NCBI GenBank assembly: GCA_964572175.1 | Contig: CAZNEH010000002.1 | Span: 1,406-65,405, forward strand | From: an uncultured Gammaproteobacteria bacterium | GTDB taxonomy: Bacteria; Patescibacteriota; Patescibacteriia; UBA9570; CAZNEH01 | Direction of reading: 5' to 3' | DNA: 64,000 bases | Shown here: positions 1 through 64,000 of the stretch, piece by piece | How positions within the stretch are numbered: the first letter of the stretch is position 1 | How the letters are laid out: the number at the start of each line of letters is the position of its first letter | The notes under the pieces: model-generated | What the model was told of the DNA's origin: nothing | The model's database searches: none | What the model saw: only the letters and a program-made list of their open reading frames with translations | Made by a program: the position numbers and the translations under genes

Positions 1-1
1 A

Positions 2-580
2 TTTGATAACCCTGTTCTTCAGCCTTATTTTAAAAACTTTAAAATAGACAGCTTGCCTCAGCTTGATATTTTAGCAGAAATAGAAAAAGAAATAGGTTTT
101 AGAATTAAATTAGATAGCGTTGGTCAATCTACTCTTGGTTTTGGTAAATCTGGCTCAGGCTTAGACGCTATTAATTATTATCGCACCAAGCAATTTGAAA
201 AACTAGCTAATTATTGTATAGACGATGTTAAGGTCACTCGCTATGTTTACGAGTACGGCCTTAATCAAGGTCACCTCTGGTATTCTACTGGGGGAAACCT
301 CACTCCTATTCCTTCTTCTTGGAAACAAGAGTCTACTGTTGGAGAAATCATAGACCAGGCCTTTAAAAAACATCACCGCATTAAAATAAGATATTATACT
401 GTTGACGATAACGGCAGTCGACAAATTACAGACCAAGAAGTCGACATTTTAGAAAAAGACGCTAAACGTCTCAAGGCTTTTTGCCATAAAACTTCCAATA
501 AAAAAGATTTTATTATAAAAAATATATTAACCGCGGAAAACACTCAACAAGTTTACGCCCACCAAAGCTCCCTCATATAA
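2..580 (+). CDS. DnaQ-like (DEDDy) 3'-5' exonuclease domain protein, C-terminal part; ORF is open to the window edge, so it is 5'-truncated
   Basis: Frame is open from nt 2. YCIDDVKVT matches the Exo III motif (Y-x3-D) of PolA/RNase D-type exonucleases. AT-rich host-like codon usage. Confidence 0.35.
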   Translation, partial: FDNPVLQPYFKNFKIDSLPQLDILAEIEKEIGFRIKLDSVGQSTLGFGKSGSGLDAINYYRTKQFEKLANYCIDDVKVTRYVYEYGLNQGHLWYSTGGNLTPIPSSWKQESTVGEIIDQAFKKHHRIKIRYYTVDDNGSRQITDQEVDILEKDAKRLKAFCHKTSNKKDFIIKNILTAENTQQVYAHQSSLI

Positions 581-609
581 ATCCTGCGAAGCTAGCGTAG
601 CAGACTAGG

Positions 610-638
610 TTGCAAAATTAGTTAATATCAGCTAAGAT
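610..638 (+). promoter_or_regulatory. sigma70-like promoter TTGCAA-N17-TAAGAT upstream of the island A gene
   Basis: TTGCAA at 610-615, 17-nt spacer, TAAGAT at 633-638. AAGGAGG SD at 683-689 is 8 nt before the GTG at 698. Confidence 0.35.
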
Positions 639-697
639 ATACCCCTGTTTCACTCGTTCCTTCCCCCCCCAAAAAAGTCCTCAAGGAGGTCTTTATC

Positions 698-1723
698 GTG
701 CCCGACTACGAAATTCGTATGATGGATCGTCCGCTCAACGGGCCGGTCGTCGCTCTGGCTACTGGTACCACTGGTCCCAACGACCCTCTCTCTCCAGAGA
801 ACATCGCCGACATCATGGGAGACTACGACATCGGCCCCAAGATCACGGTCTGGCGCATTCCGCCTGGTCAGATCAATCTTCCCAAGCTGGCTGGCCATCG
901 CGCTCCCTGGGACTTCATCGTCATCGAGGGTGAGCATGGCTCCGTGGTCCTGGTCAACTGGCATGGTCCGGGTCATCTGTGGTCGCCCACCGGTGTGCCC
1001 TGGAAGCAGCTGGTCGCCAGCCTCATCTTCTTCGGCGTCACCCACCTGATCAACTCCAGCGCCGTCGGTACCTACGTCGGTGACAAGCTCTACAACGAGG
1101 GTATGTACGTCGGCGACCTGGCCATCCTCGAGCAGCTTCACTGCAACGAGCAGGACTTTGCCTTCTTCGAGAAGCCGCCTCTCCATCTTCCCTTCGCTCA
1201 GCCCTTCTGCTCCATGCTCAACAACATGGTCGCCACCGTGGCTAGCGAAAATCAGGATTTGGGCATGGTTCATCGAGGGGCCTGGTACTACACGATCAAG
1301 GGGCCTCGCTTCGCCACCGCGGCCGAGTCTATGACTCGCAAGAACATGGGCTTCCACCTTTCGGGCATGACCTACGGTCGAGTTGCCGTCCTCCTGCGCG
1401 AGGCCGGTATTCACACTACCACCATCTGCAAGATCGTAGACCAAGATGCCTGGCATGTGCTCATGGCTCAGCGCTCTGGTCAGGAGGTTAGCGTCGAGCA
1501 GGTCGAGCATGCTCTTGGTGAAGCTGGTCCCAAGTGTGCTCGCCTTCAGGTCAGGACTGCTGGCTACCTTCTGGCTCAATTGTCCCATGGTCGAGGAGAG
1601 CCTTCTCGTCGAGAGCTGGCGTGCTCCAACTGCACTCCTGGTCTGCGCAAGAACTTCCATGGCGACTTGAACAACCTCAACTCGGACCAGCGCCAGCTCT
1701 TGGACTTCCTCGAGCGTCGCTAG
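698..1723 (+). CDS. purine nucleoside phosphorylase / 5'-methylthioadenosine phosphorylase family protein (PNP_UDP_1 fold); GC-rich island A
   Basis: HGPGHLWSP, GVTHLINSSAVGTY, HLPFAQPFC and TIKGPRFATAAESMTRKNMGFHLSGMTYGRVAVLLREAGIHTTTICKIVDQDAW align block-by-block with MTAP/PNP. GTG start with strong SD. About 60% GC versus about 35% in the flanks. Confidence 0.75.
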   Translation: MPDYEIRMMDRPLNGPVVALATGTTGPNDPLSPENIADIMGDYDIGPKITVWRIPPGQINLPKLAGHRAPWDFIVIEGEHGSVVLVNWHGPGHLWSPTGVPWKQLVASLIFFGVTHLINSSAVGTYVGDKLYNEGMYVGDLAILEQLHCNEQDFAFFEKPPLHLPFAQPFCSMLNNMVATVASENQDLGMVHRGAWYYTIKGPRFATAAESMTRKNMGFHLSGMTYGRVAVLLREAGIHTTTICKIVDQDAWHVLMAQRSGQEVSVEQVEHALGEAGPKCARLQVRTAGYLLAQLSHGRGEPSRRELACSNCTPGLRKNFHGDLNNLNSDQRQLLDFLERR

Positions 1724-1757
1724 CTCACCCTGGGCCCACGCAGTCTAACATCAAAAC

Positions 1758-1795
1758 GGGCGCTCCTCCCTCGAGGACCGCCCATCTTTTTTTTT
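1758..1795 (+). terminator. intrinsic terminator of the island A gene
   Basis: GGGCGCTCC / GGACCGCCC stem with an 8-nt loop, followed by ATCTTTTTTTTT. Confidence 0.6.
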
Positions 1796-1806
1796 GCTTT
1801 AAACCC

Positions 1807-2082
1807 CTAAAGCATTGAAATAAATTGTGATGCTAACTGAACTTTCTGAAACCAGTTTTTATTTTTCTGAACGGTCTTTATTTTTTTTCTCTTAATTTGC
1901 TTAACCGGTTGAGCGTAGGCTCTCTTAATACTAGGTCCGAATAACTCGACTAATACTTTTTCCGGGGTATTAAGGAACTGTCCGATTGTTCTTATCTCCA
2001 AAGCTTTTAGAACCCTAGCGGTACGTTTTCCAATACCCGGAAGGTATTCTACTGGTAAATTAGATTTTTTGGAGTAAGACAT
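1807..2082 (-). CDS. helix-hairpin-helix DNA-binding protein (ComEA-like HhH)
   Basis: LPGIGKRTARVL is an HhH GIG motif. Small basic protein. Confidence 0.5.
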   Translation of the reverse strand: MSYSKKSNLPVEYLPGIGKRTARVLKALEIRTIGQFLNTPEKVLVELFGPSIKRAYAQPVKQIKRKKIKTVQKNKNWFQKVQLASQFISML

Positions 2083-2170
2083 ATTTTTATATTTTTAATT
2101 TTATTATGAAACCTTGAGTGATTTTAGCCCTCGACTTTAGTCGGGGAGATAAAATCGTACCGAAAGGTTT

Positions 2171-2800
2171 TTAGGCGTTAAATTTTCTAATGATTCCAAC
2201 CACCTTACCCTGAATAATTACATTCTTAACTTTAAGCGGCTCATAGTTTTTATTTCTAGGTTGTAATCTAATATAATTTTTCTCTTTATGAAATTCTTTT
2301 AACGTTGCTGACCCATCTTCTAATAAGGCGACAACAATATCTCCGTTGCTTGCATAGTCTTTTTTCTCTACTACTACATAGTCTCCATCAGCAATTAAAC
2401 TTTCTACCATAGAGTCTCCCTTAACTCTTAACAAATATGTATTAGGATTTTTCACTAACTCTGGAGGTACGGCCATAGTCTCTGTCTTATCTTCTACAGC
2501 TTCGATTGGTTCACCTGCCGTAATTAATCCGGCTACTGGTAATCGATAAGCGGCGTCTTCATCAGTGTGTGTTTCTTCCATATCTGGGCTAGTGATCATG
2601 ATGTCTCTAGCCTTATTTTCACCCCTACTTAGATATCCACTTTCTTCTAATTCTTTTAAATGTTGATGAACCGTAGACTTAGAAGATACTTTTAGTTTTT
2701 TAGCTATTTCCTCTAAAGTGGGGGAATAACCGTTCTTTTGGATGTATTTAACTATAAAATCAATGATTTTCTTCTTCTTTGGGGTTAGTTGTGGAGACAT
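2171..2800 (-). CDS. lexA: LexA repressor (S24 peptidase)
   Basis: N-terminal winged-HTH. C-terminal S24 domain has the GDSM Ser nucleophile and a downstream Lys. Typical length of 209 aa. Confidence 0.9.
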   Translation of the reverse strand: MSPQLTPKKKKIIDFIVKYIQKNGYSPTLEEIAKKLKVSSKSTVHQHLKELEESGYLSRGENKARDIMITSPDMEETHTDEDAAYRLPVAGLITAGEPIEAVEDKTETMAVPPELVKNPNTYLLRVKGDSMVESLIADGDYVVVEKKDYASNGDIVVALLEDGSATLKEFHKEKNYIRLQPRNKNYEPLKVKNVIIQGKVVGIIRKFNA

Positions 2801-2822
2801 ATTTGTTTTTTTAATATTCTTA

Positions 2823-2851
2823 TGTTATCTTAAGAATACCCGAACAGAAAC
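2823..2851 (-). promoter_or_regulatory. lexA promoter (minus strand TTGACG-N17-TATTCT) with an embedded candidate SOS box GTTCGGTTTCTGTTCGG (GTTC-N7-GTTC)
   Basis: The reverse complement of 2823-2851 reads TTGACG TTCGGTTTCTGTTCGGG TATTCT. recA at 40394-40422 has the same architecture. Confidence 0.5.
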
Positions 2852-2898
2852 CGAACGTCAATAGCCACCTGTGGATAAAATGTTTATTAACTAATTAT

Positions 2899-2941
2899 AG
2901 CTACCCTCTCCACAAGAGGTGGAGAGGGGCTGGGGGAGAGG
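2899..2941 (+). repeat. GC-rich palindromic intergenic element, copy 1 (CCCTCTCCAC-loop-GGTGGAGAGGG + GCTGGGGGAGAGG tail)
   Basis: Nearly identical 45 nt to 15250-15292. Family of 6 copies. Confidence 0.7.
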
Positions 2942-2942
2942 C

Positions 2943-3977
2943 ATGAATATTAAACAAAAACTAAAAATATTAGGCCAAGCTGCGGCTCACGACACTTGTG
3001 ATCCTGGTTGTAAATTATTAAAAGTATTAATGAGTAATGCTTGTGTTAATAATTGTAAATATTGTGCTTCTCGCCGCGAAAACAATATCGAAAGAGCAAC
3101 ATTCGAACCTGAAGAATTAGCCAGACTTTTTATGCAGCTCGTTAGAAAAAAATGGGTCTATGGAATTTTTCTAAGCTCAGCCGTCATCGGTACGACAAAC
3201 TACACCATGAAGCAAATGATCCAATGTGTATATCTAATTCGTAGTTGGGGATTTGGCGGATACATTCATCTAAAAGTTTTACCTGGCGCCGGCGAAGATA
3301 TTTTAGAGTATGCTTCTAAGTTAGTTGATCGCATGAGCGTAAACCTCGAAGCGCCTGGATCTAAATTTTTAAAACAAACCTGCCCAGACAAAAATTATTA
3401 CTCTGACCTACTCAAGCCCATGCAGTTTAATAAGACTTTAAATTTAAATCATGGCCAAACCACTCAAATGGTCGTGGGTGCCACTGACGAGCGTGATCAA
3501 GATATTTTAGATGTTTCCGACAATCTTTATTCTGACATGAAACTTAAGCGAGTTTACTATTCTGCTTTTCAACCTATTAACCAAGAGGGTCAAGGCGGGG
3601 TTCTTCCGCCATCTAGAGCCAAACGAGAATGGCGTCTTTATCAGGCCGATGCTTTATTACGATTTTATGGGTTCAACAAACAAGACTTTGTTTATAATGA
3701 TAAAAAGAATCTATACCTTACCATGGACCCCAAACAAGCCTGGGCTAAACAAAATTTATCCAAACCCATAGAAATTAACCAAGCTGATCGCGACTTATTA
3801 ATGAAAATACCCGGAATCGGCCCTAAAACGGCTGACAACATCTTAGATTTTCGTAAATCCAAGTGCATTACCCAAGATTATGAGCTAAAAAAGCTTAAAT
3901 TAAATATTCCCAAAGCTAGAGATTACCTTTTATTACAAGGGAAGATGTTGCCACAGCAGTTGACCTTTTTGTCATAA
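2943..3977 (+). CDS. radical SAM protein with C-terminal HhH motif, putative DNA repair/modification rSAM; divergent from lexA
   Basis: CVNNCKYC is the CxxxCxxC radical-SAM motif. IPGIGPKTADNIL is an HhH motif. Start is taken at MNIKQ (2943), because the ORF-track N-terminus MERGWGRG is translation of the palindromic repeat. Confidence 0.7.
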   Translation: MNIKQKLKILGQAAAHDTCDPGCKLLKVLMSNACVNNCKYCASRRENNIERATFEPEELARLFMQLVRKKWVYGIFLSSAVIGTTNYTMKQMIQCVYLIRSWGFGGYIHLKVLPGAGEDILEYASKLVDRMSVNLEAPGSKFLKQTCPDKNYYSDLLKPMQFNKTLNLNHGQTTQMVVGATDERDQDILDVSDNLYSDMKLKRVYYSAFQPINQEGQGGVLPPSRAKREWRLYQADALLRFYGFNKQDFVYNDKKNLYLTMDPKQAWAKQNLSKPIEINQADRDLLMKIPGIGPKTADNILDFRKSKCITQDYELKKLKLNIPKARDYLLLQGKMLPQQLTFLS

Positions 3978-4019
3978 AATAGTAAAACTAAAAGGCACCT
4001 TCCAACATCGGAGTCCTCC

Positions 4020-4943
4020 ATGGACAAGTTTCTTCACTTCGCCTTCGGCCGATACTCCCGCATCCGTCGAGGCATCTTCTTCTGCATCATGTTCATCCTC
4101 TTCCTCTTCACCATCTCCTACCCTTTCCTCCTGGCTGCCGCGTACTTCCTCATCCTCCTGCTCATCGACTTCAAGATCTGCCACCACTACATGTCCAAGA
4201 TGCCGTCCGATGGTCAGTGGAGTCTGAGGCGGACTGGTGCGCAGATGATCTTCGCCGAAGAAGGTCTCTCCTTCTATCGTGACGCATTCCTGCGCTATCA
4301 AAAGACAGAGCAGCATCGCATCCGTGAAGAAGGGGAGCAGCGCCAGCGTGAGGCCCGGGCTCTTCGTCTCCAGCGCCAGCAGAAGCACGAGCGTCGCATC
4401 CTCGATCTCATCGTCTTAGCCCAGGAAGTGGTCTCCAAGAAGGTCATGGTTCTTCTCCCTCCGGAGATGCAGTGGCTGTGTTCTATCGACGAGCTCACCA
4501 GCTTCCTGCAGGCTGGAGACAACGCTCGCCTGACCAGCTTCCAGACCGCTGCTCAGCGAGCTATCGAACTTTCTATTTGGCTTCAACGGGCTAGGATCGT
4601 CAAGGTCGAGGTCAAGTTCATCAAACTGGTCCGCAAGAATCACGTCCAGGAAGCTAGGGCACTGGTAGTAGAAGCTGAGAGCTACGCCGTTGCCTTGGAG
4701 CAAGCCAAGGAACTGGGTATCCGGCACACCCCAAACATCCCCATCGGCGACCTTAGAGCCTTGATCCAACACTTCGAGAAGATCAAGGGCCGCAATCGGC
4801 AGATCCTGGTCTGGCAGCAACAGATCGATCAAGGCGATCCCAGGCAGCGCAAACTTCTGACCGCGGTCCAAGCCGCAGTCAAGGGCACTGACCGTCAGTG
4901 GCGCAAGGCCGTCTACGACTTGGAGCAAGCGCTCGAAGCGTGA
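4020..4943 (+). CDS. hypothetical membrane-anchored coiled-coil protein; GC-rich island B
   Basis: Two N-terminal TM helices, then a long Arg/Glu/Gln-rich helical region. About 55% GC. GGAG SD 6 nt upstream. No terminator separates it from the upstream rSAM gene. Confidence 0.55.
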   Translation: MDKFLHFAFGRYSRIRRGIFFCIMFILFLFTISYPFLLAAAYFLILLLIDFKICHHYMSKMPSDGQWSLRRTGAQMIFAEEGLSFYRDAFLRYQKTEQHRIREEGEQRQREARALRLQRQQKHERRILDLIVLAQEVVSKKVMVLLPPEMQWLCSIDELTSFLQAGDNARLTSFQTAAQRAIELSIWLQRARIVKVEVKFIKLVRKNHVQEARALVVEAESYAVALEQAKELGIRHTPNIPIGDLRALIQHFEKIKGRNRQILVWQQQIDQGDPRQRKLLTAVQAAVKGTDRQWRKAVYDLEQALEA

Positions 4944-4950
4944 GACAAAG

Positions 4951-4988
4951 GGAGCTACCTCCTCGTGAGCTAGCTCCTGTTTTTTTTA
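4951..4988 (+). terminator. intrinsic terminator of the island B gene
   Basis: GGAGCTA...TAGCTCC stem followed by TGTTTTTTTT. Confidence 0.6.
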
Positions 4989-5204
4989 TTCTATCTTTAG
5001 ATTTTTGCATAAACGATCCACCTTCTTATTTAGCCTTTCAAACTTATCTTCAGGTATTTTTTTCTCATGTTTAATTATCTGACAAACTGGCTTTCCATAT
5101 TTTTCAATCACTAATATTATATCTTTATAATAAACTTCATTAATCAAAGACCCAATATTAGCCCTTAAATCCATTAAGCTAACTGTTTTTACTTGTTTTT
5201 TCAT
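4986..5204 (-). CDS. Phd/YefM-family antitoxin-like protein; no cognate toxin adjacent
   Basis: N-terminal KTVSLMDLRANIGSLINEV and the IIVIEKYGKPVCQII beta-strand pattern are typical of Phd/YefM. 72 aa. Confidence 0.55.
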   Translation of the reverse strand: MKKQVKTVSLMDLRANIGSLINEVYYKDIILVIEKYGKPVCQIIKHEKKIPEDKFERLNKKVDRLCKNLKIE

Positions 5205-5271
5205 ATAAAATGTATTAATTATTATAATATTATATATTAATTATATCAATTCTATTTAAATTATCAATACA

Positions 5272-5300
5272 TTGACGAAAGGCCCATTTTTTGCTATAAT
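5272..5300 (+). promoter_or_regulatory. promoter TTGACG-N17-TATAAT (extended -10 TGCTATAAT) for the 5307 gene
   Basis: Consensus spacing. ATG lies 6 nt after the -10, so the mRNA may be leaderless. Confidence 0.5.
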
Positions 5301-5306
5301 TAGCAT

Positions 5307-7628
5307 ATGGAAAGAAGATTTAGTCGACAATTAGAAGATAAAAAGAAAAAAGCTAAGGACAGATTATTATATGCTGGGTTAATTTCTTTGTTTGTTCATG
5401 GAGCCGCTCCAGTAGCCATGGAAAGTGATAAAATAATGGATAGAGTTCGCATAGAGCTACGTACAGACGACGTAGCTGTTTTAGTTAAGGATATTAACGC
5501 TCAATTAGAACAAGGCCAAGGCATTGAAGACATGGATGGTTTTTTATTACAATCTGAATATTTAGAACAAGGTTTTTCTCAAGAAGAATTAGAATTAGCC
5601 ACTAGAGAATTAAATAGAATTATTACTCAGGCCCAAGAATTAAAAGATCAAGGAAAAAGTAAACAAGAAATTGCTGATTATTTATTATCTGAACAAGGAG
5701 AGTATAATAAACATCAAAATTCTTTAATAGAATTATTAATCAAGTCTAAAGCTTCCCCCGAAGAAATAGATTCTGAGGACACTGGTCTAGAAAGAGATTA
5801 TCGATCTGGAGATTGCCAAGCTCGGTGGAAGCTATTAACTGCTGCTTGGTCAGAAATCTTTCCTGAAGATACTGAACAGATTAAAACCCAAGTTTTTAAT
5901 GGAGCGGACAACGATGGCGATGGTCGGCCAGATAATCCTGGTCATGTTCGAGTAGCCATTACCCTAGACGATGGCCAAGAGCTAGTTGTTGAAGGAAGAA
6001 ATAGTTTTATTGAACCATCAAGTGAATTATCTTTAGACACTTCTGAAATGTTAGCTACTGGCTATTTAGCCCAACATGGTCTTTACGAACATGGTCAAGG
6101 AAACATGCAAGGAGTATCAACAAAAAAATTACACGATTCTTTATTTACCTTTCCATCATCTCCAGTCACTTATTCGGCTTGGGAAAATCCAGACGACCAG
6201 CCAAGTCCTTTTTATTCTAATCCTGATCGTAATGAATATGTAGTTGAGTATATTCCTACTAATACTTTAACTTTAGATAATATTAAAGAAAAGAAGTTGT
6301 ATCATGGAGATGTAGCAAAATTTACAGACATAGACACAGAGGTTCTTAAGGCCTTGGTCAATAATGACTCAATGGATCCTGACACAAGACAAGCTATAAT
6401 TTATAGATTTAATAGCCTTCCTGGGTTTGAGTCTGTTAATTCCTTAAGATCAGAAGAGGTGGCTAATTTATTAGTTCAAATAGATAGTTTAAACAACGTA
6501 TCTTTAACTGAAGTCGGGTCTGAATCAATTCTTAAAATAATAACAGATAAAGCATTTTATTTACGCTTTGGGTATGAGATTAGTCCCTCAGAAGCAATTA
6601 TTATTAATCAAGGAAACAGCTACCATGTAAATTTATCTGGCCCCCAAAATCCACAGGCCATCAAAGAATTAGACAAAAAAGACCTTTCTTTATTAGGTGT
6701 TATTTCTGATAGTGTATATAGCGTACCATCCCAAGAATGGCCAGAATTTACTGAAGAAATGGCCCAGGCTTTTTTAGATAAACCAAGAGAGCATGTTAGT
6801 ATCAGAGGTTATAAAATAGATTCGTCAGTTATTGATATTTTAGTTCAAGCTGATATAAAAAGTTTATCAATTTATGAATACTACGCCTCTGACAACACTG
6901 TTATTGAAAAATTGCACCAAGGTAAATTCAATCATCTAACTATTAATGCTCCCATTGATGATTTTCAAGCAAGTCTTTTTGTTAATAGCGCTATCCCATC
7001 ATTTCGCTTTCAAGAAATAACAAGAGGAGGATATGACTTACTAGTTGAAGCCGGGAAAAAAGTTGAAGTTAAAAAAATTACAGAAGAAAAAGAAAGTGGC
7101 TGGGGAGAGCAAAATGACCAAAAATATTTTACTGGCATCGAAGAATATTTATCTAAGGGCCAAGGGTATGTCCTAAGCATTAGCTCTGATCAGAATAGCC
7201 CCAATATGCCGAATCTTGTTAGCTCTGGACAACAAGAAATAGAAAATACAATTAAGAATTTTCCAATTTATCTGGTTAATATATCAGATGTCACTCTAAC
7301 TCCTGAAAGAATGAGAACAATTCTTCAAGACCCAAAAACAGACACATTAACCCTAATTAAGACAAAAGTTAAAAAGGAAGCTTGGAAAGAAATAGCTCAG
7401 AGCAATATTGTTGTACTAGTCTTAGAGAATGTTTATAACATTGATTATTCTCAATTAGCCAAAAGTAATATAGAGAAGCTCCATTTACATCATTGTGGCA
7501 TAACTTTTGAAGCCGCCAAAAAATTAATAGGTAGTCAAATTAAAGAAGTTCATATTAATATAAATAGTCCTGAGGCTGGGGGGCTTAAAGAAATTTTAGA
7601 AGCCGAAGGAATAAAGGTGGTAATGTAA
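5307..7628 (+). CDS. hypothetical protein (773 aa)
   Basis: Long AT-rich ORF. DNDGDGRPDNPGH looks like a Ca-binding segment. No confident family assignment. Confidence 0.6.
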   Translation: MERRFSRQLEDKKKKAKDRLLYAGLISLFVHGAAPVAMESDKIMDRVRIELRTDDVAVLVKDINAQLEQGQGIEDMDGFLLQSEYLEQGFSQEELELATRELNRIITQAQELKDQGKSKQEIADYLLSEQGEYNKHQNSLIELLIKSKASPEEIDSEDTGLERDYRSGDCQARWKLLTAAWSEIFPEDTEQIKTQVFNGADNDGDGRPDNPGHVRVAITLDDGQELVVEGRNSFIEPSSELSLDTSEMLATGYLAQHGLYEHGQGNMQGVSTKKLHDSLFTFPSSPVTYSAWENPDDQPSPFYSNPDRNEYVVEYIPTNTLTLDNIKEKKLYHGDVAKFTDIDTEVLKALVNNDSMDPDTRQAIIYRFNSLPGFESVNSLRSEEVANLLVQIDSLNNVSLTEVGSESILKIITDKAFYLRFGYEISPSEAIIINQGNSYHVNLSGPQNPQAIKELDKKDLSLLGVISDSVYSVPSQEWPEFTEEMAQAFLDKPREHVSIRGYKIDSSVIDILVQADIKSLSIYEYYASDNTVIEKLHQGKFNHLTINAPIDDFQASLFVNSAIPSFRFQEITRGGYDLLVEAGKKVEVKKITEEKESGWGEQNDQKYFTGIEEYLSKGQGYVLSISSDQNSPNMPNLVSSGQQEIENTIKNFPIYLVNISDVTLTPERMRTILQDPKTDTLTLIKTKVKKEAWKEIAQSNIVVLVLENVYNIDYSQLAKSNIEKLHLHHCGITFEAAKKLIGSQIKEVHININSPEAGGLKEILEAEGIKVVM

Positions 7629-7640
7629 TAGAATATATGT

Positions 7641-7669
7641 TTGACTAAAAGTCAAAAATTTGCTATAAT
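7641..7669 (+). promoter_or_regulatory. promoter TTGACT-N17-TATAAT (TGCTATAAT) for the S8 protease gene
   Basis: The palindrome TTTGACTAAAAGTCAAA overlaps the -35. Confidence 0.5.
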
Positions 7670-7704
7670 ACATATGTAGTCAAAAAACAAAAATAAAATT
7701 AAAA

Positions 7705-9600
7705 ATGAAATTTAAGGTAGGGACCATATTTATAGCCATTATTGCGGCTTTTTTTATTTTTCAAAATCCTGTTTTAGCCACAGAAGTGGGCCAACCTATA
7801 TATAAAGAAGGAGAAATCCTAGTAAAATACAAAGAACCAGTCCTTGGAAACAGTCTGCAAACCATTCAAATAAGCCCTGAAAACGACTTAAACGCTGAAA
7901 TAGAGGGCCTAAAAAGAGATGATAACATCGAATATGCCGAGCCTGTTTTAATGCGGAAAATGACTAAAACTCCGGATGATCCTTATTATTCTTATCAATG
8001 GCACCATACTCAAACTAATGACGCTGACATAAATTCCCCTAAGGCTTGGGAAAAAACCACTGGTAAGACTGGAACAGTAATTGCCGTCATTGATTCTGGC
8101 GTAGACCTAGATCACCCCGATTTAAGTGCTAATATTTGGACAAATTCTGGAGAAACCCCTAATAATGGGATAGATGATGATGCTAATGGCTATGTTGACG
8201 ATTATTATGGATGGGACTTTGTAGATGATGATAATGATCCTAACCCAGACCCAGATGGAATCGACAATGATGGTGACGGTTATGCTGATTATGGTGTTAC
8301 TCACGGTACTCATGTCGCTGGTTTAGCCGCTGGTAAAGGAAATAACTCTACTGGCATTACCGGAGTTTGTTGGAAATGTAAAATCATGACCATTCAAGTT
8401 TTATCAGACGAAGGCTGGGGAGATTCTGCCGGCATTGCCGAGGGAATTAACTATGCCGTGGCCAATGGCGCTGACGTTATTAATATGAGCCTAGGAAGCT
8501 ATGGATATTCAACTGCTGAATATAATGCCGTGACCAATGCTATTGATCAAGGAGTAGTCGTTGTTGCCGCAGTCGGAAACGACACTATAGACTTAGACTG
8601 GTATCCTAATTATCCTTCTTGTTATACTGGCGTGCTCGGAGTTTCTTCAACTGATAGCTCTGACTACGCTTCATATTTTTCTAATTATGGTTCTTGTGCT
8701 GATGTAGCTGCTCCTGGTAGCTACGATTATTCTACTTTATTTTATAATTCTACTTACGGCTTTTATTATTACTACGGTTATATGAGTGGCACTTCCATGG
8801 CTTCTCCGGTTACCGCTGGCTTAGCTGGTTTAATGAAATCTTACGACTCTACTGCTAGTGTTAAAAAAATTCGCAACACAATTATAGATACTGCTGATTC
8901 TTTATCAACTCTTTCTACAGAATATGGCTCTGGCCGTTTAAATGCTAACAAGGCTTTAAACGAACTTAAAGATGAAGAGCGCCCAACCAAGCCTAAGACT
9001 ATTAATGCTTATAAAAAGCCTAATAAAAAGAAAAAGATTGCTAAAAATACTCGCACCACTGAAAAAAGCCCTTATTTTAAATGGTCTAAAGGTACTGACA
9101 ATAAGTCCGTAGCTGGTTATTATGTTTATTGGGGAACAAATAAAAAAGCTGGGCCTAAGGCCAAGGGAGATTATCAAACCGGTAAGACTTTAAAGAAATA
9201 TAAAATCCGTGGCAACGAAAAAGCTTATTATTTAAGAATAAAAACTAAAGACAGCTCTGGAAATATTTCCAAAGGAACAGCTCAATTCAAATATTTAGTC
9301 GATAACAAAGCTAAAAAACCAAAGTCAGTAAATGTTACTGATAAATCTAGCGGAGTTAAAGTAACTTGGAAGTGCGGAGAAAGCCATGTTAAGAGATTTA
9401 ATATTTTTAGACGAGTAGTTAAAGATGGCGGCAAAACCGGAGACTGGAAAAAAGTTAATACTACAGCCGTGACAGTTAAAAATTTCTTAGACACTTCTGC
9501 TGTTCAATGGAAAAAATATCAATATCGTATCCAAGTTAAGGATACTTTAAATAATACGGCTTATTCTAAAGCTAGTGATAATATTAAACATCGATTATAA
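7705..9600 (+). CDS. S8 family subtilisin-like serine protease, secreted, with Lys-rich C-terminal domains
   Basis: Asp (AVIDSGVD), His (HGTHVAG) and Ser (GTSMASP) catalytic motifs. N-terminal signal peptide. Confidence 0.9.
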   Translation: MKFKVGTIFIAIIAAFFIFQNPVLATEVGQPIYKEGEILVKYKEPVLGNSLQTIQISPENDLNAEIEGLKRDDNIEYAEPVLMRKMTKTPDDPYYSYQWHHTQTNDADINSPKAWEKTTGKTGTVIAVIDSGVDLDHPDLSANIWTNSGETPNNGIDDDANGYVDDYYGWDFVDDDNDPNPDPDGIDNDGDGYADYGVTHGTHVAGLAAGKGNNSTGITGVCWKCKIMTIQVLSDEGWGDSAGIAEGINYAVANGADVINMSLGSYGYSTAEYNAVTNAIDQGVVVVAAVGNDTIDLDWYPNYPSCYTGVLGVSSTDSSDYASYFSNYGSCADVAAPGSYDYSTLFYNSTYGFYYYYGYMSGTSMASPVTAGLAGLMKSYDSTASVKKIRNTIIDTADSLSTLSTEYGSGRLNANKALNELKDEERPTKPKTINAYKKPNKKKKIAKNTRTTEKSPYFKWSKGTDNKSVAGYYVYWGTNKKAGPKAKGDYQTGKTLKKYKIRGNEKAYYLRIKTKDSSGNISKGTAQFKYLVDNKAKKPKSVNVTDKSSGVKVTWKCGESHVKRFNIFRRVVKDGGKTGDWKKVNTTAVTVKNFLDTSAVQWKKYQYRIQVKDTLNNTAYSKASDNIKHRL

Positions 9601-9604
9601 AATT

Positions 9605-10030
9605 ATGTTATTAATTTATTTAGGACAATTATTACTTAGCGCTTTATTAGGCGCCTTAATTGGTATTGAACGCGAAACCGTTAACAAAGCCGCGGGTATG
9701 CGGACCTGCGCCATGGTTACCATGGGCGCAACTTTATTTACTATTATTTCTACCTCTGGAATCATAGGAGCCGGAGTTGATCCCTCTCGAATCGCTTCTC
9801 AAATTATTACTGGTATTGGATTTCTTGGGGCTGGTTTAATTATCTTTCACAAAGAAAAAATTACGGGTCTAACTACCGCCGCTGCTTTATGGGTCGCCGC
9901 CGCTATTGGTATGGCTGTGGGCTCTGAATTATACTGGATCGCTTGCTTTGTTACTGCTTTATCTTTAGTTATTTTACACTTCTTACCACAAATAGATGGA
10001 GATCCAAAATCTGTTAGGAAAAAGAAATAA
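9605..10030 (+). CDS. MgtC/SapB family membrane protein
   Basis: The LIGIERE...AGMRT motif is characteristic of MgtC. Start moved to the ATG at 9605 to avoid overlap with the protease gene. Confidence 0.75.
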   Translation: MLLIYLGQLLLSALLGALIGIERETVNKAAGMRTCAMVTMGATLFTIISTSGIIGAGVDPSRIASQIITGIGFLGAGLIIFHKEKITGLTTAAALWVAAAIGMAVGSELYWIACFVTALSLVILHFLPQIDGDPKSVRKKK

Positions 10031-10057
10031 TTTGTGTTATAATATAGGCACAAATTA
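10029..10057 (+). promoter_or_regulatory. extended -10 promoter TGTTATAAT flanked by the inverted repeat AATTTGTG/CACAAATT, upstream of the giant surface protein gene
   Basis: TGTTATAAT at 10035-10043. The palindrome arms bracket the -10, which is operator-like. Confidence 0.35.
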
Positions 10058-10072
10058 AAAAAAATTTTTATT

Positions 10073-13000
10073 ATGGCCCAGAAAACAAAAAAGAACGCAT
10101 TTTACTTATCTAGCGCTGTTTTTATTATATTGCTCAGCGTTTTTTTATTTAATTATCCTCCTCAAGAAACAAAAGCATTAACTACTATTAGCTGTGTTAC
10201 TGATACTGCTGTGAGCTCAGCTAGTTATAACACAAGTCATGACCTAGCTTTTAGTGCCGGAGGAGGAAATAATACCTGTGTTTTAACTGGTGATTTTAGT
10301 GTTAATTCTGTTACAGTGAACCCTAATGTTATTTTAACTCATACCGCTGAAAACGCAGATGGAGTTAGTATTACCACGGTTGATTATTTTACTTTAGATG
10401 TTAATGCATCTATCAATGTAGATGAAAAAGGCTGTAACGGTGAGTCTGATGCTGGTGGTTGGGGTCCTAATGCTTCTAATGTTTGCGCTGAATATGATGC
10501 TGGTTGGGGAGATGGCTCTATAAATGGATGGAATGGTACTCAAGGAGCTGGTCATGGTGGAGCCGGAGGACTAGGAACAGACGCTGCTTATGATGATGGT
10601 GGTCTTACCTATGGGTCTCCTACTGCTCCAATTTTATTTGGTTCTTCTGGTGGTCCAGCCTTTGATGACGGTGGAACCTCTGGTGATGGCGGTGGGTTAA
10701 TTATATTAAATATTGGCGGAACTTTTACTCATGACGGGTCTATCTCAGCTAATGCTGGAAACGGTAGTGGAGCTGAGGGTCCAGATTCTAAAGCTTCTGG
10801 TGGTGGATCTGGTGGATCCATTAATATTACCGCTAACTCCATAACTGGTTCTGGAGACTTTGCTGCAGATGGTGGAAATGGTGGAAATGGTACTGATGAT
10901 GACGCCGGTGGTGGAGGTGGGGGCGTATCGCGGTTAAATATGCTGGTGGTGATTATAGTTTTGATTCTACGGATTTTAGCGTAGCTGGCGGAACTATTAC
11001 TGATGGAGCAACCGCTGGAGACAAGGGAACAGTTTATGTAGAAAATACAACCTCTAATGCTGTTAATATTTATCATGGCTTTACCTATGCTTCAGATTAT
11101 AGTGAAGCATCTTGGACTGTAGATTCTTCCGCAACTAACCAATATTGTAACTATGGTGACCCTGATGAAACTGATGAGGCCACTCCTTCAATTACTGTTA
11201 CCGGAGCTCTTACTTTAACCGGGACTTTTGATTGCTCAGATAGCAATGTTACTAGTTTTGATACCGCCGTTGGTACAAGCATGAGCTTAACCGCTCTTAC
11301 TTTTACTTTAGCGGCCGAAGATGTTTGGACTATGAACGATGCTGTTCCTGCTACTGTAACTTCTTCTTCTGCTATTAACTCTAATGTTGAATGGACAAAT
11401 TTAACCAGTCTTAGTATAGATAGCACTTCTAGTATTAATGCTAATGAAAAAGGATGTGCTAGCGAAGGTGCTTCTTATGGTTACTTCCCAGATACTGATC
11501 CTGGAAATTATAATGTTTGTATAAATGCAGAGCCTGCTGGTAATGGCGGTGGACAAGGTAGTGACGGAGGGTGGATTGGCTCCCAAGGGGCTGGTTTTGG
11601 TGGGGCTGGAGGACTAGGTTCTGACGCAGGTTATAGTAATGGTGGCGTGGTCTATGGCTCTAATACTGCGCCTGATTTATTTGGTTCTGCTGGCGGTCCA
11701 GCTTGGGCTGATGATCCTGGTTCTGGTGATGGCGGTGGATTAATTCGCTTAGATGTTGATGGAACTTTTACTCATAATGGTGCCCTTTCTGTAGATGGTG
11801 GATCTGGTGGAGCAGCTACTAATGCTTCTGGTGGTGGATCTGGTGGGTCAATTTATATTACGGCTAGTGAAATATCAAATGGTGCTGGCTCAGACGGTAC
11901 ATTTTCTGCTGATGGTGGCCCTGGTGGAGATGGTAGTGGAGACGATGGTGGTGGTGGAGGCGGAGGACGAATCTCTGTTAGCGCTGTAGACAGTTTTGAC
12001 AATCTAGGCACTTTAACTGCGGCTGGCGTAGCCACTGGCGGAACTGCCACTGGAACTGCGGCTGCTGGTTCTAACGGTACTCTTTATACTCTTTTTTACA
12101 CTGCTCCAGACCAACCAACTCTTAGTCCTTCAGACTCTGCTCGTAACATGGCCCTAACTAGCTCAGCTTATTCTTCAAATGGTGCTTCCCATACTTCTAC
12201 CGATTGGTATGTTTGTACAGATGGCGCTTGCGATGCTAACAGTCTAGTTTGGTATTCAGAAGACGATGCTTCTAACCTAGAATCAATAACTGTAAATACT
12301 ACTAACGGAACTTTTTCAGGAGACTTAGCTGGTAAAACAAAACTTGCTCCAGCAACTAATCATCAAATAAAAGTTCGCCATACTAATGCCGCTGGTGATT
12401 CTACTTGGAGTGTATTTACTGGTCAAAATACCATTGCTAACAATGTTCCTTCCACTCCTACTAACTCTTCGCCAACAGACGCTGCTACAGATCAATCTAA
12501 AACTCCAACAATTTCTGCCTCTTCATACTCAGACTCAGATTCAGATACTCATACTTACAGCACTTGGAATACTTATGAATCTTCAGACTGTTCAGGAAGT
12601 GAAATTTGGTCTTCTGGATCAGTTGCCGCTAATGAATCTACCACTATTAATGAAGCAAGTGGAGCTTTTTCAGACAGTCACTTAGGTGAGGCAGACTTAA
12701 AAGGACATACCCAATATTCTTGGCAAGTAAGATATGACGATGAATACGATGGTCAATCAAGTTATTCAGCTTGTACCACTTTTACTACTTTAAACACTAC
12801 TCCAGTCGCTAGTGCTGGCTCAGACCAAACAGTTATTGAAGGAACTGACGCTACCTTAACGGCTACTTCTACAGATGATGACTGGAATGACACACCAACT
12901 AACACTTGGATAGAGTCTTTAGACTCTTCAGATGGGTGTACTCTTTCTGGAACAACTGCCACTACCTCAAATAAAGAAACTTCTTACACTTGCCAATTCC

Positions 13001-13878
13001 AAGTTACAGCTGACGATGGATCAAGTGGAGAGGATACAGACACCATGACTTTAACTGTCACCGCAGACAATGATGCTCCTGCTCTAGGTTCCATGGAAAC
13101 AAGTGTTACTATCGATGAAGAAGATACTCTTCTTGCCACCTACACTGCCACAGACGCAGACACTGCTTCTCTAAGTTTTACTGCTTCAAGTTTACCAACA
13201 GGCTCAACTTTAACAGATAACTCTAATAATACTGCTACTTTAACTTGGACCCCAGACTCAACTCAATCAGGAACATACACTTTAACTCTTCAAGTCTCAG
13301 ACGGCACAACTGCAGTCACTCAAAATATTACCATCACTGTAAACGACACAGTCCAAGACGAAGAGGAAGAAGAACCAGTAAACACCATCGAAGACATTGG
13401 TCTAGTCTCTGGCACAGAATCAGGCCCAGGTATTGTCACTTTATACGACAACGACAATGAAGAATTATGTTCAGTTAGAGCTTGGAACGAGGGTGGGTCA
13501 GTTCCATTCGCAGTTCGTTTCCTAGACACTACTTACGTGGCAGTTGTAAAAAATAAAGTAGGCACTACTATTCACCTTTATGATCTAAATTGTAATATTA
13601 TTGAGAAAAAGAGATTATCACCTAAACTACATCCTCGTAACATTGTCACTAGAAACTTCTTAGGTAAAACTACTTCTCAAGAAATAGGTTTAACCTCACG
13701 AAGAGGAAGCACAGTATATGGTAAGATCTTCAGATATAATCCAAACAAAGACAAATGGTACTTACTAAGACAAAAAACATTTAGACCAGTTCCAACTGGA
13801 TATAACCTAAAGAAAACCAAAAAAGGAAATATTCTCATCAAGAAAAACAATAAAACTCTCCACAAGTGGGAGATATAA
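10073..13878 (+). CDS. giant Gly-rich cell-surface protein (paralog of 33699-37490), interrupted by a single-nucleotide frameshift in a G5 tract near 10919-10923; pseudogene, phase-variable gene or sequencing error
   Basis: ORF-track pieces 10073-10984 and 11281-13878 are one gene. Frame B is open from 10921, and its translation GRIAVKYAGGDYSF parallels GRAAIYYNDASGFT in the intact paralog. Total length is 3806 nt, which is 3n-1. Confidence 0.7.
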
Positions 13879-13881
13879 TAT
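13296..13881 (+). repeat. large near-identical DNA repeat (copy a) encoding the shared C-terminal module of the giant surface proteins
   Basis: More than 90% identical over about 580 nt to 36907-37493. The last 230 nt are essentially identical. Copy b is 29650-30166. Confidence 0.85.
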
Positions 13882-13892
13882 CAATATAAAAT

Positions 13893-13922
13893 AAGCCCCG
13901 ACTGAAGTCGGGGCCTTTTATT
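13893..13922 (+). terminator. intrinsic terminator after the giant gene
   Basis: GCCCCGACT-GA-AGTCGGGGC stem followed by CTTTTATTAT. Confidence 0.7.
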
Positions 13923-13970
13923 ATCTGCTTTTTTATGTTAGCCTTATAATATAAATAATAATCTTCTATT

Positions 13971-14011
13971 CCCCCTCTCCACGAAGGTGGAGAGGGGGCT
14001 AGGGGGTGAGG
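13971..14011 (+). repeat. GC-rich palindromic intergenic element, copy 2
   Basis: CCCCCTCTCCACGAAGGTGGAGAGGGGG + CTAGGGGGTGAGG. Confidence 0.7.
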
Positions 14012-14022
14012 AAAGAAGAAAT

Positions 14023-15249
14023 ATGAAACAAATAGTTAAAAAGTTAATTCCTAAATCAGGATTATCCTTATATCATAAAAGCCTAGCTTATTTAGCTGAT
14101 TCTTGTTATAAGCATCCTTCTCGCCAGTTAAAGGTTATCGGAATTACCGGTACTAAAGGAAAATCTACGGTAGCTAATTTAGTTTGGCATATTCTAACTC
14201 TTTCTAATCACAAGGTTGGCCTTACTTCTACTGCTAATATAAAAATAGGCGACAAAGAAAGAATGAATCCTTATAAGATGACTATGCCTGGACGGTTTGA
14301 AATGCAAAGATTGTTAAAAGAAATGGTCGACGCTGGTTGCGACTATGCAATTATTGAAACCACTTCTCAAGGAATCCTTCAATGGCGTCATGCTTGTATA
14401 GATTATAATGTTGTTGTCTTCACCAATCTTTACCCAGAGCACATAGAGGCTCATGGCGGGTTTGAAAATTATAAAAAAACTAAACTAGAATTATTTAAAA
14501 TAAACCCCAAAGTAAGTGTTATCAATATTGACGATGAGAATCATAAAGAATTTTTAGACCAGCCTGCTGAACAAAAATATACTTTCTCTCAGTCAGAAGT
14601 TAGCGACCTAGAAGTAGATAAAACAGGAATAAATTTTACATATAAAAACATTCGCTTCGAAGTTCCTCTTTTAGGAGAAGTTAATTTATTAAATATTTTA
14701 GCCGCTATTAAGATTGCTGAGTCTCAAGAAATTAAGATTGATCAAATCGCTCGAGCTTTATATACTTTTCCTGGAGTCCCTGGTCGTATGGAACTAATCA
14801 ACGAAGGTCAAGATTTTACCGTTATTGTCGACTATGCCCACGAACCTCGAGGCGTAGAACTTTTATATAAATTTTTAACTAAAATAAAAACTAATAAAAT
14901 AATCACTGTCACTGGATCTTGCGGTGGAGGTAGAGACGAGTGGGTTCGAAAGATTAAAGGGGAGCTAGCTGATAAATATTGTGATTATGTAATAGTAACC
15001 AACGAAGATCCCTATGACGAAGATCCGCAAGTTATTATAGACCAAGTTAGCCAAAGTATTCCCCCAGAAAAATTATTTAAGATTTTAGACCGTAAAGAAG
15101 CCATTAAAAAGGCTTTTGAGCTGGCTGAGTCCGGAGATATCGTCGTTTTAACTGCTAAAGGCTCAGAACAAGCTATTGTTGGTAAAAATATGAAGAAAAT
15201 CCCCTGGGACGAAAGAGAAGTAGCTAGAAAACTGCTTAAAAACAGCTAA
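14023..15249 (+). CDS. Mur ligase family protein (MurT/MurE/FolC-like central and C-terminal domains)
   Basis: GITGTKGKST P-loop of Mur ligases, and a TNLYPEHIEAHGG motif. Start at MKQIVKK, because MERGLGG comes from the repeat. Confidence 0.7.
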   Translation: MKQIVKKLIPKSGLSLYHKSLAYLADSCYKHPSRQLKVIGITGTKGKSTVANLVWHILTLSNHKVGLTSTANIKIGDKERMNPYKMTMPGRFEMQRLLKEMVDAGCDYAIIETTSQGILQWRHACIDYNVVVFTNLYPEHIEAHGGFENYKKTKLELFKINPKVSVINIDDENHKEFLDQPAEQKYTFSQSEVSDLEVDKTGINFTYKNIRFEVPLLGEVNLLNILAAIKIAESQEIKIDQIARALYTFPGVPGRMELINEGQDFTVIVDYAHEPRGVELLYKFLTKIKTNKIITVTGSCGGGRDEWVRKIKGELADKYCDYVIVTNEDPYDEDPQVIIDQVSQSIPPEKLFKILDRKEAIKKAFELAESGDIVVLTAKGSEQAIVGKNMKKIPWDEREVARKLLKNS

Positions 15250-15292
15250 TAGCTACCCTCTCCACGAAGGTGGAGAGGGGCTGGGGGAGAGG
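15250..15292 (+). repeat. GC-rich palindromic intergenic element, copy 3
   Basis: Near-identical to copy 1. Confidence 0.7.
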
Positions 15293-15326
15293 CAAGAGAG
15301 GAATCTGCATAACCTGTGGATAAAAA

Positions 15327-15366
15327 AGCTCCCTCTCCACGAAGGTGGAGAGGGCGGGGGGAGAGG
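15327..15366 (+). repeat. GC-rich palindromic intergenic element, copy 4 (tandem to copy 3, separated by a CCTGTGGATAAAA motif)
   Basis: Near-identical to copy 6 at 53235-53274. Confidence 0.7.
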
Positions 15367-15438
15367 AATTCCTAACTTTAGCCATTTTTTCTTCATGTGG
15401 ACAAAAAACTTGACAATTTTTTAGCTGGGCTTGACAAA

Positions 15439-15467
15439 AGTTGACAAATCTATTATCATCATAGGTG
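15439..15467 (+). promoter_or_regulatory. rpoB promoter TTGACA-N17-TATCAT; three tandem TTGACA hexamers at 15418-15454
   Basis: The second TTGACA has exact 17-nt spacing to TATCAT. Confidence 0.5.
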
Positions 15468-15514
15468 AAATATTAATAGCCATTAAGTGGTAATTATCAA
15501 TAAAAGGGCCTACA

Positions 15515-15596
15515 ACCTGCCTGCCGGCAGGCAGGTAAAAATAACTAATTAATTAACTCTCTGTGAAAACAAATCACGCAGAGAGGTTTTATTTTT
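15515..15596 (+). promoter_or_regulatory. structured rpoB leader: 22-nt perfect palindrome ACCTGCCTGCCGGCAGGCAGGT, plus a terminator-like hairpin (CTCTCTG...CAGAGAG + GTTTTATTTTT) whose 3' arm contains the GAGAGG SD
   Basis: Hairpin at 15557-15585, U-tract 15586-15596, ATG at 15597. Confidence 0.45.
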
Positions 15597-18500
15597 ATGC
15601 CTACAAAAAAAACACTATCCCAGCGTCGTTATTTCTCATCATCACAAGACGCTATCCCATTGCCAAATCTAATTGAAGTTCAAAAAGCTTCCTACGATTG
15701 GTTCTTACAAGAAGGGCTTAAAGAATTATTAGACGAGATTTCTCCGATCGAAGACTTTACTGGTCGCGATTTAGAAATCAGCTTCACCGATTATTATCTA
15801 GATGAACCTCGTTTCGACGAAAAAGTTGCTAAAGACAAGAACATTACCTTTGAAGCTGCTCTAAGAGTTAACGCTGTTTTAACCAACAAAAGAAGTAAGA
15901 CTAAAAAAGAGCAAGAAGTTTATTTAGGAGATTTTCCTTTAATGACTGATCGCGGTACTTTTATTATTAATGGTATTGAAAGAGTAGTAGTTAACCAGCT
16001 GATTCGTTCCGCTGGTGTATTTTTTACCTCAGAAATTATCAAAGGACGCCGACACTATGGAGCTAAGATTATTCCTAATCGTGGTGCTTGGTTAGAATTT
16101 GAAACTGATGCTAAAGGATTTATCTGGGTTAAAGTTGATCGTAAAAGAAAAGTTGCCGCTACTTCCTTATTAAGAGCTTTTGGTTTAAGTACTGATGAAG
16201 AAATTATTAAAGCTTTTGCTAAAGTAGACACTGGTGACCATAAATTTATTACTGAAACTATTACTAAAGACTTAGCCAAGTCTGAGGGTGAAGGACTAAA
16301 AGAAGTTTACAAAAGAATCCGTCCAGGTGATCTAGCTACTGTAGATAATGCTCGTGGTTTAATCCACTCTATGTTCTTCAACTTCTCTCGTTACGATTTC
16401 GGTAGAGTAGGTCGTTATAAAATCAACAAGCGTTTTGGTTTTGATCTTCCTATTACTAAAGAAAACCGTGTTTTACGCTTAGATGATTTAATTTCTGTTT
16501 TATCAGAAATTATTCGCTTAAATAATACTCAAGACGAAGCTGACGATATTGATCATTTAGGAAACAGACGTGTTCGAGCCGTGGGTGAATTAGTTCAAAA
16601 CAAATTCCGTATTGGTTTAGCTCGAATGGAACGTATTGTTAAAGACAGAATGTCTACGACTGATGTTGATGCCTTAACTCCTGGGCAACTTATTAATGCT
16701 CGTCCAGTGATTGGGTCTGTTAAAGAATTTTTCATGTCTTCTCAGTTGTCTCAATTCATGGACCAAATTAATCCTTTATCAGAGTTAGAGCATAAACGAA
16801 GATTATCTGCTATGGGTCCTGGTGGTCTTTCTAGAGAGCGTGCTGGATTTGAAGTTCGTGATGTACATAGAACTCACTACGGCCGTATCTGTCCAATTGC
16901 TACTCCTGAAGGTCCAAACATTGGTCTAGTTGGTCACTTAGCTTGTTATGCTAGAATTAATGAATTTGGTTTTGTTGAAACTCCTTTCTTAAAAGTAAAA
17001 GATGGAAAAGTTTCTACCGAAGTAGCTTGGCTAGATGCTTTTGAAGAAGAAAAAACCACTACTGTTGCTGCCACTACAGAAGTAGATGACAACGGCAAGA
17101 TTGTTAAAGAAATGGTAGAAGCTCGAAAAAACATGCATCCTAAAATTGTAAACGTTTCCGAAGTAGAATACATGGATGTTTCTCCAAAACAAATTATTTC
17201 TATTGCTACTTCCTTAATTCCTTTTGTAGAACATGATGATGCGGTTCGTGCCCTAATGGGAACAAACATGCAACGTCAGGCTGTTTCTTGTATTAAGCCT
17301 GATTCTCCAATTATTGGAACTGGTGTAGAGGCTCGTTCTGCGATCGATTCTGGCCACGTAGTTTTAGCTAAAGAAGCTGGAGAAGTGACCAGTCTTTCTT
17401 CTCATGAAATTAAAGTTACTACTAAAAAAGGAGATGTTTATACTCACGGTTTAGGAAAATTTGTTAGATCAAATGCTTCCACTTGTATGAATCAACGTCC
17501 TACTGTTAATATTGGCGACAAAGTTAAAAAAGGCGACGTTATGGCCGATGGACCTTCTACCGATAAAGGTGAATTAGCCTTAGGTCAAAACGTATTAGTA
17601 GCTTACATGCCTTGGGAGGGCGGTAACTACGAAGACGCTATCTTAATTTCTGAGCGCTTAGTTGGTCAAGACAAATATACTTCTATTCATATTGAAGACT
17701 ACACTGTAGATATTCGTGATACTAAACTTGGGCCAGAAGTAATTACTCGAGACATCCCGAATGTTTCTGAAGAAAAATTAAAAGACTTAGATGAAAATGG
17801 AGTTATTCGTATCGGAGCTAAAGTAGCCTCTGGAGACATCTTAGTTGGTAAAATTACTCCTAAGGGTGAAACTGAATTATCTGCTGAAGAAAAATTATTA
17901 CGCGCTATTTTTGGTGAAAAAGCCAAAGACGTTAAAGACTCTTCTTTATACTTAGAACATGGTGAGCATGGAAAAGTAGTTGATATCAAAGTTTTTTCTA
18001 AAGAAGAAGGCGATAAGCTTCCTTCTGGAGTTATTAAAACCATTCAAGTTTCTGTGGCTCAGCTAAGAAAGATCCAAGTAGGTGATAAAATGGCTGGTCG
18101 TCATGGTAACAAAGGTGTTATTTCTAGAATCGTTCCTTTGGCTGACATGCCATTTAGAGAAGACGGTACTCCAGTAGATATTATTTTAAATCCTCTAGGT
18201 ATTGTTTCTCGTATGAACTTAGGCCAAGTTTTAGAAACTCACTTAGGATTAGCTGCCGAAGCTCTAGGATATAAGGCTGCAATTCCTGCTTTCTCTAGAG
18301 TAAAAGAATCTGTTATTTCAGAAGAGCTTAAAAAAGCTGGCTATCCTGAATCTGGAAAAATTACTCTTTACGACGGTCGTAGCGGAGACAAATTCTACGA
18401 ACCAGTTACTTGTGGATATTCTTATATGCTTAAACTAAACCATTTAGTTGAAGATAAGATTCACCAACGTTCAATTGGTCCTTACTCTCTGGTTACTCAA

Positions 18501-18821
18501 CAACCTCTAGGTGGTAAAGCACAATTTGGTGGACAACGTTTCGGAGAAATGGAAGTTTGGGCCTTAGAAGGATACGGTGCGGCCCATACTTTACAAGAAA
18601 TTTTGACCATTAAATCAGATGATGTTCCTGGTCGAAGTAAAGCTTACGAATCAGTTATTAAAGGTGAGCCAATCAAAAACTTAAATATTCCTGAATCCTT
18701 TAACGTATTAGTCCGCGAATTAAAAGGACTATGTCTTGAAGTTGAACTTATTGAACCAGAAAAGAAAGAAGAGCCTGAGTCTCCTGACGAGGGCGGAGAG
18801 TCTAAACAAGATAACGAATAA
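15597..18821 (+). CDS. rpoB: DNA-directed RNA polymerase subunit beta
   Basis: Full-length rpoB homology. Confidence 0.97.
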
Positions 18822-18825
18822 ATAT

Positions 18826-21800
18826 ATGGCATACAATCAAAACGAACAACCAACCCAAGAGTTCGAAGCTATTCGTTTAAAACTAGCTTCTCCAGATGAA
18901 ATTCATGAATGGTCTTTTGGCGAAATTACTCGTCCTGAAACCATTAATTATCGAACTCAAAAACCAGAAAAAGACGGTTTATTCTGTGAAAAGATTTTTG
19001 GTCCCTCAAAAGATTGGGAATGTTATTGTGGAAAGTATAAAAGAATCCGTTACAAAGGAATTGTTTGTGATAAGTGTGGCGTAGAAGTTACTCGCTCTAT
19101 TGTTCGTCGTGAACGCATGGGTCATATCGAGCTAGCCGTTCCTGTCTCTCATATTTGGTTCTTACGCGGCGTTCCTTCTAAAGTTGGCTTAATGCTAGAT
19201 ATGTCTGTTCAAACTTTAGAAAAAGTTGTTTACTTTGCTAATTTTGTAATCACTGAAGTAAATGATGAATTAAAAGAACAAACTTTGAAACAAATTGACG
19301 ACGAAGCTGGACAAAAGAAAAACATGATTAAGGGAGAATTCTCTAACCAAGTTTCTAACTTAAAGCAGAAAAAACAACAAGCTTTACAAGCAGCTAAAAA
19401 TGATAAAAGTAAAGTAAAGGCTGAGTCTGAAGCAGAGCAAGAAATGATTAACTTAGCAGTAATGCGTGATGAACGTATTAAAGACTTAGAAGAAGCTGTT
19501 GATTTAGCTAAAAAAGAACTTAAAGACTTAAAGCCTTTACAAGTGATCTCTGAAAGCAAGTACCAAGACTTAGCTATTAAATATGGCCATGTTTTTGAAG
19601 CTTCTATTGGAGCTGAAGCAATTAAAGAGTTGTTAACTGCTATTGACCTTGAGGCTAAAATTAAAGAATTAGAAGAAGATATTACCACTGCTAGTAAGAA
19701 TCAAAAGAGTCGTTTAATTCGTCGTTTAAAATTATTCAAAAACTTAAAGAAAAACGATATTAAACCAGATTCAATGATCTTAACTGTTCTTCCTGTTATT
19801 CCTCCAGATCTTCGTCCTATGGTTCAGCTTGATGGTGGTCGTTTTGCTGCTTCTGACTTAAATGATTTATATCGTCGAGTAATTAATCGTAATAATCGTT
19901 TAAAACGCCTTAAAGACTTAAATGCTCCAGAAGTAATTCAACGTAACGAAAAAAGAATGCTTCAAGAAGCTGTTGATGCTTTAATCGACAATTCTGCTCG
20001 CCATGGTAAAACAGTTACTGCTTCTACTGGTCAAAAAAGAATGCTTAAATCTTTGGCCGACATGCTTAAGGGTAAACAAGGTCGTTTCCGACAAAACTTA
20101 CTTGGTAAACGTGTAGATTATTCTGGCCGTTCTGTAATTGTGGTTGGTCCTCATTTAAAGCTTCATCAATGTGGTCTGCCAAAGAAAATGGCCTTAGAGT
20201 TATTCAAACCGTTTGTTATTTCCAAGTTAATTGAACGCGAATATGTTTACAATGTTCGCTCTGCTAATAGATTTATCGAAAGTGGACGTCCTGAAATTTG
20301 GGACATTTTAGAAGAAATTATTGCCAAAGCGCATGTTCTTCTAAATCGTGCTCCTACCCTTCATCGTCTTGGTATCCAAGCTTTCCAACCTATCTTAATT
20401 GAAGGTAAGGCGATTCAAGTTCATCCTCTAGTTTGTCCAGCTTTTAACGCTGACTTTGATGGTGACCAAATGGCCGTTCATGTTCCTTTAACTGAGGCGG
20501 CTAAAAAAGAGGCAGCTGAGCTAATGCTTTCTTCAAAGAACTTATTGAAACCCGCTACTGGTGAGCCTGTGGTAACTCCTTCTCAAGATATTGTTTTAGG
20601 ATCTTACTACATGACTCAATTTGAAGAAGATAATAAAAAAGATAAGGAATTACAAGCTTTCTCTTCCACAGAAGAAGCTTTAATGAGTTATCGATTAGAG
20701 AATATCAGTCTTCGTCAAAGAATTAAGATCAGAATTAAGAAGAAGTTAATCATTTCTTCAGTTGGTCGAATTATTTTCAACCAAATTGTTCCAGAAGATC
20801 AATGGTTTGTTAATGATTTAGTTGGTAAAAAAGAATTAAAGAAAATTATTGCCATTTGTTTCTCTACTCAGGGACAAGACAGAACAGTTCAGCTTTTAGA
20901 TGACGTTAAAGATCTTTGTATTAAATACGTTACTAAATCTGGTCTAAGCTGGGGTATGAGCGATACTAGTGTTCCTGAATATAAAAACAAAGCTATTAAT
21001 AAAGCCAGTGCTAAAGTTGAAGATATTCAAGGTCAATACGAAATGGGTCTTTTAACAGATGAGGAGCGTCGAGCTCGAGCCATTGAAATTTGGACTCAAG
21101 TTAAAAATGATATCACTGAACATATTGAAGAAGGCCTAGACAAGAAAAGCTCTACTTTTCAAATGATCGACTCTGGAGCTCGTGGTTCCTGGGGTCAGTT
21201 AACCCAGGTTATGGGAATGAAGGGGTTAGTGATTAACCCGGCTGGTGACACCATGGAACTTCCAGTTAAAACTTGTTTTAGAGAAGGTCTTGATGTACTA
21301 GAATACTTTATTTCTACTCATGGTACTCGTAAAGGTTTATCAGATACAGCGCTTCGTACAGCTAGTGCTGGTTACTTAACTCGTCGTTTAGTAGACGTTG
21401 CTCAAGATGTGGTTGTAGCTGAAGAAGATTGTGGAACCAAAGAAGGATTAGTCTTAACCAAAAAAGAAAGTGAAGAAATGGGAGAAAATCTGGCTGAGAG
21501 AGTTTGGGGTAGAACATTATCAGAAGACGTTGTTAACCCTAAGACTAAAAAAGTAGTTCTTAAAACTGGAGAAGTAGTTGATCAAGAAAAAATGGAAGCT
21601 TTAAAAAAGCTTGATCTTGATGAAATTTCTATTCGTTCAGTAATGACTTGTCATACTAATCGTGGAACTTGTCAAAAGTGCTATGGCTTTGATCTTGGTT
21701 ATAATGAAATGGTTAAGATAGGAACCGCGGCTGGTATTATTGCTGCTCAAAGTATTGGTGAGCCTGGTACTCAGCTTACTATGAGAACTTTCCATACTGG

Positions 21801-22689
21801 TGGTGTGGCTGGAAAAGATATTACCCAAGGTTTACCTAGAGTTGAAGAGTTATTTGAAGCTCGAGGTATTAAGCGCTCCGCTGTTTTATCTGATTTAGAA
21901 GGTAAGGTAGACGAAATAGTTGAAAATAATAAGCAAAAAACAGTTCGCTTACGTCATGTTGCTGACATGGAGACAACTTATAAGATTAATAGTAAGTTTG
22001 AAGTAAAAGTTAAAGATACTTCTGCGGTTAAGCAAGGCGACATCCTCTTTACTGATAAAGACGGACAAGATATGCCTGCTAACTGCGATGGGATTATTAC
22101 TTTAACCAAAAAAGAAGTTGTTCTTAAAGGACAAAAAGAGCAAATCGAGGAATATTTAATTCCAGTTGGTTTCTCTTTATGGGTTAAAGAGGGTGATGCC
22201 ATTAAAAAAGGTGATCAGCTTTGTGAAGGAAGTATTAATCTAGCTGAATTATATGAACACAAAGGTAAAGACGCTGTTCAAAAATATATTCTTAAAGAAA
22301 TTCAATACATCTACTCTTCTCAAGGTCAAAAACTTAACGATAAACACGTTGAGGTTATTATCCGCCAAATGTTTTCTCGTCATTTAATTACCGAGTCTGG
22401 AGATACAGAATTCTCTGATGGTGAGTTAATTACTTCTGATCAACTTAGAGAGGCTAATACCGGTGTTAAAACAAAGGCTGAGACTGATAATGTCCTCTTG
22501 GGAATTACTAAAGCATCTCTTTCTACTGATAGTTTCTTATCTGCCGCTTCTTTCCAAGAAACAGCTCGCGTCTTAATCGACGCTGCGGTTACTGGAAAGG
22601 TCGATAAGCTTAGAGGCTTAAAAGAAAACGTAATTATTGGTAAAATGATTCCAGTTGGTAAAGGCTTTGATCCTGAAGATCGAAAATAA
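18826..22689 (+). CDS. rpoC: DNA-directed RNA polymerase subunit beta' (with a lineage-specific Lys/Glu-rich insertion)
   Basis: Zn-binding CxC...CxxC region, the NADFDGD catalytic motif and trigger-loop regions. Start is the ATG at 18826, directly after the rpoB stop. Confidence 0.97.
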
Positions 22690-22694
22690 ATCAA

Positions 22695-22723
22695 GGGCGC
22701 GGTTATCAAACCGCGCCTTTTTT
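22695..22723 (+). terminator. rpoC intrinsic terminator
   Basis: GGGCGCGG-TTATCAAA-CCGCGCC stem followed by TTTTTT. Confidence 0.75.
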
Positions 22724-22731
22724 GATATAAT
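22723..22731 (+). promoter_or_regulatory. extended -10 promoter TGATATAAT for the amidohydrolase gene
   Basis: TGnTATAAT lies 7 nt before the ATG at 22738. Confidence 0.4.
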
Positions 22732-22737
22732 AATTCT

Positions 22738-24162
22738 ATGAAAAATATTATCCAAAATTTAACCTTAGAACAAGTTGATAAAATCAGCTATGGTCCTAAG
22801 CGTAAAAACCGCAGTCGGTATACAGAGTTAACCGACCAAGCCAAGACTATTTTAATTTACCAAGCTCCTTATGTCATTACTATGGACGAGCAAGATAAAT
22901 TAAAAATTTTACGCCATCATTCTATCTTTATAAAAAATAACAAGATAGAAAAGATAGTTAAGCTAAAAAATAAACCATCTAACGTCGATTTAATATACGA
23001 CGCTTCAGACAGGGGCGGAATAGTAGTTACCCCCGGCTTTGTTAATGCCCACGCCCATCCTCCTATGTATCTTCTTCGTTCCTCTACTATGTTAGAACGG
23101 GAAAGTGCTACTATCGAAGAATCTTTAGAGCGCGCTCAAGAGATAGAGCGAGCCATGAATACTGAAGACTTGTTTATTTCTGCTTTAGGTGACTTTACTG
23201 AGCAACAAAAAATGGGGACCACTACTATCTTAAGCCATTACCACACTCCCGCCGCTACTTCCAAGGCTGCCGAAACTTCTCATCTACGCTTAGTCGATGC
23301 TTTGAGTTGCGCTAGCTCTACAGATCCTAAGGCTAATCTTTCTCAAGCCATAAAACATTTAAAAAATAATAAAAATCCGCTAGTAAAAGTAGGGCTGACC
23401 ATGCATGGTGTTCATCGAGCTACCTGGCCGCTATTAAAGAGAGTAAAAGCAGCCATGGATAAACACCCGGAATTAATTCTAACTATCCATTGCGGAGAAA
23501 CTGAACAAGAAATAGAAAGCTGTAAACAAAAATTAGGCGTCCGCCCAGTTGAAGCTTTGCACCAGGCCGGGTTACTAAGTAAAAAATTAATTCTCTCTCA
23601 TGCCGTACACTTTACCGCTCAAGAAATTAAACTTCTAGGTAAGCATAGCGTTGGCTTAGTTCATTTGCCCACTTCTAACCGCATTCACAAGTCTGGAAAG
23701 TTTAAATATTATTTATATAACGCCTTTGACGCTGAAAAAAATATTGCCTTAGGCACTGATAGTGTTATTTCTAAGAACCGCTTAGATCTTTTAACTGAGG
23801 CTCTTCAAGCCAAGATCATGCACCAAGATTCAGAGTGCCCCCTTACTTACGCTCAGCTTTTTAAGATGATAACATCTCAAGGAGCTAAAGTTTTAGGGCT
23901 AAACAAAGTCGGCCGTATTTTACCAGGCTACCAAGCCGACATAGCTCTTTGGAAACTAAAAGACAGGGGATTTATTCCTTTTGATGAAAACAATCCTTCT
24001 ACTTTAATCGGAAATCTTATCACTCACGGTGGTAGAAACGTTAGAGATTTAATGATAAACGGTAAATTCGTAATCTCTAACCGGGTTCACAACTTAGTTA
24101 ATGAAAGTCAATTACTTATAGAACTAGAAAAAAGACATACAGAACTTAGAAAGAGAATTTAG
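22738..24162 (+). CDS. amidohydrolase family protein (MtaD / guanine-deaminase-like metal-dependent deaminase)
   Basis: GFVNAHAHPP HxH metal motif, HCGE, and Asp in LGTDS. Confidence 0.75.
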   Translation: MKNIIQNLTLEQVDKISYGPKRKNRSRYTELTDQAKTILIYQAPYVITMDEQDKLKILRHHSIFIKNNKIEKIVKLKNKPSNVDLIYDASDRGGIVVTPGFVNAHAHPPMYLLRSSTMLERESATIEESLERAQEIERAMNTEDLFISALGDFTEQQKMGTTTILSHYHTPAATSKAAETSHLRLVDALSCASSTDPKANLSQAIKHLKNNKNPLVKVGLTMHGVHRATWPLLKRVKAAMDKHPELILTIHCGETEQEIESCKQKLGVRPVEALHQAGLLSKKLILSHAVHFTAQEIKLLGKHSVGLVHLPTSNRIHKSGKFKYYLYNAFDAEKNIALGTDSVISKNRLDLLTEALQAKIMHQDSECPLTYAQLFKMITSQGAKVLGLNKVGRILPGYQADIALWKLKDRGFIPFDENNPSTLIGNLITHGGRNVRDLMINGKFVISNRVHNLVNESQLLIELEKRHTELRKRI

Positions 24163-24184
24163 CCTTGCCTAAACTTAAAATTTA

Positions 24185-24223
24185 TGCTATAATAAAGACA
24201 GAAATAAAAATTCTGTTTTTATT
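24185..24223 (+). promoter_or_regulatory. extended -10 promoter TGCTATAAT followed by a leader hairpin ACAGAA-N7-TTCTGT + TTTTATT
   Basis: Hairpin and U-tract sit between the -10 and the GTG start at 24224. Confidence 0.4.
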
Positions 24224-27200
24224 GTGAAACAAACAAAAAACAAAAAATTAGCCCATCTTCTTAGCATTATATCTATCGCTGTTATCAGTGTTTTTTTATT
24301 TAGTTCTAGCCCAGTTCAAGCCGCAGTAGTAACTTGGGAGGGAGATGAAAGCGCCTTATGGAGTGTTGGGGGTAATTGGAGTAATGGTAGTGGTGTAGGA
24401 GCCGGAGACATTGCTACTTTTGATGGTACTGGAAATACGGCTTGTACTATTGATGGCACAGCTAGTGTGGCTGGAATTGATATAAACTCAGGTTATACCA
24501 ATACTATTACTCAAGCTGCAGAATTAACGATTGGAAGTTCTCATTTCGACATTGCCTCCGGAACATTTACTGGTGCAACTCAAGATATTACTATAAGTGG
24601 GAACGTGGTTATTGCTGGGGGTATATTTAATAGTACCTCAGGAACAATTAGCTTTTCTGGAGACTGGACTCATACTGCTGGCGGAGAATGGAACGCGTTG
24701 ACAGGAACAGTAAAATTTACTGGTTACAGAGAAACTTTTAATTTTGATTATCCAACCATTGCCACCTCTGGGGTTTTTAATAATTTTACTTACGATAGTA
24801 CAAGTGACTCCGGTTCTTATGTGAGTTTATCAGGAGACACTTTATATATTAATGGTAATGCTCTTTTTTACGATGGCAGATGTTATAATGGTGCAGGCAT
24901 TCAAGTTCAAGGAGATGTTACTATAGGACCCTGGGATGGCTATGATACTACGGACGCTTCTTTAACTTTTTCTGGAACAGGAACTCAAACTTTTGATTTA
25001 ACTGGGTACACAGGTTCTTGGGATGCTCATACAATTATTGGAACTGGTTCAAATTCTCCAACAGTAAACTTAGCTTCAGATTTTATAATAAATAAAAGTA
25101 CCCAAGATTTAACCATTACTAATGGAAGTTTAAATATCGGAGCCTATGAATTAGAAGTGGTAGACGATACAAATATAGCCGGAGGAACCTTAAATGGTGA
25201 CACCGGGACCTTGGATTTGTATGATGTGATCATTACAGATGGAACCCTTAATGGAACGACCGGAGATTTTAATTTTTCCGGAGATTGGACTCATACTGCC
25301 GGCGGAATCTGGAATCACAATAATGGGTTAGTGACATTTGATGGTTATAGAGAGACTTTTAATTCCAATTATCCTACTATTTCTTCTTCTGGAGTTTTTT
25401 ATAATTTGACTATTAATAACTCAGGCGAAACTGGTGGTTATTTTTCTATCTCCACAGGAGATAGTATTTATGTTAATAATGACCTAAATTTTACTAATGG
25501 TAGATTTAATGTTGGTACATCAGTGGTTGTTCAGGGAGACGTTACAGTTGCCTCTACTTGGGATGGTTTTAACAATACAGATGCCGAATTAATTTTTGCT
25601 GGCTCTGATCCTCAAACTTTTGATCTTACTGGCGGTACCGGAACAATAAATTCAAACATTACTATTGGTACAGGATCTTCAACTCCAACTGTTAATTTAG
25701 TCTCAGACTTAATCATGAATTATGGCTCACAAGACTTAACCGTTCTTGCTGGCACTCTAAATGCATCAACTTACGAAATTGAAGTCATCGATGACTTAAC
25801 AGTCTCTGGTGGAGTTCTTAATGCTGCCTCTGCTAATTTAGACTTAGAAGATTTAATTATTACAGATGGAACTTTTAATGCACCCACTGGAACCATGTAT
25901 ATTTCTGGTAACTGGACCCACACTGCTGGTGGAGTGTTTAATAATAATAGTGGGACCGTTATGTGGGACGGTGCTGGTGCTCACACTTGGAATTTTGACA
26001 AAGCTTCATATGCTACTTCTGGTGTATTTAATAATGTTACATTTGATTGTAATGGCACGGGAACCGTATGTGGCGGAGGTTCTAATTATGTGAGCGTGTC
26101 AGCAGGAGACACTATATATCTAGATGGGGATTTAGAAATTCCTGATGGAAGAATACTTGGCTCAACATCAACTATTGAGGTTTCAGGAGATGTTACTATT
26201 GGAGCGAATTGTTATAGTTATGACACTAATGATGCTGATTTAGTTTTTGCAGGTTCATCACCACAAACATTTGATCTGACTGGTGCTGAGGCTTTATTTA
26301 ATTCTGATATATCAATAGGTACTGCAACTTCGACTCCTACAGTTAATTTGGTCTCTAATTTAACCATGGATCTTTGGGATCAAGATTTAGATATTATCGA
26401 AGGAACTTTAAATTTGAACGGATACGATATTGATTTAGATAATCAATCTGCTAATCATATTACCGTTGAAGATGGCGGAGTCTTTGCTTGGAAGGGAACA
26501 GAGACTCTAGCTCTTAATTCTGGAGACCCAATTTTAAATTCAGGAAGTACTGTCCAATATAACCCAACCACTGGAACAGTTAGTACTCAAGATTGGGGCT
26601 ATCATCATTTAGCAGTAGCCTCTACCGGAGGAGCAATTGTTCAACTTGGAACCACTGAAGCACTAGCCGGAGATTTAAGTATTGACTCTGGAACATTTTC
26701 TCTTAATGGCCAGTCCTTATCAGTGACTGGTACATTTAGTAACGATGGAGCCTTACGTTTAATTGGAACAGAAAGTCCATCCTTAACCAATGATACCGAC
26801 AGTGGAGCAATAGAATATATTGGAGACAATGATTCTGGAATAGATAGCTACACCTTAGGTTTTAGCTCTTATTATGGTCTAATTATTAATAGTAGCGATG
26901 GAGCTGATGATACTTTTCAACTAGCCAGTGACACAGATATTGATGGAAGCCTAACTAACACTGCTGGCACCTTGGATGTGACCACCAATAATTATCAAAT
27001 CAATGTCGCTGGTAATTGGGCTAATGGCGGAGGAACATTTAATCCTCGTTCCGGAGCTGTTGTTTTAGACGGTACCAGCCAAGCTATTTCTGGAACTAAT
27101 ACTTTTTATAAATTAACTAAACAAGTTGGCTCTGCAGATACTCTTACTTTACCAGCTAGTACCACTACTACTGTTTCCAATCTTTTAACTTTACAAGGAA

Positions 27201-30163
27201 ATTCTACAGATCAACGCTTATCTTTAGCTAGTTCTACTCCAGACACTCAATTTAATATTGATCCCCAAGGAGTTAGAATATTACACTATTTAAATGTTCA
27301 AGACAGTAACAACGCCAATGCCACTGAGGCAGATTGTAACAAAGGATGTTTAAGCTCAGATAATAATACCAACTGGAGCTTTTACGATATTTCTACTTAC
27401 ACCACTTCTTCTCAGGCTTGGCATTTTACAAGCTCTAGTGATTATACTTATAACTCTTCTTATATAGACATTGCCCTGGATGCTGGGGCTACTTATTCTC
27501 GTTTAAAGGATTTAGGCGGAGCAACTTATCAAGCTGCTAGCCTACCAGGGCTTAGTCATCGCAAACCAATTACTATTACTAATTCCGGATCGTCTTTAAC
27601 TGATCATCAAATTGAACTTTCAATAACTTACGATTTAGACATGCAGGCTGATTTTGATGATCTAAGATTTACCACTTCAGACGGACAAACAGAAATAGAC
27701 TATTGGATTCAAGATTATACCGCTTCTACATCAGCTACTATCTGGGTTGAAGTTCCAACTATCGCCGCCACCCCAACTGATACTACTATTTACATGCATT
27801 ATGGAAACGCAAGTACTTCCACAACTTCAAATATTGATAATACTTTTCTATTTGGAGACGATTTCGATGATGCCTCAGTAGATACAAATAAATGGACCAC
27901 TACCGGAATCTTAGAAGAAACCGGCGGGTCATTATTAATGAATGCTACCGAAGGTGTTTGGGCTACTAATTATATTGTTGAAGACGACTCTATTACTACT
28001 TTTCAAGCTTATATTGATGTTACTGGGACAAAGTCTAATCTAGGATATGTGGAAGAATCTCATCAATTCGAGGATGATTTAGATTCTGGTGAAAAAGGAT
28101 TTGACTTTGGATTCTGGACTTCCACAAGTTTATATTTTGAAAGAGGGGGAAGTACCTATGAAGAGAGCTCAGTAACTTATGGGACTGGCTGGAATGAATA
28201 TACTGCCACTTACCAAGAAGGAACTTCAATTAAATTTGAATACCCTAGTAGTTCTTTTACTGAAGACACCGCTACCTCTGTGGTCGCAGTTTCAGATGCT
28301 CCTCATTTACAAATTTATTCTTTTGATCGAGTTGATTTTAGAGCAGACTATGTATTTGTTAGAAAATATACCTCTAATACTGTGGGCGCATCTTTGGGTT
28401 CAGAAGAAGAAGTTAGTTACGATAATGTACAAATTATTCCTGTTTCAGTTCCAGCCTACGCCAATATAATTTCTTTTACAGAAACTCTAGGAGCCGCTAA
28501 TGCTGGTAGCGTGGCCTATCAACTATCTAAGAATGGAACTAATTGGTACTATCATAATGATTCCTCTTGGACTGCGGTGTCTGTTGATTCTGTGCACAAT
28601 AATACAGCTACAGAAGTAGATAATTTAATCACAAACTTCACCACAGATGTAGGTACAGGAGATTTATATTTTAAAGCTTTCTTAATCTCAAGTGGATCAC
28701 AAAAAGTTGAACTAGATGCCATAACGTTAACTTATAACGCTGTTCCTCAGGAGCCAACTAGTCTATCTCCTTCAACCACTGACATAGCTTTATCAGGTAC
28801 AGCTTCGGCTACTATTAGCGACATGATGGGATCTCACCAGTCCACTTCTTGGAAAATGCAAACTGGTTCAGATTGTTCTGTAGACTCAGGTGTAGCCTTT
28901 TCCTCCTTGGTAGATTCTACTAACAAAACATCTATTACTTATTCAGGTTTAGACTTTAGCACTTCTTATTACTTATGTGTTGCCAATCATAACGAAGGCG
29001 GCCAAGGAGATTGGCAGTCACAGTCATTTACTACTGTAGCTAATCAAGCTCCAACTGCTAGCGCTGGTACAGATATTACTATCTCAGAAGATGATGAATC
29101 TACGGCCCTAGATGGAACTAGCTCTTCAGACCCAGAAAGCCAGGCCTTAACTTATACTTGGTTAGAAACAGTTGACGCCTCAGATGGATGTTCTTTATCT
29201 AGTCCTAGTAGCTCTACTCCAACTGTTACTGTTTTAAATAAAGACACCAGTTTTAATTGTACCTTTTCTTTAGAAGTAGAAGACACTCAAGGTGCTACTT
29301 CTACGGATACAGTTAATCTTTATATCACTGCCGACAACGACGCTCCAGCTTTTGGATCAATTGCCTCTACTCAAAATATAGATGAAGAATCAGTTTTACT
29401 TATTTCCTTTACCTCTTCAGATCCAGATACTTCCTCTTTGACTCTTTCAGCCTCTAATCTTCCAACAGGTTCCACTTTTACAGACAACCTAAATAACACA
29501 GGAACATTTAATTGGTCTCCAGATGGAACGCAGTCTGGAATTTATACTGTTACCTTCCAATTAACTGATGGTGAAAATACTACCACTCAAACCGTAACCA
29601 TCACAGTTAATGATACTGTTCAAGAAGAGGGGGAGGGTGACGAAGAAGAGGAGGAAGAACCAGTTAACACTATCGAAGACATTGGTCTAGTCTCAGGTAC
29701 AGACTCAGGCCCAGGCATTGTCACTCTTTATGGTAATGACAACGAAGAACTATGTTCAGTCCAAGCTTGGAATGAAGGTGGAGCAGTTCCATTTAGAGTC
29801 CGCTTCTTAGACACTAACTATATTGCTGTAGTAAAAAATAAAACAGGTACCACTATCCATCTTTACGATCTAAATTGTAATATTATTGAGAAAAAAAGAT
29901 TATCCCCTAAACTACATCCTCGTAACATTGTCACTAGAAACTTCTTAGGTAAAACTACTTCTCAAGAAATAGGTTTAACCTCACGAAGAGGAAGCACAGT
30001 ATATGGTAAGATCTTCAGATATAATCCAAACAAAGACAAGTGGTACTTACTAAGACAAAAAACATTTAGACCAGTTCCAACTGGATACAACCTAAAGAAA
30101 ACTAAAAAGGGAAATATTCTTCTTAAGAAAAACAACAAAACTCTCCACAAGTGGGAAATCTAG
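24224..30163 (+). CDS. giant secreted surface protein (1979 aa): beta-helix-like tandem repeats, DUF2341/LamG-like region, cadherin-like (ADNDAP) domains, shared C-terminal module
   Basis: Signal peptide. Three tandem repeats of about 230 aa ([10 protein letters not shown]...GYRETFN). C-terminal 170 aa nearly identical to the other two giant proteins. Confidence 0.8.
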
Positions 30164-30166
30164 TAG
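29650..30166 (+). repeat. large DNA repeat (copy b) encoding the C-terminal module
   Basis: About 90-97% identical to copies a and c. Confidence 0.85.
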
Positions 30167-31227
30167 TTCGGGGCAGCCTGAATATCTACTAAATCATGCG
30201 GATGGCTTTCACGAAGCCCAGCATTTGTTATGCGAACAAACTCTGATTTTTTCCAGAGCTCGCTAATATTTTTTGCACCACAATATCCCATTCCAGATCG
30301 AAGCCCACCTACTAACTGATACACCACTTCATCCACTGATCCCTTATAAGGGACCTTGCCAACAATGCCCTCAGGAACAAGTTTTTTATCTTCTTTAATA
30401 CTTCCTTGTAAATATCGATCTTTACTACCAGCTTTCATGGCCTCTAAAGACCCCATTCCTCGATAAACTTTAAATTTTTTCTTTTTCTTATCAAGTACTA
30501 CTTCACCCGGTGCTTCCCATGTTCCAGCTAAGATTCCACCCATCATTACTAGGCTGGCTCCGGCGGCCAAAGCTTTGACAATATCACCAGAGTGCTTAAT
30601 CCCTCCATCAGCAATGATCGGAGTTTTTGTTTTCAGAGCCGCCTTAGCACATTCTTCAATCGCCGTAATCTGAGGCACGCCCACCCCAGCAATCACCCTA
30701 GTTGTACAAATAGATCCAGGTCCGATCCCTACCTTCACTGCGTCGGCTCCAGCCTTGATTAAATCTCTAGTGGCCGCAGCCGTGGCTACGTTGCCAGCAA
30801 TAACTGGAATACCTTTAAATTCTTTTTTAATCATTTTAACTGTGCTCATTACTCCTTCTGAATGTCCATGGGCTGAATCCACTACTAAAATATCTACCCT
30901 GGCCTTAACTAATTCCTCTACTCTCTTTAAGGTGTCAGTTCCTACTCCAACCGCGGCTCCGACTAAAGCTTTCTGTTGTTTAGCTTTTTTTACTTCCTTA
31001 GCTTGGTCTTTAATAGATAAATTTTTATGAATAATTCCCAGTCCGCCTTCTCTATCCATGGCAATGGCCATCTTGCCTTCAGTAACCGTGTCCATGGGCG
31101 CAGAAATCATTGGTATCTCTAACTCGATTTTTTTTGTTAATTTAAATCTAGTGTTTACTTGCCGCGGCAACACATTAGATTTTTGCGGAACCAATAAAAC
31201 GTCATCAAATGTTAAAGCTTCTTTCAT
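30160..31227 (-). CDS. guaB: IMP dehydrogenase family protein lacking CBS domains (IMPDH/GMP reductase fold)
   Basis: [11 protein letters not shown] catalytic Cys loop. Adjacent to guaA. 355 aa with no CBS pair. Confidence 0.8.
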
Positions 31228-31283
31228 ATATTTGGTAAATAGTTAATGGTTTATGGTTTGTAGTTTATCACATTAAAATAAAT

Positions 31284-31317
31284 AAAAAAAGAGGGAACTC
31301 GGGTAAGTGATTCCCTC
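31284..31317 (-). terminator. intrinsic terminator of the island C gene (minus strand)
   Basis: Minus strand reads AGAGGGAA-loop-TTCCCTC then TTTTTTT. The loop is the 14-nt inverted-repeat sequence. Confidence 0.6.
31297..31310. repeat. left arm of a perfect 14-bp inverted repeat (ACTCGGGTAAGTGA) flanking island C
   Basis: Exact reverse complement of 31858-31871. Confidence 0.8.
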
Positions 31318-31838
31318 TAGGTGTTGATGAGGTGGTCCAGAAAGGCTTCGAATGCCGCCGGGTCTCGGTCCGCGTAGAGCGTCTGCTCTCCGTGGACAAA
31401 GGACAGGTGCGGAATTTCCAGTAGCTTCTGGGCCAGGTTCTCGCGGGTCAGGACTTGGGCTTCTCCCCAGACCCCTTCCGCCAGGTAGTTCTCGTGGGTG
31501 ACATTCGGAGCCGCTGCTTGAACTTCCATCCCTCCGAGGTCTTGCTTCAGGCGGGCCAGTTCAGCGTTGTACTCCATCTCGAAGGCCACGCCAGGGTTGC
31601 GTCCTTGCAGAAGGACTTGGTCTCCGTTGAACGTCACCTTGTACTTGGGTACGACCATCAGAGCGCACTGCAGACCCATGCCCTTGGCCAGGTCTTGGCA
31701 GTCCTTAGGGTCTCGTCGGCACTCGGAAGAGCACCGGTTGTTGCAGCCAGGGTCAGGATCCTTGAACACGCCAGTCATCTCGTTTCCGATCCGACCGGCT
31801 TGGTTGAGGAAGTAGACCGTGCAGATAAAAAGTTGCAT
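31317..31838 (-). CDS. hypothetical protein, Cys-rich N-terminus (CNNRCSSECRRDPKDC); GC-rich island C
   Basis: About 60% GC. GGGGGA SD before the ATG. No recognisable family. Confidence 0.5.
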   Translation of the reverse strand: MQLFICTVYFLNQAGRIGNEMTGVFKDPDPGCNNRCSSECRRDPKDCQDLAKGMGLQCALMVVPKYKVTFNGDQVLLQGRNPGVAFEMEYNAELARLKQDLGGMEVQAAAPNVTHENYLAEGVWGEAQVLTRENLAQKLLEIPHLSFVHGEQTLYADRDPAAFEAFLDHLINT

Positions 31839-31857
31839 GTTTCCCCCTTCGGGGGAG

Positions 31858-31871
31858 TCACTTACCCGAGT
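31858..31871. repeat. right arm of the 14-bp inverted repeat (TCACTTACCCGAGT) flanking island C
   Basis: Lies immediately 5' of the island C gene, beside the TCCCCCTTCGGGGGAG hairpin. Confidence 0.8.
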
Positions 31872-31901
31872 CTTAAGAAAGGTTAGTTTATTTTTGCTAA
31901 T

Positions 31902-31930
31902 TTGTCAATACATAGAAAATATAATACAAT
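31902..31930 (+). promoter_or_regulatory. guaA promoter TTGTCA-N17-TACAAT
   Basis: Exact spacing, 6 nt upstream of the ATG at 31937. The -35 overlaps a possible divergent promoter for island C. Confidence 0.45.
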
Positions 31931-31936
31931 GGTTGT

Positions 31937-33631
31937 ATGAAAAAAGATCAAATCGCCATTTTAGACTTTGGCTCTCAATACACCCACCTCATTTGCCGTC
32001 GCTTGCGTCAACTTGGGGTGCAAGCAAAAATTTACCCGCCTACTATCGATACTAAAACTCTCCAGCGTGCCTGGGGAATTATTTTATCTGGTGGTCCCGC
32101 CAGTGTTAATAACAAGGCTATTCCCTTTAATGCCGCAGTTTTTAAGCAAAAAGTCCCTGTTTTAGGCCTCTGTTATGGTCATCAATTAATTACAGACTAT
32201 TTTGGTGGCAAAGTAGAACACGGCACTAACAAAGAATACGGACAGGCAAAAGTAAGTTTCAAAGAAGATATTTTATTAAAAGGTCTTCAGAAGAGCGAGC
32301 AGGTCTGGATGAGTCATTGGGACGTAGTCACTAAACTTCCGCCTAATTTTAAATCCCTTTCTAAAGACAATTCCGCGATCGTTAACTTAGAAGACAAGAT
32401 TTGGGGTTTACAATTTCATCCTGAAGTTCATCACACTCCAAACGGTCTAAGAATTTTTGCTAATTTTATCAAGATCTGTGGAGCAAAGAAAACCTGGAAC
32501 ATAAAATCTCTAAAAAATAAAATAATTAAAGAAATTCGTGCTACGGCTGGCAAGAAAAAAGTCTTTTTATTAGTTTCCGGAGGAGTAGATTCTACGGTAG
32601 CCTTTGCTTTACTAGAAAAAGCCTTAGGCAAAGACAGAGTTTATGGTTTTCATGTCGACAATGGCTTTATGCGCTTAGATGAAAGTAGTAAAGTAAAAAA
32701 GTTTTTAGCCAAAGCTGGATTTGACGACTTGAAGGTTTATAATGGAGAGCAAAGATTCCTAAAGGCAGTTAAGGGAGCAATAGATCCAGAAGAAAAAAGA
32801 AAAATAATAGGAGAGTTATTTGTCGAAATTGCTAACGAAGAAATGGCTAAGCTAGATATTGATAATTACTTGTTAGGTCAGGGGACTATTTACCCAGACA
32901 CTATCGAGTCTGGAGGCACCGAGCATGCCGACAAAATTAAAACTCATCATAATCGGGTCGACTTGATCCAAGAAATGATTGACCAAGGTAAAATCATCGA
33001 ACCTTTAAAAGATTTATATAAAGACGAAGTTAGAGAACTGGGTAAAGAATTAGGAATTAGTAAAGCCCTGCTAGAGCGTCATCCTTTTCCTGGTCCAGGC
33101 TTAGCAATTAGGGCATTATGTTCAAATGGCAAAGATCCTATTAAGAGCGTGGGAGTTCAAGGAGATGAACGTTCTTATAAAGAACCAGCTATTATTACAA
33201 AACTAGCTAGTTTTAAGCAACTTAACAAAAAATCAATAGCCATCACTAATAACAGTGATAAAGTAAATAGAGTATTATATTTAACTTATCCACAAAAATT
33301 AAGAAAATTAAAAACACATCCCAAGACTTTAACTAAAGATAGACTAGATTTATTGCGTCAAGCAGACGACATTGTAATGAAATTCATTAAGAGAGAAAAG
33401 ATTTCTAAAGAAATATGGCAATTTCCTACTGTTTTGCTACCTTTAGGCCAGAAAGGAGAGTCTTTAGTTCTTCGGCCAATAGAGTCTAAAGAAGCCATGA
33501 CTGTGAATTTCTACTCCATGAAAAAGGCTTTATTAAACAAATTAGTCAAAGAATTAGCTAAATTAAGCGAAATTGACTATATTTTCTACGATATCACCAA
33601 TAAACCTCCCGGCACTATTGAATGGGAGTGA
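31937..33631 (+). CDS. guaA: GMP synthase (glutamine-hydrolysing)
   Basis: GATase (GLCYGHQL), ATP-PPase SGGVDS P-loop, and the C-terminal PPGTIEWE. Confidence 0.92.
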   Translation: MKKDQIAILDFGSQYTHLICRRLRQLGVQAKIYPPTIDTKTLQRAWGIILSGGPASVNNKAIPFNAAVFKQKVPVLGLCYGHQLITDYFGGKVEHGTNKEYGQAKVSFKEDILLKGLQKSEQVWMSHWDVVTKLPPNFKSLSKDNSAIVNLEDKIWGLQFHPEVHHTPNGLRIFANFIKICGAKKTWNIKSLKNKIIKEIRATAGKKKVFLLVSGGVDSTVAFALLEKALGKDRVYGFHVDNGFMRLDESSKVKKFLAKAGFDDLKVYNGEQRFLKAVKGAIDPEEKRKIIGELFVEIANEEMAKLDIDNYLLGQGTIYPDTIESGGTEHADKIKTHHNRVDLIQEMIDQGKIIEPLKDLYKDEVRELGKELGISKALLERHPFPGPGLAIRALCSNGKDPIKSVGVQGDERSYKEPAIITKLASFKQLNKKSIAITNNSDKVNRVLYLTYPQKLRKLKTHPKTLTKDRLDLLRQADDIVMKFIKREKISKEIWQFPTVLLPLGQKGESLVLRPIESKEAMTVNFYSMKKALLNKLVKELAKLSEIDYIFYDITNKPPGTIEWE

Positions 33632-33637
33632 AAAATG

Positions 33638-33686
33638 TGCTATAATATAAGTATGAAACAAATTAAGGACAACCCTAGGGTTGTCC
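33638..33686 (+). promoter_or_regulatory. extended -10 promoter TGCTATAAT plus a 20-nt perfect palindrome GGACAACCCTAGGGTTGTCC in the leader of the giant protein gene
   Basis: Palindrome at 33667-33686, which is 12 nt before the ATG at 33699. Confidence 0.4.
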
Positions 33687-33698
33687 ATACATATTATT

Positions 33699-36600
33699 AT
33701 GGCTCAAAAAACAAAAAAGAAGGCATTTTACTTATCTAGCGCGGTTATTATTGCAATAATCAGCATTTTTTTATTTAATTACCCCCCTCAATCAGTAAAT
33801 GCAGCCGATGAATCAGTTTCTTGTAATTCTACCACCCTAGATCAAACCGCTTTAGATGCTTTAGCTGGAGATGCTGTTACTTTTACTGACGGTGGAGACG
33901 GTATTTGTATTTTTACTGGAACTTTAGGCGCTGCTTCTGTTACTGTTAACGCTGATGTTACTTTAACTCACAATGCTGAGGATGAAGATGGATTAAGTAT
34001 TACCACTGCAGATTATTTTCTCTTAAATGGAAACATAGACGTTGAGGGAAAAGGTTGTTCTGGCGGAGAAAATGGAAGCACTGATGGTCATGGTCCAGAC
34101 ACATCTACCGGGGTTTGTGCTCAAACTACTAGTGGTTATGGTAAGAGTGGTGATAGTGGAGGGGCACATGCTGGCTCTGGTGGCGAAGGACATTATGGTG
34201 GGGCAGTTCAATTAACAACTTATGGAGACTCCAACAATTCCTCTTTACTCGGATCTGGAGGTGGAGCTACCAGTAATCCAAATACTTATGGTGGAAATGG
34301 CGGCGGATTAATTGCTTTAACAATAGGAGGAACTTTAACTGTAAACGGTAGTATAAATGCTGATGGGCAAGATGGTTATGGAACAGCGAATCGTGGTGGC
34401 GGAGGATCTGGGGGTTCAATTAAAGTGACAACTACTACCTTAGCTGGGTCTGGGGCAATTTCTGTTGATGGAGGTAATGGTAATACAAATTACTCTGGTG
34501 GCGGTGGTGCAGGCAGGGCTGCAATTTATTATAATGATGCTAGCGGCTTTACTTTAACTAATATTACTGCTGCTAAAGGTTTAAAATCTTCTGGAACTAC
34601 TGGTAATGCCGAAGATGGAACCGTTGGTTCAATTTTTATCTTAGATCAAGATTCTGACATCTTAACTACTACTACTGGCTTAGAGCTGCAAGACGGGGAT
34701 GATTACACTAAATCCGAAATTACTTTTTTAGATGGTGCTCAAATCTGGTGTGATAGCTTTGCCACTCTTAATATCGGAGCCACTGGTACCTTAGCAATGG
34801 ATGATAATACCTGGACTTGTGACAGTGTTGATACTATAAATATGTCTGCTGGCACTTGGACCACATCTGGAACCAGTACCATGAGCTTTAATAAAGCAGG
34901 TAGTCAGGTAGATTGGGATATTTCTAATAATCTTACTTTAAATAACCTAACTTATAATGGAGGATATGCCGGAATCACTAGTGCTAGTGGCGGGCTTTTA
35001 ACTTTAGATAACCCCATTGATATTAATTTAGTAAATACAGATATTATTTCTAGTGTAGACTTGGACGCTACTAATCTAACTCTAGATGCTAGCTCATCTG
35101 TTAGCGCCAAAGGAACAGGTTGTGCCGGTGGAATAACTAGCAGTACCAATGGTTATGGACCCAATACCTCCACAGGAATTTGTACTCAAGGAGAAAGTGG
35201 TTATGGTAAAGGAAATGATGGAGGAGGGGCGCATGCTGGTGCTGGCGGTCGAGGAAATTATGGTGACGCTACCCAGTTAACAACCTATGGCAGTGCTGAT
35301 AATCCATCTTTATTTGGTTCAGGTGGAGGATCTAATGCTAATCCAAATAATTATGGCGGATATGGAGGAGGAAAAGTTTTTATTGATGTTACTGATACTT
35401 TGTCTGTAGCTGGAGATATAAATGCTGACGGACAAGATGGTTATGGTTCTGGTAGTCGTAGTGGCGGAGGCTCTGGAGGGGCTTTAAAAATTACTACTGG
35501 AACTTTATCTGGAGCTGGAACAATTTCTGTTGATGGTGGCAATGGTAATACAGATTACTCTGGTGGAGCCGGTGGCGGCCGAGCTTATGTTGGCTATGCT
35601 GTTAATGATTCATTTAATCTTTCTAATATTACTTCCACCAAAGGTTTAAAATCTTCTGGAACTCCTGGTAGTGCAGTTGATGGAGGCGATGGCTCTGTTT
35701 CTACCCTTGCTTACACCGCTCCAACACAACCAACTCTTAGTCCTTCAGACACATCTCGTAACATGGCCCTAACCAGCTCAGCTTATTCTTCAAATGGTGC
35801 TTCTCATACTTCTACTGATTGGTATGTTTGTACTGATGCTGCTTGTGATGCTAGTAGCCTAGTCTGGTACTCTGAAGATGATGCTTCTAACTTAGAAGCA
35901 GTAACTGTAAATACAACTAATGGAACTTTTGCCGGCACCTTGGCTGGTGAAACAAAGCTTGCTCCAGCAACTAGTCATCAAATAAAAGTTCGCCATACCA
36001 ACGCTGCTGGTGATTCTACTTGGAGTAGCTTTACCGGTCAAAGCACTCAAGCTAATAATGTTCCAAGTGCTCCTACTAATGTAGCTCCTGCAGATGCTAC
36101 CACTGACCAATCTAAAACTCCAACCCTAACTTCTTCTATATACTCAGATTCAGACTCAGATGATCATGGAGATTCTACTTGGGAAATATATGAATCTTCA
36201 GATTGTACTGGAGATAAAGCCTGGAGATCATTAGATGACTCTTCTAATTTAGAATCAATTGATACTTCTGCCGCTGGAACCTTTCTTGATGACTATGCTA
36301 CTCCAGGAGAATTAAAAGGGCACACTGAATATTCTTGGAAAGCTAGGCACGACGATGAATATTCTGGTCAATCTTCAGACTCATCTTGTACAAAATTTAC
36401 TACCTTAAACACCACTCCAACTGCCAATGCAGGCGCAGATCAAACCGCTACTGAAGGAGACGACGTAACCCTAAGCGGGTCATCTACAGATTTAGACTGG
36501 AACGACACAGTTACTGAAACTTGGATTGAATCACTTGATTCTTCAGATGCTTGTACTCTTTCTGGAACAACGGCCACTACTTCAGATAAAGAAACATCTT

Positions 36601-37490
36601 ACACTTGCCAATTCCAAGTTACAGCTGACGACGGTCAAGGTACTACAGATACCGACACTATGACTTTAACTGTCACTGCCGATAACGACGCTCCAACTAT
36701 GGGCACTCTGGCAGACGTTGTTGTAGATGAAGAACAAGCTCTTCTTATTGCCATTTCTTCTGCCGACACAGACTCATCTTCTTTAACTCTTTCAGCATCA
36801 ACCTTACCAACTGGCGCAGTCTTTACCGATAACGAAGACACCACTGGAAACATGCAATGGACTCCAACCTCAGATCAATCAGGAGCCTATGCTGTTACCT
36901 TCAGTGTTTCAGACGGCACAACTGCAGTCACTCAAAATATTACCATCACTGTAAACGACACAGTCCAAGACGAAGAGGAAGAAGAACCAGTTAACACTAT
37001 TGAAGACATTGGCTTAGTTTCTGGAACAGAATCAGGTCCTGGTATTGTCACTCTTTACGACAATGACAACGTAGAGCTATGCTCAGTTAGAGCTTGGAAC
37101 GAAGGTGGGTCAGTTCCATTCGCAGTTCGCTTCTTAGACACTACTTATGTGGCAGTTGTAAAAAATAAAGTAGGCACCACTATTCACCTTTACGATCTAA
37201 ATTGTAATATTATCGAGAAAAAAAGATTATCCCCCAAACTACATCCTCGTAACATTGTCACTAGAAACTTCTTAGGTAAAACTACTTCTCAAGAAATAGG
37301 TTTAACCTCACGAAGAGGAAGCACAGTATATGGTAAGATCTTCAGATATAATCCAAACAAAGACAAATGGTACTTACTAAGACAAAAAACATTTAGACCA
37401 GTTCCAACTGGATATAACCTAAAGAAAACCAAAAAAGGAAATATTCTCATCAAGAAAAACAATAAAACTCTCCACAAGTGGGAGATATAG
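33699..37490 (+). CDS. giant Gly-rich cell-surface protein (1263 aa), intact paralog of 10073-13878
   Basis: MAQKTKKK signal anchor, Gly-rich repeats, cadherin-like domains, shared C-terminal module. The ORF-track start at 33681 is TTG inside the leader palindrome. Confidence 0.8.
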   Translation: MAQKTKKKAFYLSSAVIIAIISIFLFNYPPQSVNAADESVSCNSTTLDQTALDALAGDAVTFTDGGDGICIFTGTLGAASVTVNADVTLTHNAEDEDGLSITTADYFLLNGNIDVEGKGCSGGENGSTDGHGPDTSTGVCAQTTSGYGKSGDSGGAHAGSGGEGHYGGAVQLTTYGDSNNSSLLGSGGGATSNPNTYGGNGGGLIALTIGGTLTVNGSINADGQDGYGTANRGGGGSGGSIKVTTTTLAGSGAISVDGGNGNTNYSGGGGAGRAAIYYNDASGFTLTNITAAKGLKSSGTTGNAEDGTVGSIFILDQDSDILTTTTGLELQDGDDYTKSEITFLDGAQIWCDSFATLNIGATGTLAMDDNTWTCDSVDTINMSAGTWTTSGTSTMSFNKAGSQVDWDISNNLTLNNLTYNGGYAGITSASGGLLTLDNPIDINLVNTDIISSVDLDATNLTLDASSSVSAKGTGCAGGITSSTNGYGPNTSTGICTQGESGYGKGNDGGGAHAGAGGRGNYGDATQLTTYGSADNPSLFGSGGGSNANPNNYGGYGGGKVFIDVTDTLSVAGDINADGQDGYGSGSRSGGGSGGALKITTGTLSGAGTISVDGGNGNTDYSGGAGGGRAYVGYAVNDSFNLSNITSTKGLKSSGTPGSAVDGGDGSVSTLAYTAPTQPTLSPSDTSRNMALTSSAYSSNGASHTSTDWYVCTDAACDASSLVWYSEDDASNLEAVTVNTTNGTFAGTLAGETKLAPATSHQIKVRHTNAAGDSTWSSFTGQSTQANNVPSAPTNVAPADATTDQSKTPTLTSSIYSDSDSDDHGDSTWEIYESSDCTGDKAWRSLDDSSNLESIDTSAAGTFLDDYATPGELKGHTEYSWKARHDDEYSGQSSDSSCTKFTTLNTTPTANAGADQTATEGDDVTLSGSSTDLDWNDTVTETWIESLDSSDACTLSGTTATTSDKETSYTCQFQVTADDGQGTTDTDTMTLTVTADNDAPTMGTLADVVVDEEQALLIAISSADTDSSSLTLSASTLPTGAVFTDNEDTTGNMQWTPTSDQSGAYAVTFSVSDGTTAVTQNITITVNDTVQDEEEEEPVNTIEDIGLVSGTESGPGIVTLYDNDNVELCSVRAWNEGGSVPFAVRFLDTTYVAVVKNKVGTTIHLYDLNCNIIEKKRLSPKLHPRNIVTRNFLGKTTSQEIGLTSRRGSTVYGKIFRYNPNKDKWYLLRQKTFRPVPTGYNLKKTKKGNILIKKNNKTLHKWEI

Positions 37491-37493
37491 AAT
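36907..37493 (+). repeat. large DNA repeat (copy c) encoding the C-terminal module
   Basis: See copy a. Confidence 0.85.
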
Positions 37494-37500
37494 AAAAAGG

Positions 37501-37539
37501 CCCCCTCTCCAGACGTGGAGAGGGGGTTTGGGGGTGAGG
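37501..37539 (+). repeat. GC-rich palindromic intergenic element, copy 5
   Basis: CCCCCTCTCCAGACGTGGAGAGGGGG + TTTGGGGGTGAGG. Followed by TGCTATAAT at 37548-37556. Confidence 0.7.
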
Positions 37540-37586
37540 CAAAAATATGCTATAATATTATTGTAAAAATTTACTATTTTTTATTT

Positions 37587-39740
37587 ATGGCTCGAAAAAA
37601 AACAGAAGACAAAAGAAAAAGGAGAAAGCGCGAAGAGGAGGAAGAAGACGATAAATTAATTAGTCCAGAAACTCAAAAAGGCATTGCTATTGTAGTTCTT
37701 TTTGCTGCGGCTTTAATCAGTATTTTATCTATGGCTGGCATGGCTGGAACTGGTGGAGAGTGGCTATCAAAAAGTTTTAAAGCCTTTTTTGGCTGGGGTG
37801 GATTTTTATTTCCCCTAGTTTTATTAATTTTAGGCTATTGTCTAATTTACCCAGATCGATACCGGATAAAAATTACTAACTGGATTGGCTTAGTTTTATT
37901 TTTTCTCAGTGCTTATGGATTCTTAAATATAGTCGGTGATGCTGGCGGATATTTAGGCGTAGTTTTAAGTTATCCTTTACAGCAATTACTAGGTTTTTGG
38001 GGTGCTTTAATTTTGATTATTGCTTTAGTAGTTGTTTCTTTATTATTATTATTTAATCTATCTATTCAAAGATTATTTTCTGGTCGAGATATCGCCTCAG
38101 ATTGGTTTTGGAAAATTAAAATGCTTTGGCTAAAATTATTTTCTAAGAACGACGAAGAGCCCGAGTCTCCTGACGAGGGTGAAGATGAAGAAGATATAGA
38201 ATTCAATGACCGTGAAATTAAAGAAGGAGATGAAGACGAAGATCCAGAACAGTTAGAGCTTATTGAAAAACCAAAAAAACGACCTTCTCGAAAAATTAAA
38301 TTACCAACTAATTTATTAGACAATAAAAAAGACAAGCCTCATGGCGGTAATATTGATTTAAATAAAGAAAAGATTCAGCATACTTTAGATAATTTTGGCA
38401 TTGATGTAGAAATGGGAGACGTTGAAGTTGGCCCAACTGTTACTCAGTACACCCTTAAGCCAGCTGAAGGCATTAAGCTATCTAAAATTATTACCTTAAA
38501 TAACGATCTCTCTTTAGCTTTAGCTGCTCATCCACTTAGAATAGAAGCTCCTATTCCAGGTAAGTCTTTAGTGGGCATTGAAGTTCCAAATAAAACCAAA
38601 GCTGTTATTGGCTTACGAGAGATCTTAGAGTCAAATGATTTTAAATCTTCTGATGCAGACCTAAAACTAGGCATGGGCGTAGATGTAACTGGCACCAGTT
38701 ATTTAGTTGATTTAGCCAAGATGCCTCATATGCTTATTGCTGGAGCCACTGGTTCTGGTAAATCTGTATGCATTAACTCTATTATTGTTAACTTGCTTTA
38801 TCAGTATGGACCAGATGATTTAAAAATAATTTTAGTAGATCCTAAACGTGTAGAATTCTCTCTATACAACGATATTCCTCATTTATTAACCCCAGTTATT
38901 ACCCAAGTAGACAAAACCATTAATGCTTTAAAATGGGTAGTTGCCGAAATGGATCGTCGTTACGAGCTTTTATCTCAAGCTGGAAAACGTGATATTAAAA
39001 GTTACAACAACTCTAATCCAGACCAGAATATGCCTTACTTAGTTCTCGTAATCGATGAATTAGCCGACCTTATGTCTACTGCTGCCCGCGATGTAGAAGC
39101 CGCTATTGTTCGCTTAGCTCAAATGGCTCGCGCCGTGGGTATTCATTTAATCTTAGCTACTCAGCGTCCTTCTGTAGATGTGATCACTGGTTTAATTAAG
39201 GCTAATATTACTTCTAGAGTTGCCTTCAACGTAGCCTCTATTACTGACTCTCGAACAATTTTAGATGGCGCTGGAGCCGAGAAGCTTCTAGGAAAAGGTG
39301 ACATGCTTTATGTTTCTGCCGAGCTTTCCAAGCCTAAACGCTTACAAGGCGCTTTACTGCACGAAAAAGAAATTCAACGCATTGTTAAATATCTTAAAGA
39401 CCAAGCTAAGCCAGAATACGACGAAGAAGTTACTGAAAGACAAGCTTCTCACTCTTCTCATGGCGGAAATTCCGCTGGCACTTCAGACGAGGAAGAAGAT
39501 GAATTACTTAGTGAAGCTAAAGAAGTTATTTTAAATGCTGGTAAAGCCTCAGCTTCTTTATTGCAGCGACGCTTACGCATAGGATATGCTAGAGCTGCTC
39601 GTATCTTAGATATTTTAGAAGAACATGGTTTTATTGGTCCGGCTGACGGAGCTAAACCAAGAGAGCTTTTGGCTCAATCCGAGGGAGTAGAGACAGAGGA
39701 GGGCTTTGAAGAAGATGAAGAAGAACATGACCAAGTTTAA
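37587..39740 (+). CDS. ftsK: DNA translocase FtsK/SpoIIIE
   Basis: N-terminal TM helices, Walker A GATGSGKS, Walker B VLVIDELAD, C-terminal gamma winged-helix. Start at MARKK (37587). Confidence 0.9.
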   Translation: MARKKTEDKRKRRKREEEEEDDKLISPETQKGIAIVVLFAAALISILSMAGMAGTGGEWLSKSFKAFFGWGGFLFPLVLLILGYCLIYPDRYRIKITNWIGLVLFFLSAYGFLNIVGDAGGYLGVVLSYPLQQLLGFWGALILIIALVVVSLLLLFNLSIQRLFSGRDIASDWFWKIKMLWLKLFSKNDEEPESPDEGEDEEDIEFNDREIKEGDEDEDPEQLELIEKPKKRPSRKIKLPTNLLDNKKDKPHGGNIDLNKEKIQHTLDNFGIDVEMGDVEVGPTVTQYTLKPAEGIKLSKIITLNNDLSLALAAHPLRIEAPIPGKSLVGIEVPNKTKAVIGLREILESNDFKSSDADLKLGMGVDVTGTSYLVDLAKMPHMLIAGATGSGKSVCINSIIVNLLYQYGPDDLKIILVDPKRVEFSLYNDIPHLLTPVITQVDKTINALKWVVAEMDRRYELLSQAGKRDIKSYNNSNPDQNMPYLVLVIDELADLMSTAARDVEAAIVRLAQMARAVGIHLILATQRPSVDVITGLIKANITSRVAFNVASITDSRTILDGAGAEKLLGKGDMLYVSAELSKPKRLQGALLHEKEIQRIVKYLKDQAKPEYDEEVTERQASHSSHGGNSAGTSDEEEDELLSEAKEVILNAGKASASLLQRRLRIGYARAARILDILEEHGFIGPADGAKPRELLAQSEGVETEEGFEEDEEEHDQV

Positions 39741-40392
39741 TCAAAAAAATATCAGCGCCCCTACTTTAGGGGAAAAATTATATCAGGTTCGCCAAGCTCA
39801 AGAGCTATCTCTCGAAGAAATTAGCTCTAAGGTTAAAGTTAAAAAAGAATACTTAGAATATCTAGAAAAAGGTCAGTATGATTTATTGCCCAGCGCTGTT
39901 TTTGTTGAAAATTATTTAAAAGTTTATTCTCAATTTCTACATTTACCATGGGATAAAGTTAAACAAGTTTATCAAGAAGAACAACTTGCTTTTAAACAAT
40001 CTCCAGAGCCCCCTAAACAATCTGCTAAGCATCACGGCCGCCCAGCCTTACTTCTTCCTAAGTTTATAACCCTAGCCTTAGTCTTTATAATTTTACTAGT
40101 TTTCTTTATTTATTTAGGCTTGCAGATTAATAATTTTTTACAACCCCCTTCTTTAGAATTAAGCAGTCCTACAGACAATATCACTATAGATGAGCGTTTT
40201 ATCGAGGTTACTGGTAAAACCGCTCCAGAGGCCCAAATTTTGATAAATAACCAGGAAATAGCTGTCGACAAAGAGGGTCAGTTTAATGAATTAGTGTCTT
40301 TACAGCCAGGATTAAATACCCTGGAAATAACTGCTAAAACCAAACATAGTAGGGAACAGGTTGTTTATAAACAGATCGTTGTGGATAACTAA
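39727..40392 (+). CDS. RodZ-like protein (N-terminal HTH, TM segment, C-terminal DUF4115-like domain); start uncertain (39706/39715/39727)
   Basis: LGEKLYQVRQAQELSLEEIS...LEYLEKGQYDLLP matches the RodZ HTH. Confidence 0.55.
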   Translation: MTKFNQKNISAPTLGEKLYQVRQAQELSLEEISSKVKVKKEYLEYLEKGQYDLLPSAVFVENYLKVYSQFLHLPWDKVKQVYQEEQLAFKQSPEPPKQSAKHHGRPALLLPKFITLALVFIILLVFFIYLGLQINNFLQPPSLELSSPTDNITIDERFIEVTGKTAPEAQILINNQEIAVDKEGQFNELVSLQPGLNTLEITAKTKHSREQVVYKQIVVDN

Positions 40393-40393
40393 A

Positions 40394-40422
40394 TTGACGT
40401 TCGGCTTTTGTTCGGTTATGAT
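40394..40422 (+). promoter_or_regulatory. recA promoter TTGACG-N17-TATGAT with an embedded candidate SOS box GTTCGGCTTTTGTTCGG (GTTC-N7-GTTC)
   Basis: 15 of 17 positions identical to the lexA box, in the same position between -35 and -10. Confidence 0.55.
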
Positions 40423-40457
40423 GTACACAGAGTTAGTTCCCTCTTAATAATTAGTAA

Positions 40458-40477
40458 AGACGCGATTAATCGCGTCT
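40458..40477 (+). promoter_or_regulatory. 20-nt perfect palindrome AGACGCGATTAATCGCGTCT in the recA 5' UTR
   Basis: Same core as the recA terminator. Lies 9 nt upstream of the ATG, with no SD between. Confidence 0.5.
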
Positions 40478-40486
40478 CAACAAAAA

Positions 40487-41494
40487 ATGAGTAAAACAAA
40501 ACAAGACTCCCGCGGTAAGGCCGCTCAAGAGGCTATCGACCAAATTAAAGAAAAATTTGGCGAAGGTTCTATTATGAAGCTGGGCGAGGCTAAGCAAATG
40601 AAAGTAGAATCAGTTCCTACTGGTTGCCTATCCTTAGACTTAGCCCTAGGAATAGGTGGCGTCCCTCGAGGTAGGATTATTGAAATCTATGGGCCAGAAT
40701 CTTCTGGTAAAACTACCTTGTCTCAACACATTGTCGCCGAGGTTCAAAAACTAGGTGGCACCGCTGCCTTCATAGATGCTGAGCATGCCCTAGATCCAGA
40801 CTACGCAGCTAACATTGGAGTGGACACTAAAAACTTACTTATTTCTCAGCCAGATACTGGGGAACAAGCTTTAGAAATTTTAGAAACTTTAGTTCGTTCT
40901 AACGGGGTAGACGTAATCGTTGTTGATTCCGTGGCTGCTCTTACTCCTAGAGCTGAAATAGAAGGGGACATGGGTGCTTCACACATGGGTCTACAAGCTC
41001 GTTTAATGAGTCAAGCATTAAGAAAATTAGCTGGGATAGTGTCTAAAACAAATACCTCTATCATTTTTATTAATCAGATTAGAATGAAGATTGGAGTCAT
41101 GTTTGGTAATCCGGAAACAACTACTGGTGGAAATGCTTTAAAGTTTTATTCCTCAGTACGTATCGAAGTTCGCAGAGCCGCTCAAATTAAAAAAGGAGAC
41201 CAAATCATTGGTAACCGAACCAAGGCTAAAGTAGTAAAAAATAAAGTTGCTGCTCCTTTTAGAACTACTGAGTTCGACATCATGTATAACGAAGGAATTT
41301 CTATTGCTGGCGACATGCTAGACACAGGCGTCCAATTTGGAGTTATTAATAAATCAGGTAATACCTACACCTATAAAGATAAAAAATTAGGAGTAGGTCG
41401 AGAAAATTCTAAAACTACTTTAAAAGCAGATAAAAAACTATTAGAAGCAGTTCGTAAAGAAGTTATAGAAGTAGTTGAAAAAGCAGAAGAATAG
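40487..41494 (+). CDS. recA: recombinase RecA
   Basis: GPESSGKTT Walker A, L1/L2 loops, full length. Confidence 0.97.
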
Positions 41495-41507
41495 AATCTT
41501 ACAAAAT

Positions 41508-41547
41508 AAAAAGTAGAGACGCGATTAATCGCGTCTCTACTTTTTTT
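41508..41547. terminator. bidirectional intrinsic terminator (long perfect palindrome AAAAGTAGAGACGCGATT|AATCGCGTCTCTACTTTT)
   Basis: A-run, a 14-bp stem, then a T-run. Serves recA (+) and the convergent minus-strand gene. Confidence 0.8.
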
Positions 41548-41561
41548 ATATTACAAGAAAA

Positions 41562-41870
41562 CTAGAAATTTAATTTCTTTGATAAATCATCTAATACTGG
41601 AATTGACCAATATTTTCCGTCCAAAGTATTAATAATGCTAATAATAGCCACTACTACTATGCCTAGTAATAAGATTTGTCCTAAAAATGGGATCCAGCCT
41701 AAAACAATGGCAGTAATAAATAATACCATCCCTTGTTTGGCGTGAGCCTGGCAAAACTTACTATCTTTTTTAGTTAACATAGGAATTAAAAATAAAATTC
41801 CAATATAACTTAGCATCGCTATTACTTTATTGTCATCAATATCTTTTTTTTCAAATTGCATTCTCTCCAC
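41562..41870 (-). CDS. small membrane protein (DUF4870-like)
   Basis: Two TM helices, AKQG motif. Confidence 0.5.
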   Translation of the reverse strand: MERMQFEKKDIDDNKVIAMLSYIGILFLIPMLTKKDSKFCQAHAKQGMVLFITAIVLGWIPFLGQILLLGIVVVAIISIINTLDGKYWSIPVLDDLSKKLNF

Positions 41871-42246
41871 CTCCTTTCGATTTTATTAATTTATTATAAA
41901 CTAAATAAAATAAACTTATTACCAAAGCTCCGATAACTGCATCAATAATTGGCTGAGTAATTAAAGAAAAAATATACCAAAATCTAAAATTCATCAATAA
42001 TTCTATAAAAGCAGTAGTAAAACTTAGTAAGAAAGTACTAATTACTCCAATCCAAGCTATGTTGCCAATTTTTTCTTTTGATAAACGATAAACCACAAAA
42101 ATATAAAAGGCTACTTGTACCGTCCAAAATAAAATCCAAGAATAATCTAAAAACAAAGCACAAATTTCAAAGATTAAAACAACTAAAAAAGCCCATTGCA
42201 AAGCTTTTATATATTTTTCTACATTTAAATCTTTCTTTTCTTCCAT
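41851..42246 (-). CDS. hypothetical integral membrane protein
   Basis: Four predicted TM helices. Start taken at MEEKKD. Confidence 0.5.
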   Translation of the reverse strand: MEEKKDLNVEKYIKALQWAFLVVLIFEICALFLDYSWILFWTVQVAFYIFVVYRLSKEKIGNIAWIGVISTFLLSFTTAFIELLMNFRFWYIFSLITQPIIDAVIGALVISLFYLVYNKLIKSKGGGENAI

Positions 42247-42269
42247 AAATATATTATAACATATTTTAA

Positions 42270-42304
42270 AGAAAATTAAAACGCCCCGCAGGTTAGTGCG
42301 GGGC
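42270..42304 (-). terminator. groEL intrinsic terminator
   Basis: Minus strand reads GCCCCGCA-loop-TGCGGGGC then GTTTTAATTTT. Confidence 0.7.
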
Positions 42305-42344
42305 ATATCTGTGAAATCAATTTTAATCAGTGAAATCTGTGATT

Positions 42345-44271
<1,927 letters not shown>

Positions 44272-44305
44272 AAGTAAATAAAAATTAATTATTTTTTGTT
44301 AACTA

Positions 44306-44349
44306 ATTTTAACAAAAAATAGGCTACCTGTCAAGCTCTTAAAAGAGCT
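44306..44349 (-). promoter_or_regulatory. groES promoter (minus strand TTGACA-N17-TAAAAT) abutted by the 16-nt palindrome AGCTCTTAAAAGAGCT; not a canonical CIRCE
   Basis: On plus coordinates the -35 is 44329-44334, the -10 is 44306-44311, and the palindrome is 44334-44349. Confidence 0.45.
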
Positions 44350-44365
44350 AATTTTAGCCAATTAT

Positions 44366-44394
44366 TTGACATATTAACCTGGTCTTAGTAAGAT
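44366..44394 (+). promoter_or_regulatory. near-consensus promoter TTGACA-N17-TAAGAT for the island D gene
   Basis: Back-to-back with the groES promoter. Same TAAGAT -10 as island A. Confidence 0.5.
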
Positions 44395-44422
44395 AAAAAT
44401 GACTTCTACCAAGGAGAAAGTC

Positions 44423-45199
44423 ATGTCGACTCAAGCTCTCTTCGATCACACTGGTCGCCTCATCCCTCCTCCCAACCCTCGGTCCGGGTACGGGGTCTGT
44501 GATCCCGATCCCGAGTTCCACCTGATCCAGCCAGATATCGACTACTCAGTTCGATTAGCCCGAGCCATGGGGCTCTTGCCCGATGGCCTCGTCTGGCCTT
44601 CCGCAGCACAGTTCGCAGATGCCTGTCAGGCCCAGCTGGAGAGGCTGGGCCAAGATGAGCAGGCTCGCAACGCTCTCCACGGCGTGCACCTTCCGTTCTG
44701 CCTGCCGCAGATAGATGTTCACAACATGGGAGGCGTTCTGGACGAGGTCTTCCTGCCAGCTCTGGAGCAGGCCCTGGTGCCCCACCGCCGCTTTCGCAAT
44801 TCTCGCCAGGGCGATCTGGCCAAGATGGTTTCTACCTTCAGGGGTAGCCGCCATATTGACCTGGTCAAGAGACTGGCTCAAGAACCGATCATCGGGACCT
44901 GCTTCCCTGTCGCCCTGCAGGGGTTCTCGTCCAACGCCGCCAGAAGGCAGATCAAGGAAGTGCCTTCCAGCTGGATCCTCAGCGGGTTCGATCTGATCAT
45001 GGCCATGATTATGTACCCCGAGGTCTTTGGCAAGGGCATCAAGGTTCCGGCCATGTGGCCCCTGGCGTTCCTCGGAAAAGAAAGGGGGTACTCCTTCGAA
45101 GTCTGCACCTTCGATCCCCGCTACATCAGCTTCGGGATCATGGCCACTCACTTCTACGCCGGAAAGGCATGTTCCTCCGGACTGTCCTTCCTCGGGTAG
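44423..45199 (+). CDS. hypothetical protein (258 aa); GC-rich island D
   Basis: About 60% GC. AAGGAG SD 6 nt before the ATG at 44423. The ORF-track start at 44399 abuts the -10. No recognisable domain. Confidence 0.5.
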   Translation: MSTQALFDHTGRLIPPPNPRSGYGVCDPDPEFHLIQPDIDYSVRLARAMGLLPDGLVWPSAAQFADACQAQLERLGQDEQARNALHGVHLPFCLPQIDVHNMGGVLDEVFLPALEQALVPHRRFRNSRQGDLAKMVSTFRGSRHIDLVKRLAQEPIIGTCFPVALQGFSSNAARRQIKEVPSSWILSGFDLIMAMIMYPEVFGKGIKVPAMWPLAFLGKERGYSFEVCTFDPRYISFGIMATHFYAGKACSSGLSFLG

Positions 45200-45202
45200 G
45201 AC

Positions 45203-45245
45203 GCAGGTGCTTTAGCTCACGGGCTATCGCACCTCGCTTTTTTTT
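45203..45245 (+). terminator. intrinsic terminator of the island D gene
   Basis: GCAGGTGC...GCACCTCGC stem followed by TTTTTTTT. It contains the stop codon of the convergent gene. Confidence 0.6.
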
Positions 45246-46450
45246 ACTAAAGTTGCCAGTAGCAACCAAAATATTAAGATAAAAGGGAAAGTTGTCCATA
45301 AGTAATGGTCAAATAATCCCATAAATAATAGCATTAACAGTAATATGCCCAGAGTAATAGTCCTTAGCTCTAACCTAGTATGCAATTTTTTTATCCAGTA
45401 ATAAATAGCATATCCCGCAATCATTAAAAAAGACAACAAACCAAATATTCCCAGTTCTGCTAAAATTAAAACATAAATATTATGAACTGGCTCACTAAAG
45501 TGCTCACTATAAGTACCTAGACCAATTCCAATCGGCCAGTACTTAGCTATAATACCTCCAGCCTCAACTTGTTGCTCCATTCTTTGTTCTACAGAGTAAA
45601 GTTCTAAACTTTGATCCATGTCAAATCGCGTCATCATTATCTGTGGGTAGATTAAAGAAAGAATAATAATCTTAATAAAAATTGCTCCAATTAATTTAGT
45701 TACTATTTTTCTGGGTCGATACAAAACCAAAAGTAACAACAATCCAAAACATAGTCCCAGCCAAGCTTGCCTAGAGAAAGTTAAGAAAAATCCAGTGGTT
45801 AAAAATATTAAGCTAGCTAAAGGAGCGTAGCGTTCTCTAATGTGATGCTTAATTCGACGCTCTTCAACTAAGTATAAATAAATTGCTAAAAACATTGCTA
45901 CCAATAAAAACATTCCTAAAATATTTGGATGGGGAAATGTTCCATAAGCCCTTAAGACTCTACCAAAATCTCCAGCTACTACTTGAGTACCTAAAACTTC
46001 TGGCAAATGCTCAGTCATACCCAGCCATTTACAAGCCCAAGTTTTTTGGAACCAAAATTGGACTATTCCTAAAATAGATTGAAGGACTCCAGCTACCACC
46101 CAAATCCAAGCCATTTTTTTAAAATCTAATTTAGTTCTTAAAATAATATAAGCAAGTAACAATCCTTCAGTTAAATGCAATAAATTATAACCAGACAACT
46201 CTTTATTGCTAGACCAGTATAAATTAAAAAAATTAACTACCCAGAAAAAACCCAACAGAGTTAAAAGAGCAGTATTTTTTGTTTCTTGTTTTTTGTTTAT
46301 TAAAAAGAAAATTAATAAAACAATAAAAATAATATCTAATCCATACAAAGAATAGATGCTATCTTCAAAGATATACCTCGTAGAAAAGGGGAGTAAAAAA
46401 ACCAGTAAATAAATTAGGTATTCAGGAGCTTTCTTAATGTGTTTTTTCAT
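45224..46450 (-). CDS. O-antigen ligase / Wzy_C family polytopic membrane protein; last 6 codons and stop are encoded by the island D terminator
   Basis: More than 10 TM helices and a Wzy_C-like loop. Start at MKKHIKK (46450). Confidence 0.6.
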   Translation of the reverse strand: MKKHIKKAPEYLIYLLVFLLPFSTRYIFEDSIYSLYGLDIIFIVLLIFFLINKKQETKNTALLTLLGFFWVVNFFNLYWSSNKELSGYNLLHLTEGLLLAYIILRTKLDFKKMAWIWVVAGVLQSILGIVQFWFQKTWACKWLGMTEHLPEVLGTQVVAGDFGRVLRAYGTFPHPNILGMFLLVAMFLAIYLYLVEERRIKHHIRERYAPLASLIFLTTGFFLTFSRQAWLGLCFGLLLLLVLYRPRKIVTKLIGAIFIKIIILSLIYPQIMMTRFDMDQSLELYSVEQRMEQQVEAGGIIAKYWPIGIGLGTYSEHFSEPVHNIYVLILAELGIFGLLSFLMIAGYAIYYWIKKLHTRLELRTITLGILLLMLLFMGLFDHYLWTTFPFILIFWLLLATLVKKSEVR

Positions 46451-46475
46451 GTTATTATTATAGCATAAAAAGTAA

Positions 46476-46495
46476 AGACGAGGCATGCCTCGTCT
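46476..46495 (+). promoter_or_regulatory. 20-nt perfect palindrome AGACGAGGCATGCCTCGTCT in the 5' leader, same family as the recA-flanking palindromes
   Basis: Shared context AGTAAAGACG-N10-CGTCTCAAAAAAT-ATG. Confidence 0.5.
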
Positions 46496-46503
46496 CAAAA
46501 AAT

Positions 46504-47739
46504 ATGGACCAAAAAAAATCAAATCTAGCCAATATTTGGCTAATTAGCGTTGTCGTTATCATTGTCTTATTATTAGTCATTTGCACTGGCTATTATTTAT
46601 GGGCTAATGAAAAAAACCAAACCATTGCCCCCATTAACATTAACACTGAAGAAGATTTATCCGCCGCAGCTTCAGCGGAGGCGGAGGTTATTTCCGAAGA
46701 CTTTTTAGCTTATTTTAAGGTCAGAAACGAAGATGATGTAGAAATTTATCGAGTGGACAAAGATGGAGAAACTAATTTAATTAAAACTTATAACGAAGAC
46801 TTGGGAGATAGAGTGGCCTTAACTTATCTATTAAATAACCCAGACATCTATATTTCTGGTTTGGGAGAAAACGAATATACTGTGATCGACTCTTCTGGCT
46901 CAGATATTAGTTCAGAGTATCCTTATTTTAAAAAGAAAAACTTTGACGTTACTAACTATGTTAAAGTTCCAGGCTATGAAAGACTAGTTTATTCTTTAGG
47001 TCCTGGTCAAGATCAATTAGAAGGCAAGCCTTTAATTGTGTCTGCCTATGATCACAGCACCATCGACTATATTGAAACAGAGGAAATCCCAAATACTATT
47101 ATTAGTAACCGTCCTTTTGCCTGGTCTAACGACGAACAAGATTTATATGTTACCAAAGTTGGCTGGGAATGCTTTGATCACGCTGATCTATGGAAGGTTC
47201 GCTTTGACTCCAAAGAAGTGACCCACTTAGACCAAGCTGATCAACTAGCTTTAGGAGAGCTAAGTGTTAATCCTGATCAAGATTTGGCCGTGGGTATAGA
47301 AATGGCCGAAGTTCCTTGCACTGAATGCATGTGCGGCACTAGAGGCGGCGCTCCTTCTGCTATTTATTCCTTTAATTTAGCAGACAATACCTATCAAGAA
47401 GTATTAGTGAGCGAAGATCGTCTCTTATACAACATTGCCTTATCTCCAGATGGTCAAAAAATATTTTACTTAGAAAGTATTTCTGAATTTGGAGCCTCTG
47501 GAGACCTTTACATGGCTAATATCGATGGTTCAGATGAGCAAAAAATTGCCGAAGACACTCTTTTACAAGCCATGTCTGAAGATGGAAGCATTATCATCAT
47601 TGGTACTAATAATTACACTTTAATGAATTTATCTGATGACACCGAAGTCTCCTTAACTGCTGACAGCTTAACTGATGATTCCGTAACCAGCTTTATTAAT
47701 TGTAACTATCCTCTAGGATTTAGTTGTTTATACGAATAA
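46504..47739 (+). CDS. hypothetical secreted/anchored protein with TolB-like beta-propeller repeats
   Basis: N-terminal TM/signal. Repeated SPDGQKIFY/DGSDEQ blades. Confidence 0.6.
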   Translation: MDQKKSNLANIWLISVVVIIVLLLVICTGYYLWANEKNQTIAPININTEEDLSAAASAEAEVISEDFLAYFKVRNEDDVEIYRVDKDGETNLIKTYNEDLGDRVALTYLLNNPDIYISGLGENEYTVIDSSGSDISSEYPYFKKKNFDVTNYVKVPGYERLVYSLGPGQDQLEGKPLIVSAYDHSTIDYIETEEIPNTIISNRPFAWSNDEQDLYVTKVGWECFDHADLWKVRFDSKEVTHLDQADQLALGELSVNPDQDLAVGIEMAEVPCTECMCGTRGGAPSAIYSFNLADNTYQEVLVSEDRLLYNIALSPDGQKIFYLESISEFGASGDLYMANIDGSDEQKIAEDTLLQAMSEDGSIIIIGTNNYTLMNLSDDTEVSLTADSLTDDSVTSFINCNYPLGFSCLYE

Positions 47740-47741
47740 CC

Positions 47742-48227
47742 ATGAAACTACTTAAAGAACTTCATCAGCACAATCCAGATATAAATTACAAAGTCCGCAA
47801 AGCTGGTCGGGCCGTGCTCTTTGCTGAAGACAAAGTCGCCCTACTTTATGTAGGTAAAAAAAATTACCACAAGCTTCCTGGCGGGGGAGTTAAGCCAGAA
47901 GAAGATATTAAACAAGGCTTAGCTCGAGAATTAATGGAGGAAACTGGCTGCGAGGCTAAAGTAAATGGTGAGATAGGCATGACTATCGAGTATCGAGACG
48001 AGTTTGAACAAATTCAATTTTCTTATTGTTATCTAGCTAAAGTTACTAAAGATTGCCAGACTCTATCTTTCACAGATAAAGAAAAAGCCGATGGATTTGA
48101 ACTTAAATGGGTCAGCCTAGACGAAGCTATTAAATTATTAGAATTAGACCAACCAGATAACTATGCTGGTAAGTTTATAGTGGCCCGAGATTTAACATTT
48201 TTAAAAGAAGTTAAAAATATAATATGA
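47742..48227 (+). CDS. NUDIX hydrolase
   Basis: Nudix box GGGVKPEEDIKQGLARELMEETG. Confidence 0.8.
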   Translation: MKLLKELHQHNPDINYKVRKAGRAVLFAEDKVALLYVGKKNYHKLPGGGVKPEEDIKQGLARELMEETGCEAKVNGEIGMTIEYRDEFEQIQFSYCYLAKVTKDCQTLSFTDKEKADGFELKWVSLDEAIKLLELDQPDNYAGKFIVARDLTFLKEVKNII

Positions 48228-48475
48228 ACATCGAACAAGAAATTACTCAAATCAAAAAGCGCAATAAAAAAGTTGAGGCCGACAAAGCCTGGGAAACCAG
48301 CTGGATCCGTCGTATTACCATTGCCATTCTCACTTATTTTGTTATCGTCATCTTCTTCTTTGTCGCCGATCTACCACGTCCTTTTATTAATGCCATTGTT
48401 CCGACCTTAGGATTTATCCTTTCCACTTTAACAGTTTCATTATTAAAGAGCATCTGGATAAAAAAGTATGATTAA
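48224..48475 (+). CDS. small two-TM membrane protein
   Basis: Hydrophobic core. Overlapping start and stop codons suggest an operon. Confidence 0.45.
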   Translation: MNIEQEITQIKKRNKKVEADKAWETSWIRRITIAILTYFVIVIFFFVADLPRPFINAIVPTLGFILSTLTVSLLKSIWIKKYD

Positions 48476-49118
48476 AGCCATAATTTTCGACATGGACGGA
48501 GTTCTGGCCGATACTGACATGGCTAGATTTAGATTACTTAAAGTTATTTTAGCCAAACGAGGGATTGTCTTGACTGATGAGGATACTAAAAAGGGAACTG
48601 GTAAAAGAACTAAGGTTTTTCTTAAAGAACTTTTTGGCGACCAGCTTAATGATGAGGAAATCCAAGAAATTTACGATCAAAGAATAAGCGAATACAGAGC
48701 TAATCATGATCAGTATATTATTCCTCAGCCTGGAGCTGTTGCTTGCGTCCGTAGTTTATGTAAAGAGTTTCCTATGGCCATTGCCTCAGCCTCTGATCTT
48801 AGAGACATTAAAATGGTTTTAAAAAAATTAGATCTTACCGATTGTTTTAAAGAAATAGTGGGAGACGAAATGGTTTCTCAACGAAAACCTCATCCAGAAA
48901 CTTATTTAAAAGCTGCTGAAGCTATCGGCTTTGACCCTAGTGAGTGTGTGGCTATTGAAGACTCTCCAACCGGAGTCGCTTCTGCCAAAGCTGCCGGCCT
49001 TACTTGTGTCGCCGTTACCTATGTTCATCCTAAAGAAGATCTTCAAGAAGCAGATCTGATTGTTGATTCTTTAGAGGAGGTCACGCCTGAATATATTAAG
49101 CAGATCCAAAATGACTAA
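48468..49118 (+). CDS. HAD-IA family hydrolase (beta-phosphoglucomutase-like)
   Basis: DMDGVLADT motif I, and the ED motif IV. Confidence 0.8.
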   Translation: MIKAIIFDMDGVLADTDMARFRLLKVILAKRGIVLTDEDTKKGTGKRTKVFLKELFGDQLNDEEIQEIYDQRISEYRANHDQYIIPQPGAVACVRSLCKEFPMAIASASDLRDIKMVLKKLDLTDCFKEIVGDEMVSQRKPHPETYLKAAEAIGFDPSECVAIEDSPTGVASAKAAGLTCVAVTYVHPKEDLQEADLIVDSLEEVTPEYIKQIQND

Positions 49119-49680
49119 ATACATTCTTTACGGAGGAAATAATCAACAAAATCCTGACGCCAGCGATCTTAGTTATTTTTCAGAGTTAACCAAGGACTTA
49201 AGCGGTCCAGTAAAAATTCTTTTGGTGTACTTTGCTAGAGAAAAACAAGATTGGATTAAAATGGGTCAAGAAGATAGTAGTCTATTTTCCACGCACTCTT
49301 CCGGAAAAGAATTCAGGTTCTTACTTGCCGAAGAAGATAAGGATATTTTAGAAGATCAAATTAAACAAGCAGACATTATTTATATCCGCGGAGGAAAAAC
49401 TCCTCAATTAAAATCAGTTTTAGAAAAAGTAGATAACTTAAAAGAATTATTTAGAAATAAAGTTATTTTTGGTTCTTCTGCCGGAGTCTATGTTTTAGCA
49501 AAGTATTATTATACTAATAGCCTCGACACTATTTTAGGAGGATTAAACATTTTACCTACTAAAGCTTTTTGTCATTACGATGACAGTAAAAAAGAAAAGC
49601 TAGAAAAATTAAAAAACCACCAAGAAGAGTTAGAAGTAGTAATTCTTCCCGAAGGTAAATATATTATTAAAAATGACTGA
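49111..49680 (+). CDS. peptidase S51 family protein (dipeptidase E / cyanophycinase-like)
   Basis: IRGGKT and FGSSAGV (Ser nucleophile context) resemble S51. Confidence 0.5.
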   Translation: MTKYILYGGNNQQNPDASDLSYFSELTKDLSGPVKILLVYFAREKQDWIKMGQEDSSLFSTHSSGKEFRFLLAEEDKDILEDQIKQADIIYIRGGKTPQLKSVLEKVDNLKELFRNKVIFGSSAGVYVLAKYYYTNSLDTILGGLNILPTKAFCHYDDSKKEKLEKLKNHQEELEVVILPEGKYIIKND

Positions 49681-50428
49681 ACAAAAAGTTTTTATTACCA
49701 ACAAAGAGGGAGAAAAACTAGTTGGCCTTAAAGCTACTCCTGATTTAGAGCAAGAAGAATATCCTACTGCTATCTTGGTTCACGGTTTTGGAGTTACCAA
49801 AGAAGAGTACGGACTTTTTGACGGCTTAACTAAAAACTTAACTGACGCTGGAATTATGGTTTTTCGTTTTGACTTTTCTGGGTGTGGAGAAAGCGAAGGA
49901 GATTACAGTCAAACTTCTTTAACTAAATTAGGAGAAGAGCTAAAAGAAATTATTAATTACGTTAAAGCAGACGATCAAGTTGATCTAAATAAAATTGGCT
50001 TAGTAGGACAATCTTTAGGAACCTCAACTATAATTTCTATCAAACCTCAAGTCCAGGTCATTGCTTTAACCGGGTCTATTAATTCACCTAAACCAGGATT
50101 TATTAAAAAATTTGGCGCAGGCTATAATCCAGAGGGGATGTCTCAGGTCGAACGCTCTGACGGACGAATTACTAAAATGGGAGCTCAATTTTTTTCTGAT
50201 TTTGATAATTATAATTTACTAGAATCTATTACTAAGATTAATTGCCCGATATTATTTATTCATGGCGCTAAAGACAATAAAGTTTCTCCAGATCAAACCG
50301 AAGAGTATTATAAAAATTATTCAGGAGTAAAAGAAAAAATAATTTTAGATGAGGCAGACCATGATTTAGAACCGCAAAGAGAAGAGGTTTATAAGTTGAT
50401 TGCTAATTGGTTTAAGAAGTATTTATAA
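49673..50428 (+). CDS. alpha/beta hydrolase
   Basis: GQSLG nucleophile elbow, and an HGFG oxyanion region. Confidence 0.75.
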   Translation: MTEQKVFITNKEGEKLVGLKATPDLEQEEYPTAILVHGFGVTKEEYGLFDGLTKNLTDAGIMVFRFDFSGCGESEGDYSQTSLTKLGEELKEIINYVKADDQVDLNKIGLVGQSLGTSTIISIKPQVQVIALTGSINSPKPGFIKKFGAGYNPEGMSQVERSDGRITKMGAQFFSDFDNYNLLESITKINCPILFIHGAKDNKVSPDQTEEYYKNYSGVKEKIILDEADHDLEPQREEVYKLIANWFKKYL

Positions 50429-50431
50429 AAT

Positions 50432-51658
50432 ATGAAAGATAAATTTATTGTAGCTATTAGCAGAGATCCGGCTTTAATAAGTTATTGCCAGCCAGACTTG
50501 ATTATTACTACTAATAAAGTTAATTCATACGGTAGCATCCCAACTATTTGTTTACAAGATTTTTTACCAGAAGATTCGTTTCTTAGCTTATATGACACAC
50601 AGTTGATGGCTATTATCAACCATGAGAATAAAGATTTTCAAAAATTAGTTTTAAAAGAAATAAAAACCAGGGCTCAGAACAAAGAAATATTTGTTAATCC
50701 ATACTATAATGCTCACACTGAAACATTAAGAAAAAATGATTTTAATATTATTGGTCCGTCAGATGATTTAGCTTATAAATTTTCTAGTAAAACAGAAGCC
50801 TATAAAATTGCCTTAAAAGAAAAAGTTCCAGTTGCTCCAGGGGAAATAAATGTCAACCCAGAAGAGATAAAAAATCTTTTTGAAAAAAATCCCTTAGGCT
50901 TGTTTGTGGCTGAAGATTATAATCACTATTATCCTAATAATTTTTATATTTCTAAGTCTGACGATTTATCTAAATTGAATCCAAAGTCTAAATATTTAGT
51001 TACTATTTGGCAGAAAAATATTATTAATAGTCCAAACACCCAGGTTATCATTGGTCCGAAAAAAATACTTTACCTAGGAATCACTGATCAAATTATTAAA
51101 AAAGGAGTAAAATATTATGGAAATAATTATCCTTGCACTTCCTCTGCACAAAACCAGGACAGAATAAAAGAATATAGCTTAGCTATAGCTAAGGCAATGC
51201 AAAAAGAGGGGTATAGAGGCTTTGCCGGCTTTGACTGGATAGAGGTAGAATCAGGAGAAATATTCATGGTGGAAATAAACCCTCGCAAAAATAGATCTTC
51301 AGCTATTTTAGCTGGCATGCTAGACTATTACCGCCCTTCTTCTGCTCCTTCTATTTTTGAATTAGAAATTATGGCTACCGAAAACCAGGACTGGGAAGCA
51401 GAGGAGTGGAAAGTTCCAGACAATATTAAATGGACTATGGAAGTTTATAAAATTTATAAAGAAAAAAAAGTTAAAGAAAATATTTTACCCTCTTATTCTG
51501 AACAAAATATTTTTAACACAGAAAATCAATATAGTATTTTAAATTTCCCAAAAAAAGATCAAGTCCTAACCCCTGATTGCCCAGATATAGCTAGAATTAT
51601 TACCATTGGTTCCAATGATACCGATGAAGCAAAAGATAAAATAAAAAAATATCTATGA
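50432..51658 (+). CDS. ATP-grasp domain protein
   Basis: GYRGFAGFDWIEVESGEIFMVEINPR resembles an ATP-grasp C-domain. Confidence 0.5.
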   Translation: MKDKFIVAISRDPALISYCQPDLIITTNKVNSYGSIPTICLQDFLPEDSFLSLYDTQLMAIINHENKDFQKLVLKEIKTRAQNKEIFVNPYYNAHTETLRKNDFNIIGPSDDLAYKFSSKTEAYKIALKEKVPVAPGEINVNPEEIKNLFEKNPLGLFVAEDYNHYYPNNFYISKSDDLSKLNPKSKYLVTIWQKNIINSPNTQVIIGPKKILYLGITDQIIKKGVKYYGNNYPCTSSAQNQDRIKEYSLAIAKAMQKEGYRGFAGFDWIEVESGEIFMVEINPRKNRSSAILAGMLDYYRPSSAPSIFELEIMATENQDWEAEEWKVPDNIKWTMEVYKIYKEKKVKENILPSYSEQNIFNTENQYSILNFPKKDQVLTPDCPDIARIITIGSNDTDEAKDKIKKYL

Positions 51659-52086
51659 AAGCAATAATTTTCGACTACAACGGAGTCCTTAACACTGGCG
51701 CCGACATCAAAGAGACTATTTCAAAGTTAAGTAAAGACTATAAATTATTTATTGCTTCTAGCTCTAGCTTAAGTAACATTAAGGGATTATTAGAAGAGCA
51801 AAATTTATTAAAACACTTTACTGAAATTTTAGGTTATGATTCTAGTTTAAGTAAACTAGATAAATTTAAAAGCCTTATTAAAGATCACTCCTTAGAGCCT
51901 AATGATGTAATTTTTATCACTGACACCAGCGGAGACATTTTACAAGCCAGAGAAGCCAAAATTGGCCATATTATAGGCATCTTAGGCGGCTGGCAAGACA
52001 AAAAAACCCTAGCCAGGGCAAATCCTGAAATAATAGTTGATAACTTTCAAGAACTACCCAAAGAAATAAAAACATTATATAAATAA
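51655..52086 (+). CDS. HAD-like hydrolase
   Basis: N-terminal IIFDYNGVL motif I variant. Confidence 0.55.
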   Translation: MKAIIFDYNGVLNTGADIKETISKLSKDYKLFIASSSSLSNIKGLLEEQNLLKHFTEILGYDSSLSKLDKFKSLIKDHSLEPNDVIFITDTSGDILQAREAKIGHIIGILGGWQDKKTLARANPEIIVDNFQELPKEIKTLYK

Positions 52087-52124
52087 CCGCGTGGTCCCAC
52101 ACCCGCGGTTTAAAATAAAAAAAA

Positions 52125-52270
52125 GGATGGGAGGGGGTAAGGTTAGAGGACGTCTCTGCAGACCAGCATCCGGTTTCCCGCCGGACAACCGCTTAAAACA
52201 GCGGATAGTCCCGGATTTACACGGTCGAGATTCGAATCTCCTCCTTATACCCCCTGTTACAAACTTCAGT
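52125..52270. ncRNA. GC-rich structured non-coding RNA candidate of unknown class (not a protein gene); strand undetermined
   Basis: About 150 nt at about 55% GC between AT-rich genes. GGGGGTAAGG...CCTTATACCCCC closing helix, several internal hairpins, a TTCGAAT loop. No cloverleaf could be built. Confidence 0.2.
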
Positions 52271-52310
52271 GACCGCTCTGCTGGCGATGTTAAAGTTTGT
52301 CCCAGTTATT

Positions 52311-53222
52311 TTAAATACTATCTATCTTTTTAATTCTTGTCAACCATTCAGCTTGATACTTTTCTCGATTATCAGTTCCATGAAATTTCAACATTTTATC
52401 AGTAACCACTACTCTAGAGTCTTTATTTTTTAATTCTTTTAATTTTTCAGGCAATATTTTAAGTTGAATTTGTTTATATAAATTTTCTCCAGGTATTTTT
52501 TCTAAAGTTTTTTTAATCCATCTACGACCAGGAGTCTTGATTACTCGCGGCGCAAAAGCCAGTTTATAGCCATAGCTGTTTGGCAAGTATTTTTTAATCC
52601 AAGTATTGGCTCGACGTAGTTTATAATAAGCTTGCTTAGTGGTATAAAGGGGGAGTAGTTGATCCACCCAATAAGTTAAATAAATATCTCGTTGCGGGTG
52701 GACTTTTAATTTTTCTAAGTTCAATCTTCCCTCAACCGCAAAAAAACTTAAACAAATAGTGTCCTCGGTTCTTCTTTCAGATGGTCGAAGTCCTAAAATT
52801 TTCACTAAGGCAGTTGTAAAAAGCCTGGCTGTCCAAATTTTTCCTGGAACTGTGGTAATAAACAAATCAATATCACTTTCTTTACGAGAATTATGAAAAG
52901 CTAAATTATTACACAAAAAAATACCGCGTACCTGGGGCATGAGTGAAAGCAAGGTAATATATTTTTTAGCTCGTTTAATTTTTTGTTCAGCTAATCTATA
53001 TCTATATAGCCTAGTTTCTATATTTTTTTCTCTTCCCTTCAAGCAATAAAATCCTTTTACTTGATTTATTTCTGTAATTTCATCTAAGGCTAGTTTTATT
53101 TTATTAATATCTTCTTCTTTATATCTCCACAGCCATTTTTTAATTTCCAGCAAAGTTAAAGGATACTCAAAAATATCAAAATAAGATAGAGTCTGGTAAA
53201 TTGCTTTATTCAAATTATTCAT
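52311..53222 (-). CDS. hypothetical protein with a possible nucleotidyltransferase-fold motif (RKESDIDLFITT)
   Basis: hG[GS]...DhD-like pattern. Otherwise unassigned. Confidence 0.5.
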   Translation of the reverse strand: MNNLNKAIYQTLSYFDIFEYPLTLLEIKKWLWRYKEEDINKIKLALDEITEINQVKGFYCLKGREKNIETRLYRYRLAEQKIKRAKKYITLLSLMPQVRGIFLCNNLAFHNSRKESDIDLFITTVPGKIWTARLFTTALVKILGLRPSERRTEDTICLSFFAVEGRLNLEKLKVHPQRDIYLTYWVDQLLPLYTTKQAYYKLRRANTWIKKYLPNSYGYKLAFAPRVIKTPGRRWIKKTLEKIPGENLYKQIQLKILPEKLKELKNKDSRVVVTDKMLKFHGTDNREKYQAEWLTRIKKIDSI

Positions 53223-53234
53223 AATATATTTCTT

Positions 53235-53274
53235 AGCTCCCTCTCCACGAAGGTGGAGAGGGCGGGGGGAGAGG
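53235..53274 (+). repeat. GC-rich palindromic intergenic element, copy 6
   Basis: CCCTCTCCACGAAGGTGGAGAGGG + CGGGGGGAGAGG. Confidence 0.7.
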
Positions 53275-53284
53275 AAAGAGGAGA

Positions 53285-56119
53285 CTATTTTAAAAGCTTT
53301 TTCAAATATTGCCCAGTATAAGATTCTTTTACTTTAGATACTTCTTTAGGTGTTCCTTGAGCCACGATGTACCCACCCTTGTCTCCACCATCAGGCCCCA
53401 TATCAATAACATGGTCCGCACATTTAACTACTTCTAAGTTATGCTCTACGATTAAGACGCTATTTCCTTTATCTACAAGTCTATTTAATACATCTAATAA
53501 TTTTTTAACATCAAAGAAGTGCAGGCCAGTAGTTGGCTCATCCAAAATATATAGAGTTTTACCAGTGGCTCGTCTAGAAAGCTCAGTCGCCAGCTTAACT
53601 CTTTGTGCTTCACCGCCAGAAAGTGTAGTCGCGCTTTGGCCTAAGCAAATATATTCTAAGCCAACCTCTCGCAAAGTTTTAAGTTTTTCTTTAATTGGTG
53701 TTTGATCAGCAAAAAAGTAAAAAGCTTCTTCCACAGTCATATCTAAAACATCAGCAATAGTTTTTCCTTTATAATGAATTTCTAAAACCTCTTGGTTAAA
53801 GCGTTTTCCATGGCATTGATCACATTTTACATAAACATCAGGCAAAAAGTGCATCGCAATTTTCTTAGCCCCATCACCTTGGCAAGCTTCACAGCGCCCG
53901 CCCTTAACATTAAAGGAAAAGTGACCAGCTTTGTATCCACGCATCTTTGCTTCTGGAACTTGGGTAAATAAATCACGAATATAAGTAAATACTCCAGTAT
54001 AAGTCGCGGCATTAGATCGAGGAGTTCGACCAATCGGGCTTTGATCAATATGAATAATTTTATCTAAATTCTCCAGCCCCTTCATCTCCTTATGCTTTCC
54101 TGGTAAATCCTTAGCTCCGTGGAAGTGGGCCGCCAAAGCCTTAGCTAAAATGTCGGTAATCAAGGTAGATTTTCCAGATCCAGAAACACCAGTTACACAA
54201 ACCAGGCAGCCTAATGGAATTTCCGCATTAACTTTTTTCAAGTTAAATTGCTCCGCCTGTTTAATAGTAATTTTCTTCTTATTACCCTTGCGATATTCCT
54301 TAGGACATTTAATTTTTTCTTTTCCAGATAAGTAAGCCGCAGTTAAAGATTTTTTATCTTTTAATATTTGCGGTAAAGTTCCTTTAGCCACTATTTTCCC
54401 TCCATATTTACCAGCTCCTGGGCCAACATCAATTACGTAATCAGCAATTCTAATGGTATCTTCGTCATGCTCTACCACAATTACAGTGTTTCCTAGGTCA
54501 CGAAGCTTTTCTAAAGTTTTTAATAGCCTTTGATTGTCTCGTTGGTGAAGGCCAATAGACGGTTCATCTAAAACATAAATTACTCCAGTTAGGGCTGCTC
54601 CCATTTGAGTGGCTAAACGAATTCTTTGAGACTCTCCACCAGCCAAAGTATTAGCTGAGCGGTTTAAACTTAAATAAGTCAAGCCCACATCTTGTAAAAA
54701 ACTTAATCTTTTTTTAACTTCCTCCATTAGTTGGCTAGCAATTTTTTGTTCCCTAACTCCTAGCTTTAATTTTTTGAAAAATTCTACGGTTTCATCAATA
54801 GAGATGCTAGTAATTTCAGAAATATTTCTCTCTCCTACAGTTACCGCTAAATATTCATCCTTTAAACGACATCCTTTGCAAACCGGACAAGTGTAAGTCC
54901 GCATGTATCGTTCAATTTCAGATTTTAAATACTCAGAATCAGTTTCCTTGTAGCGTTTTTCTAAATTAGGGACCACTCCTTCGTATTTAGCCCAAGTTTG
55001 TTTTCCTTTATTTACCTCACCAATCTTATTTAGATCATAAAGTTGTTCTCCAGTGCCATATAAAACTTTTTCTAAGTCTTTTTTCTTTAAATCTTTTACT
55101 GGAGTGCGAGTAGAAAAACCATTTTCTTGAGCCATGGCTTCTAAAGAACGCATTAAATATGTTTGTTGCGCAGAGTTTCTAGACCAAGGTCGAATTGCTC
55201 CCTCAGCTAAGCCTAATTTTTTATTAGGCATAATTAAGCCCTCATCTAATTTTAATTTTGTTCCTAATCCAGCGCATTCTCCGCAGGCCCCATGAGGACT
55301 ATTAAAGGAGAAATTTCTAGGCTCTATTTCTGGTAAACTGATTTGGCAATGTGGGCAAACCCAGTGTTCAGAATAAACTTTATCTAGTTCTTCATCAGAG
55401 TTATGAATTACTACAGAGCCGTTAGCTAGGTCTAAGGCAGTTTTTATAGATTCCTCTAAACGAGGTTTAGATAACTTTTTACCAGTTACCATCTTGTCGA
55501 CTACTAATTCTATGGTGTGAGGCTTATGTTTATCTAAATTTAAGTCTTCTGCTTCATTAATAGTATAAAAAAGACCATCGATCCGCACATGGGTGTAACC
55601 AGCTTTACGTGCTTCATCGATAGTTTTTTTATGCTGCCCCTTTTGTTCTTTAATTAATGGAGAGATTACTAAAAATTGAGTGTCTGCTTTAATCTTTAAA
55701 ATTTTATCCACCATTTGCTTGGGAGTTTGCCGAGAAATTTTTTCTCCGCATTCTGGACAATGGGGGACACCTACTCGAGCATATAAAATTCTAAATAAGT
55801 CATAAATCTCAGTCATAGTTCCTACAGTAGAGCGAGGATTGTTGGTAGTAGTTTTTTGATCAATGGCAATCGCTGGTGATAAACCAGTGATGTGATCTAC
55901 GTCTGGTTTATCCATTACACCTAAAAACTGCCTAGCATAGGCAGATAAACTTTCCACATATCTACGTTGACCTTCAGCATAGACAGTATCAAACGCTAAA
56001 GATGATTTTCCTGATCCAGAGATTCCAGTAACAACTACCAGTTTGTCACGGGGAATTTCTACATCAATATTTTTTAAATTGTGAACACGAGCGCCCTTGA
56101 TTGAGATTTTATTAGACAT
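53285..56119 (-). CDS. uvrA: excinuclease ABC subunit A
   Basis: Two ABC ATPase modules, zinc fingers, 944 aa. Confidence 0.97.
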
Positions 56120-56165
56120 GATTTTATTGAATTATATATACTAGGTTCCCAGCATACCACAAAAC

Positions 56166-56194
56166 TAAAAAGGGGTCAAGCTTTGACCCCTTTG
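56166..56194. terminator. bidirectional intrinsic terminator AAAAAGGGGTCAAGCTTTGACCCCTTT
   Basis: 8-bp GC stem flanked by an A-run and a T-run, between divergent gene ends and starts. Confidence 0.7.
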
Positions 56195-56214
56195 AAATTA
56201 TTTGAGTGTTAAAT

Positions 56215-58650
56215 TTAAGCTGTTTGCGCTACGGGTTGCCCAGGTGTTTTGACTAGAATATGAAGGTCTACAATAGAAATATCATCTTTAGGTGAAGTTC
56301 TTTTTATTGCTCCAGAAACCCCCTCAGCAACTAATTTTGATCCAGCAGTGGCTAAATCCTCTCCAGCACTTTCTTCATAACCATCAGATCCAAGTAGTAA
56401 TCTTAATTCTCCTTGCTCGTCAGTATATTCATCTAGATCAATTAAATATACATAAGGACTCCTTTCTTCCTCCGTTCTTTCATCAGTAATTCTAGCCTTA
56501 TCCCACCCTTTGTTTTTTAATATTTTAATAGGCTCTCCCTTGCCCTCTTTAGTAGCTTGGGTTTTTAAGGGTACAAATTTACCTCCGTGTTTAGCAGCTA
56601 ACTGGCAATTTCCAATATCAACTACTAATAATTGATTAGTTTCTGGTAAATAAAGAGTTCCCAAAAGCATCGTTCCAGCGCTAGCCTTTCCTTCAATTAA
56701 TGAATCGATTAATCCATCTAGGTTTTTCTCTATTAAAGATTTTTTTTCTTCTGGGTTGCTTAATCTCTGAGCCTCTTGAAACAATTTAGCCAAGCCTAAG
56801 GTTCCTATTCTGGCCATTTGTCTAGAAGGATTTTCTTGTCCCTCTGGCACATATGAAGAGGCTGTGGTTCCATCGGCAATAATCCCAATTCCTAAGTTAG
56901 GGTCAAAAGAATAAACATCGTCTCCATTAATATACATAGTTACCCCCTCCTCTTCTATTACTTCAGTTGTCTTAGCTGCTTCTTTTTTAGCTCTTCTTTC
57001 CAGTAATTTAGTCTTTTGTCTAGGAATTCCTCCGTGCTGAACTTCGTAAACCCGTCCTCTTTCAGCTCTTATTTCTCGAGAGCTAACAATTTCTAATTCT
57101 TTTTCTGCAACCTTAGGTCCACTAGCTTTTTTTGTAGTTTCTTGCCATAGCTTTAATTGATTTCTCAATTCATTATAAAGACTAGCTACTTGAGTAAATT
57201 CTTCTGTACTTAGCTGAGTACTTAGCTTTAAAATCTCTTCTCTAATATTGTAAGATTCTGGAATTATTTTTTTTAGCGCATTATCTCCTACATGATTTAT
57301 AATTTCCCCAAGCATTTTTTTTACAGTATCATCAAATTGTAGTTGTTGTAATTTATTAACCACCTCTACAATTTTAGATTTAAATTTAGCTTCCTGCTCT
57401 CCTTTTACTATTTTCTCTCCCCATGCTTCTTTGTTTGGCTCAGTAATAAATTTATTTCTTGGTTCCTTGTTCATTAATAAATCAATATAATTTTCCCAAG
57501 AACCAAGAACTTCTCTGAAAGCCTGCTTCTTTGAAGAATTATAAGTCTCTTTTATTTTTATAGATACCATCTTTTCAAAAGCATCTACCTCCCTATCTAA
57601 GTATTCGTTAAGCATATTTGGGTCTAAACCAGCTATTTCTAACCATGTTTCTAATCTTTTTCTTTCCACCTTCATTTCTTCTGATTCTGGTATTGGTCCC
57701 TCTTCCGCCCTTACAATCTCTTCTCTAGCTGGTTCTAATACTTCTTCTGGAATAGTATAGGTTTTTACTTCTTGCTTAGGCGCAAAAGCTACTTCTGGGT
57801 CTTCCATGTCTCGCATCGCCATCTCTTTTCTAATAGCTGTTATTTGACTTTCAATTTTATCTTGCTCCGTTTCATCTTCAGTTTGTCCTTTTTCTCTAAC
57901 TAATCTTAAATAATTTTGTTTATAATCATATTCTGTATATCTCGGAGTCTCTACCTTAGGCTCTAGTTCAGGCTCGGGCTGTTCTATTTTTTTTGTTCTA
58001 TACATCGGGTGCTGAAGTCTATTTTCTATTTCTTGTAATTCCTTAGCCTTGTCTTTTCCCGCCCTTAATAAACGACGCATCCAAGAAGAGTTTATCTCTC
58101 CTAATTCTTTTTTTAATTGATCTCTGCGATCCATCATTTCTCTTACTGTTTCTTCTTTATCTTCCGGAGCTGCTTGCTCGGCTTGCATTTTTTCATAAAT
58201 TGCCGCTGCATTTTTATATCTAGTATGTCCCAACTTACTTTTAGCATCCGCTAATTTTTGTCGAGCCTTCTTTAAGCGTTTATCAAAAAATTTAGTCACC
58301 ATGCTTAGCTGCTCTTCAAGTGTTTGTACCTCTAATTCATGGTTTTGATGTTGTTCATGATATTCCTGTACTTTTGTTCTAGTTATTTCATCTAATTGCT
58401 CCCATTTTTCTGTAGCCGTCAGTTCAGTCTTTTCTTCTTCTAGGGGCTGAACAGCGCTATCTGGTAATTCTTTTGGTTCCGGCATAGTAGGGGGTTGTTT
58501 ACCCCAGGCAGCAGCCTCAGTTGGTTTTATTCTCTCATCAACTTTTTTTGGTTTACCAGTTTCTGTGTCAAATTCAAATTTAGAAACCTTATAATTTTTT
58601 GGTTTCGCATTTGGCTGGGCATTTACTTTGCCTGTGTACTCAAAGGCCAT
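56215..58650 (-). CDS. hypothetical protein: Glu/Lys-rich coiled-coil N-terminal two thirds with a C-terminal PP2C-like phosphatase domain
   Basis: C-terminal motifs VVDIGNCQLAAKHGG, LLLGSDGYEE and DDISIVDL resemble PP2C/SpoIIE. Confidence 0.45.
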   Translation of the reverse strand: MAFEYTGKVNAQPNAKPKNYKVSKFEFDTETGKPKKVDERIKPTEAAAWGKQPPTMPEPKELPDSAVQPLEEEKTELTATEKWEQLDEITRTKVQEYHEQHQNHELEVQTLEEQLSMVTKFFDKRLKKARQKLADAKSKLGHTRYKNAAAIYEKMQAEQAAPEDKEETVREMMDRRDQLKKELGEINSSWMRRLLRAGKDKAKELQEIENRLQHPMYRTKKIEQPEPELEPKVETPRYTEYDYKQNYLRLVREKGQTEDETEQDKIESQITAIRKEMAMRDMEDPEVAFAPKQEVKTYTIPEEVLEPAREEIVRAEEGPIPESEEMKVERKRLETWLEIAGLDPNMLNEYLDREVDAFEKMVSIKIKETYNSSKKQAFREVLGSWENYIDLLMNKEPRNKFITEPNKEAWGEKIVKGEQEAKFKSKIVEVVNKLQQLQFDDTVKKMLGEIINHVGDNALKKIIPESYNIREEILKLSTQLSTEEFTQVASLYNELRNQLKLWQETTKKASGPKVAEKELEIVSSREIRAERGRVYEVQHGGIPRQKTKLLERRAKKEAAKTTEVIEEEGVTMYINGDDVYSFDPNLGIGIIADGTTASSYVPEGQENPSRQMARIGTLGLAKLFQEAQRLSNPEEKKSLIEKNLDGLIDSLIEGKASAGTMLLGTLYLPETNQLLVVDIGNCQLAAKHGGKFVPLKTQATKEGKGEPIKILKNKGWDKARITDERTEEERSPYVYLIDLDEYTDEQGELRLLLGSDGYEESAGEDLATAGSKLVAEGVSGAIKRTSPKDDISIVDLHILVKTPGQPVAQTA

Positions 58651-58727
58651 ATTTTTAATGAAAATATTTAATAGTACTTATATTTTATCATAATTTAGCA
58701 CAAAAGTCAAGTTTTCCACACCCATTC

Positions 58728-58742
58728 TTGACGTGTTATAAT
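58728..58742 (+). promoter_or_regulatory. extended -10 promoter TGTTATAAT upstream of the island E gene
   Basis: Same TGnTATAAT type as the host promoters. Confidence 0.35.
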
Positions 58743-58786
58743 AAAAAGGGTAAGGTAATTCATCGGTCAAATCACAGCATTGAGAG

Positions 58787-59107
58787 GTGAAATTGCAGAA
58801 ACCATTCCATCAAGGTCAACAACCGCCCACTCGTCAAGCCTTTGATCGCGATCGTCTCCTGGAGGTCCGTCGATATCCAGGACGCATCATCGTAGACGTT
58901 GCCTTCCTCACTGACATCGAATCACTCGGCGAGGTCAGGGTCACGTTCAATGGCTGTCAGTGCCAAGCCTGGCTCGAACAGTCCAGAGACTGGAAAGGAC
59001 AAAGCACTCTCTCTGTCCATCTTCTGGTCATCTCCACTCCCGGAGAACACAACATCACCATCGAGCCGGAGAACTACCACGGCATCGAGGTCATCACGCG
59101 GGGATAG
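58787..59107 (+). CDS. hypothetical protein (106 aa); GC-rich island E. Start is GTG at 58787 or TTG at 58793
   Basis: About 58% GC. GAGAGG SD overlaps the GTG, so TTG has better spacing. No recognisable domain. Confidence 0.4.
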   Translation: MKLQKPFHQGQQPPTRQAFDRDRLLEVRRYPGRIIVDVAFLTDIESLGEVRVTFNGCQCQAWLEQSRDWKGQSTLSVHLLVISTPGEHNITIEPENYHGIEVITRG

Positions 59108-59156
59108 TAGCTACGTGCCGCTTCCTCGCCCCCTTTTACCGCAATTCCATTTCAAT

Positions 59157-59189
59157 AAAAAAGATCCCGCTAATCGGGATCTTTTTGTT
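59157..59189. terminator. bidirectional intrinsic terminator AAAAAAGATCCCG-CTAAT-CGGGATCTTTTTGTT
   Basis: 7-bp stem. Serves the island E gene and the convergent 59206-60183 gene. Confidence 0.7.
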
Positions 59190-59205
59190 ATATTGGAAAG
59201 AACAA

Positions 59206-60183
59206 CTATCTTAGGGCTATTTTTTTATCTACTTTTTTAGATAAAATGTTTTTCAGTTTTAACTCTGAAATATAAATCCGTCCATCAATAATGTATAATA
59301 AACTTTCTCCGTCTTCAGACCATCGAGGTTGTAAGTAAGAACGAACATAAGTTGTTAACTGTCTATTGCGTTCGCCATCTGCGCGGACCAACCAAAGCTG
59401 CTTACCGTAATTATAAATTAGGTACTCAGAGTCAGGGGACCAGGTCACTTCCATTTGCTCTTCATTGTTTACAGTTAGAATCTCAGTAGAGGTTTCCTCT
59501 TCTAAATCTCGGACCATCAAAGTAGTCACAGTTTTATCGTCTTCAGTAATTCGAGTAATCAAGGCCACTTTATTTTTGTCTGGAGAATATAATTTAGTTT
59601 GAGTTTGATTTTCTGGTAACTCTTCTTCGTCTTCTTCAACTACTTCTACTTCTGGGATCTCTTGTTCTGCGCTCTCTTCAGTGGCTACATTATATAAGTA
59701 ACTTTTTTCTACGCCATCAACTTCTTGGCGATAGTAAAAGTTACCATCTTCAGTCCAAGCATTTTCAGGTAAGTTTTTAACTCCTTCTACAGCTAGCTCA
59801 CCCTCAGTAAATTGAGCAGTATAATACTTAGTATCAGATAAACGCTTTTTTAGCTGGGTAGTTAAACTTTCTTGCTGTCTAAACTCATCTAAAGTAGATT
59901 GTTGGAAAGTGAACAAAGTTAAAGCTGCAAAAAAGGCAACTAAAACAAGAATTAAAATTCCACTAAAAAAACCAAATCCTTTTTCTACTGCTTTTACCTT
60001 ATTAATATCAGGTAATTCTGGTAGATGTGGCTTGGTTACGCTTTTCTTCTTAGTTGTTTTCTTTTTTGTTGCGGTTGTTTTTGTTACCGCTTTTTCAGCA
60101 AATTCTTTATGCTTTTTGCCGATCTTGCTTGTTACTAGGTGATTTTTTTTACACTTAGAACAAGAATATTGTTTTTTTGCCAT
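59206..60183 (-). CDS. hypothetical protein: N-terminal CxxC, TM helix, C-terminal TolB-like beta-propeller repeats
   Basis: WSPDSEYLIY and WSEDGESLLY blades. Confidence 0.55.
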   Translation of the reverse strand: MAKKQYSCSKCKKNHLVTSKIGKKHKEFAEKAVTKTTATKKKTTKKKSVTKPHLPELPDINKVKAVEKGFGFFSGILILVLVAFFAALTLFTFQQSTLDEFRQQESLTTQLKKRLSDTKYYTAQFTEGELAVEGVKNLPENAWTEDGNFYYRQEVDGVEKSYLYNVATEESAEQEIPEVEVVEEDEEELPENQTQTKLYSPDKNKVALITRITEDDKTVTTLMVRDLEEETSTEILTVNNEEQMEVTWSPDSEYLIYNYGKQLWLVRADGERNRQLTTYVRSYLQPRWSEDGESLLYIIDGRIYISELKLKNILSKKVDKKIALR

Positions 60184-60234
60184 GTCCTCCGAATTTTATT
60201 TATATTTTAATAATAATATTATAACACATTTATT

Positions 60235-62280
60235 TTATTCCACCAAGTTTTGAGGCAACTCGTCTATAAATCTAGATGGAGCATTCACTTGAGTCTGTCC
60301 ATAAATAGTTCTTTCACTCGCAAAGCTAATATATAATTTCTTTTTAGCTCTAGTCATGGCTACATAACAAAGTCTTCTTTCTTCTTCCATTTCTTTTGGA
60401 TCAAACAAGCATCGACTATGAGGAAATAGTCCTTCTTCCATGCCTATTAAAAAGACATTTGAAAATTCTAAACCTTTAGCAGCATGAATGGTCATCATTT
60501 GAACAGCTGGTAAATCTTCTTTAACCTCATCTTGATCATGAATTAAAGCAATCTCTTCTAAGAATAATTCTAAAGCTTGAGCGCCCTTATAATTACTAAA
60601 TTTTAAACAAGCAGTTTTTAATTCCTGGATATTTTCCCATCTTCTTTCTCCTTCTTCAGTCCCGTCCTGAATAAAATTTTTATACCCTGATTCTTCAGCT
60701 ACTATGTCAACAATTTCTTCTGCTTTTTTTTCTTTAATATCTTCCGCTAGATTTTTCATTGTTGTTTGAAAAGTTAAAAAAGCTAACTTTCCTTTAGGTT
60801 TCATATCTCCTAAGTCTGCTTCTTCTATTTCTAAGAAATTCTTTTTATTTTGGATTCCAGCTTGTTCAATTTTTTGCCAGGTCACCGGACCAATTCCTTT
60901 TGGCGGAGCATTTACAATTCTTTCCAAGCCTACCCAGTCATCCGGATTAACTAGCATCTTTAAATAAGAAATCATATCTTTAATTTCTCGTCTTTCATAA
61001 AAGCGAATCCCGCCAATTAACTTGTAGGGGACACCATACTTTAAAAATGCTTCTTCAATGGCTCTAGACTGAGCATTAGTTCGATACAAGACTACATACT
61101 TAGACAAATCTACCCTTTTAATTTTTTCGCGAATTGCATCAGTAACTTTATTTTCCCGCTTTCTTTTATTAAAGGTAGAACTTTTCATTATTTTATCAAT
61201 AATGCTTTCTTCGTCTTCATATTCATAAACAAGCTCATCAGGGTCTTTCTCTGGTTCTTTTTCTTTTAAGCCTAAAATACTATCAACAATGAATTGTCCC
61301 TCCCCAGCCTCATCACGTACCTCTTCTATAGTGATTTTTTCTCCAGCGTCATTATCTGTCCATAATTTCTTATCTTTTTGCCCTTTATTTTGGCCAATAA
61401 TAGTTTGGGCTGCATCTAAAATAGTTTGAGTTGAGCGATAGTTTTGTTCTAGCATTACTACCTTAGTATTTGGATAATCATCTTCAAAATTTAAAATATT
61501 TTGATAATTAGCCCCTCGAAAGCCATAAATTGCTTGATAATCATCGCCAACTACGCATAAATTAGGCTTCTCTCCACCTAAAAGTCTGATTAGTTGGTAT
61601 TGAGCTTCGTTAGTATCTTGATACTCATCAATTAAAATATATTGCCACAATTTTTGATATTTTTGTAAAATCTTTTCTTCTTGCTTAAACAAAACTACGG
61701 TTTTCATGATTAAATCATCAAAGTCCATGGCTTGGTTACGCTCTAAATTCTTTTGGTAGTCCTTATAAATCTTTTCTACTTGTTGAGTAAAGAAATCTGA
61801 GCCAGCATAACTATCTGAATCTAATAATTCGTTCTTAGCATTAGAAATATGAACTTGAACTGCTTTAGGATTAATTTTTTTAGGATCCTGGTTCAACTCT
61901 TTCATTACTTTTTTTATCAAATTCAAAGAATCATTAGAATCATAAATCACAAAACTGTTTTTCATTCCTAAGGGCTCTATTTCTCTACGAAGTAGACGAA
62001 CACAAATAGAGTGAAAAGTTCCCATAGCTGGCCAGTGCTCAACTTTTCCAGACATTAATTCTTTTACTCGGCTTTGCATTTCCTTAGACGCCTTATTAGT
62101 AAAGGTCACCGCCAAGATATTCCAAGGTTTAATTTTTTCTTCAGCAATAAGATAGGCGATCCGATGGGTTAAAGCCCTGGTCTTACCACTGCCTGCCCCA
62201 GCTAAAACTAAAACCGGACCCTTGGTTGTGGTCACGGCCTCTTGTTGTGGCTTATTTAATCCTGTTAGAAGTTTTGACAT
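60235..62280 (-). CDS. UvrD/PcrA/Rep family ATP-dependent DNA helicase
   Basis: AGAGSGKT Walker A, DEYQDTN motif II, helicase motifs III-VI. Confidence 0.9.
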   Translation of the reverse strand: MSKLLTGLNKPQQEAVTTTKGPVLVLAGAGSGKTRALTHRIAYLIAEEKIKPWNILAVTFTNKASKEMQSRVKELMSGKVEHWPAMGTFHSICVRLLRREIEPLGMKNSFVIYDSNDSLNLIKKVMKELNQDPKKINPKAVQVHISNAKNELLDSDSYAGSDFFTQQVEKIYKDYQKNLERNQAMDFDDLIMKTVVLFKQEEKILQKYQKLWQYILIDEYQDTNEAQYQLIRLLGGEKPNLCVVGDDYQAIYGFRGANYQNILNFEDDYPNTKVVMLEQNYRSTQTILDAAQTIIGQNKGQKDKKLWTDNDAGEKITIEEVRDEAGEGQFIVDSILGLKEKEPEKDPDELVYEYEDEESIIDKIMKSSTFNKRKRENKVTDAIREKIKRVDLSKYVVLYRTNAQSRAIEEAFLKYGVPYKLIGGIRFYERREIKDMISYLKMLVNPDDWVGLERIVNAPPKGIGPVTWQKIEQAGIQNKKNFLEIEEADLGDMKPKGKLAFLTFQTTMKNLAEDIKEKKAEEIVDIVAEESGYKNFIQDGTEEGERRWENIQELKTACLKFSNYKGAQALELFLEEIALIHDQDEVKEDLPAVQMMTIHAAKGLEFSNVFLIGMEEGLFPHSRCLFDPKEMEEERRLCYVAMTRAKKKLYISFASERTIYGQTQVNAPSRFIDELPQNLVE

Positions 62281-62295
62281 AAAAAAATTATAACA

Positions 62296-62360
62296 TAAAA
62301 AAAATCACAGGTCCACGGATCACTCCACAGAGCCTGTGCTTCGTGACTTCTAGTAGTCAC
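62296..62360 (-). terminator. terminator region of the island F cluster (two hairpins then a U-run on the minus strand)
   Basis: Minus strand reads GTGACT-ACTAGA-AGTCAC and CACAGG...CCTGTG, followed by ATTTTTTTT. Confidence 0.5.
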
Positions 62361-62376
62361 GGACGTTGTCCTCTTC

Positions 62377-62826
62377 CTACTGCTCTTCAGCCGCATCTGG
62401 ATAGAGCATGGCGTCGACTTCTTCCTGAGAGGGGTCACCGAGCTCTTCTTCCCATCGAAGCAGGGTGAGGTGCTGTTGCAGATCTCGCTGCTCCTCAGGC
62501 GAGAGCTCAGGCAGGATGTTCTCTCCTTCCTCTAGGATGCTCTCTCGACACACGGGGCAGAGTTGGCAGTGCAGGAGCACGGCCATGGGGACCAGAGTTC
62601 CTTCCGGAGGAACTTCTAGGAATTCTTCCATCATTGCTCCCAGCATCTCCTCCTCGACCAGGTCGCAGCTCGCAGGGTTGCCCAGGTTCATGATCTGCAT
62701 GGCCCTGGCCGCTCCTTCTTCAGCCGCTTCTGCCTCTTCGATCAGGGCGACCAGCTTGTCTTCTTCCATCTTGCCGTCGAAGGCAGTGCGCAGGAACTCA
62801 GACAGGGACTGACGGTTGTCAGACAT
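62377..62826 (-). CDS. acidic ACP-like protein Z (149 aa) with an H-x3-C-x2-C motif; GC-rich island F
   Basis: NLGNPASCDLVEEEMLGAMMEEFLEVP parallels ACP helix II ([22 protein letters not shown]). AGGAGG SD 5 nt before the ATG at 62826. The ORF-track GTG at 62844 lies inside the leader. Confidence 0.4.
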   Translation of the reverse strand: MSDNRQSLSEFLRTAFDGKMEEDKLVALIEEAEAAEEGAARAMQIMNLGNPASCDLVEEEMLGAMMEEFLEVPPEGTLVPMAVLLHCQLCPVCRESILEEGENILPELSPEEQRDLQQHLTLLRWEEELGDPSQEEVDAMLYPDAAEEQ

Positions 62827-62929
62827 GGGTACCTCCTGTACCACTTGAGATTCATTTTTAGCCTATCATGGCCAAAAAAAAGAGGCAAGGCCGCGAAAGT
62901 CCACTAGGGTCTCTCGCAAAACCTTGCTC
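62827..62929 (-). promoter_or_regulatory. leader/promoter repeat R1 (about 100 nt) upstream of gene Z; near-identical to R2
   Basis: Shares about 90% identity with 63457-63560, including the SD and nested hairpins (GCAAGG...CCTTGC). Confidence 0.6.
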
Positions 62930-62949
62930 GCTGGCGACCTCGTAGGTCG

Positions 62950-63456
62950 CTACTCCTTGTTGGGAGCCAGGGCTACGACCCAGGCGATGAACTCTCCGAC
63001 CGTAGTGACTTGTCTCAGGGCGTTCGCCGCTGCCTCGTTGATCTCGAAGCCCAGCTCGGTGCGGCAGGCTACGCCTGCTTTGGCCAGCCCCTTAGGACAG
63101 ACATCCAGATCATCTCCTTCTCCCTCTCCTGTCAGGAGTCGATCGTCGTCTGTCAGGGCAGCGGAGTTGACGTCCCAGACCCGGCACATGATCCCCTTGA
63201 TGTGGTCTTTCAGGATCAGGGGCATGATCCAGTCGAGCCACTCTCCAGGTGTGGCCGGGTCATCCTCTCGGCCCTCATCCAGCTCGAGCTCCAGTTCGCT
63301 CTCGACGTCGTAGGAGATGTCGTCGAAGTCTCCTTCGAAGTCATCGAGCAGGGAATCGAGATTCGTGTCCTCAGTGAACTCGTCGCTGTCGTCGATCAGG
63401 CTGTGGGCGATTGCGTGCTGACGCAGGATCTCCAGACACTCTTCGCGGCTCTTCAT
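62950..63456 (-). CDS. acidic ACP-like protein Y (168 aa): ACP helices I-II (DTNLDSL) and III-IV (ELGFEINEAAANALRQVTTVGEFIAWV) split by an insertion of about 90 aa
   Basis: DSL Ser motif. The C-terminus matches the ACP helix III-IV consensus. GGAGG SD 6 nt before the ATG. Confidence 0.4.
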   Translation of the reverse strand: MKSREECLEILRQHAIAHSLIDDSDEFTEDTNLDSLLDDFEGDFDDISYDVESELELELDEGREDDPATPGEWLDWIMPLILKDHIKGIMCRVWDVNSAALTDDDRLLTGEGEGDDLDVCPKGLAKAGVACRTELGFEINEAAANALRQVTTVGEFIAWVVALAPNKE

Positions 63457-63560
63457 GGGGTACCTCCGTACCGTTTGGAATTCATTTTTACCCTATCATG
63501 GCCAAAAAAAAGAGGCAAGGCCGCGAAAGTCCACTTGGGGTCTCTCGCAAAACCTTGCTC
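63457..63560 (-). promoter_or_regulatory. leader/promoter repeat R2 upstream of gene Y
   Basis: Duplicate of R1. Confidence 0.6.
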
Positions 63561-63578
63561 AGGGAGGGAGGTTGCTCC

Positions 63579-63989
63579 TTAGGGGAGTCGTTTCCCAGTA
63601 GTTCTTATGGGTCCGTTGCCGCAGCGACAGCTTTTTCCTTGTTCGGCTCTCTCGCCGCAGCTGCACTTCCAGGTTCTGGGAGGTAGGGGAGTGCCGAAGC
63701 TCATCTCTTTGGCGGGACGTCCGGTGAACTTGTTCTTGACCCACTGGACCAGGGCGCCGACGGTCTCCACGCCGACCAGGTCGAACTGGCCGATCTGGAT
63801 CAGGAGCTCCTTCTCCAGCGCCGCGATCAGGTCCACAGTCCGGATGCTGTCCAGTCCTAGATCGATGAACTCAGTCTCCGGACTGAGTGCGTCCCGATCT
63901 ACCTGGAAGACCTTGGACACGGCCAGGCAGACCTTGTTTTCCAGCGTCTGGTCAAGGTTGTCCGCACACGTCGTTCGAGTTGGTTGCAT
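63579..63989 (-). CDS. acyl carrier protein-like protein X with a C-terminal CxC-x9-CxC tail
   Basis: FIDLGLDSIRTVDLIAALEKEL is the canonical PP-binding DSL/DSI motif in a four-helix context. GGAG SD before the ATG at 63989. Upstream region lies beyond the window. Confidence 0.55.
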   Translation of the reverse strand: MQPTRTTCADNLDQTLENKVCLAVSKVFQVDRDALSPETEFIDLGLDSIRTVDLIAALEKELLIQIGQFDLVGVETVGALVQWVKNKFTGRPAKEMSFGTPLPPRTWKCSCGERAEQGKSCRCGNGPIRTTGKRLP

Positions 63990-64000
63990 GATGTCTCCGT

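What the first reader, a model, noticed from the sequence alone, without database searches (positions are those of the whole stretch)
31284..31871. GC-rich single-gene island C flanked by a perfect 14-bp inverted repeat, inserted between guaB and guaA
A 173-aa gene at about 60% GC (Cys-rich N-terminus CNNRCSSECRRDPKDC, no recognisable family) sits between guaB and guaA. ACTCGGGTAAGTGA (31297-31310) and its exact reverse complement TCACTTACCCGAGT (31858-31871) bracket the gene. The left arm forms the loop of the gene's terminator, and the right arm lies beside a TCCCCCTTCGGGGGAG hairpin that overlaps the SD. A chance 14-mer inverted repeat within 600 bp is very unlikely. This looks like terminal inverted repeats of a minimal mobile cassette or integration scar. 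Alternatively the arms form a long-range stem that loops out the whole transcript.
Basis: seen in the sequence. Interest (0 to 1): 0.65.

Follow-up and report, generated by a model that had tools for sequence, protein, structure and literature searches.

The report
Foreign orphan gene with self-pairing mRNA ends
A small gene of foreign composition sits between guaB and guaA in an AT-rich candidate-phyla-radiation (CPR) bacterium, and the inverted repeat around it looks like the start of its mRNA pairing with its own terminator loop, not like the ends of a jumping element.

Summary
A 173-aa gene lies on the minus strand at 31317-31838. Its block is 58% GC against 38% in the flanks. The 14-nt inverted repeat is exact and extends to 19 nt with one mismatch.

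An exact 14-mer repeat alone is not rare (0.44 expected per window). The 18/19 version is rare (0.007 expected). So is a 14-nt match between one gene's own leader and trailer (about 3e-4 over 44 genes).

The mobile-cassette reading is not supported:
- There is no target-site duplication, no second copy and no transposase in the window.
- The left arm sits inside the terminator hairpin, not at the island edge.
- The other compositional islands lack such repeats.
- The only homologue, about 26-29% identical, has none.

Island C is one of at least eight promoter, Shine-Dalgarno (SD), ORF and terminator modules. They share one foreign codon usage, in a host whose own genes mostly lack SDs.

The right arm begins at the predicted transcription start. 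The left arm is the terminator loop plus part of its stem. Folding predicts a 14-bp end-to-end helix (P about 0.98, about -23 kcal/mol) next to an SD-sequestering hairpin. My best guess (confidence 0.4) is an mRNA panhandle, like the 5'-3' locks of type I toxin mRNAs. This is untested, and the protein's function is unknown.

The parts
31290..31871 (.). GC-rich foreign block (island C), 582 bp, 58.2% GC against 37.9% in the flanks
   Evidence: Codon usage correlates with the other islands (r = 0.73) and anticorrelates with host genes (r = -0.27).
31317..31838 (-). Coding sequence of a 173-aa orphan protein (P0001), including the stop codon
   Evidence: GC3 0.73. No family match in Pfam, PHROGs, PADLOC, NCBIfam or PDB. 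One homologue, P0002. AlphaFold2 pLDDT 68, with no fold match.
31853..31871 (-). 5' arm: the first about 19 nt of the predicted mRNA, ACUCGGGUAAGUGACUCCC. The exact 14-nt part is 31858-31871.
   Evidence: Its outer end coincides with the GC/AT boundary. It lies 0-3 nt from the start site predicted from the -10 hexamer.
31297..31315 (-). 3' arm: GGGAAUCACUUACCCGAGU, made of part of the terminator's 5' stem half, its loop and one base of its 3' stem half. The exact 14-nt part is 31297-31310.
31283..31318 (-). Intrinsic-terminator-like hairpin: stems 31311-31318 and 31290-31297, a 13-nt loop at 31298-31310, and seven U at 31283-31289. It overlaps the TAG stop.
   Evidence: -12.2 kcal/mol. The consensus scan missed it because the loop is longer than 8 nt.
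31842..31856 (-). SD-sequestering hairpin UCCCCC-GAA-GGGGGA. The SD GGGGGA lies 4 nt before the ATG.
   Evidence: about -12 kcal/mol. Equilibrium probability 0.85 in the full-length RNA.
31880..31908 (-). Promoter-like site TTGACA (31903-31908), 17-nt spacer, TAACCT (31880-31885). It would start the transcript at about 31871-31874.
   Evidence: Read. It falls below the scan tool's -10 threshold. It resembles the promoters in front of the other islands. This part is an inference.
30160..31227 (-). guaB (IMP dehydrogenase without the CBS subdomain), downstream of island C on the same strand
31937..33631 (+). guaA (GMP synthase), divergent. Its promoter TTGTCA-17-TACAAT at 31902-31930 shares the -35 region with the island promoter.

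Best explanation
Island C is a horizontally acquired, self-contained expression module: promoter-like site, short leader with a strong SD, an orphan 173-aa ORF, and a hairpin plus U-run terminator. It sits between guaB and the divergent guaA of an AT-rich Patescibacteria (CPR) chromosome. At least seven other modules of the same foreign codon usage lie nearby.

The inverted repeat is not a DNA end. It is complementarity between the first 14-19 nt of the mRNA and the loop and 5' stem half of its own terminator. My inferred mechanism has three steps:
1. The terminator hairpin forms locally and ends transcription.
2. The free 5' end then nucleates on the exposed 13-nt loop. It displaces the weaker stem (-12 kcal/mol) to form a 14-bp end-to-end helix (about -23 kcal/mol).
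3. The finished mRNA becomes a closed panhandle. Its 5' terminus is base-paired, and the SD stays locked in the adjacent hairpin.

The likely consequence is a stable but poorly translated transcript, as in the 5'-3' long-distance interactions of type I toxin mRNAs.

Shown here: the sequence anatomy, the foreign composition, the non-random repeat and the thermodynamic preference. Inferred: the promoter and start site, the order of folding, and any effect on stability or translation. The protein's function remains unknown.
For: Foreign module:
- GC 58% against 38%. GC3 is 0.73 against 0.31-0.34 for guaA and guaB.
- Codon usage matches the other islands and anticorrelates with host genes.
- Island genes A, B, C, D and F2 have strong SDs. 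Host genes mostly have none and often carry TATAAT about 7 nt before the ATG.
- Each island has its own hairpin and T-run.
- Promoter-like TTGAC(N)-16/17-TAAGRT sites precede islands A, D, E, F and G. Island C's site is a close variant.
- Both junctions are reproduced in a second assembly.

RNA-level reading:
- Both arms lie inside the predicted transcript. The 5' arm lies right at its start.
- The minimum-free-energy fold and the ensemble of the 590-nt RNA pair the arms. P is about 0.98, the terminator stem P is about 0, and the SD hairpin P is 0.85.
- Forbidding the 5' arm from pairing costs 23 kcal/mol.
- Duplex energies are -23.8 kcal/mol (14 nt) and -31.4 kcal/mol (19 nt), against -12.2 for the terminator.
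- Leader/trailer complementarity has z = -5 and ranks second of 44 genes.
- The 18/19 repeat is expected 0.007 times per window.
- A comparable mechanism, a 5'-3' long-distance interaction replacing transient SD hairpins after termination, is documented for aapA and hok mRNAs (PMC6733600).
Against: - There is only one sequence, so no covariation test is possible. The single mismatch is C.A in the sense RNA.
- The only homologue lacks the repeat, so the repeat is not a conserved feature of the gene family.
- None of the other islands shows it.
- The promoter is a pattern match with a 3/6 -10 hexamer, which the scan tool did not call.
- No transcript data exist.
- This genome carries duplicated palindromic hairpins around other genes (recA, Mur ligase). 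Repeat-element dispersal can therefore place similar sequence at both ends of a gene without any RNA function.
- Equilibrium folding says nothing about kinetics in vivo or about ribosome traffic.
Confidence: 0.4

Rival explanations
1. Non-functional remnant. The two arms are two inverted copies of one repeated hairpin element (REP-like or terminator-like) from the donor genome. Alternatively, they are a short templated copy made during replication. The upstream copy now lacks its outer stem half. The complementarity then has no role of its own.
For: - If the terminator hairpin is inverted, it predicts AGAGGGAA-TCACTTACCCGAGT-TCCCTCT. The right side reads CGGGGGAG-TCACTTACCCGAGT-CTTAAGA: the loop is identical, the inner stem half is 5/8 similar, and the outer half is absent.
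- The host itself shows that duplicated hairpins can bracket genes. Examples are recA (an 18-bp palindrome twice) and Mur ligase (a REP-like family of 6 copies).
- A Y1 transposase gene flanked by inverted hairpins lies just beyond the window.
Against: - The loop is perfectly conserved (14/14) while the adjacent stem is not. Neutral decay of a duplicated hairpin would not give that pattern.
- There is no other copy of the arm in the window, IMG/VR or the JGI metagenomes.
- The arm starts at the predicted transcription start, which this model does not predict.
Confidence: 0.25
2. Long-range antiterminator. The 5' arm pairs with the emerging terminator 5' stem half and loop before the 3' half is made. 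This suppresses termination and lets transcription read through into guaB, which lies 90 nt downstream on the same strand.
For: - The 19-nt arm covers the 5' stem half and the loop, so pairing and terminator formation are mutually exclusive.
- The island sits between guaB and the strong -35 shared with guaA, so guaB may need read-through.
- The 69-nt spacer before guaB has only weak promoter-like sites.
Against: - Only about 8 nt separate the loop from the 3' stem half. A 540-nt-distant partner is unlikely to beat local hairpin closure kinetically.
- An extended -10-like TGATAAACT lies in the spacer and could serve guaB.
- No precedent was retrieved for pairing-based antitermination over this distance.
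Confidence: 0.08
3. Invertible segment (inverton). A site-specific recombinase flips the 537-bp SD+CDS segment between the arms. This switches the gene off relative to the fixed outside promoter.
For: - Arm length (19 bp) and spacing (537 bp) are in the range I recall for known invertons.
- The arms bracket exactly SD+CDS, and the promoter lies outside.
- Because the arms include GGGA(A/G), a terminator-like stem would persist in either orientation (sequence).
Against: - No invertase or any recombinase is encoded in the 64 kb.
- Two assemblies show the same orientation. The Logan contig runs unbroken through both arms.
- No promoter is evident for the flipped orientation.
Confidence: 0.08
4. 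Terminal inverted repeats of a non-autonomous mobile cassette, or an integration scar.
For: - The repeat is significant and brackets a single foreign gene.
- The right arm ends exactly at the compositional boundary.
Against: - There is no target-site duplication (left flank ...AGAGGGA, right flank CTTAAGA...).
- The left arm is 7 nt inside the GC block, within the terminator.
- It is single-copy.
- Five sibling islands in the window have no terminal repeats.
- The homologue has none.
- There is no transposase in the window. The nearby Y1 transposase belongs to a class that I recall acting on hairpins rather than terminal inverted repeats, and its flanking hairpins are unrelated.
Confidence: 0.06
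5. Chance coincidence in a GC-rich segment.
For: Exact 14-mers in inverted orientation within 1 kb occur 0.44 times per shuffled window. The feature was picked out after the fact.
Against: - The 18/19 repeat is expected 0.007 times per window.
- A leader/trailer-specific 14-nt match over 44 genes is expected about 3e-4 times.
- Other genes reach only 4-8 nt, apart from the two with duplicated palindromes.
Confidence: 0.05

Closest known systems
Phage 'morons': independent promoter-gene-terminator units of deviant GC content inserted between two genes (PMC3594210)
   Same: It is a single gene with a promoter-like site and its own intrinsic terminator. Its GC content and codon usage differ sharply from its neighbours. 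It sits in an intergenic position without disrupting the flanking genes. Several such units lie in one genome.
   Different: The context is a bacterial (CPR) chromosome with rpoBC, recA, groESL and uvrA, not a phage or prophage. No relative with an empty site could be found. The 5'/3' complementarity is not part of the definition of a moron quoted in PMC3594210.
5'-3' long-distance interaction of type I toxin mRNAs (hok/Sok fbi-tac; Helicobacter aapA/IsoA; PMC6733600)
   Same: The extreme 5' end of the transcript pairs with its 3' end to close the whole mRNA. A local SD-sequestering hairpin is present. The closed form is predicted to be far more stable than the local terminator hairpin and should form after termination.
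   Different: The product is a 173-aa soluble-looking protein, not a peptide under 60 aa. The long-distance helix does not itself cover the SD. No antisense RNA promoter was found. There is no evidence of toxicity and no conservation across homologues.
Terminal-inverted-repeat transposable elements and MITEs
   Same: A 14-19-bp inverted repeat flanks a short segment of 575 bp.
   Different: There is no target-site duplication, no multiplicity and no transposase. One arm is internal to a terminator hairpin.
Invertons (invertible promoter or gene segments flanked by inverted repeats)
   Same: Repeat length and spacing are typical. The repeat brackets a functional unit next to a fixed promoter.
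   Different: There is no recombinase nearby. Only one orientation is seen in two assemblies.
REP/RAYT and IS200/IS605 hairpin elements
   Same: The genome has REP-like hairpin families that bracket genes. A Y1 (HUH) transposase gene is flanked by inverted hairpins.
   Different: The island C arms are not palindromic themselves and match none of those hairpins. The 3' hairpins of the islands all differ from one another, so they are not substrates of one hairpin-specific transposase.

Membership tests
TIR transposable element / MITE | Terminal inverted repeats lie exactly at both element ends | tested here: not met
   The right arm ends at the GC/AT boundary. The left arm lies 7 nt inside the GC-rich block, forming the terminator loop.
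TIR transposable element / MITE | Target-site duplication flanks the repeats | tested here: not met
   The flanks are AGAGGGA| and |CTTAAGA. The edges of the GC block are AAAAAAA| and |CTTAAGA. The nearest direct repeat is an 8-mer, TAGTTTAT, 22 and 13 nt away, one of 13 similar chance families.
TIR transposable element / MITE | Multiple copies, or copies elsewhere | tested here: not met
   There are 2 arm matches in the window and nothing else. The 19-mer has 0 hits in IMG/VR and in the JGI metagenomes. Isolate and MAG genomes (GTDB) were not searched for it.
TIR transposable element / MITE | A cognate transposase in the genome | tested here: inconclusive
   None was found in the 64-kb window. 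A Y1_Tnp gene lies about 1 kb beyond the window, with unrelated hairpins. The rest of the genome was not seen.
Moron-type independent transcription unit | [quoted passage not shown] | tested here: met
   58.2% against 37.9% GC. GC3 is 0.73 against 0.31-0.34.
Moron-type independent transcription unit | Own promoter and own terminator | tested here: inconclusive
   The hairpin plus U7 is present. TTGACA-17-TAACCT is a pattern match below the scan tool's threshold. There are no transcript data.
Moron-type independent transcription unit | Inserted between genes that are adjacent in related genomes | tested here: inconclusive
   The closest GuaA relatives are only 58-63% identical. They have purH-guaA, not guaB next to guaA. 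No empty site is available.
Moron-type independent transcription unit | Resides in a phage or prophage genome | tested here: not met
   The window encodes rpoB, rpoC, recA, ftsK, groESL, uvrA, uvrD and lexA. No phage hallmark proteins were found.
Type I toxin mRNA with 5'-3' long-distance interaction | Pairing of the transcript's 5' and 3' ends | tested here: met
   Tested in silico only. Arm helix P is about 0.98 and contributes about -23 kcal/mol.
Type I toxin mRNA with 5'-3' long-distance interaction | Small (under 60 aa) hydrophobic toxic peptide | tested here: not met
   The product is 173 aa with a predicted mixed alpha/beta fold.
Type I toxin mRNA with 5'-3' long-distance interaction | Cis-encoded antisense RNA antitoxin | tested here: inconclusive
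   No plus-strand promoter-like site lies inside the island; only the guaA promoter was found. No RNA data exist.
Type I toxin mRNA with 5'-3' long-distance interaction | Activation by 3'-end processing | not testable with these tools
   This needs transcript mapping.
Inverton | Both orientations present in the population | not testable with these tools
The NCBI and Logan assemblies agree, and the Logan contig is unbroken across the arms.
Inverton | Invertase gene | tested here: not met
   None was found in the window. The rest of the genome was not seen.
Integron gene cassette | attC recombination site at the 3' end and an integron integrase | tested here: not met
   By my inspection, the 29-nt hairpin with a 13-nt loop and U-run does not have the structure of an attC site. 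No integrase was found in the window.
IS200/IS605-type or PATE hairpin-ended element | Conserved subterminal hairpins shared by copies and matching those of the Y1 transposase element | tested here: not met
   The island 3' hairpins all differ. None resembles TGACCTAG-GCAAG-CTAGGTCA, which flanks the Y1 gene.

The most novel reading that the evidence does not exclude
The GC-rich islands would be a family of complete promoter-SD-ORF-terminator modules from one unknown donor. They would have colonised the intergenic regions of an essentially SD-less CPR chromosome by a mechanism that leaves no recombinase, repeat or duplication. Island C would carry a built-in post-transcriptional lock: a 5'-end/terminator-loop panhandle plus an SD hairpin, of the kind so far known only from type I toxin mRNAs, here on a full-size orphan protein. 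That would make it a new class of 'locked' foreign gene, perhaps a toxin or effector held silent until 3' processing.
Probability: 0.12. Interest if true: 0.75.

Novelty: new variant of a known kind. Interest (0 to 1): 0.45.

Why it matters
If the end-to-end pairing is real, 5'-3' mRNA locks are not confined to tiny type I toxins. They could also be used on ordinary-size genes that arrive by horizontal transfer. That would offer one way a streamlined symbiont tolerates foreign, strongly SD-driven genes.

The larger point is the context. About a tenth of this 64-kb stretch of a CPR genome consists of orphan genes with one coherent foreign codon usage. Each is packaged as its own transcription unit, in a host that otherwise hardly uses Shine-Dalgarno sequences. 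Identifying the donor and the insertion route would bear on how CPR bacteria acquire genes from their hosts or their hosts' viruses.

The specific claim of a new mobile cassette with terminal repeats does not hold up.

Tried and rejected
1. **Empty-site comparison.**
It returned only hits of 50-66% identity from many phyla.
   - The nearest GuaA relatives are 58-63% identical and have a different gene order.
   - Exact-protein look-ups of GuaB, GuaA and P0001 found only the same sample.
2. **More copies of the arm.** None in the window, IMG/VR or the JGI metagenomes.
3. **More family members.**
   - A word-index search found only the protein itself.
   - Exhaustive HMMER over 1.8 billion representatives found one distant homologue.
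   - A profile search added nothing.
   - IMG/VR and JGI DNA scans with the profile found nothing.
   - Phage tblastn, and blastn against phages and plasmids, found nothing.
4. **Protein function.**
   - No hits in Pfam, PHROGs, PADLOC, NCBIfam or PDB sequences.
   - The two AlphaFold2 models (pLDDT 57 and 68) gave no Foldseek match at E <= 0.001 in PDB or BFVD.
   - The Cys-rich stretch is not conserved in the homologue and has low confidence in the model.
5. **Known RNA families.** Nothing in Rfam for the locus or the whole window.
6. **Flanking repeats in the other islands.** None.
7. **Link to the Y1 transposase or the host REP-like hairpins.** No sequence relation.
8. **Viral origin of islands A and D.** No relatives in IMG/VR.
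9. **Literature.** Searches for the run accession and for GC-rich islands in Patescibacteria returned nothing.
Full report
**1. The observation**

The coordinates and sequences are as reported.
- ACTCGGGTAAGTGA lies at 31297-31310 and its exact reverse complement at 31858-31871.
- The repeat extends to 19 nt with one mismatch, 31297-31315 against 31853-31871.
- Between the arms lies a 173-aa ORF on the minus strand, 31317..31838.
- The block 31290-31871 is 58.2% GC. The guaB and guaA flanks are 37.9% and the window is 38.6%.
- The ORF shows coding periodicity: GC at codon positions 1/2/3 is 0.66/0.36/0.73, while guaB and guaA have GC3 of 0.34 and 0.31.
- The neighbours are an IMP dehydrogenase lacking the CBS subdomain and a GMP synthase.
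- An independent Logan assembly of run SRR8146440 gives a 6.5-kb contig identical through both junctions. The island is therefore not a misjoin peculiar to one assembler, although the reads are probably the same.

**2. Is the repeat more than chance?**

- In shuffles that preserve local composition, an exact inverted repeat of 14 nt or more within 1 kb occurs 0.44 times per window. The real window has exactly one.
- The 18-of-19 version is rare: one observed, 0.007 expected.
- I also compared the 45 nt upstream with the 60 nt downstream of each of 44 genes. This gene has a 14-nt exact match and a duplex of -34.5 kcal/mol (z = -5).
- Apart from the recA and Mur-ligase genes discussed below, the other genes reach only 4-8 nt.
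- My analytic estimate for a 14-nt leader/trailer match over all 44 genes is about 3e-4.
- The repeat is real, but its significance rests on the extension and the placement, not on the 14-mer alone.

**3. Anatomy on the gene's strand**

- TTGACA (31908-31903), a 17-nt spacer and TAACCT (31885-31880) form a promoter-like site. It would start transcription at about 31874-31871.
- The 5' arm ACUCGGGUAAGUGA(CUCCC) begins at 31871. This is also exactly where the composition switches from AT-rich to GC-rich.
- It is followed by a 6-bp hairpin, UCCCCC-GAA-GGGGGA, that contains the SD. The ATG follows 4 nt later.
- After the TAG stop comes AGAGGGAA-UCACUUACCCGAG-UUCCCUCU and seven U.
- The 3' arm is the loop, one base of the 3' stem half, and, in the 19-nt version, five bases of the 5' stem half.
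- The scan tool did not call this terminator because the loop exceeds 8 nt. It did not call the promoter because the -10 hexamer matches only 3 of 6.

**4. Context: island C is one of a set**

- The window holds further blocks of about 55-60% GC near 580-1790, 3990-4975, 44400-45235, 58750-59135 and 62300-64000.
- A Logan contig that continues past the window end shows that the last block goes on. Yet another block follows.
- All island ORFs have GC3 of 0.62-0.75. Their codon usage correlates with each other (r = 0.6-0.8) and anticorrelates with host genes.
- Preferred island codons are C- or G-ending (CTG, CGC, TCC, GCC, GGC, CCC, ACC, GTC, AAG, GAG, CAG). Host genes prefer TTA, AGA, TCT, GCT, GGA and so on.
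- Island genes A, B, C, D and F2 have strong SDs. Host genes mostly have none, and several have TATAAT about 7 nt before the ATG, suggesting leaderless mRNAs.
- Each island ends in its own GC-rich hairpin with a T-run.
- Islands A, D, E, F and G are preceded by TTG(AC/CA)N-16/17-TAAG(A/G)T. Islands B and C carry close variants. In islands A and F, GC-rich DNA continues upstream of the -35 hexamer, so there the promoter belongs to the island.
- The islands are therefore complete foreign transcription units. This matches the definition of phage 'morons' (PMC3594210).
- However, the setting is a Patescibacteria chromosome with rpoBC, recA, ftsK, groESL, uvrA, uvrD and lexA.
- Almost all island proteins are orphans. 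Only a divergent MTAP-like phosphorylase and acyl-carrier-like proteins are recognisable.

**5. The protein**

- There is no match in Pfam, PHROGs, PADLOC, NCBIfam or PDB sequences.
- An exhaustive HMMER search of 1.8 billion cluster representatives found one relative, P0002 (182 aa, E = 7e-4 library-wide).
- The pairwise BLASTP E-value is 9e-19 at 26% identity over the full length. The N-terminus (MQ...F.C...F.N.AGR.G.EM) and the C-terminus are conserved. This supports the annotated ATG.
- The AlphaFold2 models (pLDDT 57 and 68, pTM 0.52 and 0.65) show a mixed alpha/beta fold. Neither gave a Foldseek match at E <= 0.001 in PDB or BFVD.
- P0002 sits on a 2.6-kb JGI contig. It is also somewhat GC-richer than its surroundings (about 47-53% against about 38-40%).
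- It is flanked by a 45-nt direct repeat that looks like a reiterated promoter region. It has no flanking inverted repeat.

**6. Testing the mobile-cassette reading**

- There is no target-site duplication at the arm ends or at the block edges.
- The left arm is not terminal. Seven GC-rich stem bases and the T-run lie outside it.
- There is no further copy of the arm in the window, and no copy of the 19-mer in IMG/VR or the JGI metagenomes.
- None of the other islands in the window has flanking inverted repeats.
- No transposase, integrase or invertase is encoded in the window.
- A Y1 (HUH) transposase gene lies about 1 kb past the window end. It is flanked by inverted copies of a hairpin, TGACCTAG-GCAAG-CTAGGTCA and TGACCTGC-CTTGC-GCAGGTCA, which differ by compensatory stem changes.
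- From my knowledge of that enzyme class, it works on specific hairpins. The island hairpins all differ from one another and from those, so I see no link.
- An empty site could not be examined. The organism is sampled once. Its nearest GuaA relatives are 58-63% identical and have guaA behind purH rather than facing guaB.
- Synteny downstream of guaA (ftsK, HTH, recA, groEL) is conserved with those relatives.

**7. Testing the RNA reading**

- Folding the about 590-nt predicted transcript pairs the two arms in the minimum-free-energy structure.
- In the ensemble, the 14 arm pairs have mean probability 0.97-0.99 for any start between 31871 and 31874.
- The terminator stem has probability near 0, the SD hairpin 0.85, and the 4-bp extension 0.06.
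- Forcing the 5' arm single-stranded costs 23 kcal/mol.
- In isolation, the arm duplex is -23.8 kcal/mol (14 nt) or -31.4 kcal/mol (19 nt). The terminator is -12.2 and the SD hairpin about -12.4 kcal/mol.
- I infer that the local hairpin forms first and terminates transcription. The single-stranded 5' end then nucleates on the 13-nt loop and displaces the stem.
- The result would be a closed mRNA with a paired 5' terminus and a sequestered SD.
- The documented parallel is the 5'-3' long-distance interaction of hok and aapA toxin mRNAs. There it replaces transient SD hairpins after termination and keeps the full-length mRNA stable but untranslated until 3' processing (PMC6733600).
- It is established from work on E. 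coli mRNAs (my own knowledge, not retrieved here) that a base-paired 5' end protects bacterial mRNAs.
- This locus is not a member of that toxin family. The product is 173 aa, and no antisense promoter was found.

**8. Caveats and rivals**

- Only one sequence exists, so there is no covariation.
- The homologue and the sibling islands lack the feature.
- This genome also places duplicated hairpins around other genes. recA is bracketed by two exact copies of the palindrome GACGCGATTAATCGCGTC. The Mur-ligase gene is bracketed by two members of a six-copy REP-like family.
- A neutral origin is therefore plausible: two inverted copies of a donor hairpin element, or a templated patch.
- Against it, the loop is perfectly conserved while the adjoining stem is not, and the arm begins at the predicted start site.
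- A long-range antiterminator that lets transcription reach guaB, an inverton, and pure chance are the remaining rivals. I rate each below 0.1.

**9. Verdict**

- The terminal-repeat interpretation is not supported.
- The foreign, moron-like nature of the island is well supported.
- The wider pattern is the more unusual result and deserves its own follow-up. It consists of many orphan, SD-bearing, single-donor-like modules in an SD-poor CPR chromosome.

Noticed in passing
window 40459-40476 and 41518-41535: recA (40487..41494) is bracketed by two exact copies of the 18-bp perfect palindrome GACGCGATTAATCGCGTC. One lies in its leader, 10 nt before the ATG and downstream of the promoter-like site TTGACG-17-TATGAT. 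The other forms its bidirectional terminator. These are the only two copies in the window, and three relatives show nothing similar around recA.
   Followed up: partly
window 2903-2929, 13972-13997, 15255-15280, 15330-15355, 37502-37525, 53238-53263: A REP-like family has six copies. Each is a palindrome, CCCTCTCCAC-GAAG-GTGGAGAGGG, followed by a G-rich tail (GGGGGAGAGG). All copies have the tail on the plus strand. Two copies bracket the Mur-ligase gene. The GTG starts listed at 2919, 13987 and 37515 lie inside the hairpin and are probably spurious. No Rfam match was found.
   Followed up: partly
window about 580-1790, 3990-4975, 44400-45235, 58750-59135, 62300-64000; L091 1460-1915 and 2540-3776: At least seven more GC-rich modules (54-60% GC, GC3 0.62-0.75) share the foreign codon usage of island C. 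Each has an SD, a terminator hairpin and a promoter-like TTGACN-16/17-TAAGRT site or a close variant. Nearly all encode orphans. The exceptions are a divergent MTAP-like phosphorylase and three acyl-carrier-like proteins.
   Followed up: partly
window-wide gene starts (for example 22738, 5307, 31937, 53285-56119, 60235-62280): Host genes mostly lack a Shine-Dalgarno sequence. Several have TATAAT or a close variant about 7 nt before the ATG, suggesting widespread leaderless mRNAs. This contrasts with the strong SDs of the island genes.
   Followed up: partly
L091 1995-2471 (about 0.8-1.3 kb beyond the window's right end): An AT-rich (about 25% GC) 158-aa Y1/HUH transposase gene (PF01797) lies between two GC-rich blocks. 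It is flanked by inverted copies of a 21-nt hairpin, at L091 1951-1971 and 2561-2581, that differ by compensatory stem changes. It looks like an IS200-like or RAYT-like element.
   Followed up: partly
window 24224-30163 and 33681-37490: The two giant surface-type proteins that flank the guaB, island C and guaA region end in a nearly identical C-terminal domain of about 200 aa ([15 protein letters not shown]...KTLHKWEI). This suggests recent duplication or gene conversion around this locus.
   Followed up: no
window 1807-2082 (minus strand): A 91-aa ORF downstream of lexA matches only the thumb/HhH part of a Y-family polymerase (PF21999). It may be a truncated dinB. It abuts island A.
   Followed up: no
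window 31902-31908: The -35 hexamers of the guaA promoter (TTGTCA, plus strand) and the island C promoter-like site (TTGACA, minus strand) overlap back to back. Both divergent transcripts would share one 7-bp region.
   Followed up: no
L002 1898-1942 and 2542-2586: The only homologue of the island C protein is flanked by a 45-nt direct repeat (78% identical). It looks like a reiterated promoter or intergenic motif, on a contig of unknown origin.
   Followed up: partly

Follow-up and report, generated by a model that had tools for sequence, protein, structure and literature searches.

A putative LexA operator between the −35- and −10-like hexamers of recA in a Patescibacteria bacterium

We propose that a direct repeat in the recA promoter region is the SOS operator of this gene in an uncultured Patescibacteria (CPR) bacterium, that it would be bound by LexA, and that lexA would be autoregulated. 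We assign a probability of about 85% to this reading, for which we draw on promoter sequences. The recA box is, as far as these sequences tell, an ordinary DNA damage (SOS) switch element in a lineage-specific form. Taken alone, this would be a routine annotation, i.e., recA and lexA of a CPR bacterium under putative LexA control. For a LexA clade distributed among Kerfeldbacteria-like Patescibacteria, the comparison with related genomes moreover yields a precise, testable motif, TTCGG-nTTTTn-TTCGG, and it corrects the tempting but mistaken equation of this box with the alphaproteobacterial GTTC-N7-GTTC.

A direct repeat fills the spacer of the predicted recA promoter

We analyzed a stretch of DNA of 64 kb, which as a whole is referred to as the window. 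Its recA gene is bona fide, with a product 75–83% identical to Patescibacteria RecA, and the box with its two hexamers lies 65 nt upstream of the recA ATG at 40487. The region comprises the following features:

39706–40392, plus strand: rodZ-like HTH_25 gene upstream of recA, assigned by domain match
40394–40399, plus strand: −35-like hexamer TTGACG of recA, found by the promoter scan; T-GAC stands at the same position in 12/12 aligned promoters
40399–40415, plus strand: proposed LexA operator of recA, GTTCGGCTTTTGTTCGG; top matrix match in the window
40400–40404 and 40411–40415, plus strand: operator half-sites TTCGG, a direct repeat with an 11-bp period
40417–40422, plus strand: −10-like hexamer TATGAT of recA; TAnnnT in 12/12 aligned promoters, always one base past the box
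40487–41494, plus strand: recA coding sequence, 335 amino acids (Pfam RecA, E = 2.7e-138, and RecA_C)

From 40394 to 40422 the DNA reads TTGACG-TTCGGCTTTTGTTCGG-T-TATGAT, and the promoter scan returned identical hexamers with a 17-nt spacer and 10/12 consensus matches. Promoter-like sites called by consensus alone were not above chance in the region (5 found vs 7.1 expected). The bases and coordinates that the initial annotation had given for TTGACG, the box and TATGAT were all correct when we re-read the sequence. The box had further been described as overlapping the −35 and −10 hexamers. Its position between the two hexamers was confirmed and recurs in 12 lexA/recA promoters of related CPR genomes, but the overlap is restricted to a single base: the 5′ G of the box is the last base of TTGACG, and the box then fills the spacer and stops one base short of TATGAT.

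The recA box had also been presented as one of two operator copies common to lexA and recA. This holds, and the second copy lies in the lexA promoter:

2171–2800, minus strand: lexA, 209 amino acids, with a winged-HTH DNA-binding domain and an S24 autopeptidase domain (TIGR00498, Pfam)
2833–2861, minus strand: lexA promoter, read from the sequence as TTGACG, a 17-nt spacer and TATTCT
2840–2856, minus strand: sister operator in the lexA promoter, GTTCGGTTTCTGTTCGG; second-best matrix match in the window

The recA box ATTGACGTTCGGCTTTTGTTCGGTTATGAT and the lexA box ATTGACGTTCGGTTTCTGTTCGGGTATTCT are far more alike than the short pattern GTTC-N7-GTTC demands.

One promoter layout recurs in related CPR genomes

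We compared the recA loci of species-representative genomes, 80 in total. Only alphaproteobacterial loci had an exact GTTC-N7-GTTC in front of recA, the expected positive control for this class, and many CPR loci of this set had unrelated recA promoters. The sole CPR locus among the 80 with the same layout was L067 (UBA6017), with TTGACA-GTACGGCTTTTGTTCGG-C-TATACT. RecA identity predicted poorly which LexA a genome carries, and LexA itself served better as a guide. A metagenome scan with LexA gave four loci, two of them distinct, and further loci were retrieved by exact-protein look-ups. All lexA loci recovered in this way (L081, L082–84, L093, L094, L095 and L096; LexA 54–94% identical) have the box in their own promoter, and further recA promoters with the box were found in L067, L090, L092 and L097.

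Twelve lexA/recA promoters from ten related CPR genomes could be aligned in one fixed layout with a 17-nt spacer, i.e., T-GAC, a purine, TTCGG, nTTTTn, TTCGG, one base and TAnnnT in 12/12, where the sampled sites are phylogenetically non-independent. Over 20 sites, TTCGG was invariant in both halves save for one TACGG (L067), GG followed TTC in 20/20, and the spacer was nTTTT. The base before TTCGG was G in 9/20 first repeats and 15/20 second repeats. From these column counts we define the operator as a direct repeat, TTCGG-N6-TTCGG, with an 11-bp period, and its full conserved core as TTCGG-nTTTTn-TTCGG. The definition as GTTC-N7-GTTC in the initial annotation has to be replaced, since its leading G is the variable position, and the TTCGG halves and the TTTT spacer are conserved.

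Differences between the window and its closest relative, L096, are found in the linker that precedes the −35 hexamer and at one spacer base of the box, and they spare the half-sites, the −35 and the −10. In L082, L092, L093, L094, L095 and L097 we found an extra box 38–39 bp upstream, and inverted copies are located upstream in L081 and downstream of the −10 hexamer in L094. Because box copies thus also occur outside the spacer and in both orientations, the box is better described as a portable operator than as mere promoter spacer sequence. Other lexA genes similarly have more than one SOS box.

The distribution of the box over the two genes varies. Where lexA and recA loci came from the same contig, both genes carry it in the pairs L090/L093 and L092/L095, and only lexA does in L091/L094 (JACPGJ01). 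The lexA gene of L094 has three boxes, though recA of the same contig (L091) has none. In L085, L088, L089 and L091, the nearest sampled RecA relatives that lack the box, recA has no separate promoter and follows a rodZ-like gene at a distance of 8–37 nt. We hence conclude from these promoterless recA genes and the three-box lexA that this lineage can dispense with LexA control of recA, which is patchily distributed, and that its SOS regulon appears to be minimal and quickly changing. In these reduced genomes the regulon looks very small and unstable, with lexA and a small ORF resembling the thumb of DNA polymerase IV, sometimes recA, and possibly a radical SAM repair gene (see below).

The CPR box compared with known LexA boxes

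LexA motifs are known to differ from phylum to phylum, and some are direct repeats, as is GTTC-N7-GTTC of Alphaproteobacteria (PMC8565304). It could be argued that the window carries a true alphaproteobacterial LexA box, with lexA and its motif either acquired laterally from Alphaproteobacteria or inherited in common with them. Both window sites match GTTC-N7-GTTC literally, and in Alphaproteobacteria and Acidobacterium capsulatum this box likewise lies in the promoters of lexA and recA, as a direct repeat of 11-bp period. Moreover, a published precedent exists for lateral acquisition of the alphaproteobacterial lexA, as proposed for A. capsulatum (Mazon 2006, cited in PMC7739468). However, the alphaproteobacterial class has a conserved tetranucleotide GTTC that includes the G, and no further conserved flank, whereas in the CPR box it is this G that varies (9/20 and 15/20), and GG after TTC as well as the TTTT spacer are invariant. 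The alphaproteobacterial recA sites in our control loci had neither the GG extension nor a T-rich spacer. The protein points indirectly in the same direction, as the best 120 source-named LexA homologs were all labelled Patescibacteria, Kerfeldbacteria or unclassified bacterium, and the best solved relative of LexA was chain 3k2z. An alphaproteobacterial origin of the box is therefore quite unlikely. We regard the CPR box as working like the alphaproteobacterial direct-repeat LexA box without being a member of that class.

Two further classes share single properties with the CPR operator. In the Gram-positive Cheo/DinR box, CGAAC-N4-GTTCG, the right half corresponds to the CPR half-site (G)TTCG(G), and the CPR half-site (G/A)TTCGG looks closer to this GTTCG half. 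The Firmicutes recA loci among our controls carried palindromic GAAC-N4-GTTC. However, the Cheo box is an inverted repeat with a 4-bp gap, whereas the CPR box is arranged head-to-tail with an 11-bp period and lacks dyad symmetry, which sets it outside this class. The SOS boxes of E. coli recA and lexA, CTGT-N8-ACAG, are unrelated in sequence and symmetry. They follow the same logic, i.e., they also lie inside core promoters and act by occlusion, with relief by RecA-stimulated self-cleavage of LexA.

The LexA of the window is a complete protein. It scored 198.9 bits against the NCBIfam equivalog TIGR00498 (cutoff 110.95) and matched Pfam LexA_DNA_bind and Peptidase_S24. Its cleavage site A95-G96 and the residues S130 and K168 are invariant, as are the helix residues S40, T43, V44, H45 and H47. 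The recognition helix reads SKSTVHQHLKEL in CPR LexA vs SPNAAEEHLKAL in E. coli. We take this helix (STVHQHL) to be closer to that of B. subtilis LexA (STVHGHL) than to the alphaproteobacterial SGIHRLI. Chain 3k2z is presumably Thermotoga maritima LexA. Compared with 3k2z, the hinge of the CPR LexA is about ten residues longer, variable and acidic, and this longer hinge could make a head-to-tail placement of the two DNA-binding domains possible. The lineage is a probable independent case of a LexA switch from a palindromic to a direct-repeat operator in which a Gram-positive-like half-site was kept. Such a switch is relevant to the question of how the DNA-binding domains of a dimeric repressor can be re-oriented. 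The best-matching relatives of both RecA and LexA were from Patescibacteria/CPR metagenome-assembled genomes, several of them labelled Kerfeldbacteria, Falkowbacteria or Buchananbacteria.

The SOS network in Patescibacteria was reportedly described by Sanchez-Osuna, Barbe and Erill in 2017 (Environ Microbiol 19:3465, doi 10.1111/1462-2920.13826). That study concerns the same superphylum and the same question, and it probably covers this kind of element; if its motif equals TTCGG-N6-TTCGG, the recA site is another instance of it. Kilic et al. 2020 (PMC7739468) list this Patescibacteria study among the cases of direct-repeat LexA recognition. Our literature search for a TTCGG half-site or a restated Patescibacteria LexA motif returned nothing relevant. 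We treat the recA site as another case of a known kind and do not claim the motif as new.

Proposed control of recA and lexA by LexA

Both the recA and the lexA box contain two TTCGG half-sites, a two-fold repeat that fits a dimer. The period of 11 bp places the two half-sites on one face of the helix, which implies head-to-tail binding as in the alphaproteobacterial box. We infer that LexA is the binding protein from the logic of autoregulation and from the site at recA. TTGACG and TATGAT would form the active promoter, with a predicted transcription start near 40428–40430, and repression would work by occlusion. In this mechanism, a LexA dimer would bind the direct repeat TTCGG-N6-TTCGG (40400–40415), which fills the 17-nt spacer, and would thereby keep RNA polymerase off the recA promoter. 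Upon DNA damage, RecA filaments would stimulate self-cleavage of LexA at Ala95-Gly96 via the Ser130/Lys168 dyad, the operator would be vacated and recA induced. As lexA has the same operator in the same position, we propose that it is autoregulated.

Another regulator might occupy the box, or the box might be the spacer signature of a specialized promoter class, and in both cases it would belong to a different stress circuit. The same promoter module contains a second conserved element, TTATCCACAGG (see below), which makes the action of at least one more factor at this module probable. Nevertheless, in every phylum studied, LexA operators are recognized by a site conserved both at recA and at the gene of the repressor itself (PMC8565304), and the dimer-like repeat fits LexA. 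The copies outside the spacer and in both orientations argue against a spacer signature, and in about 100 kb of lineage loci we found the box at no gene other than lexA and recA. We hence hold a regulator other than LexA, or a mere promoter signature, to be improbable, and retain LexA as the proposed binding protein.

The extended motif exceeds chance expectation

In the window, GTTC-N7-GTTC had three matches vs 1.34 expected, and 15/100 shuffles reached three, i.e., the short pattern was not significant. It was rejected as a motif definition because it is at chance level in the window and contradicted by the column counts. Its match at 24303–24317 on the plus strand, GTTCTAGCCCAGTTC, was dismissed as a chance match: it is intragenic near the protein N-terminus, lacks the GG extension and the T-rich spacer, and has a low matrix score. 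In contrast, the 17-mer GTTCGG-N5-GTTCGG was present in two perfect copies in 64 kb vs 0.00 expected, and none of 100 shuffles contained any. Both copies are in the promoters of recA and lexA, hallmark SOS genes, and with two mismatches allowed the whole window yielded no sites beyond these two.

We built a weight matrix from 15 sites, all of them from other genomes and none from the window. Within the window, its top-scoring site was the recA box with 27.8 bits, followed by the lexA box with 23.7 bits. The next-best window match reached 11.6 bits, and 200 random windows gave at most 19.1 bits. Besides the recA and lexA sites, the matrix scan of the window gave no further regulon members above 12 bits. 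In about 100 kb of lineage loci, all matches above 23 bits were lexA or recA promoters, and the best match in about 500 kb of control loci was intragenic, with 20.3 bits. A chance resemblance, or a relic site without present function at recA, is thus highly improbable, for although GTTC-N7-GTTC alone is at chance level and several close relatives lack a recA site, the extended motif appeared in 0/100 shuffles, the recA box exceeds the null maximum (27.8 vs 19.1 bits), and it keeps an undisturbed −35/−10 geometry, the same as in the lexA promoter.

A DnaA-box consensus accompanies the SOS promoters

The nonamer TTATCCACA, which matches the DnaA-box consensus TTATNCACA perfectly, is found upstream of both promoters:

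2870–2878, minus strand: perfect DnaA-box consensus TTATCCACA, a 9-mer match, 8 nt upstream of the lexA −35 hexamer
40380–40388, minus strand: perfect DnaA-box consensus TTATCCACA in inverted orientation, with 5 nt between it and the −35 hexamer of recA downstream; it overlaps the final codons of the rodZ-like gene

The window contains four copies vs 0.59 expected, a number reached by 0/100 shuffles. Two of the four flank the −35 hexamers of lexA and recA; the others are located at 15315–15323 (minus strand) and 33286–33294 (plus strand). Across 94 kb of lineage loci there were nine copies vs about 0.7 expected, eight of them in lexA/recA SOS modules. These eight (modules of L081, L082 and L092–L097) are placed exactly between the distal box and the −35 hexamer and are usually extended to TTATCCACAGG. 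In L082, L092, L093, L094, L095 and L097, the distal and proximal LexA boxes start 38–39 bp apart with TTATCCACAGG between them. Both promoters of the window, and L096, have lost the distal box and kept TTATCCACA. Two CPR genomes that have no TTCGG box, L002 (at 2739) and L005 (at 2906), likewise carry the nonamer in front of recA. A role of TTATCCACA as a promoter element used throughout these genomes was rejected, given that 8/9 lineage copies are in SOS modules. As a third LexA repeat, TTATCCACAGG was rejected as well, as it has no TTCGG match in register.

Co-regulation by DnaA and LexA has been described for the E. coli uvrB, recN and dinJ promoters, where DnaA boxes lie beside LexA boxes (Wurihan 2018, PMC6015884; PMC8203912). 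The DnaA box adjoins the LexA box in these promoters, as TTATCCACA abuts the −35 hexamers of recA and lexA in the window. In contrast to these E. coli genes, it is the master genes lexA and recA that carry the box in the CPR lineage, as one perfect 9-mer in a fixed position between two LexA boxes. We tentatively suggest, at odds that we would place below even, that the lexA and recA promoters are composite modules of the form [distal LexA box]-TTATCCACAGG-[−35/proximal LexA box/−10], in which DnaA would directly co-regulate both genes. If true, these minimal genomes would integrate replication-initiator status and DNA damage at the highest level of the SOS hierarchy. The conserved DnaA box in these promoters may in this way tie the SOS regulon to replication control.

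Gene neighborhoods of lexA and recA

Two genes flank lexA:

1807–2082, minus strand: small ORF of 91 amino acids directly downstream of lexA and co-oriented with it; its similarity is confined to the thumb/HhH segment of DNA polymerase IV (IMS_HHH_1, weak matches)
2943–3977, plus strand: radical SAM and HhH gene, divergent from lexA; TIGR03916-like (putative DNA modification/repair) with 316.6 bits, just under the cutoff of 343.5

The small ORF is probably the second gene of a lexA operon. Homologous small ORFs follow lexA in L093 (5635–5919), L094 (5640–5948) and L095 (5698–5928), with lengths of 76–102 amino acids overall. In L096 (1789–2712), a deletion of about 80 nt fuses the small ORF in frame to lexA and gives a 307-residue protein, which points to a functional link between the two. 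On the other side, lexA and the radical SAM gene have a 142-nt control region with the LexA box and the DnaA box in common, and the same divergent pairing is found in L096 (612–1646). The radical SAM repair gene may thus be part of the LexA regulon.

A GC-richer segment (650–1723 in the window, 2801–3814 in L096) has ORFs of more than 330 amino acids on both strands. The plus-strand ORF encodes a PNP_UDP_1 phosphorylase. The minus-strand ORF has no family match and probably represents a shadow ORF, although the related public contig has it annotated as a gene. A 337-residue gene called beside lexA in L096 was rejected as a shadow ORF antisense to the phosphorylase gene.

The gene order ftsK, rodZ-like gene, recA, mamF-like gene, groEL is conserved in relatives. 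Our scan of the window found no terminator-like site between the rodZ-like gene and recA, so read-through may give a basal, LexA-independent expression of recA. Two hairpin elements frame the recA coding sequence:

40459–40476, plus strand: perfect palindrome of 18 nt, GACGCGATTAATCGCGTC, within the predicted 5′ leader of recA and separated from the ATG by 10 nt
41508–41545, plus strand: terminator-like hairpin of recA from the promoter/terminator scan, a 17-bp stem followed by a T run, which holds the second GACGCGATTAATCGCGTC

The palindrome occurs exactly twice in 64 kb, i.e., in the recA leader and in the recA terminator (41518–41535). The leader fold has an energy of −14.9 kcal/mol (z = −3.9). 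An Rfam search of the window at gathering thresholds gave no matches, so the leader hairpin fits no known RNA family.

A further, GC-rich intergenic hairpin, CCCTCTCCAC-loop-GTGGAGAGGG, is repeated in the window at 2904–2928, 13973–13996, 15256–15279, 15331–15354, 37515–37524 and 53239–53262. Its 10-mer core had 11 matches vs 0.03 expected, and one copy is located between the lexA promoter and the radical SAM gene. In mechanical ORF calls this hairpin gives rise to spurious N-terminal extensions starting with MERG.

Follow-up and report, generated by a model that had tools for sequence, protein, structure and literature searches.

What explains a recA gene that is bracketed by two copies of one perfect palindrome, with a related palindrome in front of another gene of the same contig? 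This arrangement, found in the 64-kb stretch of DNA analysed here (the window), was read in a preliminary description either as a family of leader hairpins or as a protein operator reused as a terminator. All three palindromes were confirmed, but they are very probably copies of the double-foot GTAG REP, the cognate repeat of the RAYT transposases known as TnpA_REP subclass 2.4 (RAYT group 4). Such an element would be a unit of 28 bp with two-fold symmetry, made of a GT[AG]G foot, an AGAC arm, a variable self-complementary core of 12-13 nt, a GTCT arm and a C[TC]AC foot. REPs are thought to spread as single-stranded DNA hairpins by means of an HUH-tyrosine transposase. The two copies flanking recA would be identical because both carry the commonest core type, GCGATTAATCGC, without any functional coupling between them, and the regulation of recA would reside in a promoter with a LexA box rather than in the hairpin.

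Palindromes around recA and upstream of the 46504 gene

The window belongs to a genome of the Patescibacteria (CPR). Its recA gene follows ftsK and a gene with an HTH_25 domain; beyond recA, the minus strand carries two genes for small membrane proteins, then groEL-groES and, at a greater distance, a Wzy_C-like gene. The RecA protein of the window is at most 83% identical to anything else, and its named homologues belong to Patescibacteria. The palindrome AGACGCGATTAATCGCGTCT occurs at 40458-40477, with the recA ATG (40487) 9 nt downstream, across the spacer CAACAAAAA. A second exact copy of AGACGCGATTAATCGCGTCT lies at 41517-41536, within a GTAG...CTAC unit (41513-41540) that is itself contained in a 38-nt perfect palindrome (41508-41545). 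The third palindrome, AGACGAGGCATGCCTCGTCT, occupies 46476-46495, and the ATG at 46504 follows 8 nt further on. With the palindromes named according to the preferred reading, the features are as follows.

40454-40481, no strand: degenerate REP, GTAA-AGACGCGATTAATCGCGTCT-CAAC, one substitution per foot, in the predicted recA 5' UTR
40487-41494, plus strand: recA, 335 aa, an open reading frame whose homologues carry RecA Pfam domains and the source name recombinase RecA
41513-41540, no strand: canonical 28-nt double-foot REP, GTAG-AGAC-GCGATTAATCGC-GTCT-CTAC, 14 perfect pairs
46472-46499, no strand: degenerate REP with another core, GTAA-AGAC-GAGGCATGCCTC-GTCT-CAAA, in the 53-nt spacer between the Wzy_C-like gene (minus) and the 46504 gene (plus)
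46504-47739, plus strand: gene encoding 411 aa, with a hydrophobic segment at the N-terminus of the protein and a weak DUF5050 match, below the Pfam cut-off

All three palindromes have the arms of the family around a 12-nt self-complementary core, one of them being canonical and two having degenerate feet. The feet of the copy at 41513-41540 agree with GT[AG]G/C[TC]AC, and those at 40454-40481 and 46472-46499 are degenerate. The third hairpin thus belongs to the same sequence family, as had been proposed, through its AGAC and GTCT arms and its 12-nt self-complementary core; this core, GAGGCATGCCTC, is centred on CATG like the family cores AAGGCATGCCTT and AGGGCATGCCCT, and no exact match to it was found in the viral contigs or the fetched loci. 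These are the only REP-type copies in the window, and all three are intergenic.

The loose pattern AGACG-N10-CGTCT occurs three times in the window against a mean of 0.78 in shuffled sequences, three occurrences being reached in 2 of 100 shuffles, which by itself is a weak test. The repeat flanking recA is nevertheless beyond chance, because an exact 20-mer is repeated and recurs in hundreds of unrelated contigs. The window has a second repeat family (CCCTCTCCAC...), for which no plasmid match was found. A DNA uptake sequence of the Neisseria type, which would be a 9-12-mer in strong excess across the genome, was considered and rejected, since by k-mer counts the 64 kb contain no more than a few occurrences of GTAGAGAC, GTAAAGAC and related words.

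A dispersed repeat family

The exact 20-mer was found in at least 120 metagenome stretches and in 38 viral contigs, sometimes with four to nine copies per contig; the annotated phage collection gave no match to it. Plasmid matches came exclusively from filamentous cyanobacteria, Nostocales plasmids among them, with exact 28-mers in Calothrix and Kovacikia. The cyanobacterial HIP1 motif was rich in only about 34 of the 161 loci, and the remaining loci ranged from 26 to 57% G+C. In dozens of contigs, conservation outside the 20-mer was limited to GTAG on the left and CTAC (or GTAC) on the right, all other flanks being unrelated. Among the fetched loci the family takes the form GTAS-AGAC-(12 or 13 nt)-GTCT-STAC, with at least 21 distinct 12-nt cores. 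Searches of the literature by sequence and by encoded peptide did not find the element.

About half of the instances lie inside long open frames, where the unit of 27-30 nt corresponds to 9-10 residues. In-frame inserts translate as VETRLIASL or RDAINRVST, and their hosts include GyrA, RecJ, a histidine kinase, restriction-modification enzymes, a phage tape-measure protein and a capsid protein. In L123, a complete 16S rRNA gene has a copy in a helix of its V1 region.

Of 13 independent cores, 10 had four central nucleotides that are themselves self-complementary, where chance would give 1 in 16. This symmetry extending to the centre argues for a property of the DNA and not solely of an RNA stem. 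The flanks form at least 7 further base pairs (24 bp at most) in 15 of 195 non-redundant instances, compared with about 1.6 expected; such copies form the end of an extended hairpin, as in the recA terminator described below.

Positional conservation in relatives

Species-representative genomes provided recA relatives with proteins no more than 73-77% identical, too distant for an alignment of the leader. Closer relatives, with RecA proteins 80-83% identical (L081, L086, L087 and L088), were obtained by a protein search and retrieval of their contigs. These four loci are syntenic, and recA starts 8-37 nt after the upstream HTH_25 gene. The hairpin before recA was absent from all four, and each has after recA a different, ordinary terminator hairpin unrelated to the REP.

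Relatives have 0-2 copies of the element per 5-21 kb, and in three of these four it does occur elsewhere. In L087 it is found between convergent genes (20776-20817, TAAAACAGTAGAGACGCGATTAATCGCGTCTCTACTGTTTTA); in L086 the exact 20-mer is located at 16168, 5' of a diacylglycerol-kinase-like gene; and in L081 a copy with the same outer arms and the core AAGGCAATGCCTT stands beside a tRNA gene (17617-17655). The preliminary description would have given up its proposal if only three copies existed and their positions were not conserved in related genomes. Positional conservation is indeed missing at recA in the four relatives, but far more than three copies exist elsewhere.

Presence and absence at orthologous sites, as expected of a mobile element, was observed both at recA and at gyrA. 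At gyrA, L155 and L249 have the insert, each with its own core, and P0123 and P0124 lack it. The two Parcubacteria-like gyrA genes carry GTAGAGAC-GCGATTAATCGC-GTCTCTAC and GTAGAGAC-GGGGCATGCCCC-GTCTCTAC at the same codon, where other homologues are about 10 residues shorter. A filled and empty pair at nucleotide resolution was not found among the insertion alleles of the phage tape-measure gene or in an all-against-all comparison of flanks. The single difference seen in the flank comparison was a tandem expansion, between L217 and L224.

Association with RAYT transposases

The fetched loci were also searched for HUH-Y1 motifs, and this search found an open reading frame (L143) in which the element is inserted just after the HuH motif. 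The protein has 6768 homologues at E <= 1e-5, with source names such as REP-associated tyrosine transposase or RayT. Their hosts include Patescibacteria, Gracilibacteria, Parcubacteria, Moraniibacteriota, Microgenomates, Bacteroidota, Ignavibacteria and Calditrichota. Among the best 120 of the 6768 homologues, 82 contain a strict form of the peptide encoded by the element, which follows HuH at a median distance of 12.5 residues. The peptide RDAINRVST, which is the translated window palindrome, is present in 46 of the same best 120, degenerate versions being found in most of the others. In the DNA, a RAYT gene from Patescibacteria (L252) contains the exact 28-mer at 1490-1517, and the RAYT genes of L251 and L253/L254 have other cores at the equivalent place.

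Transposases of TnpA_REP subclass 2.4 (RAYT group 4) are recognized by the motifs NH[IFV]H, WQ and YIxNNP (Quentin et al., 2018, BMC Genomics 19:475, PMC6006769). Their REPs were described as having a "double foot", with 5' GT[AG]G and 3' C[TC]AC, and the presence of REPs in frame within tnpA_REP genes, between HuH and Y, was reported as unique to this subclass (PMC6006769). According to the authors, an inverted REP dimer that loses its centre by deletion could give rise to a double foot (PMC6006769), an origin which would explain the perfect symmetry of the element.

In the window itself no RAYT gene was detected, either as a Y1_Tnp domain in the Pfam-scanned open reading frames or as a HuH-Y frame in a six-frame motif search. 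REPs without a RAYT have been reported in some genomes (PMC6006769).

The copy downstream of recA

The 3' copy is extended by A- and T-runs into a longer palindrome:

41508-41545, no strand: REP plus A5/T5, a 38-nt perfect palindrome, predicted to be an intrinsic terminator for both directions; the stop codons on either side are those of recA (41494) and of the convergent gene on the minus strand (41562)

This segment was matched on both strands by a terminator scan. Counting A5/T5, it forms 19 perfect pairs; both strands have T-rich tails, and the RNA folds reach -26.2 and -29.0 kcal/mol (z-scores of -8.9 and -8.3). A GC-containing stem and a U-tract 3' of a stop codon, the attributes of Rho-independent terminators, are thus present on both strands. 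Most likely, the 3' copy ends transcription in both directions, as a Rho-independent terminator that separates recA from the convergent groES-groEL operon; the terminator scan and the stable folds bear out what had been proposed for it. Removal of the 28-mer would leave only A5/T5, which indicates that the repeat supplies the whole stem of the predicted terminator.

On the plus strand, the copies at 40458 and 46476 lack the attributes of such terminators, and no U-tract follows the 40458 copy. The 46476 copy has a T-rich tail on the minus strand only, where no gene ends.

The copies in gene leaders

Two predicted promoters are relevant to the 5' copies:

40394-40422, plus strand: predicted recA promoter of sigma-70 type, TTGACG, 17-nt spacer, TATGAT (promoter scan, 10/12 matches)
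46457-46465, minus strand: extended -10 TGCTATAAT of the Wzy_C-like gene (Wzy_C domain by Pfam), 6 nt before its ATG (46450, minus)

Transcription of recA is predicted to start at about 40429, so that the REP would span roughly +26 to +53 of the 5' UTR. In the predicted fold of the recA leader the hairpin forms, and the AUG and the A-rich flanks remain unpaired. Upstream of the Wzy_C-like gene, an extended -10 only 6 nt before the ATG points to a leaderless mRNA, with the REP lying upstream of that promoter.

The hairpins might instead be dedicated leader RNA elements that act on recA and the 46504 gene by controlling the initiation of translation or the half-life of the mRNA; the two genes would then form a small post-transcriptional regulon. 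Both 5' copies indeed stand 8-9 nt before an ATG within similar flanks, their predicted RNA stems are stable and leave the AUG unpaired, and REPs at the 5' ends of open reading frames have been suggested as post-transcriptional control elements (PMC3733652). This explanation is nonetheless unlikely, because the same sequence serves elsewhere as a terminator, an insert in open reading frames and an insert in rRNA, and is absent before recA in the four syntenic relatives. An RNA loop does not require palindromy through the central 4 nt, as found in the cores, no Rfam family is involved, and any insert in spacers as short as 94 and 53 nt would fall near a start codon. A covariance-model search of the window with Rfam gave no family at threshold, its sub-threshold matches being on the terminator only.

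The absence of a Shine-Dalgarno (SD) sequence between hairpin and start codon, noted earlier as a feature of both leaders, is real, but it is not distinctive, as SD-less starts are general in this genome: the SD core is absent in 25 of the 33 window genes with credible starts. Several window genes have an extended -10 (TGnTATAAT) a few nucleotides before the ATG, and their sequences suggest that several window mRNAs are leaderless. Since most window genes are without an SD and several are apparently leaderless, its lack after the hairpins is unremarkable. The context that the two leaders had seemed to share comes down to degenerate feet of the element (GTAA for GTAG; CAAC/CAAA for CTAC) and to A-rich leaders typical of the genome. 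Nor can a leader-hairpin family or regulon be maintained as a description of a sequence that is found between convergent genes, 5' of genes, within open reading frames and in 16S rRNA, in many organisms.

On the preferred reading, that of dispersed REPs, both 5' copies are most likely tolerated insertions in the very short spacers. They would act at most as generic 5' stem-loops affecting mRNA stability, and they may be tolerated because the A-rich, SD-less initiation region stays unpaired. The two copies have the same left foot, GTAA, and start codons 9 and 8 nt away; their common degenerate feet and near-equal distances could reflect selection rather than chance.

Another possibility, as unlikely as dedicated leader elements, is that REP copies next to genome-maintenance genes have been co-opted in this Patescibacteria lineage. 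The identical REPs in the LexA-controlled recA leader and in the terminator would then be bound, as single-stranded DNA or RNA hairpins, by a subclass-2.4 RAYT or by a host factor, coupling the fate of recA mRNA or local DNA processing to REP activity. In a related proposal, REPs borne by RAYT genes would seed the same 28-mer across phyla, from cyanobacteria and their phages to DNA-importing CPR bacteria. Co-option would fit the puzzling enrichment of REPs at genes for replication and repair, either within them or close by (gyrA and recJ here; uvrA, recB and polA in PMC3733652).

The recA promoter and a probable SOS box

The recA promoter region contains a different candidate for the SOS operator, which has a counterpart at lexA:

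40399-40415, plus strand: GTTCGGCTTTTGTTCGG, probable LexA (SOS) box in the recA promoter spacer, GTTCGG-N5-GTTCGG
2171-2800, minus strand: lexA (Pfam LexA_DNA_bind, E = 1e-17; Peptidase_S24, E = 2.4e-32)
2840-2856, minus strand: second GTTCGG-N5-GTTCGG box, GTTCGGTTTCTGTTCGG, in the lexA promoter (pattern search)

With up to two mismatches allowed, GTTCGG-N5-GTTCGG matched the window only twice, both times exactly, in the recA and lexA promoters. Another Patescibacteria genome (L067) has a similar box in a promoter-like site 5' of recA. Because the box lies in the promoter spacer, is common only to lexA in the window and resembles the box in L067, the SOS operator of recA is most likely this promoter box and not the palindrome.

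These data bear on the proposal of an operator function, in which a dimeric DNA-binding protein such as the SOS repressor would bind the palindrome and the site would be reused after recA. Its perfect two-fold symmetry and its position, adjoining recA and also in a divergent promoter region, would suit an operator. However, the lexA promoter is without the palindrome, as would not be expected of a LexA operator, and shares the other box with recA. At recA the palindrome is located beyond the promoter, within the leader that is transcribed. Conservation is limited to the outer arms, the core of 12 nt varying freely between copies and yet remaining self-complementary, and the same 28-mer occurs inside open reading frames of unrelated organisms; the symmetry is better explained by the double foot of a REP. 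The operator proposal is thus very improbable.

Least probable of all is a recombination module (excision or inversion of recA) or a product of local duplication. An identical stretch of 21 nt (AGACGCGATTAATCGCGTCTC) does flank the gene on either side, with about 1 kb in between, and a palindrome repeats itself in direct as well as in inverted orientation. However, all the relatives have recA in the syntenic position and lack the repeats, the neighbourhood contains no recombinase gene, and the identity is explained by the commonest core of a dispersed family. The shared sequence is also no longer than what homologous recombination usually requires.

Implications for genome annotation

The hairpins should be annotated as REP-type repeats and not as riboregulators or operators, so that a control element apparently specific to recA falls away. 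Streamlined Patescibacteria genomes do contain double-foot REPs and subclass-2.4 RAYTs, with copies in frame in essential genes and one that amounts to the whole stem of a predicted terminator. This kind of element is already known; its host group, the Patescibacteria (CPR), appears to be new, and no paper linking REPs or RAYTs to CPR was found among the top results of the literature search. The finding is incremental for REP and RAYT biology and helps the annotation of CPR genomes, where peptides encoded by the element and its hairpins recur.

Comparison with known systems

Bidirectional intrinsic terminators resemble the segment at 41508-41545 in having a GC-containing stem flanked by A- and T-runs between convergent genes. 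In the recA terminators of relatives the stems are idiosyncratic, whereas here the stem comes entirely from a repeat element.

Selfish palindromic DNA is also known from Rickettsia, where the RPE-1 element is about 100-150 bp long. Like the element described here, Rickettsia palindromic elements (RPEs) are tolerated in frame in protein genes (cited in PMC3733652). RPE-1 is a longer palindromic insertion (PMC3733652) than the short unit of the present family. The cyanobacterial repeats SDR4-6 are reported to be mobile, 21-27 nt long and inserted precisely at defined sites in Nostocaceae (Elhai et al., 2008, Genome Res 18:1484). They are also reported as restricted to Nostocaceae, unlike the far more widespread element considered here, a comparison made by description only.

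GTAG REPs were recorded in eight phyla, and most of them lie between genes that converge or run in the same direction (Di Nocera et al., 2013, PMC3733652). They were proposed as terminators or mRNA stabilisers, and intragenic copies were found notably in replication and repair genes (PMC3733652). GTAG REPs and REPINs (PMC3733652; Bertels and Rainey, 2011, PMC3116915) are, like the present element, short (20-40 bp) palindromic repeats tagged by GTAG; copies of these REPs are mostly intergenic, with some in frame. Classical REPs differ in having an unpaired GTAG at one end, an imperfect stem and a loop of 2-5 nt, whereas the element here is perfect through the centre. REPIN-RAYT systems are described as mostly vertically inherited; in contrast, this element is base-for-base identical across phyla.

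The closest system is that of the subclass 2.4 REPs. Differences from its description are the degenerate feet of two of the three window copies and the absence of a RAYT from the window. In comparison with the survey of Quentin et al. (2018), the hosts here also include Patescibacteria/CPR and cyanophage-like contigs, the word "Parcubacteria" being absent from the text of that paper (PMC6006769). The present family shares with the subclass 2.4 REPs the feet, the long and fully paired stem, the RAYT motifs and a distribution over Cyanobacteria, Bacteroidetes and scattered phyla (PMC6006769).

REP Copies at Other Loci

REP, the double-foot GTAG palindrome whose copies flank recA, was also found within genes. 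In two Parcubacteria-like contigs it occupies the same codon of orthologous gyrA genes (L155:4023-4050 and L249:1016-1043), where the arms are identical and the 12-nt cores differ (GCGATTAATCGC and GGGGCATGCCCC), which would reflect either turnover of the core in place or repeated hits on the site. The V1 region of a full-length bacterial 16S rRNA gene (685-2198) holds another copy (L123:759-778). In the viral contig L217 a palindrome-containing unit of 25 nt is repeated three times in tandem (996-1065), and the related contig L224 carries it as a single copy (at 1592).

Other Inverted Repeats

A hairpin repeat family distinct from REP has six copies in the window, with the unit CCCTCTCCAC-GAAG-GTGGAGAGGG followed by GCTGGGGGAGAGG. 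The copies are often placed directly 5' of start codons (2943, 14023, 53222) or right behind the end of a gene, and a search of a plasmid collection with this family gave no match.

Copies of the second hairpin repeat family, read in the window sequence
2904-2945
13971-14012
15256-15296
15331-15370
37501-37540
53225-53262 (-)

Perfect palindromes of the form GGACAA-N8-TTGTCC occur in the window at 33667-33686, with the ATG of a surface-protein gene (33699) 12 nt downstream, and between groES and groEL in a recA-syntenic relative (L087:13542-13561). The region upstream of groES in the window contains a 13-bp inverted repeat, TATTTTTTGTTAA-N6-TTAACAAAAAATA (44290-44321), that could be a heat-shock operator; it does not represent a CIRCE element.

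Surface-Protein Genes and a GC-Rich ORF

Three very large surface-protein genes share about 270 bp at their 3' ends with a DNA identity above 95%, suggesting that their common C-terminal domain was recently gene-converted.

Surface-protein genes in the window, each with its shared 3' segment (>95% DNA identity)
11281-13878, segment ~13565-13835
24224-30163, segment ~29850-30120
33681-37490, segment ~37177-37447

An ORF of 266 aa (44399-45199) has 59% G+C vs. 32-34% in its flanks, had no match in Pfam, is not present at the equivalent position in the relatives, and resembles foreign DNA. A stretch of the relative L081 (17240-17520) that seemed GC-rich on reading is unrelated to this ORF.

Predicted Leaderless mRNAs and a Candidate SOS Box

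The SD core was found in merely about one fourth of the window genes. At 5284-5306, 22718-22737, and 46451-46465 (-), consensus -10 boxes (TATAAT) stop 6 nt short of a start codon, a spacing that implies leaderless mRNAs from these promoters; two of the three boxes belong to the extended TGnTATAAT class.

Both the lexA promoter (2840-2856, -) and the recA promoter (40399-40415, +) carry the motif GTTCGG-N5-GTTCGG in the spacer between their -35 and -10 elements, and a similar box, GTACGGCTTTTGTTCGG, occurs in a promoter-like site 5' of recA in another Patescibacteria genome (L067). The motif is a candidate for a direct-repeat SOS box in Patescibacteria.

Follow-up and report, generated by a model that had tools for sequence, protein, structure and literature searches.

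The 64-kb window, by which the whole stretch of DNA analysed is meant, was found to contain a GC-rich gene, island D, between the host groES and groEL genes on one side and a host gene for a Wzy_C/O-antigen-ligase-like membrane protein (here, the ligase) on the other (Table 1). The reading frame of island D was preceded by a promoter-like site and a Shine-Dalgarno (SD) sequence, and a GC-rich hairpin was found to begin 4 nt past its stop codon, directly before a run of eight T. An upstream in-frame ATG at 44399 gives a 266-aa form, which is the form present in public collections. All of the sequence features that a sequence-only reading had claimed for island D were found in place, including the AAGGAG sequence and the 258-aa frame of about 60% GC.

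Table 1. Coordinates of the features at the island D locus (positions in the window)
Feature	Position	Strand	Details
groEL (host)	42345-43988	after groES	ORF
groES (host)	43996-44271	-	ORF; Cpn10 found in L001, L004, L056
groES promoter-like site, TTGACA-N17-TAAAAT	44306-44334	-	consensus scan 11/12; back to back with the island D promoter
16-nt palindrome AGCTCTTAAAAGAGCT	44334-44349		between the two divergent promoters; read from sequence
Island D promoter-like site, TTGACA-N17-TAAGAT	44366-44394	+	TTGACA 44366-44371, TAAGAT 44389-44394; consensus scan 10/12
Shine-Dalgarno AAGGAG	44412-44417	+	5 nt before the ATG of island D; read from sequence
Island D ORF	44423-45199	+	ATG 44423, TAG 45197-45199; 258 aa; no Pfam family
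VR-equivalent region of island D	45083-45199	+	ends in family-conserved IMH-like TTCCTCGGGTAG; from VR/TR mapping in relatives
GC-rich branched hairpin, putative terminator stem of island D	45203-45237	+	RNA fold
S-E-V-R codons and TAG gained by the ligase ORF	45224-45238	-	GC-rich; missing from L056 and L004
Wzy_C/O-antigen-ligase-like membrane protein gene (host)	45224-46450	-	408 aa; Pfam PF04932, 5.1e-14
T8 run, putative U-tract of the island terminator; Lys-Lys codons of the ligase on the minus strand	45238-45245	+	sequence

The GC content of island D was 0.60 and its GC3 was 0.73, against a GC3 of 0.16-0.36 in the host genes. The step was sharp: GC content rose from about 0.28-0.40 left of 44420 to 0.57-0.68 within the island and fell to 0.33 beyond 45230, and the compositional break was found to coincide exactly with the ORF and the hairpin. 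The codon usage was inverted relative to the host (ATC 0.79 vs 0.12; AAG 0.86 vs 0.24). Breaks of this sharpness in a contig of metagenomic source would fit an assembly chimera, in which high-GC reads from a different organism had been merged with a CPR contig. However, both junctions of the locus were recovered at 100% identity in an independent Logan contig made by a different assembler (L001; SRR8146440), the junctions lie at functional signals with the ligase ORF crossing to an in-frame stop, and the same architecture was present in six islands of the window as well as in other samples (L012, L013), which leaves this explanation practically negligible.

The hairpin with the U8 folded at -21 kcal/mol (z = -4.25), and none of 200 shuffled sequences was equally stable. 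At 45203-45245 a stable GC-rich hairpin thus stands directly before a U-tract, as in intrinsic terminators, and it would act as the terminator that had been claimed for island D; a simple terminator scan overlooked it because the stem is branched. The ligase is convergent to island D and its TAG (45224-45226) falls in the inner stem of the hairpin. The claimed reading of this gene through the T-run and the stem was seen across 45247-45224, where its 3′ end runs gta aaa aaa agc gag gtg cga TAG (V-K-K-S-E-V-R-stop), with KK encoded by the T-run and SEVR by the 3′ arm of the hairpin. The ligase had 482 homologs, with orthologs in Patescibacteria; the invariant R/H/P/G columns were present in the aligned window protein, and its tail after the FWLxLG motif was inside the normal range of the family (about 4-19 residues).

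In the closest relative, L056 (ligase 82% identical), the ligase was followed by a 137-nt spacer carrying a promoter and CIRCE and then by groES, and in L004/L005 (ligase 53% identical) by a 172-nt spacer and groES, with no island in either. A ligase scan of genome contigs returned a single relative at 30% identity. The claim of an insertion agrees with these two compact island-free arrangements, and the comparison of the loci shows island D as an insertion into the ligase-groES spacer. When the C-terminus was compared with orthologs, as had been proposed, the KKSEVR ending was absent from the island-free ones. The L056 ligase was found to end in ...GIFYYKK-stop (tat aaa aaa TAA), so that KK and most of the T-run are ancestral host sequence; the view that the insert supplied the 3′ end of the ligase therefore holds for SEVR and the stop codon, and it fails for KK and most of the T-run. 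As the T-run is mostly of host origin, the terminator would be a composite of a foreign hairpin and a host A/T homopolymer. From the same comparison the right junction of the insert is placed within or at the T8 run, where a microhomology join appears to have taken place. The junction had also been called recent; this is plausible because the GC3 is unameliorated and the gene is absent from an 82%-identical relative.

On the groES side, the promoter-like sites of island D and groES were the top two of 13 matches in 2.8 kb, against 5.9 ± 2.1 matches in shuffled sequence, in agreement with the claim of a near-consensus promoter back to back with that of groES. A strong SD was found on all island genes, while most host genes were without one. 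Judged by these motifs, island D is likely to be transcribed from a sigma-70-like promoter and translated from an SD-led start, and its promoter and SD could be either host-derived or imported. The TAAGAT hexamer had been considered peculiar to the islands, and as an island signature it was ruled out by the groES promoter of the island-free L004 (TTGACG-N16-TAAGAT) and by the presence of six TTGnnn-N16-18-TAAGAT sites in the window. The palindrome AGCTCTTAAAAGAGCT aligned weakly with the CIRCE of L056 and may be what is left of a CIRCE, or else an operator. No CIRCE operator (TTAGCACTC-N9-GAGTGCTAA) was found in the 64-kb window at up to three mismatches, nor after the groES promoter, where a CIRCE between promoter and groES was perfect in L056 and had one mismatch in L004. 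The AT-rich sequence at 44272-44422 aligned only weakly with the spacer of the relative (z 1.5-3.4), and the left boundary of the insert is therefore tentative.

A word-indexed protein search with island D, which is insensitive, gave two matches and the appearance of an orphan; this was set aside after a full phmmer search gave 410 homologs at E<=1e-3, forming a family of about 400 cluster representatives. Relatives with DGR features were matched by phmmer and by a profile search. Island D could be aligned end to end over all 258 aa at 30-46% identity, and no donor was found among the homologs, the closest of which were 38-46% identical. Searches of Pfam, PHROGs and PADLOC returned no family, and neither a signal peptide nor a known domain was found in the protein. 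At 20 fetched family loci a C-terminal variable repeat (VR) was found together with a template repeat (TR) 300-500 nt downstream, and the mismatches between them were nearly all at TR adenines (17/17 in L012). The VR/TR pairs correspond to the ~110 nt at the 3′ end of the gene. RT and/or bAvd homologs (Pfam RVT_1, bAvd) were present at all 20 TR-bearing loci and both were present at 19, whereas among the TR-less loci an RT match was found in L041 alone. By this content the loci with TR, bAvd and RT are CPR-type DGR cassettes, and the DGR linkage of its relatives shows island D, through homology, to be a member of a DGR-variable-protein family. The earlier description as a protein of unknown function is corrected in so far as this family makes its kind partly known. 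In the tree, island D was placed in the DGR-type superclade and not in the proteobacterial one. Its branch is long and basal, so that the gene need not descend from an active DGR target.

The high GC3 was found to be a property of the family as well, as its members were richer in GC3 than their flanks at 32 of 33 loci, including DGR cassettes with host-like RT and Avd, and A3 was below T3 in 33 of 33 genes. The excess of GC3 and the deficit of A3, which hold almost throughout the family against the hosts and even against the cassettes' own RT and Avd, hint at a compositional drive intrinsic to the family, as would be expected if island D were a native, ancestral gene lost in the relatives, with its high GC arising from selection or a gene-specific mutational bias. 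Such an origin is very improbable in view of the two independent relatives with a compact, CIRCE-bearing spacer and no trace of the gene, the overwritten ligase stop, and the third-position composition shared with five other, unrelated islands.

The targets of CPR-type DGRs have been described as 'clade 2' (Roux et al. 2021, PMC8144416) and as the 'unknown VR' classes UVR1-6 (Wu et al. 2018, PMC5758913); the island D family could be assigned neither to one of the named UVR classes nor to a protein cluster. Island D resembles these targets in its whole-length homology, in a C-terminus that aligns with the VR, in the 3′ end TTCCTCGGGTAG, in a GC-rich inverted repeat past the stop codon, and in the lack of a signal peptide or known domain reported for them. 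The nucleotides TTCCTCGGGTAG are common to the 3′ end of most family members, and the 12-mer was found once in the window. It is a candidate IMH, since an IMH/IMH* pair is defined against a TR. The hairpin sits where the GC-rich inverted repeat comes after the IMH in DGR targets, and GC-rich hairpins were present 3′ of the stop codon in many relatives, some of them followed by a T-run. Island D differs from the CPR targets in its long basal branch and in lacking the N-terminal extension of its relatives (40-85 aa), the conserved downstream 'cttgg' region and the two-hairpin 5′ leader conserved in the family, which was not found in the window; no known RNA family was found at the locus or at the leaders of the relatives. 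A TR, bAvd and RT are likewise missing nearby: no TR-like copy of the 3′ end was found at >=58% identity on either strand of the 64 kb, tblastn of the window with the RT and bAvd proteins of L029 and L014 gave nothing below E = 0.89, and no paralog of island D was found there. With TR, RT and Avd all missing from the 64 kb, island D is in all likelihood a fixed copy that undergoes no diversification by a DGR.

The cognate TR and RT could nevertheless lie elsewhere in the genome, of which this contig alone extends about 4.7 kb outside the window, and island D would then be an active remote target in which 45083-45196 is rewritten and the hairpin promotes retrohoming, instead of or besides terminating transcription. 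The IMH-like 3′ end with an inverted repeat 4 nt past the stop fits this picture, as does the finding that about half of the family loci had no adjacent TR even at 6-kb flanks, and non-adjacent or remote targets are documented in other DGRs (PMC5758913). CPR DGRs, however, are reported mostly to have one adjacent target, and remote targets to be confined to another lineage (PMC5758913). Together with the absence of the three components from the window, the missing 'cttgg' region, and a VR-equivalent region that was identical and unbroken in two assemblies, this makes a remote target unlikely.

Remote homology search and structure prediction, both proposed earlier, gave the family described above and an AF2 model of high confidence (pLDDT 91.9). 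Solved structures of DGR variable proteins, Mtd and TvpA among them, are expected to be in the PDB. Foldseek of the model against the PDB gave nothing below E = 0.9, with no C-type-lectin or other match; no C-type-lectin or Ig-like fold was detected around the VR region, and a PDB sequence profile search gave noise only (E = 0.55). By analogy, the product is probably a cytoplasmic ligand-binding protein with its C-terminal beta-region as the binding surface, a role that leans on the analogy because the fold search gave no match. In the Bordetella phage BPP-1 system of Mtd, IMH and a GC-rich cruciform (Guo et al. 2011, PMC3240598), a C-terminal variable region, a conserved GC-rich end and a GC-rich inverted repeat are present as in island D; island D differs in having no detectable C-type-lectin fold and in a hairpin with a U-tract, like an ordinary intrinsic terminator.

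The proteobacterial homologs share with island D the family and the short form of about 260 aa. In the three Proteobacteria neighbourhoods examined, the family member was located directly after a radical-SAM/SPASM gene in a cluster containing glycosyltransferases, GtrA, epimerases, NeuB and sugar methyltransferases. In contrast to island D, these genes match the composition of their hosts (gene vs flanks 0.55/0.53, 0.45/0.42 and 0.37/0.39), end in the C-terminal consensus ..ASGLVVLG and show no DGR features. These neighbourhoods and the abutting O-antigen-ligase-like gene suggest that island D may have been kept for a glycan role with the Wzy_C-like neighbour, as an accessory enzyme or binding protein in envelope polysaccharide modification. 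This is improbable, as no radical-SAM partner was found in the window, CPR-clade members adjoin gyrA, rpsA, nusA or rpmA and not glycan genes, the ligase gene of the relatives has no such neighbour, and the convergent orientation precludes co-transcription.

The window was found to carry six or more small or single-gene islands, island D among them, that have their codon usage in common, which suggests some process behind them. No tRNA was found in the window, which excludes a tRNA-targeted integration of island D, and no mobility gene, integrase or transposase was found at island D; a Y1 transposase-like gene was present just past island F only. The sole repeat flanking island D was a 10-nt AT-rich direct repeat, estimated to be at chance level, and transposon, MITE and integron-cassette models were rejected as there were no terminal inverted repeats and no target duplication. 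Scans of viral contigs with the island D family and islands A, B and C gave no matches, so that an origin as a phage moron has no support, and no co-occurrence with the other islands emerged when their proteins were compared by tblastn with every D-family locus. The horizontally acquired single-gene islets of Patescibacteria, known as genomic islands and as genes transferred individually (PMC12455944), agree with island D in their deviant composition, a site that is empty in close relatives and a protein of unknown function. Island D differs from them in being without an integrase, tRNA, direct repeats or transposase, in a unit that is exactly an ORF and a hairpin, in SD-led translation within a mostly SD-less host, and in the presence of six units of one codon usage within the 64 kb.

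The islands are shaped like transcripts: they begin with a 5′ UTR or at a start codon and close with a terminator hairpin and its U-tract. The right junction of island D falls within a run of host A residues to which this U-tract could pair. Speculatively, foreign or processed mRNAs might have been inserted by an RT, primed on host A/T homopolymers, with DGR activity or linked selection depleting adenine and enriching GC across target genes; this combination is considered a long shot, and if true it would give ultra-small bacteria a route for acquiring retro-genes.

The reading preferred here, to which a probability of about 0.7 is given, is that island D reached the ligase-groES spacer as a single gene by horizontal transfer and is a fixed copy of a short-form DGR-target family member, best read as a stand-alone DGR-target homolog. 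The foreign segment would consist essentially of the ORF and the GC-rich hairpin, from about 44418/44423 to 45237, inserted in reverse orientation within the short spacer of a Patescibacteria chromosome. Its right end would have joined the host inside the A-run of the terminal Lys-Lys of the ligase, with the result that the ligase TAA was lost and reading continued for four codons (SEVR) into the hairpin, while the host homopolymer would have provided the U-tract that makes the hairpin an intrinsic terminator. The protein is a deep-branching member of the variable-protein family used by CPR-type DGRs. In the relatives, a TR beside bAvd and RT is the template from which adenine-specific mutagenic retrohoming rewrites the last ~35-40 residues; island D would be expressed alone.

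On this reading, one of the two junctions of a horizontally transferred gene is resolved nearly to the base in the genome of an uncultivated member of the Patescibacteria, with a terminator that would have been formed by an incoming hairpin together with the A-run of the host Lys-Lys codons, at the cost of four codons added to a membrane protein. An apparent ORFan has been placed in the family from which CPR DGRs take their variable proteins, a family with a conserved two-hairpin 5′ leader and a high-confidence model without detectable C-type-lectin similarity. The presence of at least six SD-led islands with shared codon usage in a largely SD-less host suggests that genes were taken up more than once from a single pool, which bears on the acquisition of genes by streamlined episymbionts.

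The GC-rich block of island D (44420-45237) lies in a window of ~36% GC which contained several sharp-edged blocks of ~58-60% GC. The elements which the sequence-only reading had assigned to it, namely a 258-aa ORF at ~60% GC, a promoter-like site, an AAGGAG Shine-Dalgarno (SD) sequence and a hairpin with an adjoining T-run, were all found. Read from an in-frame upstream ATG at 44399, the ORF corresponds to the 266-aa form present in public collections. The GC3 of D was 0.73 vs 0.16-0.36 in the host ORFs (n=37). The promoter-like sites of D and groES were the top two among 13 in the region (shuffles 5.9 +/- 2.1), and the hairpin with its U8 was predicted to fold at -21 kcal/mol (z = -4.25). 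The separately assembled Logan contig L001 (run SRR8146440, 4129 nt) contained groEL-groES-D-ligase 100% identical to the window; because this identity extends across both junctions of D, they hold under an independent assembler.

Coordinates of island D, its neighbours and the repeated or conserved elements
Feature	Location	Strand	Remark
Island D ORF	ATG 44423 to TAG 45197-45199	+	258 aa
D promoter-like site	TTGACA 44366-44371, N17, TAAGAT 44389-44394	+	consensus scan
D SD AAGGAG	44412-44417	+	sequence
groES promoter-like site, TTGACA-N17-TAAAAT	44334-44306	-	divergent from D
D hairpin	45203-45237	+	branched, GC-rich; then U8 45238-45245
Ligase gene	45224-46450	-	Wzy_C domain 5.1e-14
Island A	698-1723		PNP_UDP_1-like product
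Island B	4020-4943		TM + coiled-coil protein
Island C	31317-31838		product without family
Island E	58787-59107		product without family
Island F	62300 to beyond 64000		acidic proteins + ACPs
REP-like repeat	2902, 13969, 15252, 15327, 37501, 53235
D-family 5' leader	L002 20-85; L012 875-945; L013 599-670; L029 5138-5205; L030 5922-5995		also in 7 other loci

The convergent Wzy_C-like ligase gene was found to enter the T-run and stem of D's terminator, as had been proposed, with its C-terminus ...V-K-K-S-E-V-R-stop spanning the T-run followed by the 3' arm of the hairpin (TAG 45224-45226). The ligase homologs were annotated as Patescibacteria (Kerfeldbacteria, Parcubacteria and others). In the related loci L004/L005 the island was absent, and the ligase (P0003, 53% identical) was followed by a 172-nt spacer with TTGACG-N16-TAAGAT and a CIRCE-like operator, then groES and groEL. 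The contig L056 (SRR22388294), from a much closer relative (ligase 82% identical over 271 aa; GroES in the window's 90% cluster), contained the ligase, a 137-nt spacer with TTGACG-N16-TAAAAT and a perfect CIRCE, followed by groES. Because of these empty sites, parsimony favours the gain of D in the window's lineage.

The L056 ligase ends in ...FILIFWLILGIFYYKK-stop (codons tat aaa aaa TAA), without SEVR, and that of the window in ...FILIFWLLLATLVKKSEVR-stop (gta aaa aaa agc gag gtg cga TAG). On this comparison the Lys-Lys codons, and likewise most of the T8 on the opposite strand, are ancestral, because the L056 ligase also ends in aaa aaa before its stop. The sole new ligase sequence in the alignment is AGC GAG GTG CGA TAG (45224-45238), which forms the hairpin's 3' arm; the native stop was replaced and the ORF lengthened by four codons, with the extended tail inside the family's range of ~4-19 residues. 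The earlier proposal that terminator sequence encodes KKSEVR was thus borne out for SEVR and the stop and not for KK and the T-run, and with these taken as native its junction idea, including the replaced ligase 3' end, is largely right. The terminator of D is, as aligned, a composite of foreign stem and host homopolymer, and a join by microhomology is a reasonable inference because it sits within the homopolymer. Since no T-run follows the stem on the minus strand, ligase transcription is predicted to run on antisense through D.

At the left edge, the GC step-up was located at 44418-44423. The AT-rich stretch 44272-44422 aligned weakly with the L056 spacer (z = 3.4 for the whole, 1.5-2.4 for parts). 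In one alignment the SD of D is the reverse complement of host CTCCTT beside the old groES -35; in the alternative the groES promoter stays and ~37 nt including CIRCE are deleted. From these weak alignments, the left boundary may be placed between 44336 and 44422. No CIRCE was found in the window at <=3 mismatches, so the groES promoter region (44272-44349) lacks the operator present in the corresponding regions of the island-free L056 (837-973) and L004 (7089-7260). The groES -10 box lies between the arms of a perfect 13-nt inverted repeat (44290-44302 / 44309-44321), and next to the -35 there is a 16-nt palindrome (44334-44349). The loss of CIRCE, with these elements present instead, suggests that chaperonin regulation was changed.

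A word-indexed protein search with D returned only D plus one match at 35% identity. The remote homology search called for earlier was run exhaustively with phmmer on 1.84 billion cluster representatives and yielded 410 proteins at E<=1e-3 (21 at <=1e-30), none of which contained a Pfam domain; a profile search added members in Rhodocyclales, Sulfuricellaceae and Legionellales. The proteobacterial genes had a composition native to their hosts and, in the three neighbourhoods examined (L006-L011), were located directly downstream of a radical-SAM/SPASM gene in glycan-modification clusters. These clusters also contained C-methyltransferases, NUDIX, epimerases, GT2, GtrA, NeuB and a B12-radical-SAM enzyme, and look like an uncharacterised glycan-modification module. 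The closest homologs (P0272, P0273, P0002) were found on short Logan contigs, the gene having 60-70% GC within 35-48% GC DNA.

From residue ~4 through to its C-terminus, D was aligned with proteins linked to diversity-generating retroelements (DGRs), at 30-46% identity and without their 40-85-aa N-terminal extension; because short forms occur elsewhere in the family, it is not called truncated. In a neighbour-joining tree D was placed on a long basal branch inside the DGR-type superclade. Structure prediction, also proposed earlier, gave a confident AlphaFold model from 58 sequences (pLDDT 91.9, pTM 0.91), in which the predicted alpha/beta core leads into a beta-meander at the C-terminus, matching the variable repeat (VR). 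Any C-type-lectin likeness of the model was undetectable, since Foldseek against PDB and BFVD gave nothing at E<0.9.

In the related locus L012, the last ~110 nt of the gene were found to be repeated 460 nt downstream with 17 differences, 17/17 at adenines of the downstream copy; by its pattern this is a textbook DGR pair of VR and template repeat (TR). A metagenome scan found 42 further family loci, and a TR was present 300-500 nt past the stop in 20 loci (L012 included), with mismatches nearly all at TR adenines. Homologs of the reverse transcriptase (RT) and/or the accessory protein bAvd were present in 20/20 of these, and both in 19/20; on the short L012 contig Avd was seen and RT was not. 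Among the TR-less loci an RT match was found in L041 only. L029 and L014 contained RVT_1 and bAvd (Pfam) and the RT motifs LPIGNLTSQ and YADDF, flanked by the chromosomal genes gyrA, rpsA and nusA. Published DGR targets of CPR bacteria lack recognisable domains, and the family's DGR loci agree with those published CPR DGRs (PMC8144416; PMC5758913). As judged from these loci, the family is shown to serve as a DGR variable protein. A conserved leader was found 5' of the family genes, with CCNGGGCCNCGGGNAGNGGCAAA first and then a second hairpin ending beside the SD; RNAalifold gave two helices with compensatory changes in 6/12 pairs, and Rfam gave no match. The leader may serve the target genes of CPR DGRs as a regulatory RNA in cis.

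The 3' end of D is, at the nucleotide level, the family's strikingly conserved ...TTCCTCGGGTAG. D departs from the family right after the stop, where the relatives have TGC.GG... 'cttgg' repeats and a hairpin in common. The family's leader was absent from D, and the 64-kb window contained no TR-like copy, RT, Avd, radical-SAM partner or D paralog. Against this background, it is unlikely that D is still the remote target of an unseen DGR. D is a stand-alone, horizontally acquired gene of a DGR-target family, and junction comparison shows a foreign ORF with its hairpin inserted between ligase and groES, overwriting the ligase stop. Transcription of D would begin at its own promoter-like site and stop at the composite terminator, with translation from the SD-led start codon. 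The protein would be a cytoplasmic binder with the C-terminal region as specificity surface, and the gene would now be a fixed copy.

Elsewhere in the window, a REP-like hairpin repeat of ~45 nt (CCCTCTCCACGAAGGTGGAGAGGG followed by a G-rich tail) was found at six intergenic positions and may be the substrate of a Y1 transposase-like gene just beyond the window. Three very large ORFs (10073-13878, 24224-30163, 33681-37490) contained common Gly-rich repeat units and long repeats 63-87% identical (e.g. 13246-13656, 29531-29941, 36858-37268), and are probably paralogous surface proteins. A leader hairpin, AGTAAAGACGCGATTAATCGCGTCT, was present at ~40440-40486 ahead of an unrelated gene (40487-41494) and also before groES in L004 (~7225-7260). 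The promoter TTGACGTTCGG(t/c)TT(c/t)TGTTCGG occurred twice (2861-2833, 40394-40422).

At least five further islands were found in the window, with GC3 of 0.62-0.75. The third positions of A, B, C, E and F were like those of D (C 0.32-0.46, G 0.20-0.35, A and T mostly <0.2), and their codon preferences were, as in D, the host's reversed. Every one of them had a separate promoter-like site, a strong SD, and a hairpin leading into a T-run; the island B and C products were singletons in a 15-billion-protein collection. When all host gene starts in the window were compared (e.g. 5307, 22738, 46450, 62280), the SD was missing from most host genes, and a canonical SD with a longer 5' UTR was present in 8/8 island genes. 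Several host genes contained a TATAAT box 6-7 nt ahead of the ATG and look leaderless. Island C lies between 19-nt inverted-repeat arms, 95% complementary, in its 5' UTR (31297-31315) and terminator loop (31853-31871), which could be terminal inverted repeats or pair the 5' and 3' ends of the mRNA; no counterpart was found at island D. Between the island F genes, a module of ~86-105 nt was repeated (62824-62929, 63454-63560), containing a large hairpin with T8 followed by a promoter-like site and GGAGG. Past the window end, the contig L057 continued island F with two more ACP-like genes, followed by an AT-rich Y1_Tnp (IS200/RAYT-like), a single-gene island of 65-68% GC and host ychF.

Across the D family, GC3 exceeded that of the flanking ORFs in 32/33 loci with usable flanks (L012-L055; mean +0.21), even beside RT and Avd genes of host-like composition, and sense-strand A3 was lower than T3 in 33/33 genes. 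What novelty remains is in the repeated occurrence of single-gene islands and in this compositional anomaly across the D family.
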